Part shown: one piece after another, positions 1 through 64,000 of the stretch
Position numbering within the stretch: the stretch's first letter is position 1
Layout of the letters: every line of letters starts with the position of its first letter
Assembly (NCBI GenBank): GCA_973895155.1
Contig: OZ316898.1
Location: 14,600,330 to 14,664,329, forward strand
Reading direction: 5' to 3'
Source: Marsupella aquatica
Taxonomy: Eukaryota > Plantae > Marchantiophyta
Length of the DNA stretch: 64,000 nucleotides
Notes under the pieces: model-generated
Told to the model about the DNA's origin: nothing
The model's database searches: none
The model's input: only the letters and a program-made list of their open reading frames with translations
Position numbers and translations under genes: made by a program

Positions 1-556
1 GATACTCGCATTCTGGCTGATAGTAATGGGAATCCATCCAGTCTAAATCAATTAATCATTCTATTCATGAATTCAACTTCCCTGGAATTTTATTGATGCG
101 GAGGCAAACCTAAGAAATGGAGATTGTGGTGGTCTTCTGCAGAAAGCTGAAAACTTGTTAGAAAAACGAACTCCAACTTTTTTCAAATTTGTGAGACTTT
201 CTTCATGATCTACACAACAGCTCAGGTTGCAATGTGTGCATAAGAATCTTCACGTCTAGAAGACTTGTCATTGTGGCAAACAAAAGAGAGGCAGATTATT
301 GAGCGAAGGTATCACAAGGTGGCTTCCAAGATATCCAAGATGCAAGAAGAATGACTATTGGAAGGTTAAAGCTTTCTCAACTGAACCCAACAAGCCCTTC
401 AATGTACCACCATCGGTCCAAGCCATTTAATTGTCGGTTCAAGACAGGAAACTTGGAATTAGATTAGGGCAAATGTTGAGAGTTCTCCTTCTCCCGCAGA
501 AATGCCGTTGGTGTGGTGTAAAGTAATGAAGTGCTGAGCAAAGGACGACAAGAAAT

Positions 557-3500
557 ATGGAGAATCACCTCATGCTCACCTTGGAGGGCCTTGCTTCCTC
601 CGGATGCACTGTGCCCAGTGAACAGCTATGCGCAATTGCAATCTCTCTCAAGTTTAAGAAAAAGGATGCAGGATTGAGAAGTTTATCTCTTTGGGGCCGA
701 ATATACACTGAATTAGGGAAAGACTACTTGTTGGCTGAGGGAGTGAAAAGTATCAAGCTTGTGGATAGAAAGTTGGTGATTGATACACGATACTATTTCA
801 GGTACTAGAGTCACAACAATCCACACATTCTTCCGGGTAGATGAACGATTGATCACATTCACTCGATTGAAGATGAATCATAACCAATTATTCAGTTTAG
901 GGCTTCTGCAACTGAGAAAACGTAGAAGATTGATTTCATATAATCGATGCAGGGAGAAAAGTTTGTGTTCAAAGTTATGATAGGCCAACATTATGAGAGT
1001 CCCTAATGATTACTTTGAGGGATTTAAAATTATAGAAAAACGGGTAATGGTCAGAAAAATGTGTTATCAATACAAGAGGTAACAATATAGTAAGGCTCAA
1101 CTACATCTAGAGGCTCACAAGTGTTGCTTTCTCGAAAGACTCAGAACACAATTGTTCAGGAATCAATCATCATTTGATCAGGGAATAACCTTGGCCACCC
1201 TCAATAGTGGAATTAGTTTATTGTTAATACTTCCAACCCCATACAGTCAAAATGGAGCATTGTGGTTGGACCTTCAAGCACCTACTGAAGACCAATTCAT
1301 GAATTGCAAGAAGATTTCTGGACTGTTTAAAGGGGATCCAAGCCATTCATACTTTGTCCCGGATCCACCTCCACCACCTCCTCCACCTCCTGGTGAGAAC
1401 CTACCCAAAAAACGTTGTAAATAATATGGCTTCATGGTTAACACAAAACTGAATGATTTTCACCTTTGGACAGAACCTATTGTTTATGGTATCTAGATCA
1501 AATTGGCTCTATAGGAAATGAATGTTGAACAACCTTGAGGAAAGTGATCATGCGACAGTGTCTTTACCCTTGGCATGTTGACTGAGCCACATGCAATCTC
1601 AAAAAGAACCTGTTGTGTGTGGAATACAGATCCTTTTGCAGCAGTGCTTCCAAAGGCTGCCCCCGTGACAGACCAGGGTGGAGAGGGAGACAAGAAAGAA
1701 GGAGAAGAGCCGAAAGAGGGTGAGGAGTCTGATGCAGATGCCACCAGTGAGTCAGAGCCAGAAGAGCCAGAAGAAGTAGCAGTGGAAGATGATGAGGAAG
1801 GGCCTGATCCCGAGTTGAATCCTGAAGAAGAGGAAGGAGAGAAGGAGCCTGAGCCGCCGAAAGGCCAGGATATTGGCGAGGTGATTGAAATCATGCCCTT
1901 CTTCAAGACTTGTAGCCCTCAGCTGATGATAGAGTCAGTTTTATAATCCACAAACAACTAATTGACATTTCAGCTCATACTTTCAAATCTGATATTCATT
2001 TGGCCATTCTGACACAAAGATATTACCAGTTTGCTCTCTACTCAAGTTCTTCTAGTCTAGGAAAATGATTAAATTCATACTCGTATGTGTATTGAGAAGA
2101 TTAACAATTATCTTGTCAAAGTGTATTCTGGCAAAACTACTTGAATGAACACCATTTGAATTTATGTCACTTGGATGTGCTAATTATCTTCAATATACAT
2201 TCTAAAAGTGTTTAGCAACTGTTGTGAGGAGTGTTGAGCTTGAGTGTATGCATCAACTAGTAACTGTTGTTGATGATGAAAACCATTTGAAACCAAATAT
2301 CAGAGATGTGTTTGGGCACTAAAGTGGTTTTAGGATTGCCATTGTAATATTCGTCATCCATTCAGTTGGTCAGGTTGGCATCATTGATGAGATGGATTGA
2401 CGAAGATTGTGGTGTAGTTCCCATCGGTGGTATGGTGCTCGATGGGAACAGACATCTTGTGAAGAATTGTGTCTTTCCTGGTAAATAACACTCCACGTCT
2501 CTAGCAGAAAGGGAAGAGAATTACGATTAACTTGTTTCATTGTGAAATTGTCATCTTCTTCCAAGGCTTAGGAGTTTCATTTCTGCAAATTGGCACATCA
2601 CATGCTACAAAGCATGGACTCATTTATTGATTTTAAGGGACTACTTCAAAGTTATGTAGGAGAACATTACTGTCTTTTAAACTCAATTTTGAGACTTGTA
2701 AGAAAAGATAGCACCTTTTACAACCAATTTCAATAGGGGTACAAACCCGGGTAAAAAATTCAATTTTTTCTTAAGTTTTAAGATGTTGGCTTCAAAACGT
2801 TGCATGTGATGGTGGGCCCATCATATAATGAGAACCCCCAAATCAAAGGCCTAACCACTTTAGGATGCCACAATTTATTCCCACTTAGAATAAAGGGATC
2901 TCAAATGGGATAGATAATTAATATCTATGTGCCATGGGTGTAGTTTGGACCTTGGCTTTGACTACAAACTTAACTGACTCATGTTTATGGACAGCTAAGT
3001 CTGTTTGCATAAATATCCTTCATAAAGAGATGAGTAGTTAGGAACAGTCTTAAGACAGTTGAGAATTGGTGAGATGCATGGGGAGTCTTCTTGCACATGT
3101 CGTATATTAATTACAATGCTTTATAAAATTCCAACTGGTGAGCTTGTGTAGTTGTCAAAGACACTTCCCAAGCCAGGTAGAATGCTAGTCCAAGAGAGAG
3201 CAAAAGTTGCCATGTATTGTTGGGTAGTCCACTGACTGAAAGTGGACTTCCCATAATGGCTGATATTTGTGTGTTTTACATGTGGATAATTCACATGACT
3301 ACATGTTGGAGGTAACCACAGGGATGAAATTTCCAAACAAGCTTGATTCTTACGGACACCTTTTTCGAGGCTATGAGAAAGCATCACTCTCCAAGGACAT
3401 AGCAGGTGTGTGGTCTATAATTATCATTTTAAACATCTTGCTCTAGTACCACTACTACTTTATGATGATGAAATGGGAGGTTCTCTAGGTTTGCATCTGA

Positions 3501-4085
3501 GACGTCCACTGATGATAACATTAGACTGGCTGACAATTTTTTTCACTATGCTGCTGCATGGTGTAATTACAAAAAATGATGCTAAAACTTGTAGGTTGTC
3601 ACAAAAATTGCAAAGCAGTCTCTTTCTGCATCCACAACTTATATGGGTCTTTAAGCTTAAGTTCACAACAACCAGTTTTGCTTTCTAATAAGATTGAAAT
3701 CTAAAATGCCCATCAACCTTGTTATGAACACAAGGACACATGGCAGTTTGTGTTCACCTTCCATAACATTCCCCTACAATTCAAAATTAAATACAATTTC
3801 ATACCTTACAGCCCAATTTGAAACTGGAAGAGCTTGCGCTACTCTCAGGAATTAATTGTGGTTAAAAAGTATGTGATACATCAAAGTCCATTGTTTGCGC
3901 TCGTACTTTGAACAGGATTCTGGAGTATTGTCCAAGAAGACTTGTCAAATGATGTGCAACTCAGAAGCCTTCTCTGGCCAGGATATCATTTCTACTACTC
4001 TGGTACCAATTTTGATTATGGATCCCTATATTTTGGATGGGGGGAGAAAAACAAGGATATTGCCTTCATGATAAACTATGTTTGA
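557..4085 (+). CDS. RSPH9: Radial spoke head protein 9 (RSP9/RSPH9), 6 exons, ~332 aa
   Basis: Manually spliced with GT-AG introns and consistent phases: 557-801, 1247-1392, 1642-1880, 2366-2480, 3322-3405, 3916-4085 (999 nt). The translation follows Chlamydomonas RSP9 as I recall it: LASSGCTVPSEQ..AGLRSLSLWGRI..GKDYLLAEG..YYFSQNGALWLDLQ..GDPS..DIGELVRLASL..FPGMKFPNKLDSY..VQLRSLLWPGYHFYY..YGSLYFGWGEKNKDIAFMI. Confidence 0.92.
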
Positions 4086-5332
4086 CGAAAAACATACCCT
4101 CAAAGTAGAAAGGTGTAGACTATTAATGCAAAGCGGTTGTAGGAGAGGACAAATAGTCTATGAGAATTTGTTGATGAATTATTGATGAGTTGGCGTCTCA
4201 ATCTGTATGAGGATGACTGTAATCATGGAAGACAATTATATAGTACACAAGAAAATATTGAGTACGCAACTACGTTCGCTCCTCATTTAGTGGAGCACAA
4301 CAGACCAAAACAATCATCTGATTGTTACCAGGTGGTCACACATTAAGGCTTGTATATATTAGTAGGCAACACTTGACAACGACATGTTCTTTTCCAAGAC
4401 GTGTTGCATCTTTCAGTCTTCATTAAACATTATAGTATCTGATCACGCCCATTCTGGGCAATGGTCTGTTTACAAAATGTCATTCGGGCAGAAAAAAATC
4501 ATGGGCATTTGTTGAATTTTTTTTTGTCACCATTGTCAGAAACACTTCCCTGCCTACCTACCATCTGTGCCTTGCCCCGATTATTTGTGCAATGCACATG
4601 CATTGGGCTCGTCAATGTATAACACTTCAAGCAAGCTGAGCATTCACCATGAACAAAAGAACATCAAGCACGATTTAAACAAGTTTTGAAACTTCTTTAT
4701 ATTTGGTTGTGGTTTCTCTTGATACTTACATGCGTATGCCTTCTAGCTAGCGGGAAGCTAATAAATTGAGATTTTGCACTAAAAATAAAATCAAGTCGCA
4801 AAATAGTATGGACTTTCACTGGTTAATGGTCAATCTTGAAACATACCATATATCTTGCCCATGGGTTCATTTTCACCAGTGTGGAACAAACCCTTTCAGT
4901 ATCAAGCTAATTGCCAATATTTCAATTGAACATTTTATCCATGTGGGATCATTTTGGGAGCCTAGCCTTTCCATTTGGATGGGATCCCAAAATGCACTTT
5001 GTATGATTGAAAATCATTTTATGAACTCTAAATCCATGTCATCCTAGTGAAAATGATTGAAGAGGGTTTAGGATTTAGTACCATCCAGTCTTGTCTTAAG
5101 AGTTCAAAAAGATTGAACAGAGTTACCAACCTGAGTGGTCTGCCTTGTGTAAATTTGTGATTAGTAAAAGACCGTATTTTTCTTGTTTCGTTTTTTAGAG
5201 GTTGGGAGGGGGGATGAGTGGGTGGGTGGGGAATAAAAGGGAAACCTCTCTCCTCGAGGAGCGGTTCTTCTTTACAAACAGTGAAAATGGTCCGTGTGGT
5301 TGTCACCTAGCAGCTCCCAATTGTCCCACGTG

Positions 5333-6071
5333 GAGGGTAGGACTGAGGCCCTTTTGTGCTACCCATTCCGTTCCAAAACGATCCGATCCTTAAAGTGGGG
5401 TAGGACTTTCTTTAGTGGGCGAATCTTAGGGAAAATTTATCCCCTTGGGAAACTTGTCGAGGATGCAAAAAGAGGGAAGCCATGAAGATTACCGAGAATA
5501 ATAATGCTGATATCTGATTGGAACAACACGGGATGCTTGACAAATTTGTCACAAGGGAGTCCCTTCTTAGGGTAGGAGCTGGAAACTCTTAAACTGGTCG
5601 CCCTGACAAAGGCAAAGGTGAGTGAGTAGCCCAATGCATCGTGGTTACCAAGGGAGGGTAGGACCACCCACTTTTGAGGGAAGTTCTTTCAGTGGAGGAG
5701 ATTCAACACACGGCAGATGTTAAAATTTTGGGTTCCAGGACTAATTTGAAGAATCCTACAGTTTAGGGTAGGACTGCAATAAAGTCTTACACTTTAGGGT
5801 AGGAGTGTCTTATGGAATCCTACACTTTAGGGTAGGACTGTAAAGAAGGTCCTACAATTTGGGGTAGGACTGTCGTTTGTCTTGGAGAAAGGTAGAAAGG
5901 AGTACTGTAGCTTAGCACTGAGAATTGTGTGTCTGCATGGGGAGGAAACTCCCACACTTTAGGGTAGGATTTTGTAGAGTTTGATGAAACCCAGGAAAGG
6001 TTCTCTTTGAAGGTGGACCAGTGCTTTGAACAGTAGGGGTCGCTAAGGAAATCCTATACTTTAGGGTAGGA
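5333..6071. repeat. Cluster of short palindromic repeats TCCTAC-actttagg-GTAGGA enclosing TTTAGGG
   Basis: Four near-tandem units at 5754, 5785, 5818 and 5850 (period 31-33 bp, variable linkers). Further copies at ~5950 and 6052, and half-sites (gggtagga) at ~5335, 5398, 5570 and 5656. Confidence 0.75.
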
Positions 6072-7097
6072 GTGATGTGCACTTCGTCAAAATAATGAAG
6101 ATAAGGAGCAATTATGAAAGGTATCCTAGCTAGGGACATAGTTGCTATCTATTATAACTCGCTTATCAAGGAGTAAATTAGTGGGCCGGACGGCAGGAAA
6201 CTGAAGCATCAATATCTACATGCATAAAACCTGATGAGTAATAGAAGGATTGTTTCACCACTTTGAGCAAATGGGGTTTTACCAGCAAATTTAGACTGTC
6301 AATGTCTCCCTTGACACCCAATGGAATTGGCTGGTATTGGGCTTTTCAACGAGTATACTGCTAGTTTTCATGAGGAATTAAGAGAGCTATAAATTTCTAA
6401 TTAGTTCTCAATCTCTCACTCTCTCATTGCCCATACTCCTACTTCCAAAATTTTACAGGAGATACCTTTGACATTTACTTCCAAAAGTTTACAGGAGATA
6501 ACTTGGACATTTAATATCCCCATTGATATCCGACCAAATTGGCTGTTCTGGGGCCTGTTAGGAGTGATCTTGGAAAGACCTTACCAGCAAGCCTAATTTT
6601 GTCAAAATTTCATTGAGAAGTGAGAGACCTACAAATTAAGATGAGCATCTCGTTTCCTTGTTACACTTCACTCATCTGTCTACTATCTACGATATGAGCT
6701 CAAAAGAGGGGCTCAATGTAGTCCACCCAACAATCTTCTATGTAGGAGCATTTTGGCAAACATGCAGGTTTATCCAGCCAGGCTTCAATTTCCCTCTCAA
6801 TTTTGCTTTCCATCTTTTAAAAATAAGAAATTGAACTCAATAAGACCACCTTCCAATTGTAAGAGCCACCAACCCATACTGGCCTTTGGAAATAATTGTA
6901 TCAGATACAGTGACCCATGCTTATCAGTGCTCCATAGTGGGCATATAGTGCTCTATGGTGGGTGTATAGCAGATCTCACTGACACACCCACCATGGAAAC
7001 ACCATGTCCACCCAGTGATTCTCTCCTTCGCCACAGTTACTGTGCAGTGCTTCTGCAAGAGTAGATGCGTCACCAATATCTGGCAACAGGTTGTTGC

Positions 7098-7225
7098 TAA
7101 ATAAACAATTCTGGATGAGCATTCCGGAAACTCATTTGTTGTTGCCCATTGGGTCCCGCATGCAATAAACAATTCTGGATGAGCATTCCGGGAAAACTCA
7201 TTTGTTGTTGCACATTGGGTCCCGC
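7098..7225. repeat. ~65-bp tandem duplication
   Basis: aataaacaattctggatgagcattccgg..aaactcatttgttgttgc.cattgggtcccgc occurs twice back to back. Confidence 0.85.
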
Positions 7226-10200
7226 CTTCCATGCTGCCATGGGACTTGCGAACAGAAATTGAAACCATAAAACTTGCAAAACAGAAATTAGTCTCCGTCA
7301 TGAATTGGAACCCAAAATAGGATTAGTAAGAGAACCCACCAGACATATTGCGCATTTCTATCATGAGCAAGTTCTCAAGCAACAGAGAACACCAGCAAAG
7401 ATCGTGATTGCACAAGAATGGGAGTACTTCAGAAATGGAAATTATTCTCGTTCATGGAACTGGAACCCAAAATAGAGTTCAGGCCCCACTCTCAAATTAG
7501 TGTTGCACAAGTTAATTGGGGACAAACTCTAATTGAGAGATAAATCCAATTAATGTGAACAGTATACATGGAAACGGGAGGCTAGTAGCATCTAACAGTG
7601 GGACCAACGGGAAACGGGAGGCTAGCATCAAAGACTAGTGGGACCCAAGGGGTTCTAATAAATAATTTTTGGGAAGCTCGTCCACCTGCTAATCCCCTGG
7701 TGCAATCATGACTGCAATTCCAGAAACAAAGAATGATGTCTGCCCTCGTGAGGAATGTACCATGACTGGCAATGGAGAGAAAGATTCTTTAGAAAACACA
7801 ACATGATTGTCTAGGTGTCAGACTGGGAGTAGACTTGGGAGCTCAAGAATTGAATGATTACAACCTCACCAGTAATTCTTTTGACTGAAACGAGATTCAG
7901 TTCCGATAGTACCGATTGATACGATGGATCACGAAGCTCATTCTCTGAGTCCAGACACAGTCTCTTAGAATATTCAATTGACATGTTAATAAGAGATTTG
8001 GCTCCGTACGATTTCAGTAACCCAAATCGCTTGTAACTAGATTTCGTAGAGTACGAGTCTCGATGTGCTCAGGTGCCCTGGTCCAGAAGCTAGAAATTAA
8101 GACTCAGGTTGATTGGTAGTCAAAATAATTCTGATTCAAGAGTTGGTTTCTTAAGATTCCCGACATTCATCTAAAATTGGGTGACGAAGACGTGAACTTC
8201 ATATCATAGGCCCGGAGACAAGTTGCTCCTGTGTCTATCATGGGAATGTTTCGAGAATCGAAGGTGATGTCAGCTCGAGGTAATCACTGGTTATGAACTA
8301 TAAATGATTTGTGTCAGGCGATAAGTTTCGGCATATTCATCTTCAACTGCAATTGTCAGCAGAAGTCATTCGTGAATGGAATTCGTAAGTATCATTTGTC
8401 CATAAATGCACCAAATTTAGCCCTACATGGTTTACTGAAGCCGTCCTAGGCAGAGAATTTTCGACCCAGCTGCAAGCCGAAATCCATTAGCCAAGAGACT
8501 CCTTACTTAAACGCTGTCATGATACAGGATGATCTGTGGGCCAAGGACGTGATCTTGTAGCTAGAATATCGAAGCCACTAGTATCAATTCTAGTGCCGCA
8601 ACTAATCTCGAAATACGGCCCCAGACATCCGTGAGTCATCGATCCTATTGAGAATTTTGAAGCATGGATTACTGTGGAAAGAAGGACTCCAGGCGCATTA
8701 CGTTCCCTCCCTCCAACTCATCTAGATCATCAGCGATTACGCCGGCCTGTCGGCAAACGCTCAGAGGAATCATCAGTAGTGCTAGCTCAGGCTGTGCGTG
8801 TCTGAAAGCCGTGCCCGCCAAACTCCAGATGAGTACAATGGTAACAACCGCCCAACGTGTCGAAGACCATTCGCTAGCATTTCATCAAGGATGGGACGCG
8901 AAATGTAATTTGGCCCCGTACATTACGCTGGTGTATGGCCAGGCGATGCCAGCACAAGTTGGCGTTATGGAGATGAGACTTTGCAAGCGATTTGGGTTAC
9001 AAGATTTGATGGGGCTCGGATGTCCCGGTGTGACGAAAGTTGATCAACTGGAAGTAGGCTATGTTGAGTTGATACTGTCGCAAACCGTAACTGAAATCCA
9101 AGGCCCGGAACAGCAAAAAACAACGCTATGATTTCAAATCTCGAGAGATTCCCGATGAAAATAATAATGTATAATATTCGTATAATATTCGTGTACTGAA
9201 TATTACCCATACCTTCCTCCTTTCTCCGCCAGGTGTCTTGATGTAATTGACCAAAGCTGGCCTGAATGAACTTCAAGCCAGTCCTTCAATGGTAATTGCA
9301 ATTACTGTACTCTCGTGTGCACGATAGCAAACTACAAGGCTTCCTAGCCTTTGAGTAATTCGAGGAGTGGTGTACTGGGCTCATTTGATAGCCGAATGAA
9401 AGTAACTTCCAAGCGGGCTTCCAAGATGTTCGCATCAGTTCAGCTGGTCAACCTGGAGAGACCTAGGTCGTGTCGTTCAAACACTTCTCTCCCACATTCA
9501 CACGCATACGTCCCCGGGACTACTTTCTTGGCTAGAATTTTGTGTCATTCTGCCCAAATTAAAGTGACCTACAACTCAATTTGTGTGAACTCATTACACT
9601 TTCACTTGTGGCCGATACTACTCGACATCCCACGCTGATCGAGTTGATTCATCCGGGTTGACAATCAGGAAGTTGATAGATTGCATTTCAAACGAACGTG
9701 GAAGTTCACGTTGTTTAGGCTACGTAGCCTCTCCTGTTCTTGTTGCACCCCTGTCGCATGCATCTTGACAGTCTGGTAGACTTCTTTGTAGACACTGTCG
9801 GAATCCATGGATTTAATCGAGGTGGGATTACGAGCCGCCGAGCAGAGAGACAGTCATGACCGTAAGCTACTGTAATCGTCAGTTGTAGAACAATTCACAG
9901 GACCTCAGCGGAACCCTCCTTACATAATTAAAAAATTGCTCAACAATTTTGAGTGAAATAGTATATAAGGACTCTATATTTAAGCAGGAGCTCACTGATA
10001 TATAGAGACCACCCACGTGGGTCCAGCATAATTATGGGGACCTTTTCCAGCTATTCCGTCCTTCACTTTTGAAAGGAAGGCAGCTCGAAATAATTGTGAT
10101 ACGTCTACTTGAAAGCTAACTCAACAATGACCAAGGAAGACTGAAACGATTCCAATCCCAACAAACCGTTTGTTTAGAAATACTCGAGCGGCAAAAGCTG

Positions 10201-10684
10201 AAATGGCCCTAGGCGAATACTCATCAACAATCCGTTTATTGGCAAATCTTCTCTCAAGAGGCGATCGACAAGCATTATGAACTGGAACGACGTGTGAGTC
10301 GCTATATGCCGAGAAGATTACATTGGGACTCCCGGGTTACTGATTGATCAAGATTTTACAGCCTGTGAACCAAGCAAAGAATGAATGTATTTACATGATA
10401 ATTGATTTAGCACGCTTCAACCGCTGCATTCCTCGTTCTCAATCATGTAAACGAGTTGAAGCACTCTTAAAACTACCGTAGCTAACTCAGGCAAGTTGGC
10501 TTGCTCACTTGAAAATTAAGCTCAACTTTCATGATGCATTAATAAACTAATGCGGTCTAAATCTAGAACTGGTTAGCAGCTTGCTAAATACCCTTTAGCT
10601 CGTCGACTGATCGATCGATCCTCTCTCAATATAATATCTACTATTAACAGACCTTGATCACTGTAAACGACAGAACCCGCAATA

Positions 10685-13177
10685 TCATCTAGTGATAGAG
10701 GGCGATGACGAAGGTCGCCACACAGTGGCAAATAGCACATTGTGGCCCTTCCAAGTGAGCAACAGGGCATCCTCGTCCTGCTTCATACCCCAACCCGCAG
10801 CATGATCACTGAGCATAATCTTCACCTCCTCGCTCACATCTTCACTGAAAGGAACAAGCTCGAATCCCGCCTTCCTGATGCGCTGCCCCCACCTTTCCTT
10901 GGTCTCCATTCTCTCGATTCTCTCCAACCCCTCGTTGACAAGAATGTTCTCGATCTTCTTGGCCAGGACAAGCTCGTACTCCAATCTTTGAGGGCTGTCC
11001 CGCGGCAAGAATGTGTCGAGAGAATCGAAAGGTATCCACAAATAGTTGAACGCCGCTTTGAGCCTCGTCACCAAACTTGGAGACGTGACATTCGCTTCCT
11101 CGTCAACCACGGTGACAAGCGACGGGTTCAAACTATGCACCATAGCGAAGAAATTATCCCGAGGGCAGCATTGTACAGATCCAGCCGGGTCGGCGGATTC
11201 GTCGGGGATGAACCTCGCCCTGTACATGCAGTTGGCGACTCTAACCTCGTCGTCCCGAATATCGAACATCGAACGATCCAAGAGGTCAATTTCATGGGGA
11301 ACGATTGAAACGTCCAGGTCGACATTTTTGGTGGCCGCGAACAACCTAAGACGAGTAATCACGTCCTCTTGGGACATGCCCAGGTAGGGAGCAACATCGG
11401 GCCTCGCTTTGCAAACCGTGAGGCGCATTTGCGGAGGGCCTTCAGGCCTGCCTGAAAGAGCCTCGATCATCGTGGGCCACTGCATGCCATACGTCGTCGT
11501 GAAATCGATGATATGAACTTTATCCTTACCTTCAAATGCTTCAAGCATGGCACCATTGGCAGCTTTGAATCCAAATCTGTACCAAGGAGTTATGTCGACC
11601 ATGACAGCGTACTCCACGGCGCTGATTGCTTTGCTCTCCCTGTCCTCGCCATACAATGCGTTGAAACTCGGCACCATTCTGCCCGCTCGGCGAACGAGTG
11701 CCTTCAGGAAGCACGAGGTCACTCTTTGATTGGGATCTCCTTGGTTGGGATCTCCTTCTGAAGACACGATGTTGTTGAGTAGAAACATGATCTGGTGGGC
11801 TGAGTTCACATCCTCCTTCTCTAAAGCCTGTGCGCACATGACAAGGAGGTGCTCCATGGTGTTCGCATCATGGGAAGCGCCCAAACTGTTTAACCCCTTC
11901 AAGGAGAGTCCCAGCGATGATGGCCAGCAATCCTCAAGCCCCCTCAATGACATTGCTGACAGCCTACCATCGCCACTGATTCCATTCGGAGGAGGAATCC
12001 AGACCTTATTTTCTAGACGGGATTGAGTGCTGTGAATGGGTCCATTGCCCACTTTTGAAGAAGCTGACAAGCTCTTGGTAGTTACCGCTGATGGAAACGA
12101 GGATTGCACTTGTTGAACTTGCTGTTGTATATGTGCCAATGGAGGAGCAGTGAGAGGCTGAGGAGGATTGAACTGAGAGCGGGTCTCGTTTATGCTTGGT
12201 ACATTCACCCCTCCTGCAGTTGCAAGTCTAGACACCCCGGGCCCTTGATAAGTCATATTCGTCGTTGTCGATTCGACTGATCCGTCATCTGACGGACCTC
12301 TCCCAGATGGCAACGAGACTCTCATTGGACTTAACCCTACGGGTTGACTGTGAATCATGGACGGACTATGCCGAACTGGGGAGGCCGTCATCAATTTCTG
12401 CCGCTTCTCACTAGGAGGGCTCATTCCTCTATCCCAATGATCCATGATGATCGACGACTCCTCACTCTGATCTCCTGGAGATGAACCGAATGAGGGCAGG
12501 CCCATGGTCACTGTTGTGTCATCGAAGCTTGAGAACTGCCCCGGAATTTGAAATTGCTGGATCGACTCCAGCCGGTGGTCGTGATATTGATGCTGCTGCA
12601 GATGCTGATGAGGTAGAGAATTCATGACGGTATTCCCCAAACCCTTTAATGCCTGGATACCAACCAGCTGCTGATTCCTCGGAAATCTCAGGAATGAGCT
12701 CATGATCATCTCCTGTTCGTCCTCGGCACTAACAAATGACAGCCGACCGTTGCTCTCTCTTGTCCGAGTCCTCCCCATGAAGCTATTATCACTGAAGCTG
12801 CTCCGATTAGGCTCATCGTCGAAGTCTCCCATGGAGAATTGAGCCCCCACTTCCGCTACCCAGCTTGATAGTACGCTCGTTTCGAGTTTCAAATCCGCAT
12901 GAATAGCCGCCAGTGTAACCTCGGTCAAATTATCCTCCTGGGACCCGCTGCTTTGCTCAACAAATTCTAAAGCCAATTGCTGGCGCTTCTGCAATGACTT
13001 CTCCTGGGAAACGGGGCTCAAGAGATCTTCACTGGGCGATACAACTGACTCGTAGCTGCAGCTGCTATTGCCCACATCAGGCTCCAGAGAGTAGTGGCGC
13101 TCGAATGTATCTTCACGCCGATCAATTGGAAAAAACCTCTGATCCATCACTACCTGCTGCTCCTGGCAGTCGTACAT
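10685..13177 (-). CDS. SCL32: GRAS transcription factor, SCL32/SHR-related subfamily, ~830 aa with a long disordered N-terminus
   Basis: Single long ORF; the first ATG is at 13177, with an in-frame TAA at 13220-13222 upstream. C-terminal GRAS domain: MEHLLVMCAQALE..LNNI..GDPNQRVTSCFLKAL, DITPWYRFGFKAANGAMLEAFEG, VHIID, QWPTMIEALSGRPEGPP, HAAGWGMKQDEDALLLTWKGHNVLFATVW. These motifs are characteristic of the SCL32 clade. Confidence 0.93.
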   Translation of the reverse strand: MYDCQEQQVVMDQRFFPIDRREDTFERHYSLEPDVGNSSCSYESVVSPSEDLLSPVSQEKSLQKRQQLALEFVEQSSGSQEDNLTEVTLAAIHADLKLETSVLSSWVAEVGAQFSMGDFDDEPNRSSFSDNSFMGRTRTRESNGRLSFVSAEDEQEMIMSSFLRFPRNQQLVGIQALKGLGNTVMNSLPHQHLQQHQYHDHRLESIQQFQIPGQFSSFDDTTVTMGLPSFGSSPGDQSEESSIIMDHWDRGMSPPSEKRQKLMTASPVRHSPSMIHSQPVGLSPMRVSLPSGRGPSDDGSVESTTTNMTYQGPGVSRLATAGGVNVPSINETRSQFNPPQPLTAPPLAHIQQQVQQVQSSFPSAVTTKSLSASSKVGNGPIHSTQSRLENKVWIPPPNGISGDGRLSAMSLRGLEDCWPSSLGLSLKGLNSLGASHDANTMEHLLVMCAQALEKEDVNSAHQIMFLLNNIVSSEGDPNQGDPNQRVTSCFLKALVRRAGRMVPSFNALYGEDRESKAISAVEYAVMVDITPWYRFGFKAANGAMLEAFEGKDKVHIIDFTTTYGMQWPTMIEALSGRPEGPPQMRLTVCKARPDVAPYLGMSQEDVITRLRLFAATKNVDLDVSIVPHEIDLLDRSMFDIRDDEVRVANCMYRARFIPDESADPAGSVQCCPRDNFFAMVHSLNPSLVTVVDEEANVTSPSLVTRLKAAFNYLWIPFDSLDTFLPRDSPQRLEYELVLAKKIENILVNEGLERIERMETKERWGQRIRKAGFELVPFSEDVSEEVKIMLSDHAAGWGMKQDEDALLLTWKGHNVLFATVWRPSSSPSITR

Positions 13178-15949
13178 GTCGTCTAGTAAGTTCTCCCGGG
13201 AACCACTTGCAGACAACAATTATGTGGTTCTCGAGCCTTGGGGTAAGTTTCATCTTACTCCATACATGAGACGTTTCCGACAGAAGTGTACCAGCAAGCT
13301 ATCAAGTCGACGCACAGCCAAATGACGATCTTGAGAACCATTGGCCCTCTGCACTCTCCATTTCTCAGGTTGCTCTTGATCGATAGCTGCTCCAAACTTC
13401 AGTTCTTAGACGTCTCAGGTGCTAATCGGAGTCTCAGACTACTTGGAGGTCTCGAATCGATCCGTGTGCATAGAAAAAGGACTACCACTCCACCCATCGC
13501 GGATACCACAAGTCCGTTGACTTTTGGAAATGATGGAGAGAAACCTGTTCACAGTAAAATAGGAGATGAGCTTCAAGATACTAATGGAAGCTACTGTAGA
13601 ACAGTTCATCACCTGATCAAAAATAGATTCTGCTCGTCAACATAGATTTTGGGCGCGTCCTGGTGTAGAAGAGAGTTCAACTAGAACTTCCACAAATTTA
13701 CTGAAGAGAATGCTTACTCTAAAAATTCATATCCCTTTGACCATTGTGCCTACACTGTCCATGTCGACCCAGCTAGGGAATCTGACGATGAGCAAGATCG
13801 AGCGGAAAGAGGAAGTGATGTACATCGAGAGAAATTAACGACGGGCGCTGAGCATTCCAAGAGAGACGTAGTATATGAAGAAAACGTGCGCACTGCCGAC
13901 AAAGTTCAACACAAACACCGCCTAAAACATACTGTGCGCCGCTGGCGCTGGCGCTGGCTCGGTAAGCAGCGGGGAAAAGTGATATAAATGCTTGAAACAG
14001 TACACTTGAAGTGAGAATTTCATCGACCTAATTTCCTCCATAAAATCTCTGTCGATTAATGATAAACATCACATCAACAACTTTATAGAGACGGGTATAG
14101 AGAGAAAAGGAATGATATACGGTACCAGCTAAAGATGAGCCGGGGCTGTGCAGTCATTGGGAGAGCAGCACCTCCAACAACATCTATTAGTTCACCTCCG
14201 ATGGCCCAGCCACTCACAGCTGCTGATGCGTTGTTGTTGGAGACCTGCGTATCTGCTAAAAGCTTGACAAATAGGAAACTGAAGGGAGCAGACTGCACTA
14301 TTTTGGTACGAAACAATTGCGCAGCACTTGCACGGACATGTGATCTCTGAAAAGTACATGGAAGCTAGTTTTCGAACAATTTCTTGCTCCTGAAAACCTT
14401 CCAAGCTGATGGTCGGCGAGAAGGAATGAGATTGGAGGTCATCTACTGTAGAAGCGATCGAGGCCCCCTTCAACTTCTACATATGCTACTCACCGTCACG
14501 ACTCACTCAGCTGCTGTCTTCCACTGCTCAATCCTGATCACTTACTTTTGTTGGCTTCAGGAAACTACACCTCTCAACCCACTCGATGCGATTGTACGAG
14601 TTACTAGTTCTGAAATCAAGACCTAGCGAGAAAGGAGAGGAAAAGAAAAGAACTGACAGCAATAGCACACAAAAATCCCAGGGAGAATAAAGTAGTCCCT
14701 GTCGAGTGAAGACCAGAACGTATATATCTGATCACCACAGCCAAAGTTGTTCCCTTCGATCGAATGCGATCACCGGAGCTCGTCATGATTTTCTGCGGAG
14801 AAGCATCTGATCTATCAGCCAACCCACCAATACTTTCTTCTGCTCCTTTTGCACCAATGTATGATCTCCCATCCAGGTTCCTCACAGAAATCGATTCCTT
14901 GTTGGAATCAGCTGCCCTAATCAGCAGGCACTTTCATGGACTTCTGTCAATCCCAGTCTCCTTTTTAAACAGGCAGCAAGCGAAGGGCAACATCTCTCTT
15001 CTCATCAGTCAAATTCGAGTCAAATCCGGGACTCACTCCGACTCAAGTAAGGCTGCGAGCTCCAATGCAAGCGACGAGCTGGGGGAGCTCGGAAAACTCT
15101 CAACTAACGAATGACCCTCGAGGATTCTGTGAAGACGAAGATTTAATTATGTGGACAAACTTCAACAGCTATAGATGGCTTTTCCCCCCAATAGTATTAA
15201 ACTAATCATGAGGAGGAGACGAAGAGGAGCTGGATGGTGATGAATGTACCTTAAAGCAGTCAGAACGGACGAAGAAGACAATTTTATGTACTGACACTCA
15301 CCGGGCCCAGCTTCCTGAAAAGCCCACGAGACTCAGATCGGACGAGACGTAGGTAGAAATATGCCCCCTACGCAAACCAGCGTAGAGGCTAAGGATCCAA
15401 GTTTAAAAAAATGAAATGCATCAAAAGTAGAGAGGCTCTCGATCAGTGGGGCAATGAAAAACTGTGTTAAATCCCGTGATCAGTGGTACCACCTTCTATT
15501 GTACTTTCGGCCTATCAGCCTTTGAGTATCCTCTTTTATTATACTGTCAGCTTTTTGGAGTTGGACGAGCACAACAGCAGCGTGGTCTCAGGATTTTTGG
15601 CTGTGCAGGTACTATTCCGGAACTGTATGCCATTGACATTTGTCAATCTCTCTGGTTTTTCGGAATTTCTGTCAATAAATGTCGGAAGCAATCATACTCG
15701 GATTCGGCGTGCTGACAAAATTTCCGCGTTGGCAAACATCCATATAGAGTGCAATGACTACTGCGCTCCCGGGACTATGGGAGACCTACCTAGCACCGTG
15801 AACCCGGCAAAGCGGCAAACCACACCCAAATGTTGCGACCAAATCAACCCTGGCAAATCATATTGTCACCTCATGAACAACTGATTCAACTAGGAAAGGA
15901 CTCCCGGGTCATGCATGTCTCTAAGCCTCCCTACAGGTGATTCATATCA

Positions 15950-16147
15950 CACTACTTTTCTTTTTTTAGCCAAGGTGGTGAATATCACCTTGTATGAATG
16001 AGAAGATGCTAGAAATATTCTTCTATTAATTTACGACATTACGGATAACGTCAGATGTCACTGCTTTTCTGTTTTAGCCAGGGTTGGTGAATATCACTTT
16101 GTATGAAGGAGAAGAAACTAATAATATTCTTAAATTAATTTATGACT
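15950..16147. repeat. Diverged ~109-bp-period tandem duplication
   Basis: cact.cttttct.ttttagcca.gg.tggtgaatatcac.ttgtatgaa.gagaaga..cta..aatattctt..attaattta.gac at ~15950 and ~16059. Confidence 0.75.
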
Positions 16148-16854
16148 GTTATATGTCACATTGTTAAAGAGCAAAAAGTGTCAAAGGTTGTTGGCACTAA
16201 CATGTATAGGGAACTAGAGTGTCAAAGGTTGTTGGCAGCCCCAAGGAAAAAATTTCAAGGGCCCCTAGGACCATCAGCCTCAGCCCGTTGCTCTGGCTCC
16301 CTTGCCAAGCTCCAGGAACCCCATAGCACTCCACATCCTGGGGAGGAGGTTTCATGGCTGTAAAGTAAGCCCAGACCCTTGCATAATACTGAGTGTACAG
16401 TCCAGACTTCCAAAGGTTATTCATCCTAATACATGTCTATTTTGACTTATCCAAAAGAATTGAAATAATCATCATAAGAATTCATGTGAGGAGTTATTTT
16501 AATTTGACTATATGAAAAACAAGTATTCAAAGAATGATTATAAGAAATTTAATGAAAAAAACTGCACACCTTTGTAAAAGTGAGAGTTAGTATTACAATA
16601 CTGTATGACAAGTGCATTATTTTTCCAAGGCACTAGTCAATGTACCTGTATAGGTACAATACTTTATGATTCAAAGAGAAGGGGGTGAACTTTGTTCTTT
16701 TTTAATTTTATGCTCTATTTAATGGGGATCTCTATTTACATGACACCTGTTGATCAATAAACCATGAACAATGTAAGCTTTATAACCAATGGCATATACT
16801 ATGCACTCATCCAGAATACTAGTTCCTTGGTTGAAGGGTCCAACCTTGTCATGC

Positions 16855-17030
16855 AAGTAAGGAAATATGTCCCTCAAAATGATAAGTAAAAGATAGGGAA
16901 CCTGATAAAAACTAAGGAAATGAATAAATTAAAGGGGCTTCCTAAGTAAGGAAATATGTCCCTCAAAATTATAAGTAAAAGATAGGGAACCTAATAAAAA
17001 CTAAGGAAATGAAACAAATTAAAAGGGCTA
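16855..17030. repeat. ~89-bp tandem duplication
   Basis: aagtaaggaaatatgtccctcaaaat.ataagtaaaagatagggaacct.ataaaaactaaggaaatgaa..aaattaaa.gggct occurs twice. Confidence 0.85.
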
Positions 17031-17731
17031 CCAAAAATGACTAAATTCTAAATAGTACATAGCTAAAGCATGGACTAGGTCAGATTAACATAGAAATGAC
17101 TTGCAACCAATTTGAATGAGACAAGTTAGCCAAAGAGTGTCCCACCAGATAGCAGCCTCGAAGTGCAGATGAATACCATATCCCTCAAAACCAATGTTTT
17201 TCTTTATAAGGTACTAAAAAATGCAGATTCTATAAGGCACCCCAGCCATCACTAAACGACAAATATCTATTGTATTTCAATCTGCAAGTACAATGGACAA
17301 GGGACTAGTGCAAGGAGTAATTTCATGGCCTTGTCCAGTTGAATCATGCAGTACAAAAGCCCAGTGCAAGGGACTGTTCAATGTTCTGACAACACACTGT
17401 GGGGAAATGCATAAGGTATTTTCCGTGTAGTTACTGGGTACATATACTCTTAGCCAGCATTAAGCATAATGGCAAAACTTACTCTTTCATCTTTCATTTG
17501 CTCGAGTAATCACTAGACCCCTCAATAGGGGAAAGTTACAAATAATGGACTAAAACCACCAAATAAGGAGATGAATCGCTAATCAAATGGTTTGAATTAA
17601 ATCAAGGAGGTCTAATACACACTGGGCACTACACACTTACTACCCCAGGAGCGAAGTAGCCAACTCACCTCTTTCCAAAAATTGTAAATAGAAAGTCCTA
17701 ATGAGACCCAGAATGTGGGTATTTGATAAGG

Positions 17732-17948
17732 TGCACTGTACCATAGGAGTCAAAATTTCAAGGTACCTGTCTCCCCAAAGTCTCCCCAAACCCTAACCCA
17801 AACCCCACCCATGTTTTGTTGCAAGTTACTTGATGTTAATTGACTCAAGGCCATGAGTATATTTTGCCACAAATTTTTTTGGGCTTTTTCTGGTTTCTTT
17901 ACGGACCCCACTAGAGGTCCCTTCCAAAATTTGAGACTCCACAGTGCG
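17732..17948. mobile_element. Small non-autonomous DNA transposon/MITE remnant with CACTG-type ends
   Basis: Imperfect inverted ends cactgt..ggagtcaaaattt / aaaatttgagactccacagtg. The right end (reverse complement ..ttttggaagggacctctagtggggtccgtaaa) recurs at ~26216-26268. Confidence 0.45.
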
Positions 17949-18352
17949 CCATGTCATCATGATGCGCTGCAAACAGGTACGGATTGGTTTACAAAATAAA
18001 ATTACTTCACCATTCGTGTTTGTGGCAGAATTTTGGTAAAATTAAGGACGTCATGCCGTAAACCTTGATGTAAATGTTTCAAAAATAACAGTTTGATTTA
18101 CCCTGAGTTACCGACTGTTCAATTAGTAGTAGGCCCACCCTCCATTTTATTTACCCTGAGTAACCAACTGCCCACCCTCATTCTGAATTGTGGTTCAATT
18201 GAGTAAGTAAATCTCTCTCCGCAAGCTCTGCAACTTGATCATTGATGACAAAGTAATCAATGACGAGATAAAGCGCCTCTGTAACTTGAAAATTGTCTGG
18301 ACCGTTCGTTCTTCAAGAACAGAAAAGAACTTAGGAGAACAGAGATGGTCTT

Positions 18353-18454
18353 TGTGTCGTGACAATTTTCTCGACCTTCTGCTGCCTGTGTCGTGACAAT
18401 TTTCTCCACCTTTTGCTGCCTGTGTCATGACAATTTTCTCCACCTTCTGCTGCC
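18353..18454. repeat. ~33-bp minisatellite x3
   Basis: tgtgtc(g/a)tgacaattttctc(g/c)acctt(c/t)tgctgcc occurs three times in tandem. Confidence 0.85.
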
Positions 18455-19639
18455 ACTCGCTTTTTAAGAAGGAAGAAGTGGACAGGGTTCTCTGTAGGTT
18501 GACAATTCTCTTGACCTTGTGTTACAAATTGTCCATCTATACAGACTAGCTATCTCTATCTGCTCAAGTACGTACTTGATCTCCTTGACAATCAATTATT
18601 CGATATGCGTAGTTGTCGTGATCAAGTCAATCGCTTCAATCTTTGTAACTATGAAATCAAAACTATGTATGATGCATTGATCCCCCAAAGGTCTTGCTAG
18701 CCTTGCAACTCAGAGCCAAATCATGGCTTCCGTTAAATAGGGGATAGATCTCCTCTCCTAGCTAGACTCAATCCAGTCTGGCCACGAAAGACAAGATGTT
18801 ACTCCAATGGATCGGCCACTTTGAAAAATTGACGGCTCTCCAATGCCTATAGGTACTGTAATTCGCTGAATATAAACATCTGAGGATGACTGAAGACTGG
18901 ACGAATGGATTATTGACGACCAAAGTCTTGGCTGAAATAACTAAAATACAAGGATCAAAGACATTCATGAACAGATATTAGTAAGGACCTCAAGTAATTG
19001 TATGCGCGTTGGGTTGTGCCGGTGTGCTACAAAAAATTGATGAAACTGTATTGCATGTTGGTGAACCACGACATTGCATCCGTGACCTAAGGGTGCAGAA
19101 TGTCCAGTACCGAGTGGTGAAAACATTTCCATGGCTAAAAAGCTAGTATTTAGATTTAGGAGCTGCCCAAATGCCATAGATCGATGATCTACTTTCGGAG
19201 AAGATTGCTTCTCCTGATCGTTCCTTAGTGGAGGAGGTTCCTGATTGTTCCTGATCCCCCCAAATTTTGTCTGTGATTGCTACAATTGTTGATGTTGGGA
19301 CTCGTTTCTTGCTGCAGGGAGAAGGTGGACATTCCGGCATCGAAAGGTCCCATTACACTCCAGGGCACTGGCATGAGACTCATGAAAATCACATTCACTC
19401 TGGACAATAAGGAAGCTAACGGAACATTGGCCAGCTCATCAGTCAAAGTATCTAGTGACAGATAGGGGTCCACGAACTAATTTTGTTGTGATTGTGGTGG
19501 GGGTGGGGGGGGGGTGCGGAGGGGAGGGGAGCAAGGGATGATTTTTTTTTCCGATTGAGAACTATGGAAAGAGCTTGTCATAAGAGATCTCTTGAATTTG
19601 CAAGAATTGAGAAGATGAGCAGGTGTCGTGACTCCACAA

Positions 19640-20029
19640 TCGTTAGATTATAACGTATTTTATTTCCATAGCACTAGTTAGGCTTTAGCAGACTAGGTAG
19701 CACTCAACTCATTTGAGTTCCAGGTTCCCATAGATCATGGGATGGGGTATACCCAAGGGGTACCCAATGTGTGCTCACATTGGAGAGTTCGATCTTCTTT
19801 GTGTGTGCAGAGGCTGTAGAGGGTGAGAGAGATCAGCTCATAGTGGAGCTTGTGGAGCTTGGCTAAGTATGGCAGATATATGTGCTTGTTACATTTATAT
19901 TGATTCTTCTCTCACGGCCATGGACTTAGCTCAAATCGGGCGAACCAAAATACTCACTTTGTCAGTGCTGATTAATGGTGTATGCTGGTTCCTTTGCTGT
20001 CATGCTGTCCGATTAGATCCCCAATAACA
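19640..20029 (+). mobile_element. Possible degenerate solo LTR (copia-type)
   Basis: Contains catggacttagctcaaatcgggcgaacca, resembling the cgtggacgtagccaaccttgaggcgaacca motif of the copia LTR at 29 kb, and ends in ..ccaataaca. The left boundary and TSD are not resolved. Confidence 0.35.
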
Positions 20030-22999
20030 ATGAAGTGGACAGAGACATGCTATGCCTTTGCAAGTCAATCTTCTTGGTCAAAGTCAGATAGCAAACAATG
20101 CATGTTTTAATAACCTTACATCTAACTATCTATTTGCAATCAAAAGCTAATTGTCCGGGTAGGCAGTCTAGAGTGAAGCCTCTAGACCATGACTCGGGTG
20201 CATAGAAGTTAGGAGTGGGAGTGGAAAACAGATAGTGAGGGTGAGAGTGAGTCTCCTAAAATGGTTATGTACTCACCTCTATTTATGTTCAATCACCTCT
20301 ATGTATGTTGAAACTCTGGGTACTCAAGCTAGTATCATTTAAATAAGGCCAACATAGTGGCCAGCATATTGATGGGGCCATATACTCAACCCTCCAGGCA
20401 TTCTCTAAAGTCGCATTGTACCCTTATCATTACACGAACTATTTGGCAAGTGTTATAGAATCTCATCACCATGTTACATGCACTCTTTTCCACTTCTGTC
20501 CAAGACCAGTCCCTTATTTCAGCTCCTTGTCTGGATGTCCTTAGCCTTTACAAAGAATGTGCAGATGGACATTAGTACTTTTCCCAGACCAAAGTGAGTG
20601 GACCATTTTCAATCTGAAATTTAGTTCCAGGCCTATGATCAAAACAGGGGCCTGTATGGGGAATGCAAACAATGCATTCCAAGAGAGTGTACGGACTTTG
20701 GCCACAAAATGTCACCCTTCAACCTTTACAAATCAGGACCCACCTGCCATGTAGGCTCGGGCAAACCAGTCTAAAATGGCAGCCAGAAGTCTGCTACAAT
20801 CAAGCACAGCCAGCCACCTTAAGTAGGCTGGAATTGCATCTTGGTCTACAATTTAAGTCATCCATCGGCTCATTCTTGTAAAGCCCCCTTAGTTGCCTAC
20901 TCACCCTCAATCAGTGTCTAACCCCATTTTGCTATGTTAGGGACAGCTCTAATAGGGAGTCCCAAACAAGATCATTCCCTAAATGTTATGGGCGGGGTGA
21001 CTGACCCAAAAATTTGTGGTCCCCACAAAACGTGACCATCAACAACTTGGTGGGTCCGCACCAAAAATCACTCAGCGCAGTATGCATCAATGCCCTTCAA
21101 GAATTGTCTGTGCAAATCCATAAATCCCCAATGCCCAGCTGATCATGGGATCCTGTAAAATACATCACAATGGGAAACCATTTGGATTAAGTTTTTCCAG
21201 AAGTTGGGTTGTGGTGAAAATTCTTGGAGTGGCTAACTGAAAAAATAAAATGGAAACAGCAGCAATTGTGACATGGTGTGATACCTACTAGTGAATTAAA
21301 TCAAAACCCATATAACGTAGGGTGGGACTCGAGAGCCTTAACTCCTGAAGATGAGGGACCAAGTGTGTCAATGTCAGATCAAGCATACAAATCATAGTTG
21401 ATAGTTCTGCTTTTCCTGGGAGTGGAACATGGACAGTGTAATCGGTCGCTGCAGATGCTGCCGATGGACTAATTGTGGTGGAATCATTTATGTCTTGCGG
21501 CTGCAGACCGCAGCTTTGCCGTCCTCGAAGGGGAATTATGCACTATCCGAATTGATGAACTGAGCTATTTCCGACAATCCGACGGTTCAAGCCGTGAAAT
21601 CCAATCCTCTCTTGTCGGTTTTCCTCTGAAGAAATCAGACGTTAGCAATGCATCCAATTTCCGCTCAGCAAGGCCAATGAGTGTCTTTACTTCGCCGAGA
21701 TTGGCTCGTATGTCATCTTGTGAGCTCCAAACATTTGCTGGTTTTTCTTTTTGCCACCGCCTCAGTGAGGTCATTGCGATTGCGGAGCGAGAGAACTACA
21801 GTAATGTAGTGTACTACTGTAGGAAGCTAGGATAGAGTCAACCCCTCCTCCTCTCATTCAATCCGAACAAGATTTTTCCAACACCACACGCACACGCCAC
21901 TGGACTCTACAGTGCTCCCCATGCTCTCGACCAGAATGATGCTTTCAGGGGCCCAAACCGCACCCACAGAGAATTACGGTACCAGCTTTGTGACCACTCG
22001 ATAACCAAGAGAGAATCTGTTAACAATTGAACTGATTCTATTTGTCTGCCCATAACAGGAGATCTGGAACAGTTTTTTGTTATACCCTATTGTCATCCCG
22101 ATTTGTAATTAATAATCAAAATTTTGTGTCTGGACAAAAATTTTAAACTGTTTATGATTCTCAAGAATATTGTAACGTAAACTTCAGAAACAGTCTAAGG
22201 AAAGTGAAGCCCGGATGGCCACCATGTTGGACACAATGCTCGGGTGGACCACACTTTGGTGGTCCATGGGAGAACTTGATGAACTGTGAGTTTTTAAAAT
22301 TAGTTTTAGTTTTTCAATTGCAAGGAACTAGAGAAGGATGAGACATCAAAAAACGCTAGCCCTAAATGTTGCATATTAACACAATGAAAATTAATTTAAT
22401 AGAATTTATCACTCCACAATTCATGATGAATAACTCAAACAAAATGGCCAAAAGAATCATTGTCACTTTGGTGGTAGTGTAACTTATCTACTCCTAGAGC
22501 ACATCCTCAAAACTAAAAAATAATTGAATTTATGCTCTTCAAGTTATTACAACTAAACTAAAATTTGGGGAATTAAATGTGGTCCATGAGGATTTCAAAC
22601 TGCCATTGGTCCATGGAAGCATCATTTTCACAGTCTAAGTATTCTCAATTAAAATTTTCTTTAATTGAAAAATACAATGAGAAAAAATTGAAGAAATAAG
22701 TATTAATTAGCTCTGGTCCTGTGCAAGTGGGGTTACTGACATGTCGAGGGTAAATTACATGCCAGCACCCTCAAGAAAGGATGAGTAGAGTTGCGACCTT
22801 GATCTGCACTAGTAACAAAGATGTAAATGAGAGAATCCTCAGGCCAGGCTGGCAAGTGGGTTATGACCAATCTTGAAGGAGAGTATATAGAAAGAAGGAA
22901 GTCAGTATTATAGTTATGTGTCACCTTGCCAGCTGCTCTTGTAGAGAATCTGACAACATCACACAGGAGAAACTAGCAAGCTTGCACACATACACGAGA

Positions 23000-25510
23000 G
23001 ATATGCTTAGTAGACCCCTTTCTGGAAAAAGTTTGCTTAATCAACCCCCTTGATACTTTTCTCCAATCTGGACCGTTGATGGACCTTTTGATCTCAGATC
23101 TGGACCGTTGATAGACCTCAGGGGGTCGATCAAGTAACAAGTTTCATTTTGGGGGTCGATCAAGAAAATACGTCCACATCCACACAAGAAATATGTCGTT
23201 TGCCTTCATCTCGGCTATGTCCACAGGATCGAATGCAGGAGCTTTAGTAAGCTTTGGCCACCAATCATAGCCATATCAAGCCTCCAAATACAAGCTCCCC
23301 TAATATGCTAGGCACTATAGTCACATATAATCATCATTAAGACCCTAATGGTGATTAGTCTAAGATGTTAACCCAAGACTAGAGTTAACCCTAACAGCTC
23401 TTTGCAAGGTCAGGTTTTACCTAGAGATGTTGCTATCAAGACATTGCCCAGAGATGTCAACTGCAACTTTGTTGTCAAGACATTTAGAGGTTTGAAGTGT
23501 AGCTTGTCTGATTTCATCAAGATGCTAAAATCTTGTATAAAGCAGTGTTCGTGATCCCTCCATGATTTCACTTTTGCAAAAACGACACATCATGTGCAAT
23601 GAAGCACAAAGTCCTTTTATTAATTTGGAAAGATTTTCAGAAAACTTTGACAAAAAGCATTAAGGTCCTTGAAATCAAATTTTGAGACTTGTAAGAAAGA
23701 TCGGGTTTTTTTTTAATATTCCAAGTTAGAATATTAAAAATTAAAAGGGTAAAGAATATTTAAAGATCAAAATTTCTTAACTTTAAGGGTAATTGAGCCT
23801 TCAAAACTCTGCAGGTGATTGGGGGGGGGGGGGCATACAGTCATTTGAAGCACAGAATTGTCAGGCCCAATTTAGGCAGTTGTCCGTTATCTGCCTAGCT
23901 GAAATTGGCCAAATGCTGAAATTGATACTTGTCCAATGGATCCTATTGTTTGATCTTTGTACTCCATGGACCAACTCTTGTTCTTTATCCAAGTAAAACT
24001 AGCCCTGGTTACTCGTTCTTTGAACGTGAATAGTGTGGAGGACAATAAAAATGTCACCAAAATACATTCCTTACTCACATTTTTTGAAGGTTAATAAAAT
24101 GATTAAAAAAACCATCATGCATGTCATTATTTTATTAATTATACATATCATGCTCTTTTCTATGCACATATGTTATGGTGGGGCTATAGAGCTCATGTTT
24201 TAATATAAATAGAAATCATGACAAAAAGCATGTATGATTATTATTTGACATGCATCATAGTCACTTGCATACCAAGAACTAAGTTTGGAGTTGCGTATCA
24301 TTTAGGTTTTAGGTTATTGGGTTTAGGGAATGGCGAAGTACTTTTAACCTCACCTGAGTTGTATATGTGAACTATGCTAAAGGGTCACTCGGCACCCTGC
24401 AACCCTGAACCCTAAACCCTAAATACCCCTTCATATGGAGAGTTTCTATAACTTAATTGGTAATGTCCAAGCATGACTCATTGGTTATGGTTGATATGAC
24501 TACACTAAGCAACAACCAGGACTATAAAGTAGTAGCACAATCACATGAAAGGGAAACAACCAAAGAGTAAGTCATAACCAGGTCTTACATTACAAAACCA
24601 GCCACTAAAATTTTGCTGGGAGACCAAGTATGTATCTCTATATATGCAAATATTTGAATGTAGAAAAACCTCCACTTTTGAAGTAGTCTCAAAAAGTAGG
24701 CAGACTCTAAACACCACATCATCTCGCACATCATTCACAAATTGGGCATCCACTAATTCACAGAAAGAATACACTGCAAGAACTGAAAAGCATTTCAGGG
24801 TTGGGTTTTACCCAAAGAGTGCTAGTCAGAAGACTTTGTGGACATTGTCGGACTTTGTGGACATTGTCTTCTCACCACACTTAACATTTTTCCAGCCAGA
24901 GTATATTTTGCTTGCCCATGCCATTTGGGCGCCGGGGGTAAATGGCCGACACTGGTGGTTTCGGGAGACATTGTGGCCATTGACTTCTCCCCACACTTAG
25001 CATTTTCCAACCATCTGCACAACAGTACCTTGCTTTCCTCCGCAATCGAATCTGGCAGGTTTGTGCGCCTTTCATATGAAAGCCATGGAGTACTCGTCAC
25101 CGTTCTTGTGTGGATGAAAACGACGTAATGAGTGGATAACACGCGCAAAACACAGAACAATGTTTACAAAGTGAAGACATTCACATGAATGTCTTCAAAT
25201 CCGAATAGCCCTAATGTCGATGTACATGCGGGGCAAAAAGGACCGACATGTCTCCACAACATCACCTGCACTCAGTTCAAGCCCCGATAACAGGCACAGT
25301 TCACTGCCAAATATTTGCATGGTTAGTGGTTGAGGCATACAGTCACAATTTACCCAGTTTGCTGCTTCTAACCCAAAAACTCATCTTATAAGACATTTGG
25401 AAGAACAGTCAGTACGGATCATAAGAGGGGAAAGATTGGGGCAAAAACTTTTCCAGGGGGTTGATCAAGCAAACTATCTCTAGGAAGGGCACTATATATT
25501 AAGCAATCCC
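23000..25510. mobile_element. Putative Mutator-like element remnant bounded by diverged inverted repeats
   Basis: The left segment tgctta..gacccctttctggaaaaagtttgcttaatcaacccc (23005-23049) is the inverse of ggggttgatcaagcaaactatctctaggaagggcac..taagca (25457-25505). Related gggggtcgatcaag motifs lie at 23121-23164 and ~43760. Confidence 0.35.
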
Positions 25511-28500
25511 TCCAACAATTCATTATGGAGATTCTACTCTACATAATTAGTTCGTGGACCCCCACCTGTTTTTATTCGATTAGTGGACTACTACGTTGAG
25601 CTTCAGTGATCTGCTAGAGTAGTTGAGGTTGATCAGTCCTTATCGATCTTGTCAATGTCCTTATCGATTCTCGTTGCTTCTCCTTCTTTCTGCTCGATCT
25701 ATTTGTTTCTGATTAAGATGTGCTGCGCCTCTTTTCTGTCCTCGATCAGTTCTCATTTTTCCTTTCTTCATTCGGCTTCTGATCTTTTTTGATTTTGTTT
25801 CTCCAACATTCCTCTTTACTTTGCACTTCAAGAGGCGAAACTCCTTTCGAGCTTTCCTCTTTTCATTACTTTCATCAAAAGCCTTCCTCCCTTTCGAAAT
25901 GTTGATGTGCTTCTTTTGTTCTGACGATTTTATTTCGGCAGTTACACAGGAATACGGTTACTGTTTACGTTGAACACTATTTACTTTTATAAAAAAACAT
26001 TTATAAATTTAAGTAAAGAGAATATGGGTGAATGTTTTTAATCTCGCCCTTTGTATCAATAGATTTGGATAAACTTTTAATTACTTTTACATTATGTTTT
26101 GACGGCATGGCGTCCATAAAATTACACGAAAAGCGACGTAAACAAGATGGAGAGGAGTTTTTTCTTTGCGCAAACATGACCATTCTTGTTTGTTGCGGTT
26201 GTTGCTGATGTGGCACGCTGTGGTGCCAGGAATTTTGGAAGGAACCTCTAGTGGGGTCCGTAAATAAATATTTAAGGCCTTCAAGTTTATTCAGGTCCAG
26301 TTACTATAGCCTTATGGGCGATAACAGACACTCAAACTTGAGCCAAGTTCACATATTTTGGGACACTCTGCCTACAATTCTTCTAAACAGACTTTAGCAT
26401 ATTATTATTATTGTATATAGTAAAAGGTGACATCTGAACTTTAAAAAAAAAAATTGGCTTCATCCAGGAACTCCTTATTGGTATGTCCCAATGTATATCC
26501 TAGTGCCCACATTATTAATTATCAATGATTCCAAGGGGGTTTGGGCGATTTTCCAAAAAGTCACCGTAAAGGAACTGTAGCGAGGAATATGCGACGTCTT
26601 CATGTCGGAAATCTGACGCAGGAGTATCTCGAATTCTCTAAGCTCCACGTAGTTAGGGGACGTACAGTCCCAAAGAAAGGACCCAAAGAAAGGAGGTGCA
26701 GTACTGCATTCCCAAAGCAAGTCTAAGTGCATACTTTCTGTCAGGAAATTTACCATGTCCCTGAAAATAAATAATTAAAAACTTTCACTCCTTCCCAAAG
26801 CAGTCCCTTCCCGTTTTGGGGGCCTTCGAGGACTCCACTTGTACTTTGGTGATTTTTAATAAATCTGTACTACAGCCGTCTCTCTCTAAATGGACACTCC
26901 TCTGACTAAAAAGCCTCTGCGTGCATTTAACTACAGTAGGGTTTCCACCTCACAAGTGTTGACAAGAGCTAGGGTTTCCACTACCTCACAAGCGTCGACA
27001 AGAGCTGGAATGTCTCTAGGTCCAATGGGCACGGTGTCACTTGACATTCTCGTGCATTCCTCCTAAATTTTAATCGCTGCCCAGAATGTGATCGCTTAAC
27101 ATCATAAGTGCTGCAAATTTTACTTTACGTCAAAATGACTTTCACTTATCAATAATAAGTGTAAGTCAAAGGAACTATGTGCATACAAAGAAGTGTGCAT
27201 AGACCCTTCCAAAGGATTTGCACATCTATGTTTAGTTTAGTGGAGCCCTCTTGTACTTACAAAAACTGTAAAACAAAGTGCAAAATGGTGAGGGAAGAAA
27301 AGGGAAGAAAAGGGAAGAATGATATGCCTGGCAATTATCCAGATTTTGCAATTAAGGAGTGCCCACTTAGGAAGAGACAATTGTATATGATATATGACTG
27401 AAATCTAGATGAATGACCCCATTCATGAACTCCACTGCAGAGTGAAGCCATAGGCCTTATCTGTCTGGTACCAACATTTTCTGTTATTCAAACCCTGTGA
27501 GGGATGGGAGTGGGGGGTCTGCAGCATACAGGGAGACCTTCCTGTGCATCCGCAGGGTATTCCAGGTTGTTATCAAAATTTCCCATTAGAAACAAATAAA
27601 AAGTGAAGAAATGGAAACAACAGGCCAATTGATTTAAGAAACAGCAGAAATAATCAATTTATCGCATGGACCTTTTACCAGGTAATATTCAAGCAATCAC
27701 CTCTAGTTGTAGAAAGGAAAATTGGGCAAGAGCGACTTGCAAAAACAAAGAAATAGAGGTAACAAGATACATATACCACACTGCTACAGAACAAAAAGCG
27801 CCAATTGGAAGCAGTGTAGGGAACTGGAATGTAAAAGCCCCAATAAATCCTCACTTGCAGATATCCTTGGGGGATTGATTTCCAAAAATTGTAAGAACCA
27901 TGTGCAATCCAAAGTAGATGTTTATGATGAAGACTATCTAAATTTTCAAAGATGTAGGTGATAAAAATAAGGTATTTTAAACTCTCAAAATGTATAGAAT
28001 ATTCTCTCATGTCTACATTTTATCAATTAGCACAGGTAATTAATATTGAAAATTCAGAATATTTTGAGAATTTATTTTTCATAAATAAGGAGATTGTACT
28101 AGGCTAGGATTGCACGTGATACCCCAAAGTATAAACTAACCCCCCAAACATCAACCTCCAGATGGCAACTTCAGCCGTTGGATCCCAATAGTGAGGGACC
28201 AATTGAAACTAACTTTTTGTGTTTCACAAACCAGATTACAAGGGAAACTAAGTTTATGCATTTCACAAACCAGATTACAAGTGAAACTCACTTTTGCATT
28301 GTACAAACCGGATTGTGAGGAGGTGAGGGCAGGTTTTAAATAACACCTTTTTGTCTTACTAATTAGCAACTGATGTTCTTTTTTGTACTTTTGGCTCAGG
28401 CTCGCCCCCATTGCCTTTTCTCTTTTTTCTTTTTAATTTTTTTGTTGGGGGCGAGACGGATGGGAAGTCTGCCAAAAGTCTTCAGTGGGACAAAACCCAT

Positions 28501-28982
28501 CAGATATGATCAAATGGGAAAAAAGTAGCATCAGCCACAAAGCCCCAACTGAAAGCAAAACCAGAAGGGGAACCGCCCTTGCTTTCGTAGGAATGAATTT
28601 TTTGGAGTTCTCCCCCTCCCACAAAACAAGGGGAGTGCGGGGAAACAGTAGTGGAAACTACTTCTAGTACAGTAGTGTTAAGAGTGCAGTCGGATGAGCA
28701 TACTGATGCCTGCTTGGCAACCTTTTATTAGCAAAACTTTGCCAAATCCTGCCTCAGAATTGCATTGTGAGACGTTCAACAAAGGGAGCACTCCTGAGAG
28801 TTGACTTACCGGCACTCCGCCCTTCCCAAGAAACAATTGGCCTGAGTAGCCTGTGTTGGTGTGTCCTCCCACAACAGCCACTGGATCGCCACCTCCTCCA
28901 ACCTCATGTGTACCAGGTAAACGCCTATTTTATTTCAGCTGCTCCTTACATGCCTGTGTGTTTCCTCACTTGTTGGTCTTAC

Positions 28983-29305
28983 TGTAGAGGTTAACTCAGT
29001 CTTGGGTTGAACTATGGTTAGTATGTTAACTAGGTTTAGAGTAAACCCTAGTTGAAGAGTTGGTCCTTATCTCTTCAACTCCTATGTGGTGTGAGAACAC
29101 ACAAGAGAGTTCTCAAGAGAGAACACAATGATATAGCAAGAGATGAGAGCTTGAAGAGATGAGAGCTATGGTGATGCTTGAGTAGACACATAACCATTAA
29201 TAAAGCTTGGTCTTCCCGTGGACGTAGCCAACCTTGAGGCGAACCACGTAACTATTGAGCACGTGTATGTTTGGAGTGTTTTTCCTGATCTGATTTCTCC
29301 CCACA
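28983..29305 (+). repeat. 5' LTR of copia element
   Basis: tgtagaggttaac...ctccccaca; 7 substitutions relative to the 3' LTR over 323 bp. Confidence 0.96.
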
Positions 29306-29307
29306 AT

Positions 29308-29319
29308 TGGTATCAGAGC
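29308..29319 (+). promoter_or_regulatory. Primer binding site (tRNA-iMet)
   Basis: tggtatcagagc, 2 nt after the 5' LTR. Confidence 0.9.
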
Positions 29320-30507
29320 TCAGATTTTTTCAGTCGATTAGGAACTCCATAGAACTTGCTTCAAGCAAAGCGAACAGCGGATGATTTCCTCTTCGAAGCG
29401 GAGCTATTGAAAGAAGATCGGACTCAATCTTCTCACAAGTGTGGAGCACACAACCAGGGGCTCATTTCAGTGAAGCAATGAAGGCATGAGGTCAGAAACG
29501 GAAACAATTGTAAGTGACGGTTTTCAATTTACGTTATCGGGCAAGAGATAAGGTCAATTTCTCAGATCAATCTTTTTTATTGTTCTATCGGGACTTGAAA
29601 CTGAGCTACGCTTGAGCGCCTTGTCTTTCTAGACGTTTCGATATCAATATCGTTGAATTCCGTCAAACGGTTGAGAAGCAATCTTAATTTCAATTCTCGT
29701 TTTTTGAGCTCAAAATTTTGGCTATGGAGGATAACTTAATATCAGTCACTTTCACCGAATTGTTTCTCCCTCATTACTCCACCGTTTTGCAAGTTCTTTA
29801 TATCAATCTTGATGCCCTCGAAGTCTAGTTTCTGAATCTGAAATCAGAATTGGATTTCGTCAAAAACTGAGACGGGAATTTGAGTGAATCCGCCGAGGGG
29901 TACTTTCTGCCGCGAGTAGTCGCGACTTCCGCGGAGGCCGAGGAGGTCGAAAACTTCGAGGAGGCCTTTTAGGGCTCGACAGGGCTCGGGCAGGGGGAAG
30001 TGCCCCCTGTGAAGTCCCCCACAGGGGCTGTACAAGGGCGGACGGAATTTCCTGAAAAGATTTTTTTTCCAGAGGCTTAAATTTTTACCGAAGGTCAAAA
30101 ATTCCGAGCGGCAAATAAAATCGGATCAACTTCAACTTTTGGAGAGGCGTACTTGGGGAAGCTAGGCAAGTATTGGTGCATTTGATTCTGAAAAAGTATA
30201 CTAGTGGAATCTTTGACATAGGGCCTTAGGCCTGCTGTTTGTAGCCCTAGCCGGAGATTCCCTCGAGGGGTAATTATTTCATCTTTTACCCCCCTCCGGT
30301 CAGAGTAAAAATTCTTGGCACTCGAGAGTCCATTTGACAAACCGTTTTCAGCATTTGGAGCGTTATCTTGTGGGCTACACACTAGAGTGATCGATTTCAA
30401 AATTCACCAACTTTCATTTTTGGCCTTATTTTCACACCCCACATCTGAGCATTCGACGTTTATTTCTTGTTGGAAGGTGACTTCACACTACATTTGGCAT
30501 TCCAGCG

Positions 30508-33500
30508 ATGGCGACTACTAGGATTGGAGGTCAAAGGTTTAAGGTGGAAAAATTTGATAGTCGGATGGACTATACAATGTGGGAACGTAACGTGAGGGAT
30601 GCACTTAGGGCGATGGGCCTAGGCAAGGTACTAAGATCTCAACCCAAGGAGATGGAAGATGATGATTGACATGATCTTCAGGATCAAGCGGTAAGCATTG
30701 TTGGAATGTACCTGAAAAACAATGTGAAGAAGCAGTTCGAGGAAAAATCAACACAAACGGTGACGGACTTGTTTCAAGCATTGCGCAACAAGTACTACAA
30801 GAAGGAGATGTCAAACCGAATGTATGCAAGAAACTCATGCAATTCAAAATGGCTGATGGAGTCAAAATTCAAGATCATATCGATCAGTTCAATGATCTTG
30901 TGGTTGACCTAGAGAATTTGGGGGAGCATTTGAGCGAAGAAAAGAAAGCCTTACAACTCTTGAGCTCACTACCGCCTTCGTACCAATCTTTGTCTCGAGT
31001 TCTTCTATTCCATGATAAGACAACTATATCCTACAATGATATGGTGAGTGTCCTGTTGACCGATGACATGCAATCTAAACTGGTTTCTTCAGCTCATCCT
31101 ACCTCAACCTCATCATCAACAACACTGTTGGTAGAAAGAGGCAAGACAAGGAGTCATTTCATGAAAATAAAAGGTTTAACCCACCTCCCATGGAGCGAGG
31201 AAGGTTCTAGGAGCGATCATTTGGTAGGAGGAGGTTTAGATCTAGATCTAGATCTAGATCTAGATCTTGATCCAAATCACCATCCAAGTCTACTCGTGAG
31301 ATAAAGTGTTGGAAGTGTGACAAAGTGGGCCACATGAAGAAGGATTGTCGCGTCAAAGACACATTCAAGGAAGTTGCCGGTTCTTCAGCCCAAGTAGTTG
31401 TTCGAGAAGAGGATAGTGAAGGATTTGCATTGTGTACCACTCGGGGTACCACTTCCCAAGTTGAGGATTGTCAATGGATTTTGGATTCTGCTTGCTCGTA
31501 TCACATGTGTTATATGCGTGAATTTTTCTCATCCTACACTCCTATCAACGGATCTGTGAAATAATCATTCTTGCAAAGTTTTAGGGATTGGATCCGTAAA
31601 GATTCAACTACCCGGTGGCAAGTACTGTACTCTATCAAATGTCAGACACATTCCAGAAATGTGTAAGAATTTGATTTCTCTTGGCTACTTGGATGCAAAG
31701 GGTTATCAATGGAGTGCAACTGATGGGGTGTTAACAGTCACGCACGGATCAAATGAAGTTCTTATTGGCAAGAGAAAAAGAAATATCTATGTTTTGGAAG
31801 GCACCACCCTTCTTGCCAAAGTCAATTTGGTCATATCTCAGGAGGAGAAAATCAATTTATGGCATGCTCGGCTTGGTCACATGAGTGAAAAAAATTTGGA
31901 AATCTTACACAAGCGACATCTCCTACCAGGATTGCAAGCATGCAAGTTGAGTTTTTGTGATCATTGCAATGTCGGCAAGAAAACAAGAACTCCATTTCCG
32001 ACTGCTATTCATCATTATAAAGTTGTACTTGAGTATATTCATTCCGATGTGTGGGGTCCTGCTCCGGTTTCCTCACATTCAGGCAAACAATACTATGTAT
32101 CGTTTATCGATGATTACTCAAGGTTTGTTTGGATTTATTTCATTGCCTATAAGTTTGAAGTACTTTCCATCTTCAAACAATGGGTAGCTCAAGTTGAGAC
32201 ACAGACTGCAAAGAATGTGAGATATCTATGATCATATAATGGTGGTGAATACACCTCTGGCGAATTCAACACGTATTGTGCAAATAAGGAAATTACTCAC
32301 CATCTCACAACTGTGTACACTCCTGAGAAAAATGGTGTTGTTGAGCGACTCAACCGCACATTGTTGGAGCGAGCAAGGAGCATGTTGAGCCACTCTAAAT
32401 TGCCACAAATCTTTTGGGCGGAAGCTGTCAACATAGCTGCTTATCTAGTAAATCTCTCTCCTAGTCGGGCAATTACTTACAAAACCCCCTTTGAGCTATG
32501 GCACAATCGACCTGTTGATTATTCAAAGCTTAGGGTTTTTGGTTGTGAAGCATATGCACATGTTTCTAGCAACAATAAGACTAAGCTAGATCCTAGAGCC
32601 CATAAATGCATTTTTCTTGGTTATCAGCGTGAAGTTAAAGGTTATCGGTTGTGGGATCCAGTTGATTGCAAGTTACTTGTTAGTCGGGATGTATCCTTCA
32701 ATGAAGAAAAATCATTGAAGGAGGGGGAGATAGATCAATTCCCTACTACTAACAACGAGCAATCTCCTCCTCTAGAGGATTTAAGGGGAGAGGATGTGTC
32801 AAATGGAGAATATGTTGACACTACTATAAGGCAAAGCGCACTACAATCAGATCAGCCAGAGTCTTCAGTGCGAAGAGGAACTCATAAACGTCAAGCCCGT
32901 ATGGAACTTGGCTTCCTTCTGATCATGTGGATTTGGATGAAGAATCTATTGATGCATTGGTGACAGAAGATGGAGATCCATCCTCATTTCGAGAGGTCCT
33001 AGCTTCTATGGAGAAGCAACAGTGGCAGGCGGCGATGCGTATGGAAATGAAATCACTTCATGATAACAAGACTTGGAAACTCACAAGTCTACCTAGTGAC
33101 AAGCAGGCTGTTGACAGCAAGTGGGTGTATAGGAAGAAAGATGGACCCACGGAGGATGCTGAGAAGATATTTAAGGCTCGGTTGGTAGCCAAGAGTTTTA
33201 CTCAACAAAAAGGTATAGACTACAATGAGGTTTTTTCACCTGTAGCAAAGTATTCAACAATATGTTTGCTATGTGCTCTTGTAGTTTTATTTGATCTGGT
33301 TTTAGATCAAATGGATGTTATTACGGCATTCTTATATGGATCGTTGGATGAGGTGATTTACATGAGGCAACCAGAGGGTTTTGTGCAAAAGGACAAGGAA
33401 AATTTGGTATGCAGGTTGCTAAAATCCTTGTATGGATTACAGCAGAGCCCAAGGCAGTGGAACAAGCATTTTGATGAATTTTTGAAATCACTTGGATTTG

Positions 33501-34557
33501 TGCGAAGCGTGTACGATCCATGTGTTTACATCAGGCGTGTGAACAACACAGGTTTTAAGTTTGTCATCCTTGTACTTTATGTGGATGACATGCTCATTGC
33601 AGCACAGGATAGGGGGAAGTTGATAAGCTTAAGGCCCAACTCAGTTCTGAGTTTAAGATGAAGGATTTGGGCACAGCGAAGAGAATCCTAGGCATGGAGA
33701 TTGTCAAGGATGTTAACAAAGCCAAACTTTGGCTCACGCAGAAAAAATATGCAGAGAAGGTACTCTCAAAATTCAACATGGCAGATGCTAAGGCTGTGAG
33801 TGTTCTTTTGGCAAGGCATTTCAATATTTCTGCAGCATTTTGTCCATCGGATGCGACAGAAAAAAGTTTGATGTCCAAAGTTCCTTATGAAAGTGTTGTG
33901 GGTAGTTTAATGTATCTCATGGTATGCACCCGACCAGACATAGCTTATGCCGTTAGCAAGGTAACCAGATACATGGCAAATCCAAGAAAAGTTCATTGGG
34001 AAGCAATAAAATGGATTTTGCGCTACATCAGAGGTTCCACTAAGAAGGGGTTTATTGTTTGATGCAAGTTCAAACAATATGAAAGTGCTTCAAGGTTATG
34101 TGGATGCAGACTACGCAGGTGATCTGGATAAGAGGAGATCGACAACTGGATATGTATTTACACTTGCTGGTGGATGCATTAGTTGGAAGTCTACTCTCCA
34201 AAAGTGTGTTGCAAAGTCTACTATGGATGCCGAGTATGTAGCGGCAGCAGAAGCAGCATCAGAGACCATTTGGTTGAAAAAGCTTGTCATGGAGATGGGC
34301 TTATCACAAGATTGTGTCTATCTTCATTGTGACAGTCAAAGTGCAATTTACACTGCCAAGAATCAAGTGATGGATGGTAGGGTAAAGCACATTGATGTCC
34401 GCTATCATTTCATCCGACAGGCATCCGATAGGCATTATCGGATGATGAGTTTGAGCTTGTCAAGATTGATGGAAAGCTTAATCCAGCGGATGCTTTTACC
34501 AAAGTATTAGACTCCAATAGTTTTTCAAGGCATTGTAATTATTTACAAATATTGTAA
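30508..34557 (+). pseudogene. Copia gag-pol polyprotein, disrupted
   Basis: MATTRIGGQRFKVEKFD (gag), CWKCDKVGHMKKDC zinc knuckle, WILDSACSYHM (protease), WHARLGH..C..C and IHSDVWGP (integrase), LYVDDMLI (RT), GYVDADYAGD..KHIDVRYHFIR (RNase H). Stops at 30667 and 32229 and several frameshifts split it into the listed ORFs. Confidence 0.93.
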
Positions 34558-34751
34558 ATATAGAGTTAACCAAGAAAATGTCTCTATATGAGTACTCCAT
34601 CCGATGGCTTATCGGCTACGGCTTAGTTCTAGTTAACCCTTGCGTTAGGGGAAGGGTCTTTTGGCCCTACTGTCTTGAACTTCCCGCGGAGGAACTTGTA
34701 AGGAAAAGACAATGTTATGAACCCTCGCAAGACGTGAGTCAAGGGGGAGTT

Positions 34752-35074
34752 TGTAGAGGTTAACTCAGTCTTGGGTTGAACTATGGTTAATATGTTAACT
34801 AGGGTTAGAGTAAACCCTAGTTGAAGAGTTGGTCCTTATCTCTTCAACTTCTATGTGGTGTGAGAACACACAAGAGAGTTCTCAAGAGAGAACACAGTGA
34901 TATAGCAAGAGATGAGAGCTTGAAGAGATGAAAGCTATGGTGATGCTTGAGTAGACACATAACCATTAATAAAGTTTGGTCTTCCCGTGGACGTAGCCAA
35001 CCTTGAGGCGAACCACGTAACTATTGAGCACGTGTATGTTTGGAGTGTTTTTCCTTATCTGATTTCTCCCCACA
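34752..35074 (+). repeat. 3' LTR of copia element
   Basis: Direct repeat of 28983-29305, preceded by the PPT and followed by TSD cttac. Confidence 0.96.
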
Positions 35075-37151
35075 CTTACAAGTTGTGGTTTGGACTTGCC
35101 AAATCTTATGATACATATCTTAAACTTGTCACCACCTGGTCCTTATGGACTGATCCAACTGCTCGCCATAAACATACCTTGGGTGGGTGAGAGATCGCCA
35201 CCCCTCTTGAGACATGGAACCATTGGTCACATCATTGCCACCTCTTCTTAGGCAAGCCAATGGGCAGTTGCCACAATGGCTGCTTCCCGTTGACCTTAAA
35301 AAAAATCCTGTTGCTTGGTGCAAAAAATAAATGGGGACTTGAGGGAGACAGGTGAGTTTGGGTAGACAGTGTCATCTCTGGAGTTGTGATTCCTTAGTAT
35401 CTGGCCCCAACAAGTTTGTACTTCCCTACGCCTGTTTCTAGAACTTGTTGTCCGGGCCATTGGGTGGTTCCCTACATCCATTGCAGCCCAATCTCGAGCC
35501 CGGTCACTCAAGAGTTGCCCCTTTATATTCTTAATTGGCCTTTGGCACATAGTTTTGTGTAATTGGATTTTTCCGGAATGGAGAGCGTGAAACTCAGAGG
35601 CATGAGGTGAGTTCAGCCCACTCATAAATGAGTAATTAACGACAAAAGTACTGAGTGTTGTTAACTCATCAAAACTTAGTTTGAGTTACCAAGGGAAAAT
35701 ATCAATCTGAAATCTCCCGATTCACTCCTGATTTTTATGGAAATAAGTTGATTCACTCAAGGCATCATGTCTTGAATAACGACATGCCTTGAGTGTTGCA
35801 AACTAGGCTTCAATGTGATTTATCTATCTGAAGGCGCACAATTAATGCTGAAAATACTCTGTCATGACGTGTTTTGCATCATAAATATTTATGTGTTCTT
35901 GTCCCAGGCTAATTAGCCACTCTCACCAATCTGAAGCACAGTTCATGATAGCAGAACTGGGTCTTTCGACAGGGCAGTCAAAAGTCGGTCTGCTGAAATA
36001 CTAGCTATCATGATTTGGTCTTCAAATCGTCAAAGTTCCACCATACAAGCAATGACGTGACAGCATAATAGACAGTTCGAGAATGCCTCTGGGATTACAG
36101 TCCCTACCTTCATCCTATCGAAACAGCATGATGGGGGACATCCCCAACCGCCCTGGGGACCGGCGTGGCAGGATATCAAGCTGATATATTATTGTACCTG
36201 GATGACAAGGCTCTACAGTAGTGATCTACCGCACCTACTTGATGATGGTAGTGATATGGTGTAGCTGAAACATATGTCAAAATACAGAAAATCACTTTAT
36301 TCTTCCACTCATATCTTGGGAAGTTGTGACTGCATAATTATACATATTCTGGCTAATCTGCTGAGCCGCGCTCAGTCGAAATCTTGGTAGATTCTTGATT
36401 ATTTGCACACACCTTTCGTTCAAAGAGACAGGTTCTTAGTCACAGGTTCATTGACTGCCTCATACTGCTGGCATCTATTTACGCCGGATCTGATGGCTCG
36501 CTTTTGTATCGTGCACCCTGTTTCAGCAACGATTGGCTACTCGTTTTTGCTAGCAGAGCTTCTCGAGTGACCCGATTCACTGATCCAGGATTGAGCACTA
36601 GTATCATCGTCTGAGCTCTTATTATTATAATACATAGAACTTTGGAGTCTACAGTACAACCAAGTTTACCGTGTGATCTGAATGGAAATCCCTCGGTGAG
36701 TGTCGTTTTGATGTACTGGAGACAAAATAAATTTGTTGTGAGTGTTTGGCCTCATTGGGAGATGGGAGGAGATCGTTAGGACGATGACTTTATACTACCG
36801 GTAGCTCAAGGGGAACACCCTCTACAATGTGGGCCTGTGGAGAAGAACTTCGTCAAGGTTCTCATGCTGGCTTTACAAGACCTCGGGGGTCATCATGTTT
36901 CTTGTTATTCCCTTTGACATTAAATCTGGACCATATATAAGTGTGGAAGCGATTGCAATTGGCTTGCTTTACCGGAGGTGTGGGGCCATTGAGGTATGGT
37001 ATTTACTGATCCTGGCAAAGAGTGGGCCCAACTAAATGCTGATGGGAGTGCTGATGTTCTCTAGAAGTTTAGACCACATTTTCCAAACTTCACTCAAAAG
37101 AACTGAACTTTATTTCAACAGATTTTTGGTTTGGAGTTTATCTTTACAACA

Positions 37152-37644
37152 AGTGACAATAAATAACAATACTGGGCATTTACAAGTCTGGTAATTGAAA
37201 TGAGTACAATCTATATCCCTTAAAGAGTATCAATTAGAGGGCAAGTCTGGTGCCAGCAGCTGTGGTAAGTCCGGCTCCAATAGCATATATTTAAGTTGGT
37301 CTAGTTAAAAAGCTCATAGTTGGATCTTGGGATGGGCCGAGTGGTCCGCCTCTTTTGGTGTGCACTGGTCTCTCCATCCTTTCAGTCAGAGACGCACTCC
37401 TGGCCTTAACTGGCTGCGATGCGGAGTCGACTATGTTACTCTGAAAAAATTTAAGCGCTCAAAGCAAGCCTATGCTCTGAAGACATTAGCATGGAATAAC
37501 TTGATAGGACTCTGACTGGTCCTATTTTGTTGGTCTTTGGGATCGGAGTAGATTACTAGGGACAGTTGGGGGCATTTGTATTTCATTGCCAGAGCTGAAA
37601 TTCTTGGATTTATGAAAGACAAACTTCTGCAAAAGCATTTGCCA
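37152..37644 (+). pseudogene. Degenerate 18S rRNA gene fragment (~490 bp, V3-V4 region)
   Basis: gtgacaataaataacaatac..gagggcaagtctggtgccagcagc(t)g(t)ggtaa..agttaaaaagctc(a)tagttgga..caaagcaagcc..ttagcatggaataac..gaaattcttggatttatgaaagac..aaagcatttgcca. It is colinear with plant 18S but has many substitutions and no flanking rDNA. Confidence 0.9.
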
Positions 37645-38489
37645 TGGCAAAAGAAGATCCTGCCAAAAGTTGCATGGAAGTTGAAGAATAATGTCAAAAC
37701 CTCAATGGGGCATTACTAGGTAAAAATTTGACGGTTTGGGTCGCAATTTGTATCGATCTTCATCGAATCGCCAAGAGCTTTCCAGTGCCGTCAAGAAATC
37801 CAGAATCCAATTGGGATTAACAAGTTACAACCCAAAATGACTGCCAAACTCAACAAATGGATGGAAATTTGTGTGTCCCAAAGGCTCTGAGTCTTAACCC
37901 TAAACCCTAACTTCATTACCTTGAAATGGTGGACTGGGGTCTAGAGAGCAAATCCAGCTCCATGCCCGTTTGGAGGCTTTGAAAGAGGGAGGGGCACAGC
38001 TAACACCCCGGGTCCTCACTTTTTTTCTTCCAACCACCACACTTGAATAAATTTAGGGTTTTTTCATTGGGTTTAGTGAAAGACTTTTTTTTTTTTTTTA
38101 AGAACGTTAGGGGTTGTTTTGATCTAATTTTGAGAATTATAAGAATCATAGGGTTTTTTGAAATCAAATTTGAAAATATTCAAAAAACTTTATTGACTTA
38201 AGTTTTAGGGTGTTTATTCCCTCAAAACTTTGCGCGTGATATGGGACACCCCTTGGATTGAGGCCCCTAAGAGCTAACAGGGTCAGGAGGGGGCTGGGAA
38301 TGTTATTGTGCGTGTTGGCGATGTTGGCACCAGTCCCGCCCACACTGATGAGGGAGGGAGATGTCAACCCAACCACTGTCAGGGCAAGTGTGCAGGGGGT
38401 GCTCATCCTGGGAGGGAGAAGAAAAAGACTGGACAGGAGGTGGGGGTGGAACAAACGTGTACAACATAATACACTGCACAAATTTCATT

Positions 38490-38760
38490 AATAGCTTTCT
38501 CCCCCTTGCTCTTGAGCTCTTTGGGCGTCTTCATCATCAGTCTGATGGGTTCTTTTCCAGGCTGCTCATAATAGGCCAGATGGGTCTCTCCCGACCCCCG
38601 CTATCTCTTTTGACCACACATGTGTTTCAACGCATTTCAATGACATTACAGTCTTCTATCAACAATCTCTCACATTGGATGCTAGTGTGCTTCCACGGTG
38701 GCAGCCCCCCCTAGAGAACATTCCAGTCCCACTTGCTGATTTAGTTTTGACACCTCATGT
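38490..38760 (+). mobile_element. Non-LTR retrotransposon remnant (CRE-like, REL endonuclease C-terminus)
   Basis: FLPLALELFGRLHHQSDGFF..PPLSLL..FQRISMTLQ resembles the FxPLAxExFGxL..RQRISVALQ motif at the end of REL-type LINE ORFs. Confidence 0.5.
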
Positions 38761-41700
38761 GGACCATAAGCTGTTGGCACATTTGCTAGGTTTCATGCAA
38801 ACCTCGGTCACTCTGTGTTCGTTTTGTTTCCTCTTTCTGGGATTTTAAGGTTTCCCTTTGCACACTTCTTTTGAGTTTGGTTTTTGTCCACTTTGGATCT
38901 CTTTTGTTTGTTCTTTTATACTCTGTTTGACCCTTTATGTAAAAAGTAGTGACACTCCAGTTTAATTTGTTGAAAAAGTTCACAAGTGCCCCCCTCGCCC
39001 CCACCCTTGTAAGCCACCCTTAGTGCTGTAACCTCTGAATTTAAAATTATATAGAAAGAAAGAGGATTTAACAACAAAAATTTATGAGCATGACACCCAA
39101 CAAACTCGCCAACAAATGTACTGCCTTGTATGTGGTACAATTCTGGGTAAGGATGAGGTCCATTAGCTGTGCCGGTAATCACACATCAAGATGGGGTAAT
39201 ATACAGTGTGCACTCACTGCATGATTTAAAGAAAATAATGAGGTTGATCATGGTATGCGTAGATGTCGTACACCATATACATCATATTATGATGTGCAAG
39301 GTTTGCGACCAGTCCATTAGATGTTAAACTTTTATAGACAGTGATTCTCTCTACTAGGACATATGAGGAAAACAAGCATGGTCTCACATCATTGGGTTCC
39401 AGATTTTGTAATTAAGGAGGAAGTTTGAAAATAATGCCTCCAGGGGTTATGGGATGTCATTATTGAGGGCCGTTATCTCCCTTGAGGGATTATTGCCCAT
39501 AATCTTCAATGAAAATTTCACAATGGGCCGTTTTGATAGTCAGATGCCCTTAATTGTTGTTGTTAGTAGTTGTGGTAAGGAGGATGTACATAGTCAGATA
39601 CCCTTAATTGTTTATGTGAGTAGTTGTGGTAGCTGCAATGCTAATTAACTACAAATTGATGATCTACCTTATAAAAAGGTGGGAAAATGCTAACCTCAAG
39701 TATGTAGGACCATCAGATCCATTTAAATATGAGTGTGTTATTCGAAGGAAACATCTCATTCCATGAATAGCAAAAACCCAGACTTCCAAACAATCATTCT
39801 ATAATTGCAACCAGCTGTTTAACTAGAGTTTCCAATTCGTTTCAAGGACATTGTTTATGCTTCCTTTATCACGTTTCTTGGCAATTGTTAGCCACATTAT
39901 ACTCCAAACTATGTTATGCACAAACTAATGGAAGCCTATCATTAAACATTGAGCTGGACAAACAGTGTTATCAAGACCAATTAGGGTGAACAGATGGGTG
40001 GTGTTGTGATGCAGTGGAGGGGCACTTGCCCAAGCAACAAGGCCACACAAACAGCCAAGAACCTTTGGCGGGAACTCGTCCACTTTGATTTTGGAACATC
40101 AAACATGCAAGTTTTTTATACTTCTTGGGAATAAATCAGTTTCATTTTCGAGAAATCTCCTCAATTATCGTAGATGGGTAAGAAGTATAGGGGATAGCTA
40201 GGGGCCACTTGTGTCTGGCCATCCTCTACCTTTCCCTCCAGGCAAGGAAAATCCGCCACGGAAGGCCTACATTTTCTACAATCCTTAGGCAATAAAAGGA
40301 AAGAAAAGTCCTTCCCAAGGAAAGTCATCCTGGTCAAGATTCTCCTCCACGTACACGTAGGTGAGTGGCCCTAGATCCTTGCACGCAGTTCAACCCCTCT
40401 AGCAGGAGGTAGTGCCAATTTATCTCTATAATAGGACAGGGGAGATTTATTCCCTCCCTTTCTGTCGATAGAAAGGTAAAGCCCTACCCGCCACTGAAGG
40501 ATCTTGACCAAATACTTCCCTAGGAAGGATTTCCCTACTACACCTAGGGACAGGTAGGGCACTGTACCTCCTCTTTCCAACCTATAAACCACAGTAATGC
40601 TATTTTTTTGGTTTCTGTTGCTGATTAAATATCCTCTTTAACTGTTGCATTTCATGACAGACGCATATGCTCATGCATGGTGTTGCTTCATTGGATAATT
40701 ATTTAAATTTTTCCTCAAAAAATGGTTGGTCATGCTATAGTGTCATTCCAGTTTGCCCAAACATGATCAATTATTAAAAAAATTGGACCTGACCGACAAA
40801 TTATTTTAGAGTGATTGCAAAACCCTCGAGAATTTTTGCAATTTTATTAGAGTAATAGAAATTTGAAGAACTTTCTAAGCATCTTGGTCTAAACACTGAC
40901 TTTCATGTAAATATTGTTTCAAAAATTAACAAACTAAAACAGGGGAATAACATTGCATCTTTTCCTCGAATAAAAATTATTTAATATATGTCACGCTTCC
41001 TGCCAAAATTGAGATGGTACTGTGGTACTTTGATGTAAGTAGGCCCCAATGGTATGGTCTGATTGTGTGAGATGTGGTATTCCTCAAGAAACAACACTGT
41101 TGGGGAGTTATCATGGTAGTGGAGAAAACAAATAATTATTAAAAATTCTATTTGGGGAATGAATTTTGGGCACCTTTCCTGGTGGCTAGAGAATCTTCTA
41201 AGTATATAGGTGTAAACATAGACCTATCAATATATATTAACTACCTTAAAGTGAAGAATGCATCGTGGAAAAACATTTTCAAATTTGCATGGCAATCTGG
41301 ATCAACACAAAATAAGGTTTCAAGCTATTGTATACCTCAAGCAAATCTGACAAAAGTAATATTTCAGGTTGGACCTAAGTACCTGCTAGGTATACTCACT
41401 TAAGAAAACATCAAAAGAGGGTTTTACGATACAAGGGTCATAGATGATGGAAGTGAGTGGGACACCTTTCGACAGAAAATTTTGAAGCTGCTATAATGGT
41501 GAATGCACATTTCAGATTTTGTCTTATTCAGATTTTTGTGTCATGTATTTTCATTTCAATCTGCCTTATCAAGGGGCAGCCTTTGTATTCTATATATTTT
41601 TAATTAATTTTAAGACCCCTTTAGTTTTAGGTATTCTAGAGTGTTTTGAACTTATTTTGGCAGCCCCCTTTCACAGGATGTGTTTTTTTAGAGATGAAAC

Positions 41701-42247
41701 CAATAGGCTCCACCACCACGAGTGAGAGAAATGATGCTGAAGAACATGAATGCCTCTTAAGTTCTCCTCATGTTTTTCTTTCCTAGGTTTATGGTTTTTA
41801 TTGAAAGGAGTGTCATTCATAAGGCACCCTGAGTTAATTGCACACATCGTAGCATCGTTTGACTGTACCTTTTCTTGGTCACTGTGCTTTTCTTGGCAGA
41901 CACTTTACTTATATAACAGCACTTCTATGCTCTCATATTTTATTTACTTTCAGATCACTACAAGACAAACAAATAAAGCATGTTCCAGGATGAGCATGCT
42001 ATATGGCCAATACACCTTTCAGTATTTTGTCTTATTAGAGTTTTCTGTCATGTATTTATATTTACTGGCCAACAACAAGGTGCAACAATTGCATTTGTAG
42101 ATTCTAAATTATTTTGGCATCTCTCGTAATGTTTTCAATCTTACAGTTATCCTAGAGCTCTCATTTCCCACTCCATTCAGAGTTCAATACAGTGCATCCA
42201 AACCTTTAGTAAATTTTATAGAATTTTTGCAAATGGAGAAAATGATG

Positions 42248-42627
42248 AACTTAAAGCCCTCATGGACACACACGTTTGGAAGAAAGCCCATGGACACACA
42301 CAACCCAGATAGACACAACCCAAACCTCATTTTTTGCTTGTGTAACACGCTTTTTGATGGTAATCCCAAAGTGACCTGTAAGGAGGTATGTGACCGGGAC
42401 CAGTCGATATTTGGTTGATTCTTCTGGTAGTCCATCCACTGATTCCTCCGGGCTGCAAGGATGTGCTGACCGTGTAACTCAACTAGTCTAAAGCAAGGTT
42501 TTCTTCTGTTAATGACAGACGGTAATCCGTTTGTTAGGTGCAATTGGAGATTCTTCTTACAGTGTCACATGATTGTGTCCATCTAAGTCGTCCCAACAAA
42601 TGTGTGTGTCCATGAGGGCTTTAAGTT
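42248..42627. mobile_element. MITE (~380 bp, Tourist/PIF-like)
   Basis: 31-bp terminal inverted repeat aacttaaagccctcatggacacacac(g/a)tttg at 42248-42278 and 42597-42627 (30/31 match), TTAA at both ends, non-coding interior. Confidence 0.7.
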
Positions 42628-45360
42628 TGGAGAATGATCCTATCTCTTCAAGTGAATGAGAGAGGTATAATACTTGGAAACATGGACACCTCCTCTTTCA
42701 AGTTCTCCTCATACTTTTGTTTCCTAGGTTCATTGTTTATATTGTCATTACCAAAGGCAAGTGATGATCTTCTCTACCTCTTATGTGTGAGATATATGTT
42801 TGATGCCCCTAGTGAAACATGTTTACCTCATGGACCCCTAGGAAACATACTTACCTAATAGGCCTCCTGTCACAATTTTCTGTCAGATGTTCTTCTAACA
42901 AGCACTATAACCAATTTTTGCTTCATGGAGTGACCACTATGCTTCCCAGAAACACTGTGGTCAACCATGACTGTAAGGCAAACTGCATTTTTGGACCGTG
43001 CGGCCAACCCTGTATGGTCAAACAAAAAGGTGGAACCACGTGATTAGGGAGAACGCAAAAGTGGCCGCAGGTGCCCAAACTGCAATTTGAAGACAATATG
43101 AATTATATCTTTGGATTCAAATTTTTACCGTATCTTGATTAGGTTCTCAATTAGGTTTGCTTTCATGTGCTCCACATGGGGTTTTCACGATGGTTTTACC
43201 TGCAAACTGTCAGTGCGGAGTACCTCAGACCTGTGCAGTCGCTCTCTTCCACAGAAATTCCCTATGTGGTCGCTCTCATTCACTTCCTCTGGCACTTTTT
43301 CTGTCACTGGCCAATGGGAATGCCCCCACTACTGCCAAAAAAATGTTCGACAAATGATCAACCACAATGTTGAGGCTCCCCCGCGCAACGCAAAATAGAA
43401 AAGCATGAAGAATGATAGGGAGACCCAAAGGTGTCTGGGTACCATTGACTACCCTAAACCCTTGAAACAAATGAAGACTTAATTCATTTTGTCTTCTCCG
43501 GTGGTACATTGCATTGTTGCCCATTTTGATGAGCTGCGGAATACTACAGTGACGAGCGTGGTGGACTGGGCTCAGTAGATTGTGGCAACAAGCGTGACAG
43601 GTGGACAGGGCTGTGGAATGCAGTGTACTATGAGGCACTGGCTGTGGTCGACTATACACAGTAGGCACCACACAAGAACAAGATGTACGGGTCATTCAGA
43701 GGGGTCCTACTTGATGAAAAATATTGTGGGGGATCCCATCAGGTAAGAAAGTTTCACCAGGGGGCCCATCAAGCATATACCTCATGTGCACAACTTTTGA
43801 CTAATTTGATTGTCATCAGGGCAAGTGAGAATCTGTTCCTTATGTGCACAACTTTTTAAGACTTGTGCACTTCTACTTTCTTCTTCATCATGTAAAATGT
43901 ATTTTTTTAGCCATGTGCTGTACTTTTACCTTTGTATTTATCCCACTCAATCTATCAAATACTAGCAATAGCCATCTATACATCACTACAAGACAAACAA
44001 AAAAATGAAACATGTTCCATGATGAACATGCTTGGGAGAGCTTGTAGGGTGGGTCTACTATTTACTTAGGCAAATGAGCAGTGAACTATGAGCAAGGCCC
44101 CTTGTTTATAGTGGAGCTACAGTGATTGTAGTTTATACTTGTGGAGATGTAATTTTTTCTAATACTCTGGTGCAGCCAATAGTTAGAGGCCCATGTTGGG
44201 GAATGGGATGTTGTGCATGATACTTTTCCACCCTACGTACTATAGTACCTGCTGTTTTTTTACCTACAGTACCAATTCTTCTCAAATTTAGGTGAAATCT
44301 TCCACCAAAATTTATAAATCAGTAAAAACTTTAGGTGAAAGCTTGCAACTTGTATGGATTTTTGGCTCTTTGGTCGTGGTCGTGTTTGTCCTTTCGGGAC
44401 CTCTTTTCCTTTTTGTTCCATTTTTCTTTGTTTCACACTTTTGTGTAAATTGGCTCTCTATACTAACCTTCTTCAGGTTTTTCCCATGGTTTGTACCCCG
44501 GTTTGAGCTGTCGGACAACTTGTCATGTTGTCGGACACGACAACCTTGTACCCTTTATTGGGTCACCTGCCATTAGGATCTTGTCAGCTGAGCTTTTTGT
44601 TCTTAGAGAGTACTCTATATGAAAGCATGCAACTTGTGATCTCACTTTAGGACATAACTACGGAACAAATGCGCGACCTTCTACCAATCTCTAGGGAACT
44701 AGTGGAAAGTCCATTCCAAAATGGGTTCCAAAATTCCTGGCTTATACTTTGTGTCACATCAGCAATTTCCGCCACAAACACAAATGACTATGTTTGCGTC
44801 AACAAATAAACATGACCCTTTACATTTGCGTAATGCCAGCAGAAATCAAATAGACCCAGGAATGGTAAAGACTTCTGAAATTTGAAAATTTACATTCAAT
44901 AAAGAGTGGAGGAAAAACATAACATCTTGTTCAAAAAGCCAATAAAACTAACAAGATGTCCAATACTTTGGACATTTGCCAATTTGAATAACTAAGTTAG
45001 TTTTATTCAAAAAGCAAATGACTATGTCCAAAGTCTACAAGGGAAATTTTGTGGGACCAGCTGCCTAATATTTACGTATAATATTTGATAGTGATATGTG
45101 TTCCCTTTATTTTTCTTTGTTTCATTGCACTAGGAGCTAGAGAAGGAAAGATTAAAAACTCACTGGCAAGACCTGTTACTAATTAATGTCATCCTGGATT
45201 GTGCAAAAATAAATGAGCATAAAAAATTTGTACCCAACTAACAAAATAGTTTAGAGTGCTAAATATGGGAATTTAAGAATGTTATGAGTGTTATGATGTA
45301 AATGCTGACTTTGAAGCGTATGCAACATTTTTAAATTAAGAAGTGACAAGATAGGAGAAC

Positions 45361-45570
45361 ATGTGTAAGCTTTCAACAGCATTTCCCAGATGCATGTTTC
45401 CATCCATCGCCAATGATATCCATATGATGGGACCGACATCGACTTTGAGGGATGCGCATATCCATTTCGTTGACCAGCTTTCTCTGCTTGCCTTTCAGTT
45501 CACCCCCAGCAAGTGTGGGGTTTGGTCTCCGCATCCTCTCCCTGTCTTGTTCTCCCCTCCCCTCAGTATT
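45361..45570 (+). mobile_element. Non-LTR retrotransposon RT fragment (CRE-like)
   Basis: AFPRCMFPSIANDIHMMGP..HFVDQL..FTPSKCGVWSP corresponds to the FPSxADDxHIxGP..L...PxKCxxWSP RT core, with the catalytic DD degraded to ND. Confidence 0.55.
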
Positions 45571-46799
45571 CCCGTTTGGGTCAAGGTTTGGATTGGGCAC
45601 ATGTGGATCTCGGGGGCCTTTGTATGTGAGTTTTGGCAGGGAGCATTATCTCAAGTAAAACAAGTGAACTTGGCCTGTGCAGGCTACCAGGTATAAGTAA
45701 AGCAGAGTCCTGTGAAGAAGGGCCAACCCTGCAAGGTATGCACTATACTAAAGATGTATGGGAAATAGTTTATGCACTTTCCCATATGTGCTGTTAGGTC
45801 ACACACATCGGACTCCTAGATAAGTGCATAAAATTGCTGCCCATTGTGTTAAATGCCCTAGTACTCTAGTTATGTGTATACAATGTATACAAGTTCTAAG
45901 AGTGACTTCGTATTGTGCTGCGGTTGCACAGCAAACTGTGCATAATTTGACAATGTGGTGTTAGTCGATCACATTTGGCAACGCGGTCAAAGATCCAACA
46001 ACCATCAAACACCATGTGTGCATTTGACACTGCGGTGGTAGTTGATTGCATTTGGCAACTCTGTCGAATGTCTAACAACCATAGAACATCATACATTTTA
46101 CAATGACTTTCTCAGGTTGTGAATACTGCCAATAGTGTTATAAGTAGAGCTGACACTAAATGGTATGTCTGGTGGACCCTGAGGTGCATTGACCAACAAG
46201 AGAAAAGTTTTGTTTGGAGGTCCACTAATTATATTTCTCCAAGAACTGACATTCCCAAACTCAATTTAATTGCGCAAGTACTACTCTGCTAATGTGAAAT
46301 AACGACTGAAATAACAGAAATCGGGAGGAGGGGTTGTCATCCAAAGGTGGGTGGGACCTACGATAGTAAGGTGCCCTTTCGAAACAGCAGCTTTATTCTT
46401 TCCTCTTTCTCAAAGCATGTTTCTGACTCATCAGTAATAAAGTTACAGCAACCCACTCCCCACTCCCCACTCCCTCTCCAGACCCGAGTAATAAAGGTCG
46501 CCTGAAAGTGGGCAGAATTTGGAGTTACACGACGTTGTGAGAGCACCTACAGTACCTTTCTGTGCAAACACAGTTATCTCTCGCAGGCGTTTGAGATCGT
46601 GGACGCTTCGCACGGTCGATTGAATCCCAGTTAGTGCTCTATAAGCATATTTACGATGTCTGTTTTCGGGACAGAGATCTTGGCGATGACAACTCCTGAA
46701 AATATCCGTGACAAAGATATCATATTCTATGGCTACTATGGAAATGGAAATTGGGCCCCACAGAGCATAATCCCGTAGACATGTAAAGTGGCCTAAACC

Positions 46800-47700
46800 T
46801 AACATCACTTTTCCCTGTTCTAAAAACGTCCATGATTGTGTTCAGGGGCTGCCACTTGGAGGACCGGTGGAGCAGAAGGAGCAATGGCCTTACACGTTAT
46901 GGGCGAGATAAATTCCCAGATGGAGGACACAATAATCTGGAAAGAGTCAGACAATCGAAGTGCTACGATTGTGAATAGGGTGCCGGAAAAGAAAATCACC
47001 TTTAGAAATGTGCAAGAATATATGGTGAGAGTCAAATCGAGTCCAAATGGCATTTCTGAGGCTCTTGGAGTTTCTTTCAGGCACTGTCAGTTGAATTCCA
47101 ATGTTGGTTTGGTAGCTGTGGAAGTCTTTATGGGGTAATGGAAAAGCAAGCGACGACCGAAAAGATGCTTGGTGCTTTAAAGTTGCCGTAGCTGCAATTT
47201 TTCCAACATGTGGAGTTTGCTAGATCTGTGATCTAGGTAGTAAGATAATAGCAGGTGTTAGCTAGGGGTATCATCCTTGCATATCTTGCTTCCTGTTGTG
47301 ACATGATTCGGCCAATGCATTGAAATGAGTTTACTGGTGTTTGCCATGCCTTACGATGCGAGTCAGCTACTTCTGACCGGGATCACTTTGTTGGTTGTTG
47401 CCAACCTCTAGGCTCAGGGGATGGCTGTAGTTTACCTCAATCTACTCGGAAGGGAACAGAAGCTCAGCTCATCATGTCAAGCATCTAGCCCAAGATTGTC
47501 ATTTGGAGGTAAACTTAGCGAAATTTGTGGGCTTGGGTGGTTTGGGGAAATGTGGGCCCGCATTGTCGTCATTGCACCTGATCAAACAGATAATCTTTTT
47601 TCTTTCGATCTCTAGAAGTGTGAACCACCATTTCGAAGTCCTCAAAGATATACAGAAACAGAGCGAGCTTCATAAGCATACCGAACCATGGCAGCTTTGA
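46800..47700 (+). mobile_element. Degenerate L1-type LINE 3' remnant
   Basis: Broken frames contain W.LWKSLWG..FPTCG..C.IC segments resembling the zf-RVT region of plant L1 elements; many stops. Confidence 0.3.
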
Positions 47701-48352
47701 TGTGGAGGTCCTCGTCTGATGCTTACTGAGGCCTTTCCCTATAGTAGTAAAAATCTGCTCTTTTACAAAGTGATGATGCATATGGAACGAAACCGACTCA
47801 CTAACAAGAGAAGCCTCCGAGACAACCTGACGTAAACTTACCCCAATAGTACGAGAATTGACTGAGCTGCAACGGCTGCATTCAATTTATCAACACAAAA
47901 TTCCATTTTTACGACTCAGATGCATGATTTTGGCAACAAATGCAGTGTGGCCGCCTTGGAGTGTGAGTCGATATTGTGGTTATGTATTATGCTTTATTGT
48001 TCAGCAAACATGTACTTGAGTGTAGTCAGGCACGAAACTAAACCTCATTGCTACGCTAATCATCCAAACGCAAGGAAAACTCGCAATTTCCGTAAAGTTC
48101 TGACCTCAGAAACCTGTGCAAATCCTAGTCCTTAAGTTTAGTGATAGCAGTGCACACAATGTTTTGCTGCTACTTCAATAGTACGCGTCTTCGAAAGATT
48201 CAACAACCGGTACCTCCAAATGGCAATCGAGCCACCAATAAGTAGCTAGCAAATAATCATCGATGAGTGCCTTCTCGTAGTATAATTATACCACATTAAA
48301 ACATGCAATACTCATCCAGTGTTCTTCTGCATCAATAAATAATCACTCACTT

Positions 48353-51300
48353 TCAGCTATGTGAATTTATCTGGACCTTCCAGCCTCTACAACTAGCATG
48401 TACTCTTGCAAGAATTGCCATGTAGTCTCCTGACCTGCACTCCATGGATAAAACGCATGTTAACTACACACGGTAGAAAGCTTTTTCAAGTCAGTCAACC
48501 CACATAACTACAGTTTTTGTGCGTTCGGCCAAGAGAAAAGAAATTGGTACCTGGTTCCGTAGACACTATGCACAGCAGCAAGAATAGCATCCTTGGCAGC
48601 ATCTTGGCGTTTCTAGAAACAAATAAAACTACGATTTCAGTGAGCCCTGTGGCAACTTATGCAATATAACAACTATCTGCTTATCACATCTCTACGGCTA
48701 ATCACCCGTCCCACTGGGCCATTTCAGTGATGTAAACAAGCGATCATTTCCTTTCGTATGTCCCTATACTACATAGTAAGTCTCTTAAACCTGTTGCTAT
48801 CTAAGCTTAAATAAACCGTCAAAGCTTGACAAGAGGACATTGTTAGCTTCCTAACAGTAGTTTACTTTGCAAACGCACACCATAACAGAGATGATACAAA
48901 CAGCAAAAAAGAGGAGACAAATAAACCATCATTATTATCCACATTCAAGCGTCTGAATCAGTACATAATAAACGTGGTTCACAATCATTTGTCATTGTCC
49001 GCAAAATGACAATGTGAAGCCCACAATAGAACGTAATAATGGGAACAATAGTTCCAGAAACCATTGCTAAAAATTAGAACTCAAATGTTAAAAGAAGTTC
49101 CCTAAACACCCAACCCATCAAATACAAAGGTTTCAGGCAACCTTCAAGAGTGGGACGAATTCACATTCACGAGGTCTTGTAACGTACATGTGCCTCATGG
49201 TAAAGTCCGGCATACAAGTTCGCGTAGAAGTAATCAGCTCCCTCGGTGGAATCCACTGCTTGTAGGAGCTGTGCAGCAACCGATGGGTTACAATGCAGAG
49301 ATAGGAACCAGAGTAGAGGGTGCAGCAACTTTCTTGAACAGAGTCTGTAGTAAGTGTCCTGAAAGAAATCATTCAAGGACCGGACAAAGACACGACCGAT
49401 AATGTGAAGAACGATAGAAGTACTTTTTCCGTGGATCCCCGGTCTCTGAAAAGGTTGTATATCTCTTTCATGATCGGCCTCCTGTCTGGACCAACCTGCA
49501 AACAGTCAAAATTGGTTTCTGATATTAACACACTCTGCTCCATGTGAGGTACTTCCCCGGTACTTCAAGGCAAATAAACTCCTAAAATATAACAATCTGG
49601 CCGGACGAGAAGAAACAACAGAAACAACAGAAACAACAGAAACAACAGAGAAAGGCAAGGGCCCTGTTGTCATCCCTTTGGACCCTAGCGTTTCTAATGC
49701 AAACAATAATTCCTAGATAGACGATTCTCATCCTCCTTTCTAATTAGGCACAAACTACAAAGCACAAGCTGTCACCCATAAGCATACCGCCAGAAAGCAC
49801 CGTCGGGCTTGATCAACACCTAGATATTGTGCCTCACACAAAAAACACCATATGGCCTGCGGAAAACATTCAAGATGTACTGTAAGTATCCTACGAAGAG
49901 AAACGGTACTCAAATTCTCGACTTAACTTTTCTCAACGTAGGATTATTCCTTGGTCAAGATCTGCGTTCAAATGCTCACAGACTAGTGGGCTTCGTAAAC
50001 GTCAGTCGTGTTGAGTTTTCTCAGTTAAACATCCAAAACGTCTCCCATTCAATGCTAGAAGTACGATTTTATTTTTATCTATTTGCAACTTTGAAACTTA
50101 CTCCTTTTAACTCATGAGAGGTTACAAAAATTCACATCATGCAGTGAGGAGTCTGGTGGTACAACGATGTTCTAGCCCTTTGAAAACTTCTCAAGGGCTA
50201 ATTATTTCCATACACGCGTGTTCCAATTGTGAGTAGTCCACACCAAAGGAAAGTAATACATCTGTCGGATGAGTTAATCGCTTTTACTGCAAAAGGATAT
50301 CAACTAGGTCTCGCCGAGACAAGAGCGTGATGCCTGCAAGACACCAGCAACTTATAGCTGACAGTAAATAAATGGAGTGTAATGTTTGGAAACCCTCTAA
50401 CCCTAATCTGACTGGTATTGATGATCCAGTTCAAGAAGTGCTGATACTCTGTTCAGACAAGTCCAAGGAATCCTTGTCGAAAACTCGTTTTCCAGCCCTC
50501 CAGGTAAGGCATATAGGCTCAGTGCCGATTTGAGATCCTTTTATATTTTCATGTCTGCTGCTCCTGGACAAGGGTCAGTGTAAGTCGCTTTTGAGTGGCT
50601 GCCAAGCTCCTGGGAGAGAAAGATTTCCATGGAGGAAGACTAGCTCTCCTTCTCAATGTTTAATCTTTCAGATGGAAAAAAAATATGACTTGTTCTGTGA
50701 GGAACGCAGTCGCACTGTCAATTTCCTTCATGCCACATTTGTACATGGCTTGATCCATTTCTAGAGCATCCGTACCAGTGCCTAAAACGAATTCTCTGCC
50801 CTCTTCCCACTTGCAAAATGGAAGGACCTCGCTAAGAGAGCGGATAAAAGCCTTGACTCAAAATTGCACACCTGAGACCACAAAAAGACAGCGGCCCTTT
50901 GAAAACGTCCAATGGCATATGTTCCAATTGTGAATTCTACCATACGAAAAGGAAGGAATACAGATTGATTACACATCCTTACCTCTTCAGTGTCATTGGG
51001 ATTGACCGCCACGTCATCCCTGAACTGCTTTGCACCCTCCTCAAACCTGCCCAATAAGACCACGACTCCGCCTTAAAATCCTTGTCAGCAATTGGATTTC
51101 AGTCGACACATTCTTAACGTCGCCTCAACAACATTCAAAGAAAGCTTCAAGATCATCTAAGTAGGAAAACTCAAAGCGCATTAATTACCAGCAATGGACA
51201 GTAGCAAGTAGAAGGCCAAACTAAATAAGTACCTGTCGACGTAATACAAGGAGAGCCCTCGCTGCCACAGATCTGGAAGCAAGGAACAACACAAACTGGT

Positions 51301-54026
51301 GAAATTTAGTCCTATATGTAGCACAATCCGATTATAGAGAGCTCCGCCTCCTTGAAGAGAGAGGGGCAAAGGAAGGGGAGGAGTGATTTCAATCGAATTG
51401 ACGGCAAGCACTCTAAACCTGAAGTCTCTACTCTGTTGTAGCCAAAAAGGTCATGAATCCAGAGCTCAATGTAACAAGCCCTGTCAAATCAGAGTGATTC
51501 ATCAAGCTACATGCTGATCAAATATGAGCCATACTACTACCATGCGAACTTAATGAATACCACAGATGGCAGTGACTGAGAGACTAGCTCCAATGCTTCA
51601 TCAAATTTCTCCAAAAAATATGAAGCATAGTACTACCATGCGAGCTTAGTGAAAACCGCACATGGCAGTGACTGAGGGTCTAGCTCCAATGCTTCATCGA
51701 ATTTCTCCAACGAGCCTTTCACGTCCCCCTGTCACGATCAAGTTTGGCAGACCACGTAAAAAACATTATACATCATCGGATACGAAACATCTGATACGGA
51801 CTACTAACAAAACCCATGAATTGGTAGTAAGTGGATGATTGAACTCATAATGTGTACAAAAGCACAGAAGTACAAACTACTGTGTCACGACGGCTTCTAC
51901 TCATATCTAGCCAAAACTTCAGCAGCATATGCAACAATAGAACTCAACAGTGCAACCTCGATAAAACAACAAGGCAGCCACGAGGTACTCTATTATGCTC
52001 CTTTTCAAATCCTGCCTGGAGATTCCTACATTGGACGCGAGTATTGGGATTAATTGAAGCTCGTTCTCAGTCGTTTCTACACAATGGTTCTTGTCTCACA
52101 GTGTCCTGTATTGACCGGTACACATGTCCTGACGATGGTCAGGAAATTGACCATCGCCAGGTCATTGCTGGTCAATGCCAAAGGTCCTGATCGTTGTCTT
52201 AAAATGATGCCAGAAAACTTCGTCGACGGAAGAAACCTAACAAATGAATTCTTAAGGGAAATTCGAGGTTAAGCCATAGAAGTTCATTTTCACTCTTACG
52301 AGAGTAAGTTAAGTTTGTCAAGACTTATCTACGGCCATGCAGTGGATCAAAACTAACCATGAAGAAAGAAAAGAGTAATCCAATTGTAACAAAGTTTACA
52401 GAGTTTGTACTGTAAAGTTCACTATGAACGTGAGAGGCTGATTGTGCTTTCAAACTCTTTTTCCACATTCGACAACAGCAATGGTGATTTTTTACCGCAT
52501 TTTGTCCAGGAGACGCTAGGTGCGTCAAAACGAAGCGGAAATGTCGAGGGTATGAGAATTGCAAACAGAAGATTTCCAGCCGGGGTTTTGGAGGCTAGCG
52601 AGCTCTATCGGGGACAAGAATTGGCAAGAATTTTCAGGCAGAATCGGAAATCACACTGGGATCCAGCGTTCTAAAAACATCTTCCTTTTTTCTTCCTCCC
52701 GCATTTCCGCAACCAAGAAGTACATAGGAATTTGGTATGGATACGAATCCTTTATTTCTACATTGGGCATTCCTCCAATTTGACTCAAAGAATTTCGTGT
52801 AAGGTCTGATAGAACAGTCACCCATCCTGAATTCTCAATTTGAGTAACTTTGCGGGTAGCGTGTAAGCAAATTGAGGCCTGCACATCACGTTCCTGCAGC
52901 TATAAGGCTCGACAGACTCCACGGGATTCTCAATTCTGTGACAGTAACTACGGTATTGGAAGCTATGTAGACTTGCCAGGGAGTGGATAAAAACTGCGAC
53001 CACGATTCAATAAACGAGCTGCACTCTCTGCTTAGGTGATTTAGAGGGCAATTATCATAAGTAGTGAGTTTTCCGGTTGAGCAAAGACATCGATTTCTTA
53101 AGCGTGCACCAACCTTGTTCTGGAAACGCACCTTAAGATTCAACTGATTCACTCTGAAGCCGTTGACCCGTCATTTCAATTTCGGTGGGAATTTCTGCAC
53201 TGAATTGGTCCATCTGGGACGGGGAGGCCGTCAAATTGAAGTTCCAGAAGGTTTATTTGACTTCTGAGAAGAAAATAAAGTTTCGGATACTCCTGCCTTT
53301 GCATTGTAACCCGACCGTACATCATGCTAGTTATATATCTCGAGCGAATGATTATATCAAACAGAGTGTTTTCTTATTTCCTTCGCACCAGTTGTCTCCT
53401 TTACCTTGCACTGGGAGACCACTATTCGAATGATTTATGCAACGACCATAAATCAGTGAAAATCTCATGATTGCGGATTTCATTCAGACTGACACAATTG
53501 GACACATTATGAGAACGTGTAGTCTAATCTTTGAAAATTCAGGACATAGAAAACCATGGCGAGACAGCACTGGACGCCAACATTCATAGTCAGTGGTCAG
53601 GCTGTGCAAAGGCGACGGCGTGCACACCTGAGAGAAGAGCTGCATTCCCTTCCTCGTGGCCACCATCGCCTGCTGACGACCCCCCTGGCCTGCCATCGCT
53701 GCCATGGCCAAAGCGCCAGTAGCAGCCGCTCCCACCAACCCTGCTGCAATCCACGTGACGGGGATGCTTCCCAAGACGAGGCCTCGCCTGTTCACACTTG
53801 GAAGGCCACCATCGCTGCTTCTTGGTACAAAACGCCCTACAGCTCCACCATTCCTTAGAGAAGAGCCCACAAATGTCCTTGAGCTGCTGCTGCTTCTTTC
53901 ACAGCTGATGATATCCCTTTTGCTTGATGAGAATCGGTGCACATTGAACGACGAGCAAGAGAGTCGGAGCGGCGAGAGCTCGCAACAGACCGTGAGGGTG
54001 TGTGCTACTGTAATGGAAGTCACCAT
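48353..54026 (-). CDS. Tetratricopeptide-repeat (TPR) protein with N-terminal plastid-type transit peptide, 9 exons, ~311 aa
   Basis: Exons with GT-AG introns and consistent phases: 53628-54026, 51662-51728, 51233-51272, 50983-51046, 49788-49856, 49424-49495, 49188-49268, 48551-48612, 48353-48434 (936 nt). Translation RKGMQLFSQGDVKGSLEKFDEALELDP..YLWQRGLSLYYVDRFEEGAKQFRDDVAVNPNDTEEAIWCFLCEAQ..VGPDRRPIM..YFYANLYAGLYHEA..SGDYMAILARVH matches a conserved plant TPR family (Arabidopsis At3g05625-like, from memory). Confidence 0.92.
49610..49648. repeat. (AGAAACAAC)4 intronic tandem repeat
   Basis: Read directly from the sequence. Confidence 0.85.
51527..51710. repeat. ~95-bp tandem duplication covering the 3' part of TPR exon 2 and its donor site
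   Basis: cata.tactaccatgcga.ctta.tgaa.acc.ca.atggcagtgactgag...ctagctccaatgcttcatc.aatttctccaa at ~51529 and ~51627. Confidence 0.85.
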
Positions 54027-54138
54027 TGTTGAAAGCCTCCGTCCTAGCGCAGGACTCCACTTCTCCCGGTTTGACCTTGCCCGTCAAATTGGGCGTTTGA
54101 GAGCGGCAAATTGACAACCCGGCACCCGGGTTCGGAAG

Positions 54139-54590
54139 CAGTCCGGGAAAGGAAACGTCCGGTTCGGGGTTCGGGTTCGGGAGGAGGTTCGGGAGGAGGT
54201 TCGGGTGGGGGTCCGGGTGACTAATCGGGTCCGGGTCCGGGGCGGAGGCGCTCGGTGGGGGCTCGGGGTGGGGTTCGGGTCCGCTCGGTGGGGGTTCGGG
54301 GTGGGGTCCGGGTGCGGCTCGGGTCCGGGAGGAGGAGGTGCGGGGGGTTCGGGTGGGGGTCCGGGTGGAGTTCGGGTCCGGGTCCGAGGGGTTCGGGTTC
54401 GGGAGGTACGGGGGGTTCGGGTGGGGTCCGGGCCCGGGGCGGAGGCACTCGGTGGGGGTTCGGGGTGGGGTCCGGGTGGGGTTCGGGTCCGGGAGGCCGG
54501 GGTGGCTCCGGGTGGGGTTCGGGGTTCGGGGTCCGGTTCGGGGTTCGGGGTCCGGTTCGGGGTTTGGAAGTTCGGGGTTCGGGATTGAGG
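54139..54590. repeat. G-rich subterminal repeat array (GGGTTCGG / GGGTCCGG)
   Basis: Dozens of degenerate gggt(t/c)cgg units, likely transposase-binding sites. Confidence 0.85.
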
Positions 54591-54710
54591 CTCGGAGAAT
54601 TAGGGTTTCTTACGGTTGGAGGATGGGGCCGGCCGGGAAAGGGTCGGGGGCTCGGGAGAGGATAAAAGGAGGAGATCCCTCCTCCCCCTCCTCATTTTCG
54701 GTTTTGCAGA

Positions 54711-54824
54711 AAGGAGGAGGAGGAGGAGAGGAGGAGAGGAGGAGGAGAAGGAGGAGGAGGAGGAGAGGAGGAGGAGGAGGAGAGGAGGAGGAGGAGGAGG
54801 AGAGTAGGAGAAGAGGAGGAGGAG
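54711..54824 (+). repeat. (GGA)n purine microsatellite
   Basis: Read directly; it ends at a consensus donor GAG|GTAAGT (54825). Confidence 0.9.
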
Positions 54825-54942
54825 GTAAGTGTTTGGTTTTGGTTTTTATTTTTGATTTTTGGTTTATTTTTGTTTGTTTGTGTTTTGTTTTGTGATTTTT
54901 TAAGTTTTCTTTGTGTTTTAAACCCTAACCTTAGAGCCAAAT

Positions 54943-55329
54943 GGAGGGATATAAAGAAACACTTGTACGCGCACGCTTTGAGCCTCGGTTCGGTTTGCGA
55001 TACTCCGTACAAGAATTTCTTAATATCACCTTAACAATTTAGTCTCCTTTGTTCATTAAGTAAAACATTTGCGGAGATAGAGGAATCCATGTACGCATGC
55101 TTAGAGTTTCGGCTCGGTCTGCGATACTTTGCATGGATACCACGATTCGCCGAGAATGTTTTTACTTGAATTACAAATGAGTGTTAAGTTATAGACACCA
55201 AATCACATATGTCGAAGCAGGAATATAACAACTTTGAAAGAAAAGAACACTTTTGTGCGCATGCTTTGAGCGTCCGCTCGGTCTGCGATATTTCACAACT
55301 GTTGTCTTTCTATTTTATTGTTGTTATAT
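54943..55329 (+). ncRNA. Cluster of three miRNA-like hairpins with a shared ~36-40 nt loop and unique stems
   Basis: Arms gatataaagaaacacttgtacg / cgtacaagaatttcttaatatc (54948-55027); aagtaaaacatttgcggagatagaggaatccatg / catggataccacgattcgccgagaatgtttttactt (55058-55167); atataacaac..gaaaagaaca..ttgtg / cacaa.tgttgtctttc..gttgttatat (55223-55329). Each encloses cgca(c/t)gctt(t/a)gag....g(g/c)tcggt(t/c)tgcgata. Expression is unknown. Confidence 0.55.
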
Positions 55330-55517
55330 AGAAAGGTAATTAAAATCATGTGTGCAATAAAAATACATAATGCATGGGAGAAACAAACCGGGAAAAGATA
55401 ATAACAATACGACTTGTAATTTTCAGGTTGGTCGTTGAATCCTTATTGGAAGGATTTTATTTAAATCCCGGTAAGATCTTGTTCCTCCCTCACATATTCC
55501 TTTTGTGAAGGGAAAAC

Positions 55518-57119
55518 ATGGTCATCGAAAATTTTAGTTTAGAGTATAGGCAAGTGTTGGAGATGATCACAAAACATGTGAATGAGGGATATGAGCCGAA
55601 TCTTGTTGCTCTGGATGCATTGAAGAATGCTCGAAACACTCTCGAACATGCTAGGAATTCTAGCAAAGTGGCCGGGAAACAAAAACGGAAGGGGGCAAAC
55701 GAAGAGGCAAAACAGGTTCGACACAATGTGGTAGTGTCGATATGGAAAGAGATACTTTATCGCTACACTCAACCGAAACAGTATGGGGTGGACGGGTTCG
55801 AGAGGGAGTTCACAAGACACGGAGAGAAAGGATACAAGAACTTTCTTGGTGAGATAACCCATTGTATGCGGGAAAGTGTACAAAAGGAGGACAATTTCAC
55901 ACGAGAGCAAATGAAGTCATTTGAAGATGAAACTGAGAAATCGGGAGGATTTCTGGAAAATTTGGCACTCAACTTGGAGAAGCATGTTTGGGATAATTTG
56001 GCAGCCAAAGTGGAAGAGGGTGACACTACATTGCTTGGAAACCCCGGGATGTACACACACAAGAGAGAATTGCTAGTGAAGTGGAGTAAGGAGTTGACAA
56101 TGGCGAAATCTGATAGCAATGTCAAATATGCTAACGAGATTGTGCACTTTGGGGATGTCAGCATCAAAAGTGCTCGAAAAGGAACACGTCCATCGCGTGT
56201 AGTTCCAGAGGTTAGGAGTATCCATTTTCTTAAACCTGAGCAGGTGCACAACACACGTCGCATTGGGAAAGGAATCCAAGGAGAGGTATACACTTGTCGT
56301 ATATTACATTGTCCTCTCATTCCCGTCAACGTGACCTTAGTCGCAAAACGGTTCAAGGATGGAGACAAGCATAAGAGACGAACTGACGCATTACAAGAAG
56401 TGCTTATGGGAGGACTGAATCATAAGGGAATCGTTGGAGCTCTTGCGTTGACTATTGAGGATCCGCCAAAACTTATTTACGATCACTATAATGGAGGTGA
56501 CTTGGGTAGCTTTATTGATAAGTGCGGCATATCGTCAAAGAGCAAGGGGAAGGCACAGATCACGACGGACCTTGATTTCAAGTTCATTTCGGAGAAGAAA
56601 CTCTTGTTGGAGAACCGGTTGGGAATCGCCTTGGCTTTGCTGGAGACATTGCAATACTTGCATGAGCATGATCGATTTCATTGTGATCTTCACTTTGGAA
56701 ACATCCTTCTTCATTTCGATCACGAGCACGATGTGGCTATTAAGGTGTATGTTGGTTTATATGATTTTGGCTTGTCTAAGCATAAATCACAGTGCAAATT
56801 ACCAGCTAATCGGATGTGGCCCACAGCAACAGAAAAAGCAGCAGCATACCAAAAACAATTTCCACAGTTGGCTCCGGAGCTTGTTCAACCTACCCCTGTC
56901 GAGTTTAGTGAAAGTACCGATATATATGCTTTGGGGAATATTTTTGAGACATTATTGACAGAGAATTGGGATGGAATGTCTAAGGGTTCACGGTTTTTGG
57001 GGAGGGGTTGGAGTGCACAAGTGCATGGCCCCAAATTGGATGTCATAATCCGTGAAATGATGGCCACGGATGCCAAGAAAAGAATGGATTGTGCTTTTTG
57101 GAGTTTGAAGATAGTTTGA
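55518..57119 (+). CDS. Intronless protein kinase (TKL-like, non-RD) with an unknown ~240-aa N-terminal domain; transposon cargo
   Basis: 533-aa ORF with all core motifs: IGKGIQGEVY, VAKRF, alphaC Glu (LQEV), HKGIV, YNGGDL, YLHE..FHCDLHFGNILL, LYDFGLS, LAPEL, TDIYALG, and subdomain XI Arg (DAKKRM). Confidence 0.88.
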   Translation: MVIENFSLEYRQVLEMITKHVNEGYEPNLVALDALKNARNTLEHARNSSKVAGKQKRKGANEEAKQVRHNVVVSIWKEILYRYTQPKQYGVDGFEREFTRHGEKGYKNFLGEITHCMRESVQKEDNFTREQMKSFEDETEKSGGFLENLALNLEKHVWDNLAAKVEEGDTTLLGNPGMYTHKRELLVKWSKELTMAKSDSNVKYANEIVHFGDVSIKSARKGTRPSRVVPEVRSIHFLKPEQVHNTRRIGKGIQGEVYTCRILHCPLIPVNVTLVAKRFKDGDKHKRRTDALQEVLMGGLNHKGIVGALALTIEDPPKLIYDHYNGGDLGSFIDKCGISSKSKGKAQITTDLDFKFISEKKLLLENRLGIALALLETLQYLHEHDRFHCDLHFGNILLHFDHEHDVAIKVYVGLYDFGLSKHKSQCKLPANRMWPTATEKAAAYQKQFPQLAPELVQPTPVEFSESTDIYALGNIFETLLTENWDGMSKGSRFLGRGWSAQVHGPKLDVIIREMMATDAKKRMDCAFWSLKIV

Positions 57120-57472
57120 ACGTTTCCAGATTGCACATTGCATTTGCACAACAGTCCATATCTTAGAGATTAGAGATTAGGGTTTACACAATTTTGTAAA
57201 GGTCACCTTAACGATTATATGTTTATTCATTGTATGTCAATTACAATGTTCTGCATTTTGTTGATAATATTCTATCAAACTTTGTCGTGAATGCCCAAAA
57301 TTGTGCTAAATGTGTTTGTACATTGTCAAATATCGCAGACCTTTTGTACACATCGCAAACATGGGACGATGGGAATTGTCTTCTGATGATGAAGACAAAG
57401 AGTTCATGACACAACATCTTACCATGCAAGGGTCAAGGATCCTATTGTGACGATGAAGCTCTTCGTAATAAT

Positions 57473-59287
57473 GTGTTGGATAATCTTACAACCATTGGCA
57501 TTCACTATGAGGCTAAACCCAAGGTTGATGGAACACCGGCGCCAAACACAAGAAGATGGGAAGATGAGGGTATGAAGGATGAATGGAGTATATTAACGCC
57601 CAATGTAAATCCTCCCCATGACGAATGGGCCATGAATGCAAAGGAATTGGAGATGTTGATGCCAAAGAAAGACTTTTGGCCATTAGCACAACAAGTTTTT
57701 CACGATCCGGATCTTTGGGCAACAAGATCATGGGCGCAAGAAAAATTCACCATGTCCAAAGTAACACATGCAGGTGTTAAATCACATTGGCAGCAACAAT
57801 ATCGAGAGTTTGCTCCACACAAAGCCCAAACAAAAATGAGTTCCGTTTACCCTCCTTTTATCCGATGTCTGATTGTTGAATTCATTCTCAAGTGGAAGGT
57901 GGATTACCATTGGGAAAATAGTGCTGGCAAGCTGACTCATCAGGTGCATCCATCAGTGGTTGCGATTGCAACGAATAGGAATACAACTATTGCAAAGGAC
58001 CCTTCAATGGAGACTTCCAACAAGGGATCCAAAAGAAAGCTAGATGACACTGGGGAGGGATATGCGCATGAGAAGGGGAAAGCGGCTGTACTTCCTCGAG
58101 TCTCCATGCCTGACCGTGCAGCACCACCAACCAATGTGGAGTCAACGCACACCAAAAAACCAATCCTTGTAGGTGTTGGGAGTAGAACTCCACACGCAAA
58201 GAACAACAATGTTACTGATGCTAACAAGGATAAGTTCAACCTGCACAACATATGCAAGAGCTTGGGGGCAGATGTTGTAGAGGTGATTGAGACAAATCTC
58301 CGCACGAAGTATGTAGTGAAGCTATGTGAATGTGGCAGCATCAAAAAGTTCAAGTCACAATTGCAACAAGTTGATATAAAGATGAGATCACTTGAGAAGA
58401 AGCAGAACGAGCCGACGACCAATTCTGAAGTGATGTTGTACAAGTGTCAATTGTTTGACAAGATGGAAGAAATCAATAAGCTGACAAAACAACTTGTTGA
58501 AAAAGAACGTCAATGCAATGAATTGGCACGACTTGAGGAGAAGGACAAGATCATTAATGATCTTAAAAGTGAACTTGCAACGCAAGCAATCATCATATCA
58601 AATCTTCACGAAGAGGTGCAAGAATTTAACAATGGTGCTTTGGGGATGAGGTCAAACAAAGGGCAAGGTGAATTATCGTCGCCAAATTTTGTTAACATGC
58701 AAATCATAGATCCTACAGGGCACAACAACCTTTTTCTAGATGTGGAGGTTGACGCGGAAGGTATTGATAGGTTTTTTGATAAGTGGAAAAAGGATGAAAC
58801 TATGGCAGCATTTGTTCGTGAAAAGGACGACAAGTGTACTTGGTGTCTATATCCTTGGGGCCCTGAATCTGTTTCCATGTTGGGAACCTGCGGTCATATA
58901 TGGCATCATGCTTGCTTGTCTAAATGGTTGAAGAAAAGCCAAAAATGTTGGTGTCGCACACCATTTCATGAACGCAAGTATGAGCAACGAGGATTGTTGA
59001 AGCAAATGCCATCAATGGAGACTCAAAAAAACACTGAAGATATGACTGAAGATATGACTGAAGATACTATACCGGCGATGCAAATAGATGAAACTCCCAT
59101 TGAACATTTCACAATCAATGAATATAATTTGTCAGATGGGGAATTTGACAGGTTGTTATTCAGTGGTCGACTCGATGAGTGGAAACAATATGCGGCAGCC
59201 AACCAGCCATCAATAGATGAGCAAAATTTGCAACGATCCATTCGGCGTCATCGACGACGTCAACAACAGGCAGAGGTGAAAACATAA
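57473..59287 (+). CDS. Coiled-coil + C-terminal RING-H2-like protein (putative E3 ligase); transposon cargo
   Basis: 604-codon open frame (first in-frame ATG at 57572; likely original ATG at 57361 in another frame). Heptad-rich region KSQLQQVDIKMRSLEKK..EEINKLTKQLVEKERQCNEL..LHEEVQE. RING motif CTWC-x14-CGHIWHHAC-x10-CWC. Confidence 0.8.
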   Translation: MLDNLTTIGIHYEAKPKVDGTPAPNTRRWEDEGMKDEWSILTPNVNPPHDEWAMNAKELEMLMPKKDFWPLAQQVFHDPDLWATRSWAQEKFTMSKVTHAGVKSHWQQQYREFAPHKAQTKMSSVYPPFIRCLIVEFILKWKVDYHWENSAGKLTHQVHPSVVAIATNRNTTIAKDPSMETSNKGSKRKLDDTGEGYAHEKGKAAVLPRVSMPDRAAPPTNVESTHTKKPILVGVGSRTPHAKNNNVTDANKDKFNLHNICKSLGADVVEVIETNLRTKYVVKLCECGSIKKFKSQLQQVDIKMRSLEKKQNEPTTNSEVMLYKCQLFDKMEEINKLTKQLVEKERQCNELARLEEKDKIINDLKSELATQAIIISNLHEEVQEFNNGALGMRSNKGQGELSSPNFVNMQIIDPTGHNNLFLDVEVDAEGIDRFFDKWKKDETMAAFVREKDDKCTWCLYPWGPESVSMLGTCGHIWHHACLSKWLKKSQKCWCRTPFHERKYEQRGLLKQMPSMETQKNTEDMTEDMTEDTIPAMQIDETPIEHFTINEYNLSDGEFDRLLFSGRLDEWKQYAAANQPSIDEQNLQRSIRRHRRRQQQAEVKT

Positions 59288-59626
59288 GCTGTTGACAATA
59301 ACAACAAAAGGAACTAAAACCAATAGTCTCTACATTTTGATGTTATTTTCATGTAGTTACTATTAGAGACATTTTGTTAAAATAGAAGCGGCATATCCTC
59401 TTTGACAATTATTTTGAACTTGTAATTGGTAAAGAGATTTTGGAGTGACATTACATTGCATATCTCGTTGAGTACATATATTTTTCATTGGGGGCATGGC
59501 GTCGCCCTTTGGAGAATGTGTATTTTTGTAAGAATATTCCATCCTCCAATCAGCCATAGGTTTTGGAAGCATATTGTCGGGCTCACAATCATATTTTTGG
59601 ACAAGTATGAGGAAAATAGACGTGAT

Positions 59627-61145
59627 GAGAGACGGTAGCACAGTGGACTCAGGTACTGATTCTCTGAAATCATTTCCAAAAGGAGATCGTGTAGCACAAT
59701 GAGTTCAACAAAGTCAACATCGCAATGGTTTTAGCCGCCCAAGTTGAGAATGATTTTGTAGAAGGATGTATACCTAAGTCCACTCACTTTTCCTGTCTTT
59801 CATAATTTTTTCCGCTATTGCTGCTACGGCCAATGACATTCATGCACATGCGAACCGAGGCCAACGCCTACTCCTTTGCCCACCGCAAAAATGGGCCCTC
59901 ATTACAACTTGAAGTTGAACGGAGTTTATTTGAGTACGAGAGAAGTTCTGAAAGCAAATGCACTCTCAGGTCAAATTTTCAGGTCCTTCGAGCAAAAAAT
60001 TACTGAGTATGTCATCGATCCGTTGGTTTCACAACTTCTCTCGTACTCAAATAAACTCTGTTCAACTTCAAGTAGCGTAGCTGCTACGGCCAATGACATT
60101 CATGTGCATGCAAACCGAGGCCAACGCCTCTACATTTGCCTACCCCAAAAATGGGCCTTGATTAGAACTTGAAGTTGAACAGAGTTTTTTTCATTATGAG
60201 AAGGTTTATTCAAGCAATGGCACTCTCAGGTCAAAATTTCAGGTCCTCCTGACTTTGTTATTATTGAATATGTCCGTGCTCCGTTGCTTGAATAAATCTT
60301 CTGATAATGAAATGAACTGACCAATTACTGGAGTACGGCTGCTACGGCCTATGACATTAATTCGCACAATTGCATGTTTATATCCTCTCCTTTCCGAATT
60401 CCAATTCGAGCTTGGACATCCTCTCGTCAGCTGATCTTCACCATTGCAGTTGCTCTTCACGCAAACCGAGATAGCAGTCTCTAGAATCCTCGAACCTATT
60501 TTATTTCAATGCATCATTCATAGTGTTTGAGGAATCCAAAGGTTCGCGTGAGGAGCAACTGAAAGGGTGGAGACCTGCTGACGAGAGGGTGTCCAAGCTC
60601 GAATTGGAATTCGGACAGGAGAGGATATAAACGGGTGAACTTTGACTTGAAATTGGTGACTGTATTTTGCGTCTGCATATCAATTCGGTGACCGATCTTG
60701 CGGAATCCCCGTGACCCTGTCTGATCATCATCATGACATTGCTCTCCTTGGCCACCAATGGGCCCTCATTACAACTTCAAGTTGAACGGGGTTTATATGA
60801 TTATGAGAAGGTTACTGATTATGTAGGCGATGTGATCATTTCACAACTTCTCTCATAGTCATATAAACTCTGCCCAACTTCAAGTAGTGCAGCTGCTACG
60901 GTCAACGACATTCACCCACCCCAAAAATGGGCCCTCGTTACAACTTCAAGTTCAACTAAGTTTATTTTATTACGAGAAGGTTTATTCAAGCAATGACATT
61001 CTCAGGTCCAATAATGAGGTCCTCTCGACCTCATTATTATTGAATATGACGGTGCTCTATTGCTGGACTAAATCTTCGCATAGTGAAATGAACTAACCAA
61101 TTCATGGAGGGGGCTGGTATGGACTACGGCTGCTATGGCCAACAA
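59627..61145 (+). ncRNA. Tandem array of fold-back hairpins (four ~260-bp-type units, one long 92-bp-stem hairpin, one upstream imperfect hairpin)
   Basis: Scaffold motifs gctgctacggccaatgacatt (59820, 60080, 60338, 60892, 61129) and aatgggccctcattacaacttgaagttgaac (59890, 60150, 60757, 60926). Inverted arms at 59907-59947/60033-60073, 60190-60220/60281-60311, 60376-60467/60541-60632, 60774-60813/60845-60885 and 60959-60994/61059-61094. Confidence 0.65.
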
Positions 61146-61381
61146 CAAGGTACTTTGAAATAGTCAGTGTTGGAGATTTGGAAAACATGTTGCGTTGGTG
61201 TGTCTCTATGACATTCTCAAATGCAAATACAAATAAATTATTCAATCATTGTACAATAATAAACACACTGCAAGACAATACAATCATGTTACAAAAAATA
61301 TAATTGTTTATAATTTTGTCTATGTCAGATACGACAATATAAGAGTAGCAACACTTGATATTATCCTAATGAAAAGATGCT

Positions 61382-64000
61382 TCAAGGCTGTGAAGAGAAA
61401 TTTCGTGCATTGTTGTTACAATTTTTGCACAAAAGCGCATTCCACTCGTCTTGTTTATCGCCCCAACTAAGTGGATCACGATTGTGTGACTGAACATTGT
61501 GCGACGTTTCTTGAAATGATGATATTCCTCGAAACCCACCAAGGCCAATAGGCCTGTTCGACGTATATGGATTCATGACACTTGGCCCTGCATACGCATT
61601 CAAGGGTGGACCTGCATGGTGTTGCCAGTTTGCATGTGGGTCGTTTGAAGTTTGACCTTCATGATTGTTGTATCCATGAAAAAAGGTTGATGTCCTTCCA
61701 TCCGTCGGATGCCCTGCTGTGCCTGTGCGTTGCTCGTTGAAATATGGTCTGCTTGTGTCAACATCATTCGCAAAGTTTGACCAAGGTGACCTTGGTTGGG
61801 AAGGCATCACAAAGTTTGTGTCCAATGATGCATCTTCCTCGTCTTGGATTTGCGATTCATCAATTGTAGGATACATCTCCAAATCCATTTCATTCTCCCA
61901 TTCCTCTGCATCAGTGATGTCTGTATCTGGTGGAATACGAGTCAAGAACTCACTATCCTTATCCAGGGAAAATCCGTGTAGCAATTCATCAGCATCATCA
62001 ATTGTATCATAATCTTTGACATCTTCTTCACCAAGAGCCGCACGTGTTGCATCGTACTCTTCATTGCTGCACAACTCCATGGAGATAGGTCTAGGTCCAT
62101 CATTTGTTCTTCTTCTTTGGTCATAACGTTCATATATAAACGTATGCAGGTTTCGAACATTTGTGAGCCCTTTCTCTACCCTCATGTTTGTAAATACAAA
62201 CACCAAATCTTTTGCTCGATCATTTGTCAATCGATTGCGACTTTTGGAATGTATAAATCCATACGAACTCCAGTTTCGCTCGCAAGCTGATGCGCACACT
62301 TTTTGGTGTAAGATTCTTCGCGCCAGGATTCTCAAATGTTTATAATCTGCACCATACGCATGCCACCACTCTGCTGGACTGACATTACCTATACTTGATT
62401 GGGCGGCTCCCATCGCTATTGATGTGTTGGGATTTTTTTTTTTGGCGTCAATGGCTTGACTGTGGATGGCAGAAATAAGTTCTCTGACGTCGCGATCATG
62501 GTTGATCCCCTCCTTCACCTGTTGTTCTGAATATCTAGCAATGTATTCATTGAAACCCTTGTAGAGTTCTGGATCTCCAGCGACATCTATGTCCTCATCA
62601 AAAAACATTTGGGGATTGAGATATGCTGCCGCTAGCATGAAATCAGTGGTAAGAGATTTTTTTTGATCCAAATACACTTTTAGTATCTTTGGTTTCAATA
62701 CCTCTGTTACCAATGGACAATCCTCCATGCTTGCTTTCAAAACATCAATCCCTCTTTTCAAACTCCAATACAACCAACCTGATTGCGGAGAATCACCATC
62801 AAATTCTCGCAACATCTTGACCAACGGAGTAAAGAATTTAACTGTATCCTTCACTTCAACCCAAAATGTATCTTGCTGTATCCACATTTTAAGTTCGTCT
62901 GTCTTTCCCCTCGTCATGTATCCAACTGATTTTGGTCGCAATGGAAGTCTATCACGAGAAGACTGCCAATTATCATCAATGACCATCTGTTGTAAAGCTC
63001 CTCTTAGCTCCAACGCTCTTTGTGCCATTAGGAAATTGGTCGCAAATCTAGTTGCATTTGGATTCAACAGTTTTTTGTCAGGAGATTTTCTTGCAAATAT
63101 TGCAGAAAGCTTTTGCGATGATGAAACTACTTTTACTATCCACCTCAACCGTTTAAAAATCTTTTGGAATGGATTCTGTCCAGCATCATCTAGCACTACA
63201 CGCTTGTGACCACACATATCCTCTAGCAGCAAATTAAACACGTGGGCAACACACTAGCTCCAAGTGACATGAGGATACTTTTTCATGACTACCTCACAAC
63301 CTGCTACACGATTTGCGGGTGCTCCATCAGTTACGATTTGAATAATATGATCTGCACCAATATCCTCAATGTATTTCAACCACATGTCGCCAAGATATTT
63401 CCCATCTTTCTTGTCAGCTTGCGCAGCATTCCAACTATCCAAGAAGAAGTCACCTTTAGAAGTCAACAACATGACATTCATCAAAGGTTCTCTTCGGACA
63501 TTTTCCCATCCATCTGAAGAAAGAGAATACCCATAAGGTTTTGCCTCCTTTAAAGTTTGCGTCATGTCCTTTGTGAGATCCTCCTTACTGTCTTCCAATA
63601 ATTTCAATCGCAAACTTCGCATCGTAGGTAGAGAATAACCATTGACAATCCCTTTTGAAGTCTCTATGATTGCTTCTCGAAAAAAAGGATTATTTGAAAC
63701 ATTGAATGGAATACCACTGGTGTAGAAAGCTTTCGCCCAAAGCTTATCCAAATTTGTTCTATTTGGAATTTGATAGGCATCCATAATTGGGTTAGGAAGA
63801 TTTACTGGCCTATCTCCTTCCCTTACATGTGTATCATCCATGTCAACATAGTTTGACCCTCGTGTGGATGCTTGCGAATATGAACTTCCAACGCTTGGCC
63901 TACGACCTCTCACATCCCGCAAGATATGACTTCCATCCCGTCGTTTGTACTTTAAGGTCGGTGGAACCTTTATCACATTGTACATAATGTTGATGGCATC
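61382..64000 (-). pseudogene. hAT transposase (DUF659 + hAT dimerisation domain), one in-frame TAG at 63254-63256; N-terminus beyond the window
   Basis: AFYTSGIPFNV..FF, YSLSSDGWEN..PLMNVM, IIQIVTDGA, W(S*)CVAHVFNLLLEDM, ATRFATNF, LVKMLREFDGD, AAAYLNP, PAEWWHAYG..LA.RIL....SASACERNWSSY..IHSKSRNRL...AKDLVFV..N. Confidence 0.92.

Follow-up and report, generated by a model that had tools for sequence, protein, structure and literature searches.

A multi-copy liverwort hAT transposon family with a kinase gene, a RING-H2-like gene and conserved RNA hairpins in its predicted leaders

The sequence from position 54065 to beyond 64000 of the window (the whole 64,000-nucleotide stretch of Marsupella aquatica DNA that was analysed) in all likelihood belongs to a multi-copy family of liverwort hAT transposons, of which it is a defective member cut off by the window end. 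Members of this family very probably consist of two convergent transcription units, both of which start within G+C-rich subterminal sequence. The unit on the left would encode a kinase, very divergent and probably active, and after it a RING-H2-like protein with a coiled coil; the unit on the right would encode a DUF659-class hAT transposase. Each leader is predicted to contain a single type of conserved structured RNA hairpin in 3-7 copies, which apparently lie within a 5' intron, and in some lineages tandem arrays of long hairpins have filled the space between the two 3' ends. The hAT is the textbook one-gene DNA transposon, and a hAT family that has long kept its own kinase, RING gene and conserved RNA hairpins is unusual; our literature search found no published description of a three-gene liverwort hAT family. 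The features of the window copy are listed in the table. Its kinase, RING and transposase genes are each disabled by a single lesion, and for this reason the copy cannot be autonomous.

Table. Features of the element copy in the window, from its left flank to the window end.
Feature	Coordinates	Strand	Basis or remark
Candidate 8-bp TSD, left copy	54057..54064	.	Eight bases preceding the terminus; right copy beyond the window
Left TIR CCCGGTTTGA	54065..54074	+	Both ends of L006 and L008 have its homologue CCAGGTTTGA
Subterminal region carrying short repeats rich in G+C, GGTTCGGG / GTCCGGG	54075..54660	+	Repeat families D1-D3
TATA-like box (54660-54669) and purine-rich first exon with (AGG)n	54660..54824	+	Predicted from sequence
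5' leader intron 1 (GT 54825, AG 55424-55425)	54825..55425	+	Predicted
Leader hairpin 1	54944..55024	+	CM R1 58.3 bits, E 1e-12; fold
Leader hairpin 2	55068..55148	+	CM R1 78 bits, E 4e-18; fold
Leader hairpin 3	55232..55312	+	CM R1 64.1 bits, E 3e-14; fold
45-nt mini-exon (55426-55470) and small intron 2 (55471-55510)	55426..55510	+	Predicted
Kinase gene	55518..57173	+	Pfam, family alignment, translation across stop
Acceptor-like AG, 22 nt 5' of RING ATG	57337..57338	+	Conserved
RING-H2-like gene	57361..59287	+	True ATG 57361, frameshift, main ORF from 57473
Hairpin array 2, five long hairpins in ~260-nt units	59820..61150	+	Between the two convergent 3' ends
hAT transposase	61382..64000	-	Runs past the window end

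All parts of the arrangement described in the initial annotation, a kinase and a RING gene facing inward and convergent with a hAT transposase, are present in the window. Five loci, representing at least three lineages, share the same three-gene order (kinase, RING, then convergent hAT transposase): the window, a contig of the Logan public read assembly (L002) and three loci of Calypogeia fissa (L006, L007 and L008), with protein identities of 38-79% among them. The co-occurrence of the kinase and RING genes with the same transposase, proposed from the window, recurs in relatives. The kinase/RING module is not always beside a transposase, as in L004, where an SNF2 gene lies 3' of the RING gene, and in L003, where a DUF6729 ORF was observed. 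Members of the family occur as multiple dispersed copies, and many of these are dead.

The left terminus had been placed at 54139, with ttcggaag as the TSD. Homology to the complete relatives L006 and L008, together with read data, moves it to 54065. In ten contigs of read run X1 the match starts at 54064/54065 and is preceded by unlike flanks, contig depth rises about ten-fold at the same junction (183.5 versus a single-copy depth of 17.1), and a unique 9.6-kb contig ends at 54093. Because the left end is at 54065, both the earlier TSD and the motif suggested for locating the right end were incorrect; the candidate octamer is 54057-54064, and the expected right end, which lies beyond 64000 in the window copy, is of the TCAAACCGGG type. 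Matching TIRs and TSDs around the module, on which the idea of a mobile unit had been made to depend, are present in both complete relatives. The CCAGGTTTGA terminus is perfectly inverted in L006 and L008, with a perfect 10-bp TIR and a perfect TSD (8/8, GCGGATTG) in L006, and an identical TIR with a TSD of 6/8 in L008. G+C-rich repeats equivalent to those in the window were observed at both ends of L006, and the subterminal region is likely the transposase-binding and promoter region. At the level of the family, the layout and the co-mobilisation of its parts within TIR/TSD boundaries are shown by these loci.

The kinase ORF (55518-57119, plus strand) matched Pkinase with 54-57 bits (54.2 against a cut-off of 31.7). 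It had been reported as complete, and the ORF is indeed present, but a premature TGA (57117-57119) ends it 17 conserved codons short of the family stop; the C-terminal tail is still readable in frame up to that stop at 57171-57173. The window protein contains the Gly-rich loop, VAIK Lys, alpha-C Glu, catalytic Asp and DFG, all conserved in the family alignment, in which the motifs read GKGxQGEV, VAK, the alpha-C Glu, HCDLHFGN and DFG. In the catalytic loop most members, the window copy among them, read HCDLHFGN, and L002 reads HADLHDAN. We consider the family kinase probably active from these motifs; activity is not certain because the usual Arg and Lys of HRDLKxxN are replaced in the catalytic loop. 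When the kinase profile was searched against 1.84 billion proteins, only 18 reached E<=1e-30, and no close cellular homologue of the kinase or the RING protein was found in this search.

The RING gene had been described as an intronless coiled-coil/RING ORF. A long main ORF (57473-59287, plus strand) with a RING-H2-like region at ~58826-58954 was confirmed, but a frameshift near 57427-57430 separates it from the true ATG at 57361. The eight RING metal ligands are conserved in the family, the last pair as CxC, and the nearest solved RINGs are those of RNF165/Arkadia (E 4e-6). The zf-RING_2 score of 26.9 bits is just below the gathering cut-off of 27.3, and the RING-H2-like region suggests a putative ubiquitin-ligase-like role. 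AF2 models, poor except for a helical N-terminal bundle, which gave no informative fold match, and an Atlas search that came back blank offered no structural clue to the targets.

The transposase (64000..61382, minus strand) includes a DUF659 part (63257-63985) and a hAT dimerisation domain (~62183-62383), with scores of 85 bits for PF04937 (cut-off 34.7) and 42 bits for PF05699 (cut-off 21.4). Both of these domains were also found in an intact relative, L009, which has a Trp at the position of the in-frame TAG (63254-63256) in the window copy. The N-terminus of the window protein lies beyond the window; that of L009 shows, by eye, a CxxC...HxxxH stretch without a Pfam BED domain. Identity of the transposase to angiosperm members is at most 30%.

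Upstream of the kinase gene, the layout of a TATA-like box and purine-rich exon was also observed in L001 and L006, and the donor and acceptor consensus of predicted intron 1, the site of hairpin cluster 1, is also kept in L001, L003 and L006. A G/GTAAG donor ~35-45 nt 5' of the kinase ATG is conserved in six loci. A pyrimidine tract followed by AG was observed 11-22 nt 5' of the RING ATG in the window, L001, L002, L004 and L005, and in the window this AG may serve as an alternative 3' splice site, by which the kinase ORF would be skipped. The kinase and RING proteins would be made in this way from one promoter by alternative splicing.

Two hairpin arrays had been claimed, and both are real, but they differ in how they are conserved. 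Cluster 1 is a conserved structured RNA under RNA-level selection. The CM search for its 80-nt motif gave 49 matches, all on the sense strand and all in 5' leaders, and L002, outside the CM training set, still scored 68 bits. In the leader hairpins 91.6% of cells were paired, compared with 22-48% in slid controls, and double changes were observed in 16 of the 21 pairs, although the copies are interrelated and the covariation statistics are inflated. G·U (G·T) outnumbered A·C by 129 to 8 in paired positions on the sense strand, a bias observed on both sides of the element, and the sense fold was stabler than the antisense fold in 17 of 18 leader hairpins. No Rfam match was found on this cluster. 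Conservation is highest in the apical part, in a bulge of 6 nt and in the small loop; paralogues differ in their lower stems. Because unpaired letters of the bulge and loop are conserved as well, we infer that the leader hairpins may act in cis as RNA modules bound by proteins, and not simply as Dicer substrates. Array 2, in contrast, is lineage-specific in sequence and missing in two lineages (L002 and L009). We found no similarity between it and the arrays of the C. fissa copies, and its stems matched nothing in the rest of the window or in the fetched loci.

An alternative reading, in line with the initial annotation, takes the arrays as small-RNA factories, producing miRNA-like species or hairpin siRNAs that silence host defence genes or regulate the element itself. 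The leader hairpins are ~100 nt long with stems of ~40 bp, lie on the predicted transcribed strand and are selected as RNA, and the array 2 stems are nearly perfect over 38-105 bp, as in hpRNA loci, with the plus strand stabler in all five; the sole Rfam match on array 2 was a weak one to MIR7533 (67.5 bits). We nonetheless regard this reading as rather unlikely. The MIR7533 score is far under the gathering score of 230, the combination of a conserved apex, bulge and loop with variable lower stems suits a protein-binding motif better than a miRNA precursor, and both the lineage-specific character of array 2 and its want of matches in the rest of the window and the fetched loci speak against it.

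That the leader motif works as DNA, by forming cruciforms or by binding transposase near the ends in the manner of the subterminal repeats of Ac or En/Spm, we hold to be improbable. The motif is found in inverted orientation at both element ends, and the hairpin region of organism C was covered far more deeply than the kinase (1102 versus ~10), as expected if deletion derivatives keep this region. However, a DNA palindrome should lack the strand bias described above, and the motif copies are set 0.9-1.3 kb in from the ends, further inward than the G+C-rich repeats, which make better candidate transposase-binding sites.

Both extra genes are under purifying selection. Their ORFs remain open at 38-66% protein identity, with a kinase dN/dS of 0.12-0.25 and a RING dN/dS of 0.22-0.39 (dS saturated in each), against ~1 for neutral decay. 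The proposal of a selected, co-mobilised module rather than a Pack-type capture is upheld by this comparison between copies, by the layout in five loci and by the lack of a close cellular homologue in the search of 1.84 billion proteins. The kinase and RING proteins would be accessory factors encoded by the element, acting for its benefit on proteins of the host or of the element itself. Our leading guess, a tentative one, is that they counteract chromatin or RNA silencing; a role in controlling the transposition reaction or its repair is a less likely possibility. Joined with the leader RNA, these ideas give a doubtful scenario of a virus-like hAT, in which the kinase and E3 ligase might rewire host chromatin, silencing or repair proteins while the leader-intron RNA module of both units recruits proteins of the element or the host or acts as a decoy for RNA silencing, keeping the element expressed.

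The general pattern of two tightly linked, fast-evolving, element-specific genes could recall a toxin-antidote pair or a meiotic/spore drive pair, but for the kinase and RING genes of the transposon such a role appears very improbable: Pfam and PDB searches gave only a kinase and a RING and nothing like a known killer or antidote, the dispersed, multi-copy family fits transposition and not a single driving locus, and many copies are dead. Scarcely credible is the view that the two genes are passively captured host fragments or host genes beside hAT remnants, for while a distant kinase relative in Riccia fluitans (28.5% identity), with no hAT or RING nearby, makes an old host origin of the kinase possible, captured fragments are largely refuted by full-length, constrained ORFs without close cellular homologues, which keep the same order across lineages at saturated dS and lie inside the TIR/TSD boundaries in L006 and L008.

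The keeping of two enzymes and an RNA structure across liverwort species implies element-encoded host manipulation, of which, to our knowledge, few plant cases are known, VANC among them. Two ORFs and an 80-nt RNA motif make a small, defined system that is testable in transformable liverworts, and it could teach by what means a DNA transposon escapes or adjusts silencing where the haploid phase of the plant dominates. In genome annotation, the element accounts for a family of 'orphan' kinase and RING genes in liverwort assemblies, which would be transposon genes.

Plant DUF659-class hATs (Ac/Ds-type) share with the liverwort element short TIRs, an 8-bp TSD, and DUF659 with a hAT C-terminal dimerisation domain. 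The liverwort element differs from them in its three genes, two convergent units and length of 12-13.6 kb, in the conserved RNA hairpins in both leaders, and in TIRs that start with CCMGG, the usual hAT start being CAG/TAG. En/Spm (CACTA) uses alternative splicing to obtain two proteins from a single transcription unit, and the liverwort family resembles it in having one apparent promoter for two serial ORFs with conserved acceptors before each ATG; the superfamily and the proteins differ, and the liverwort splicing is predicted. The hairpins recall hpRNA loci and polycistronic plant miRNA clusters in forming tandem long stem-loops on one predicted transcript, but they match no Rfam family at threshold, cluster 2 is confined to its lineage, and the loop and bulge of cluster 1 are more conserved than its stems. 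VANDAL Mutator-like elements encode extra, element-specific VANC anti-silencing proteins and carry repeated non-coding motifs (PMC10398659). They too are DNA transposons that keep extra genes together with such motifs, which makes a functional analogy plausible; the superfamily is a different one, no VANC-type domain was found by Pfam in any window ORF, the extra liverwort genes encode enzymes (kinase and RING), and the liverwort motif is selected as RNA. Fungal DNA transposons (KDZ and others) encode TET/JBP dioxygenases (PMC12730594), and by analogy both groups may be cut-and-paste carriers of an enzyme likely aimed at host epigenetic control, with different enzymes, transposase families and host kingdoms.

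The left end of the window copy was placed at 54065, where CCCGGTTTGA is followed by subterminal sequence homologous to that of two complete relatives from Calypogeia fissa, L006 and L008. L006, reached through a search with the RING protein, has a perfect 10-bp terminal inverted repeat (TIR; CCAGGTTTGA) and a perfect 8-bp target-site duplication (TSD). The TIR of L008 is identical, and its TSD agrees at 6/8 positions. Public contigs were also compared over window positions 51200-57100, independently of homology to these relatives. A 9.6-kb single-copy contig (depth 17.1) from X1, a public read run, spans the flank and ends at 54093, and ten X1 contigs align from 54064/54065 on, the upstream sequence of each being unlike the window. 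Contigs within the element had a depth of 183.5, about ten-fold higher than the single-copy contig, and together with the ten unlike flanks this indicates that the family is multi-copy in this genome. A terminus at 54139, 74 bases off, had been proposed in the initial annotation and was dropped because the relatives (L006 and L008) and the X1 contigs both gave 54065; the TSD and right-end search motif proposed with it were shifted by the same 74 bases and were also wrong. The right end of the window copy and the N-terminus of its transposase lie beyond 64000, where the end would read TCAAACCGGG (or with one mismatch).

All the parts named in the initial annotation were found in the window, from about 54.0 kb to the window end. 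Searches and folds used the ORF pieces on their own wherever a stop or frameshift intervened, never one joined or read-through model.

Features of the window copy
Feature	Coordinates	Strand
G+C-rich block of short repeats	54150-54600	
(AGG)n stretch, then GTAAG	between G+C-rich block and hairpins	
40-nt motif in three copies, each within a hairpin (cluster 1)	54944-55312	
533-aa ORF with protein kinase domain	55518-57119	
604-aa ORF with coiled coil and RING-H2-like finger	57473-59287	
1.3-kb array of five long hairpins (cluster 2)	59820-61150	
hAT transposase (DUF659 and hAT dimerisation domain)	leaves window at 64000	minus

Three lesions were observed in these genes. The kinase ORF, previously annotated as complete, is cut by a TGA at 57117-57119, 17 codons early, with the conserved tail of the family still in frame over those codons. 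The true start of the RING gene is the ATG at 57361, in agreement with the N-termini of its relatives; the main ORF is in another frame, and the frameshift was placed near 57427-57430. The transposase contains an in-frame TAG at 63254-63256, a position occupied by Trp in the intact relative L009 (motif around WS-W-CAAH). The window copy is defective. An ORF of 180 aa, for which Pfam gave no match, was also observed at 53484-54026 on the minus strand. Its start is only 39 bases outside the left end of the element, which may thus have inserted into a host gene's promoter or 5' region.

Kinase, RING and convergent transposase genes were observed in the same order in the window, in L002 (a contig of the Logan public read assembly) and in three separate C. 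fissa loci, L006, L007 and L008. L007 and L008 were retrieved through the transposase and not through the cargo genes. The kinases are 47-74% identical to that of the window, the RING proteins 38-59% and the transposases 48-79%, and the kinase-RING pair was also present in three shorter contigs (L001, L004 and L005). Pairwise dN/dS, with synonymous sites saturated between lineages, lay at 0.12-0.25 in the kinase gene and at 0.22-0.39 in the RING gene (0.25 and 0.34, respectively, in the one close pair), and over the whole range of 0.12-0.39 both genes are constrained.

Few relatives of the two cargo proteins were found. Word-based searches of 5.8 billion proteins returned 8 kinase and 4 RING relatives, and a kinase profile searched against 1.84 billion representatives gave 813 matches at E<=0.001, of which only 18 reached E<=1e-30, remarkably low numbers for a profile of this kind. 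Judged by sequence, the kinase and RING proteins are nearly orphans. The transposase clade is equally isolated. Its close kin (59-69% identity) are confined to C. fissa and unnamed contigs; a relative at 39% follows, and angiosperm DUF659 hATs are at <=30%. The recurrent layout, the constraint and the isolation of the proteins led us to reject both Pack-type capture and chance adjacency, and the kinase and RING genes hold up as a selected module, as the initial annotation had proposed. The closest named outside relative of the kinase, from Riccia fluitans, shares 28.5% identity with it over the kinase domain alone, and the transposon kinase may have come from the host lineage that this relative represents; no RING or hAT was found within 10 kb of it (CM092413.1:39484450-39505235).

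Two loci departed from the common layout. In L004, a metagenome relative, a SNF2-family helicase gene in several frames (4825-7427; SNF2-rel_dom, a RING-like CxxC stretch and Helicase_C) lies ~220 nt past the RING gene on the same strand and occupies the expected site of the convergent transposase; no other locus had a SNF2 gene after the RING gene. In L003 (2587-3396) a DUF6729 ORF stands in place of the RING gene after a degenerate kinase copy, perhaps because a different element has inserted there.

The Gly-rich loop, VAK lysine, alpha-C Glu, catalytic Asp and DFG are all invariant in the kinase family alignment. The catalytic loop, usually HRDLKxxN, reads HCDLHFGN in most members, the window protein included, and HADLHDAN in L002, and the family kinase is probably active yet atypical. 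Solved kinases matched it only at E ~2e-4. Its AF2 model was poor (mean pLDDT 48.5) except for a confident N-terminal helical bundle (residues 60-200), for which Foldseek gave no match at E<=0.001; the top match from VIA-align had a Z of 5.7, noise level for helical bundles. The RING protein has eight conserved zinc ligands, the final pair an unusual CxC, and falls just below the Pfam cut-off; the closest solved RINGs are RNF165/Arkadia. Its AF2 model was poor, and an ESM Atlas search with the RING protein returned no usable match. We only infer the functions of the cargo proteins.

The cluster 1 hairpin motif occurs in 3-7 copies before the kinase unit and in inverted copies before the transposase unit. 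A covariance model built on 45 copies gave 49 matches in the 181 kb searched, each of them within a 5' leader and in the sense orientation of the unit next to it, including a match of 68 bits in L002, which was absent from the training set; there were none elsewhere in the window. Within the 21-bp structure 91.6% of cells were paired (22-48% with slid partners) and 16/21 pairs had changes on both sides, values reached by no shuffle, while paired positions held 129 G·T against 8 A·C (92:2 on the kinase side, 40:6 on the transposase side) and the sense fold was more stable than the antisense in 17/18 hairpins; the copies are related, and these covariation and strand-bias statistics overstate independence, although the effect is large. 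A palindrome acting as DNA would lack a strand bias of this kind, and selection therefore acts on RNA. These patterns identify cluster 1 as a structured, conserved RNA. An unpaired 6-nt bulge and a small apical loop are among its most conserved letters, which favours a protein-binding RNA motif over a miRNA precursor. Two metagenome DNA scans with the hairpin core yielded no family proteins, the first being empty and the second giving 17 single chance matches.

Conserved GT/AG signals across loci would place the cluster 1 hairpins in a leader intron. A mini-exon donor is conserved before the kinase ATG and an acceptor 11-22 nt before every RING ATG, which suggests that the two ORFs share one promoter through alternative splicing. 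In the read run X5 (organism C) contig depth was ~1100 over the leader-hairpin region (window 54943-55139) versus ~2-10 over the kinase, suggesting that the motif is present in numerous short derivatives, or in other repeats, of that organism.

The five cluster 2 hairpins have stems of 38-105 bp, with the plus strand more stable in 5/5 and G·U pairs at 28 vs 14. In the C. fissa copies this position is taken by hairpin arrays 2.2-4.4 kb long with a mutual homology of 83-95%; these have no sequence similarity to the window array, and the equivalent spacers in L002 and L009 are free of repeats. The window array is real, yet no constant feature of the family. It may be a source of siRNA, a separator of two converging transcripts, or mere repeat growth in a tolerant spot. 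The stems matched nothing else in the window or any of the loci by blastn, giving no possible targets, and the sole Rfam match was far below threshold.

Three further observations were made elsewhere in the window. A 26-nt stretch beginning CCCGGTTTGAGC (44497-44525) agrees at 21/26 positions with the transposase-side terminus of L008. Its surroundings showed neither G+C-rich repeats nor hairpins nor a matching TSD partner, and the agreement may reflect a solo remnant of this family or mere chance. Identical 60-nt contexts at 29266 and 35035 are separated by 5.8 kb that include an integrase-like coding stretch (32359), and the whole is probably an LTR retrotransposon. A 96-nt unit in two tandem copies (88% identity) was observed in the single-copy flank (51520-51710).

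The family is firmly assigned to the hAT elements on the basis of its TIR, TSD and transposase, and its gene and RNA complement appears to be undescribed. Our literature search turned up no published hAT that carries a kinase gene together with a RING gene. En/Spm, in which two proteins are made from one unit, is among the closest analogies, together with two other systems. These are VANDAL/VANC (PMC10398659) and the fungal transposons encoding TET/JBP enzymes (PMC12730594).

Follow-up and report, generated by a model that had tools for sequence, protein, structure and literature searches.

A Conserved, Strand-Specific Hairpin Module in the Predicted Leader Introns of Both Genes of a Liverwort hAT Transposon Lineage

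The three hairpins at 54943–55335 of the Marsupella aquatica DNA analysed here (a stretch of 64,000 nt, referred to as a whole as the window) belong to a hAT transposon. Sequence comparison with related loci indicates that together they make up one instance of a structured-RNA module of ~400 nt, conserved and strand-specific, that is composed of hp1, a linker, hp2 and hp3 and is typical of a liverwort hAT lineage. In this lineage the leaders of the kinase unit and of the transposase unit both retain an RNA structure that is supported by covariation, specific to one strand and conserved better than the adjoining promoter and first exon. Eukaryotic cut-and-paste transposons are thought to depend on terminal DNA signals and ordinary promoters. 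Literature searches on the motif sequence and on structured RNAs in hAT leaders found no relevant description, and no Rfam family corresponds to the module. It would belong with the cis-acting structured RNAs that mobile elements carry and is of a kind not described for cut-and-paste transposons, its host here. The covariance model R1 defines a new RNA family that can be searched for in bryophyte genomes and tested in Marchantia-type systems.

Architecture of the Host Element

The element runs inward from a probable left terminus through a promoter-like segment and a leader to a cargo kinase, with the transposase gene facing it. Related loci are given L numbers; L124 and L125 are complete elements from the leafy liverwort Calypogeia fissa. 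The features of the window are as follows.

54065–54140, + strand: probable left terminus; TIR beginning CCCGGTTTGAC, then short GTCAAA/GGCAAA/TTTGAC subterminal motifs
54141–54600, + strand: G-rich low-complexity tract of GGGGTTCGGGG-like units between terminus and promoter, with a counterpart in L124, L125 and L128
54600–54669, + strand: promoter-like segment; telo-box TTAGGGTTT at 54600–54608 and TATA-like GATAAAAGG at 54661–54669
54700–54824, + strand: predicted non-coding exon 1, a GA-rich (GAGGAG)n leader; start uncertain
54825–55426, + strand: predicted 5′-UTR intron of 602 nt, GTAAGT ... TTTTCAG, holding the hairpin module
54943–55032, + strand: hp1; core motif 54971–55002; MFE −34.5 kcal/mol, z −5.87
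55040–55185, + strand: hp2; core motif 55095–55126; MFE −48.7 kcal/mol, z −4.49
55215–55335, + strand: hp3; core 55259–55290, paired part 55223–55329; MFE −33.4 kcal/mol, z −3.19
55427–55517, + strand: predicted exon 2 leader, 91 nt up to the ATG
55518–57119, + strand: cargo kinase ORF, 533 aa (Pkinase / PK_Tyr_Ser-Thr), downstream of the module
57473–59287, + strand: RING-finger ORF, downstream of the kinase ORF
61382–63985, − strand: hAT transposase gene (DUF659 and hAT dimerisation domain), convergent with the kinase

The left terminus, at ~54065, was placed by comparison of independent copies: the alignment of five element ends begins here, and the sequences in front of it are dissimilar. 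A script search for TSDs and inverted repeats did not recover TSDs and returned low-complexity matches only. A low-complexity GC-rich tract separates terminus and promoter at both element ends, as visible at 54141–54600 of the window and at 7040–7470 and 20975–21449 of L124. The two tracts of L124 are C-rich on the same absolute strand at either end and are thus unmirrored, unlike the hairpin arrays; a tract of this kind could possibly form G-quadruplexes or R-loops.

The telo-box and the TATA-like element occur as a pair, in the same order, in L001, L124 and L125, and a homologous GA-rich leader precedes the donor in L124 and L125; promoter activity of 54600–54669 is predicted from these features. 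The initial annotation had placed the hairpins in a 5′ intron of the kinase transcript, and the splice sites it had named are present: GAG/GTAAGT with the intron starting at 54825, and TTTTCAG/ ending at 55426, 91 nt before the ATG at 55518. A T-rich stretch lies between the donor and hp1. Splice-like donors and acceptors flank the arrays at the same positions in every readable element, the diverged relatives L001, L124, L125 and L128, which bears out the placement of the hairpins between such sites; transcription and splicing of the leader intron 54825–55426 are predicted from the sequence. The complete order of parts (terminus, tract, telo-box, TATA, GA leader, donor, hairpins, acceptor, ATG) is shared by L001, L128 and either end of both L124 and L125.

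Two further signals were noted in this leader. A second telo-box, AAACCCTAA, lies at 54920–54928, in the predicted intron directly before hp1. In addition, all kinase-side leaders have a conserved G/GTAAG ~45 nt past the acceptor, ahead of the kinase ATG (window 55470–55476; L001 ~1330; L125 ~17140 on the − strand). It is possibly a second donor, for which a matching acceptor in the window would give an intron of only ~40 nt.

The 5′ part of the window's transposase gene and the hairpin array expected to belong to it fall past the end of the window. Within the window, the transposase ORFs 61382–63241 and 63254–63985 are in the same frame and are separated by one stop codon (63254–63256, − strand), so that this copy may either have decayed or contain a small unrecognised intron at the stop codon. 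An N-terminal BED finger is seen in L125, and its equivalent here would likewise fall beyond the window end.

The Three Hairpins and Their Shared Core

The 64-kb window contains exactly three copies of a motif of ~32 nt, GCAYGCTTWGAG..TCGGTYTGCGATA, at 54971–55002, 55095–55126 and 55259–55290, always on the + strand. These are the three copies that the initial annotation had pointed out, and no match was found in any of 100 dinucleotide shuffles of the window with three mismatches tolerated. Every copy tops a long imperfect hairpin (hp1, hp2 or hp3), and all three hairpins fold better on the + strand than their shuffled controls, with the z-scores listed above. The motif had been described as the loop of these hairpins; it does cap each of them, but it is a bulged apical stem rather than an open loop.

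The motif pairs with itself to form an apical stem of 11 bp, followed on the 3′ side by a bulge of 6 nt. Reading upward, the stem consists of 4 bp (CGCR), a 1×1 mismatch (Y), 3 bp (GCU), a 2-nt 5′ bulge (UG or UW), 4 bp (GAGN) and a small loop of 4–5 nt, and UUCG-type loops are frequent among module copies. The 3′-side bulge has the sequence AUAYUY (AUAUUU-like) and lies ahead of the point at which the lower stem resumes. In hp2, the whole hairpin extends to ~50 bp with conserved internal loops in the middle of the stem.

The Module in Related Elements

Homologues of the kinase and the transposase were traced to their contigs, and the covariance model R1 was built from ten cores. An exact search for the window's own kinase found no recorded entry. 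Kinase homologues of 47–74% identity and transposase homologues of 59–69% identity carry the module; the nearest named relatives of the transposase, at 63–64% identity, are from C. fissa. Together, 38 covariance-model matches in the window and seven related loci and three further copies in L128 give 41 copies in 11 arrays, seven on the kinase side (window, L001, L002, L003, L120, L124 and L125) and four on the transposase side (L124, L125, L126 and L128). All 41 copies are in sense orientation to, and upstream of, a kinase or transposase gene. The link to the kinase transcript drawn in the initial annotation is therefore correct as to position but too narrow, as the same module precedes the transposase gene. 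In the complete elements L124 and L125, the arrays are mirrored at the two ends, those of L124 lying at 7751–8400 on the + strand and at 19715–20808 on the − strand.

The distant hAT element L127, with 30% transposase identity, is without such hairpins. A metagenome scan with the motif pattern, which is too degenerate for this use, returned 120 loci, nearly all of them chance matches in GC-rich bacterial contigs, and L120 was the only real one. Contig L129, which was checked for transcript evidence, extends just 19 nt upstream of the gene.

Within a leader the core is repeated three to seven times. When the core is removed, the flanks fall into four clusters, corresponding to three or four fixed stem types. 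Reading inward, hp1 is always followed by hp2 and then, after an additional type in L001 and L126, by hp3. The stem types are conserved across elements and at both element ends, and some arrays show tandem expansion; the kinase-side array of L124, for instance, has hp2 six times. The stems had been taken to be unrelated, and they do differ among hp1, hp2 and hp3 within one array; each type, however, is conserved in the matching hairpin of relatives. A search of the window and related loci with the covariance model locates matches in hairpin arrays, all of those in related loci falling within the arrays counted above, and the flanking stems prove to be of fixed types rather than free. The proposal of a constant loop with a variable duplex, in the manner of repeats and spacers, is thus not upheld, the stems being of fixed types in a fixed order.

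The array of the window aligns collinearly with that of L001 at 65% over 489 nt and, as a kinase-side array, with the transposase end of L128 at 67% over 493 nt. No other part of the leader, promoter and exon 1 included, can be aligned across distant elements or from one end to the other. Conservation extends to unpaired sequence: the internal loops of hp2, the bulge of 6 nt and the CCTTAACAATTTAG-like linker that follows hp1.

Covariation and Strand Specificity

In the alignment of 38 copies, 92.6% of the cells of the stems are paired, compared with 22–48% when the partners are slid; this alignment was fitted to the covariance model, which favours structure, and the slid controls and separate MAFFT-based folds agree with it in direction. 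Of its 19 pairs, 14 have changed on both sides, and none of 500 shuffles reaches the observed values, figures that overstate independence, as the set of 41 includes many tandem copies and recent relatives, which are not independent counts. The ten-copy seed alignment gives the same picture. Full-length consensus folds by type have 16 of 32 pairs compensated in hp1, 30 of 51 in hp2 and 22 of 39 in hp3.

The deviations from Watson–Crick pairing are strongly asymmetric, with 100 G·U cells and 8 A·C cells in the stems. Palindromes in duplex DNA should show the two equally. Without reference to an alignment, the mean folding energy is −46.2 kcal/mol for the sense strand and −30.4 kcal/mol for the antisense strand, a difference of ~16 kcal/mol of which part is due to base composition, as judged by shuffle means; in 35 of 36 copies the more stable fold is that of the sense strand. 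The G·U excess together with this advantage points to RNA of the sense strand. The UUCG-type loops and asymmetric bulges, taken with the strand bias, likewise favour RNA over double-stranded DNA. Compensatory change and strand bias indicate that the hairpins are sense-strand structures under selection.

Possible Functions of the Module

We give about even chances to the proposal that the module acts in cis as an RNA platform, probably one that binds protein, through which both transposon genes are co-regulated. The module sits in the predicted first (5′-UTR) intron of both inward-facing units, kinase and transposase, in sense orientation, and would fold in the nascent sense RNA. The invariant bulged apical stem with its 6-nt bulge would then serve as the recognition site for one protein, encoded by the host or by the element, and both transposon genes would come under a single post-transcriptional control, for instance of splicing, retention or processing of the leader. 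The conservation of unpaired bulges, internal loops and linker argues for sequence-specific recognition. The conserved hairpin top is a plausible protein-recognition site, as the initial annotation had considered; the binding of a protein and the regulatory outcome are our inference from this conservation.

Long stems of 35–50 bp in plant nuclear RNA are likely to be Dicer-like substrates, which is a counterpoint to the RNA platform. It is possible, though not probable, that the hairpins are intron-hosted small-RNA precursors that are cut by a Dicer-like enzyme, with the conserved top as a loop-to-base processing signal; in the same measure, the arms might give miRNA-like RNAs or hairpin-siRNAs with a regulatory effect on host genes or on the element. 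The hairpins have the shape for it, being long (90–150 nt), imperfect, tandem and located in a predicted intron, with significant z-scores and with stem sequences conserved by type. Their lower stems permit 20–22-nt duplexes with at most five unpaired and at most three asymmetric positions in 18, 34 and 11 windows of hp1, hp2 and hp3, respectively. Plant polycistronic or intronic pri-miRNAs, such as the loop-to-base precursors of MIR159 and MIR319, are similar in these 90–150-nt imperfect tandem intronic hairpins and in an upper stem that is conserved in structure and sequence. The best-conserved block of the module, however, is the bulged apex with the 6-nt asymmetric bulge and not a 21-nt duplex: the mid-stems vary with compensation, none of the permitted 21-nt duplex windows includes the conserved top, and hp2 retains its internal loops mid-stem. 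Plant Dicer-like processing is not known to require invariant bases inside stems, such as those of the module. The module also differs from pri-miRNAs in that it contains no conserved near-perfect 21-nt duplex and that a single module serves two different genes and both transposon ends, and it lacks a feature that defines such precursors. An Rfam search of the whole window at the gathering threshold and of 54600–55600 at E ≤ 10 gave no match on the hairpins (54900–55400); the matches within 54600–55600 are of low complexity only, at 54639–54765, and the hairpins agree with no MIR family up to E = 10. Target prediction for the arms, proposed earlier and performed within the window with the element's own genes included, yields no target above chance, complementarity being no higher than for shuffles. 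The best site (57320–57344, +), in the gap that separates the RING ORF from the kinase ORF, could pair with the 3′ half of the hp3 core (55277–55301) with 3 mismatches in 21 and is probably due to chance, as one of five shuffles equalled it. A precedent for small RNAs is provided by the hAT element Tam3, in which hairpin transcripts of the 5′ end are converted to 21–22-nt small RNAs that suppress transposition (bioRxiv 10.1101/2024.06.24.600476). The Tam3 Stabiliser loci of that study are comparable in that hairpin RNA from the 5′ end of a hAT element affects element activity, as would be the case in the liverwort; the Tam3 hairpin comes from two head-to-head copies at a host locus, whereas the liverwort hairpins are built into every element and are conserved by covariation.

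The mirrored placement of the arrays at two ends, a further counterpoint to the RNA platform, is also expected of an element that acts in transposition at the DNA level. Tam3 end regions form hairpins, which lends this some support, and the subterminal repeats of Ac are AAACGG motifs. We consider it unlikely that the arrays are extended subterminal repeats, or strand-specific ssDNA hairpins, that are bound by the transposase at both ends. They do occur at both ends, on opposite strands, of the complete elements L124 and L125, and repeated subterminal sites are needed by hAT elements such as Hermes, where they are reported to be bound by BED domains (PMC10368747). The repeats of Ac and Hermes resemble the module in having units at both ends in inverted orientation but are motifs of 5–8 bp, of a class expected within a few hundred bp of the TIR, whereas the module consists of structured hairpins of 90–150 nt that lie past the promoter, at distances from the terminus of ~880 bp (window) and ~810 bp (L124), and show strand-specific G·U pairing; it lacks a feature that defines such repeats. 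The usual subterminal sites have a better counterpart in the short GTCAAA/GGCAAA motifs by the inverted repeat than in the hairpin arrays. A G·U to A·C ratio of 100:8 and a strand gap of 16 kcal/mol are unexpected for sites in duplex DNA, asymmetric bulges disfavour cruciforms, and the orientation of the arrays is explained equally by the convergent genes. Hairpin cores were also compared with the terminal 22 nt as possible terminal-repeat copies, and the similarity is at chance (p 0.2–1.0 against shuffles). That the hairpins have no function and are a palindromic repeat or a tandem duplication in decay, located in the leader by accident, is very improbable: a copy number of three to seven and recent tandem amplification in some arrays, as on the kinase side of L124, would suit it, but order and structure are kept across elements with kinases that are 47–55% identical and with promoter and exon 1 that cannot be aligned, and compensatory changes and the G·U bias are present. 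A small uORF or coding repeat is extremely improbable, even though hp1 opens with a conserved ATGGAGGG and its ATG is in good context in most copies, for the frame through the core differs between copies (e.g., window and L124), the loops contain one-base indels (L001 copies c and d) and substitutions follow the pattern of paired RNA; the coding reading was ruled out by the unconserved frame. K-turn, H/ACA and C/D snoRNA readings were rejected, by eye only, as the expected boxes and G·A pairs are absent.

In shape, then, the module resembles pri-miRNA clusters, in placement hAT subterminal repeats and in architecture viral protein-binding stem-loops. Like HIV TAR and RRE and lambda boxB, it has bulged stems with invariant bases around the bulge that are repeated or multimeric, are kept by covariation and lie in 5′ leader or intronic RNA, a likeness of architecture only. 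Unlike them, it is hosted by a cut-and-paste DNA transposon and has no known binding protein. A more specific form of the RNA platform, which we regard as quite unlikely, is a TAR/RRE-like device, in which a factor encoded by the element would bind the bulged stems of the nascent leaders at both ends and gate the kinase/RING and transposase units jointly. The RING protein (tail RSIR.HRRRQ) and the uncharacterised N-terminal domain of the cargo kinase are candidate factors. Such a device would constitute an RNA-based autoregulatory circuit, and we know of none in cut-and-paste transposons. Whether as a regulatory RNA platform or as a built-in source of small RNAs, the module would show a cargo-bearing transposon coordinating or restraining its own expression.

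Other Features of the Window

A second array of long hairpin-like repeats, unrelated to the module, is located at 59820–61145, in the interval that separates the RING gene from the transposase 3′ end. Two adjacent fragments on the + strand, 37108–37283 and 37312–37659, match 18S rRNA (Rfam RF01960) with 92 and 116 bits and cover model positions 31–984 only; they give the impression of an rDNA pseudogene or a partial rDNA fragment and lie well away from any complete rRNA unit of the window. The C terminus of the RING protein (59224–59284) has an arginine-rich tail, RSIRRHRRRQ, that is kept in the L002 homologue and may serve for nuclear localisation or, as an arginine-rich motif, for RNA binding.

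Follow-up and report, generated by a model that had tools for sequence, protein, structure and literature searches.

A tandem array of long hairpins inside a liverwort hAT transposon keeps its position, though not its sequence, across the transposon family

The 64-kb stretch of Marsupella aquatica DNA analysed here (the window) carries five strong hairpins in succession (A, B, C, D and E) at positions 59885-61135. Judging from its sequence context, this array is an internal part of a hAT-superfamily transposon about 12 kb long, in which it lies between the convergent 3' ends of the cargo genes and of the transposase gene. Comparison with related elements indicates that the array module is conserved in position, and not in sequence, across the transposon family. 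The preferred reading, to which about an even probability is given, is that of a transposon-borne array of RNA hairpins produced from the cargo strand and probably serving as a Dicer substrate; its transcription, its processing by Dicer and its biological role are what we infer from the sequence data described below.

The transposon spans the window from 54065 to beyond 64000, its right end being located outside the window (Table 1). The product of the transposase gene has a Dimer_Tnp_hAT domain (PF05699, E = 7.9e-11) and a DUF659 domain (E = 5.4e-24). Its reading frame is continuous from 63985 to 61385 but for one in-frame stop at 63254-63256 (- strand), so that part of the sequence of this copy would reflect decay after insertion, and the copy is probably no longer autonomous. 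The two cargo ORFs encode a protein-kinase domain and a RING-H2 finger, respectively, and hAT elements do not usually carry such an additional kinase-plus-RING load. Exact-protein look-ups with the kinase ORF of the window and with P0032 returned no record. The C-terminal part of the RING ORF contains, at 59033-59066, a perfect 12-nt tandem repeat (ACTGAAGATATG, 2.8 copies) that encodes a short peptide repeat. At the left side of the element, the subterminal region 54156-54600 is made of G-rich GGTTCGGG-type repeats with a GC skew of +0.35, beyond which come GAGGAG purine repeats (54658-54822) and then a T-rich tract (54832-54915). In the related copies from Calypogeia fissa, a leafy liverwort, G-rich repeats of a similar kind are found at both ends. 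The transposase may bind these repeats, or they may form G-quadruplexes.

Table 1. Position of the hairpin array and of the other features of the hAT element (window coordinates).
Feature	Position	Strand	Remarks
Left terminal inverted repeat CCCGGTTTGACCT	54065-54077	+	homologous to the C. fissa terminal inverted repeat CCAGGTTTGACAT
Cargo ORF, protein-kinase domain, 533 aa	55518-57119	+	
Cargo ORF, RING-H2 finger, 604 aa	57473-59287	+	array starts 3' of the ORF end, same strand
Two weaker G.U-rich hairpins	59404-59579 and 59723-59836	+	upstream of unit A, after the end of the RING ORF
Copies of the conserved motif GCTGCTACGGCCAATGACATT	59820-59840, 60080-60100, 60338-60358, 60892-60912	+	
Unit A	59885-60079	+	5' flank motif 59890-59910; hairpin 59907-60073
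Unit B	60145-60337	+	5' flank motif 60150-60170; hairpin 60183-60318
Hairpin C	60376-60632	+	92-nt arms, 90% complementary; 73-nt loop
Unit D (A-type)	60752-60891	+	flank motif 60757-60777; hairpin 60771-60888; short loop; z = -6.4
Unit E (B-type)	60921-61147	+	flank motif 60926-60946; hairpin 60959-61094; z = -7.4
hAT transposase	61382-63985	-	DUF659 and hAT dimerisation domains; convergent with the cargo

All local inverted repeats of the 64-kb window with arms of at least 30 nt fall within the 1.3 kb of the array, with the exception of one simple-repeat palindrome. Throughout the array the foldbacks measure 117-257 nt, with arms of 38-92 nt that are 82-94% complementary. Four of the hairpins (A, B, D and E) belong to related units with common flanks, and the order of the array is that of a three-hairpin higher-order repeat, A-B-C, of which a second, incomplete copy, D-E, follows. 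Four copies each of the 5' flank motif AATGGGCCCTCATTACAACTT and of the 3' motif GCTGCTACGGCCAATGACATT are present in the window, all of them at the array, where the number expected by chance is zero. The 3' motif has, in addition, a fifth copy at 61129-61147 that is degenerate (GCTGCTATGGCCAACAACA), and hairpin C follows one of the copies (GCTGCTACGGCC at 60338-60358). Pairing is possible between the GGCC tetranucleotides of the 3' motif and of the 5' flank motif, and the resulting helix (helix 1) is 100% paired and displays no double changes.

The units fall into two subtypes. Units A and D have a basal ACTTGAAGTTGAAC helix and a conserved lower stem, followed by a more variable segment, while B and E are devoid of this helix and have a different 3' flank, the basal ACTTGAAGTTGAAC segment of unit B being without a 3' partner. 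Unit A forms 41 consecutive pairs plus an upper stem, with a minimum free energy of -86.7 kcal/mol. When the fold energies of A, B, D and E were compared with those of dinucleotide shuffles, the z-scores of A and B were -13.7 and -8.1, respectively (those of D and E are given in Table 1). The first-pass annotation of this DNA had described four units sharing their flanks, each folding on a stem of its own, with 40 of 41 bp paired in unit A, and this description agrees with the present data; the constant basal scaffold that it had attributed to all of them exists in A and D but not in B and E.

Two weaker hairpins upstream of unit A may be decayed units. They fold at -45.3 and -25.2 kcal/mol on the + strand versus -29.4 and -19.7 kcal/mol on the - strand, a comparison that is biased by their having been picked on the + strand. 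In addition, in a contig of a different genome run the end of hairpin C (60646) is followed by the sequence preceding A (59744), AATAAA lying between the two. This junction points to a related array elsewhere in which C is followed by A, and it fits the A-B-C higher-order repeat.

The closest relatives of the transposase were found in C. fissa (63-64% identity), and three C. fissa loci, L001, L002 and L003, were compared with the window. The region 54708-64000 is collinear with all three, in the order kinase, RING, interval and transposase, and the nucleotide identity of the ORFs ranges from 72 to 80%. The L002 element (6828-20471, 13,644 bp) is bordered by CCAGGTTTGA-type terminal inverted repeats (TIRs) and by a perfect 8-bp target-site duplication (TSD), GCGGATTG, while the L003 element is 11,956 bp long and has a decayed TSD. 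Short TIRs together with an 8-bp TSD are hallmarks of hAT elements. In L001, L002 and L003 the interval between the RING and transposase genes contains 11, 12 and 4 strong hairpins in 4.4, 4.2 and 2.2 kb, respectively. These hairpins are homologous among the three copies and their number varies from copy to copy, so no single hairpin is essential. Comparison of the window interval (59369-61310) with the C. fissa intervals revealed no detectable similarity. The kinase-RING hAT family occurs in several liverwort genomes. A more distant relative, L004, has no hairpin in the 2.7 kb that follow its transposase, on a contig too short to be informative, and the Logan contig L005 ends before any array interval.

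One family of C. fissa hairpins, located at 13170-14731 in L001, 12826-13788 in L002 and 12269-12423 in L003, has a lower stem (CATCTCTAAACCTAG / CTAGGTTTAGACATG) that resembles the right and left TIRs of the element, down to a C.C mismatch that is conserved. The idea that these lower stems are copies of the TIRs was rejected, the resemblance not exceeding that of shuffled controls (p = 0.07-0.5).

Pairing is maintained within the array by compensatory change. In the alignment of the four window units, 95.6% of the cells are paired, and 7 of the 25 shared stem pairs are altered on both arms yet still paired. None of 500 shuffles reached the observed values, and sliding the partner gave at most two such pairs. 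The joint changes of both arms from unit A to unit D, which had been reported from the sequence at first pass, are indeed present. In the C. fissa hairpin family, with ten members, the lower stem (20-22 bp) is constant and the upper stem variable, with compensatory pairs at several positions. The L001 and L002 sequences diverge at 4.9% of stem sites and at 14.0% of unpaired positions (Fisher p = 3e-6); the stems of the C. fissa arrays therefore evolve about three times more slowly than the loops. One-sided changes between the same two loci kept pairing in a ratio of 24 to 18, versus 18 to 42 in a control slid by one position.

The mismatches between arms are not distributed equally with respect to the strand. 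In a strand-neutral alignment of the arms, those of the window comprise 27 G.T and 13 A.C on the + strand (p = 0.038), and all five hairpins are more stable when folded on the + than on the - strand. For instance, unit B reaches -63.9 kcal/mol on + and -51.3 kcal/mol on -, and hairpin C -177.0 and -169.9 kcal/mol, respectively. The G-U excess initially counted as about 10 versus 3 persists in the strand-neutral count, and this wobble bias points to a + strand RNA, as had been proposed at first pass. On the cargo-sense strand of the C. fissa copies the G.T to A.C counts are 75:41 (L001), 81:45 (L002) and 21:8 (L003), these three copies being related to one another and their counts consequently not independent. 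Summed over the window and L001-L003, the ratio is 204:107, and G.U exceeds A.C in 31 of 32 hairpins, the remaining one being a tie. Outside the arrays, transitions polarised in the comparison of L002 and L003, with L001 as outgroup, amount to 36:41 and 38:33 and display no strand bias, so a general mutational asymmetry does not explain the G.U excess. Taken together, the evidence from these sequences favours selection on RNA of the cargo (+) strand.

Near-perfect duplexes such as those predicted here (40-175 pairs) are known substrates of plant Dicer-like enzymes, and the array is for this reason best read as a putative source of hairpin-RNA or miRNA-like small RNAs carried by the transposon. 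The module fills the gap between the convergent 3' ends of the kinase/RING cargo (+) and the transposase (-), and grows and changes by tandem duplication of hairpin units, here A-B-C and then a partial D-E. It could be transcribed with the kinase-RING transcript, or just downstream of it, and this RNA would fold into long near-perfect hairpins that Dicer-like enzymes would cut into small RNAs. The arms have no match in the rest of the element, so that these small RNAs would act either on transcripts that include the array itself or on targets in other parts of the genome. Action on the same array would amount to copy-number-dependent self-regulation, or would provide the host with a silencing trigger. 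Several points count against this reading: stems of 40-175 bp fit canonical plant pre-miRNAs poorly, unit number varies between copies, the transposase of this copy is interrupted by a stop, L004 has no hairpins in the 2.7 kb compared, the search described below found no target, and the strand bias of the window, when considered alone, gives the p-value of 0.038 mentioned above. An extension of the same idea, by analogy with the miRNA clusters of herpesviruses, is that the array could be the own, rapidly diversifying small-RNA polycistron of an autonomous hAT family, selected on the element and acting in trans. Host silencing or defence genes, or rival transposon subfamilies, would then be the targets, and this combination of own cluster and trans targets is regarded as rather unlikely.

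Two other accounts of the array, each of them also rather improbable, concern the level at which the palindromes matter. The array could consist of DNA-level palindromes devoid of any RNA role and produced by template switching or by misrepair of the breaks that hAT activity induces. The region separating the two convergent genes would then be an unconstrained spacer that collects inverted duplications, and arm-to-arm copying would mimic covariation. The chemistry of hAT transposition itself generates DNA hairpins, and the arrays vary in unit number and are unrelated in sequence between subfamilies, as could be anticipated from such a process. Moreover, template switching in replication has been documented to create, repair and maintain hairpins, together with compensatory changes, without selection (PMC8794818). 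However, a DNA process is strand-symmetric, whereas in each of the four elements wobble-compatible and A.C mismatches stand at 2:1 on the cargo strand, and transitions outside the arrays show no such bias. Nor does arm-to-arm copying alone predict stems that evolve three times more slowly than loops. These strand and rate signatures are also in line with an undiced, cis-acting structured RNA, the array then serving as a 3' part of the kinase-RING transcript with extensive folding. Such a structure could prevent the formation of dsRNA between cargo and transposase transcripts, or protect the 3' end against exonucleases or RNA-dependent RNA polymerase. This account is given the same low probability as the DNA-level account. 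The array is placed exactly between the 3' ends of the convergent genes, every relative uses the same position, the signatures of selection point to a sense-strand RNA, and the arms match nothing else as a target. However, near-perfect duplexes of 40-175 bp are Dicer-like substrates, and their escape from dicing would need an explanation. In addition, RNA polymerase II termination is not known to be driven by hairpins.

It is very improbable that the units are nested MITEs or fold-back elements inserted one after another. Each unit is a palindrome of MITE-like size, and the lower stems of the C. fissa hairpins are loosely similar to the TIRs of their element, although this likeness does not exceed that of the shuffled controls mentioned above. 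The first-pass annotation had considered that nested MITEs with TSDs of their own would contradict its interpretation. No TSD was found beside A (tcattaca / agcgtagc), C or D, and the flanks are not direct repeats. The flanks are shared by the units, and this argues for an origin by tandem duplication of hairpin plus spacer rather than by serial MITE insertion. The 64-kb window contains no further copy of an array unit. When contigs of four public runs (DNA assemblies) were placed on 57600-63400, two runs contained the array almost unchanged, at a depth that is single-copy-like (about 430-540) and rises about threefold over B-C, which differs from the high copy number expected of MITEs. In the same runs the flanking ORFs were several-fold deeper than the array, i.e. 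multi-copy.

The possibility of a host MIRNA or hpRNA cluster, with guides diversified against a host gene family and located beside the transposon by accident, is likewise considered very slight. The hairpin geometry and the compensatory changes would fit such a cluster, as would the conserved lower stem that precedes a more variable segment in A and D. As in plant MIRNA foldbacks (single, less than about 300 nt, with few mismatches and no large bulges), the hairpins are single foldbacks of 117-257 nt, and they are also long near-perfect intramolecular inverted repeats like those of hpRNA/inverted-repeat siRNA loci. However, the array lies inside the boundaries of the transposon, as judged from the TIR at 54065 and from the TIRs and TSD of collinear relatives, and the elements of the other species carry arrays of their own in the same slot. 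No Rfam family was detected at the array at the gathering threshold, and the E-value mode yielded only sub-threshold matches to generic long hairpins, e.g. MIR7533 with 86 bits against a cut-off of 230. Of the diversified miRNA/hpRNA cluster proposed at first pass, the array of related hairpins is retained, while an independent host cluster is not, the array being a family module inside a hAT transposon.

The guides proposed in the same annotation did not fare better. Variation is spread along the arms and is not confined to a guide window. A search with all 21-mers of the array, allowing up to three mismatches, gave no target above chance in the window and the loci among L001-L005; by our own estimate about three matches are expected by chance, and the observed counts were close to that number. 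The 5' arms had been translated as variants of an LF-x-YEK motif, against whose gene family the 3' arms were thought to be directed. Codon 4 of these translations varies between E, H, D and Y, and the 98-aa ORF that spans unit A retrieved no relatives in a protein search. The arms as coding fragments of an LF-x-YEK family were accordingly rejected, as this ORF is without relatives and no target exceeds chance; this also leaves the host cluster without support from a coding origin of the arms. A metagenome scan with a degenerate form of the 5' flank motif found no match. The loop of hairpin C (60506-60530) matches 18657-18680 (- strand) at 23 of 25 bases, which is close to chance.

Several known systems share some of these features. 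The LTRs of maize Sireviruses contain a palindrome-rich, fast-evolving hairpin region for which a role in generating hairpin small RNAs has been suggested (Bousios et al. 2016, PMC4728375). Both that region and the present array are transposon palindrome clusters and evolution hotspots whose position is kept while families differ greatly. In Sireviruses, however, the region belongs to a retrotransposon, where it is a promoter-proximal, cis-regulatory part of the LTR for which siRNA mapping exists (PMC4728375). The array does not have such an LTR location: it is internal to a hAT DNA transposon, between convergent 3' ends, and has much longer stems. Plant hpRNA/inverted-repeat siRNA loci and young MIRNA genes resemble it by their near-perfect stems of 40-100 bp or more and their one-strand structure. 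Such loci mostly originate from an inverted duplication of the gene that they target. In contrast, no source gene or target of the array was found in the window and the related loci, and the hairpins are the cargo of a mobile element, arrayed at least five times.

In MITE-derived miRNA genes, such as Made1/mir-548 (PMC1784062) and plant MITE-MIRNAs (PMC10004981), a transposon-related palindrome also supplies the hairpin. There, the hairpin corresponds to a whole non-autonomous element, folded via its TIRs, present in high copy number and flanked by TSDs, whereas the units described here are low-copy, without TSDs and inside a transposase-encoding element. By analogy only, the array recalls the polycistronic miRNA clusters of herpesviruses, in which a parasitic genome bears tandem hairpins whose position is conserved among relatives and whose sequences are not. 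Those clusters are viral, function in animals and have experimentally proven miRNAs and targets. The MIR genes of liverworts are of the same plant lineage as the array and have hairpin precursors too; for the array, no Rfam miRNA family was found at threshold. Among the MIR genes of Marchantia polymorpha, only one polycistronic locus has been reported, with two pre-miRNAs (reviewed in PMC9291395). In maize hAT elements, long hairpins are infrequent and confined to the TIRs (PMC10760457). In a limited search of the literature, we came across no transposase-encoding hAT element for which an internal array of hairpins, kept as a module, had been described.

Small RNAs are generally regarded as acting on transposons. 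A mobile element with an RNA hairpin array of its own, showing signs of selection on pairing and wholesale replacement between subfamilies, would differ from this usual view. If true, the array could be a built-in self-limiting switch, or a weapon in the conflict between host and transposon. For annotators of liverwort genomes, it is a warning that a "polycistronic MIRNA-like" locus may prove to be a module of a transposon.

Elsewhere in the window, region 37108-37659 contains two fragments of eukaryotic small-subunit rRNA (Rfam RF01960, 92 and 116 bits). They cover model positions 31-984 with gaps, and the region looks like a degraded piece of rDNA.
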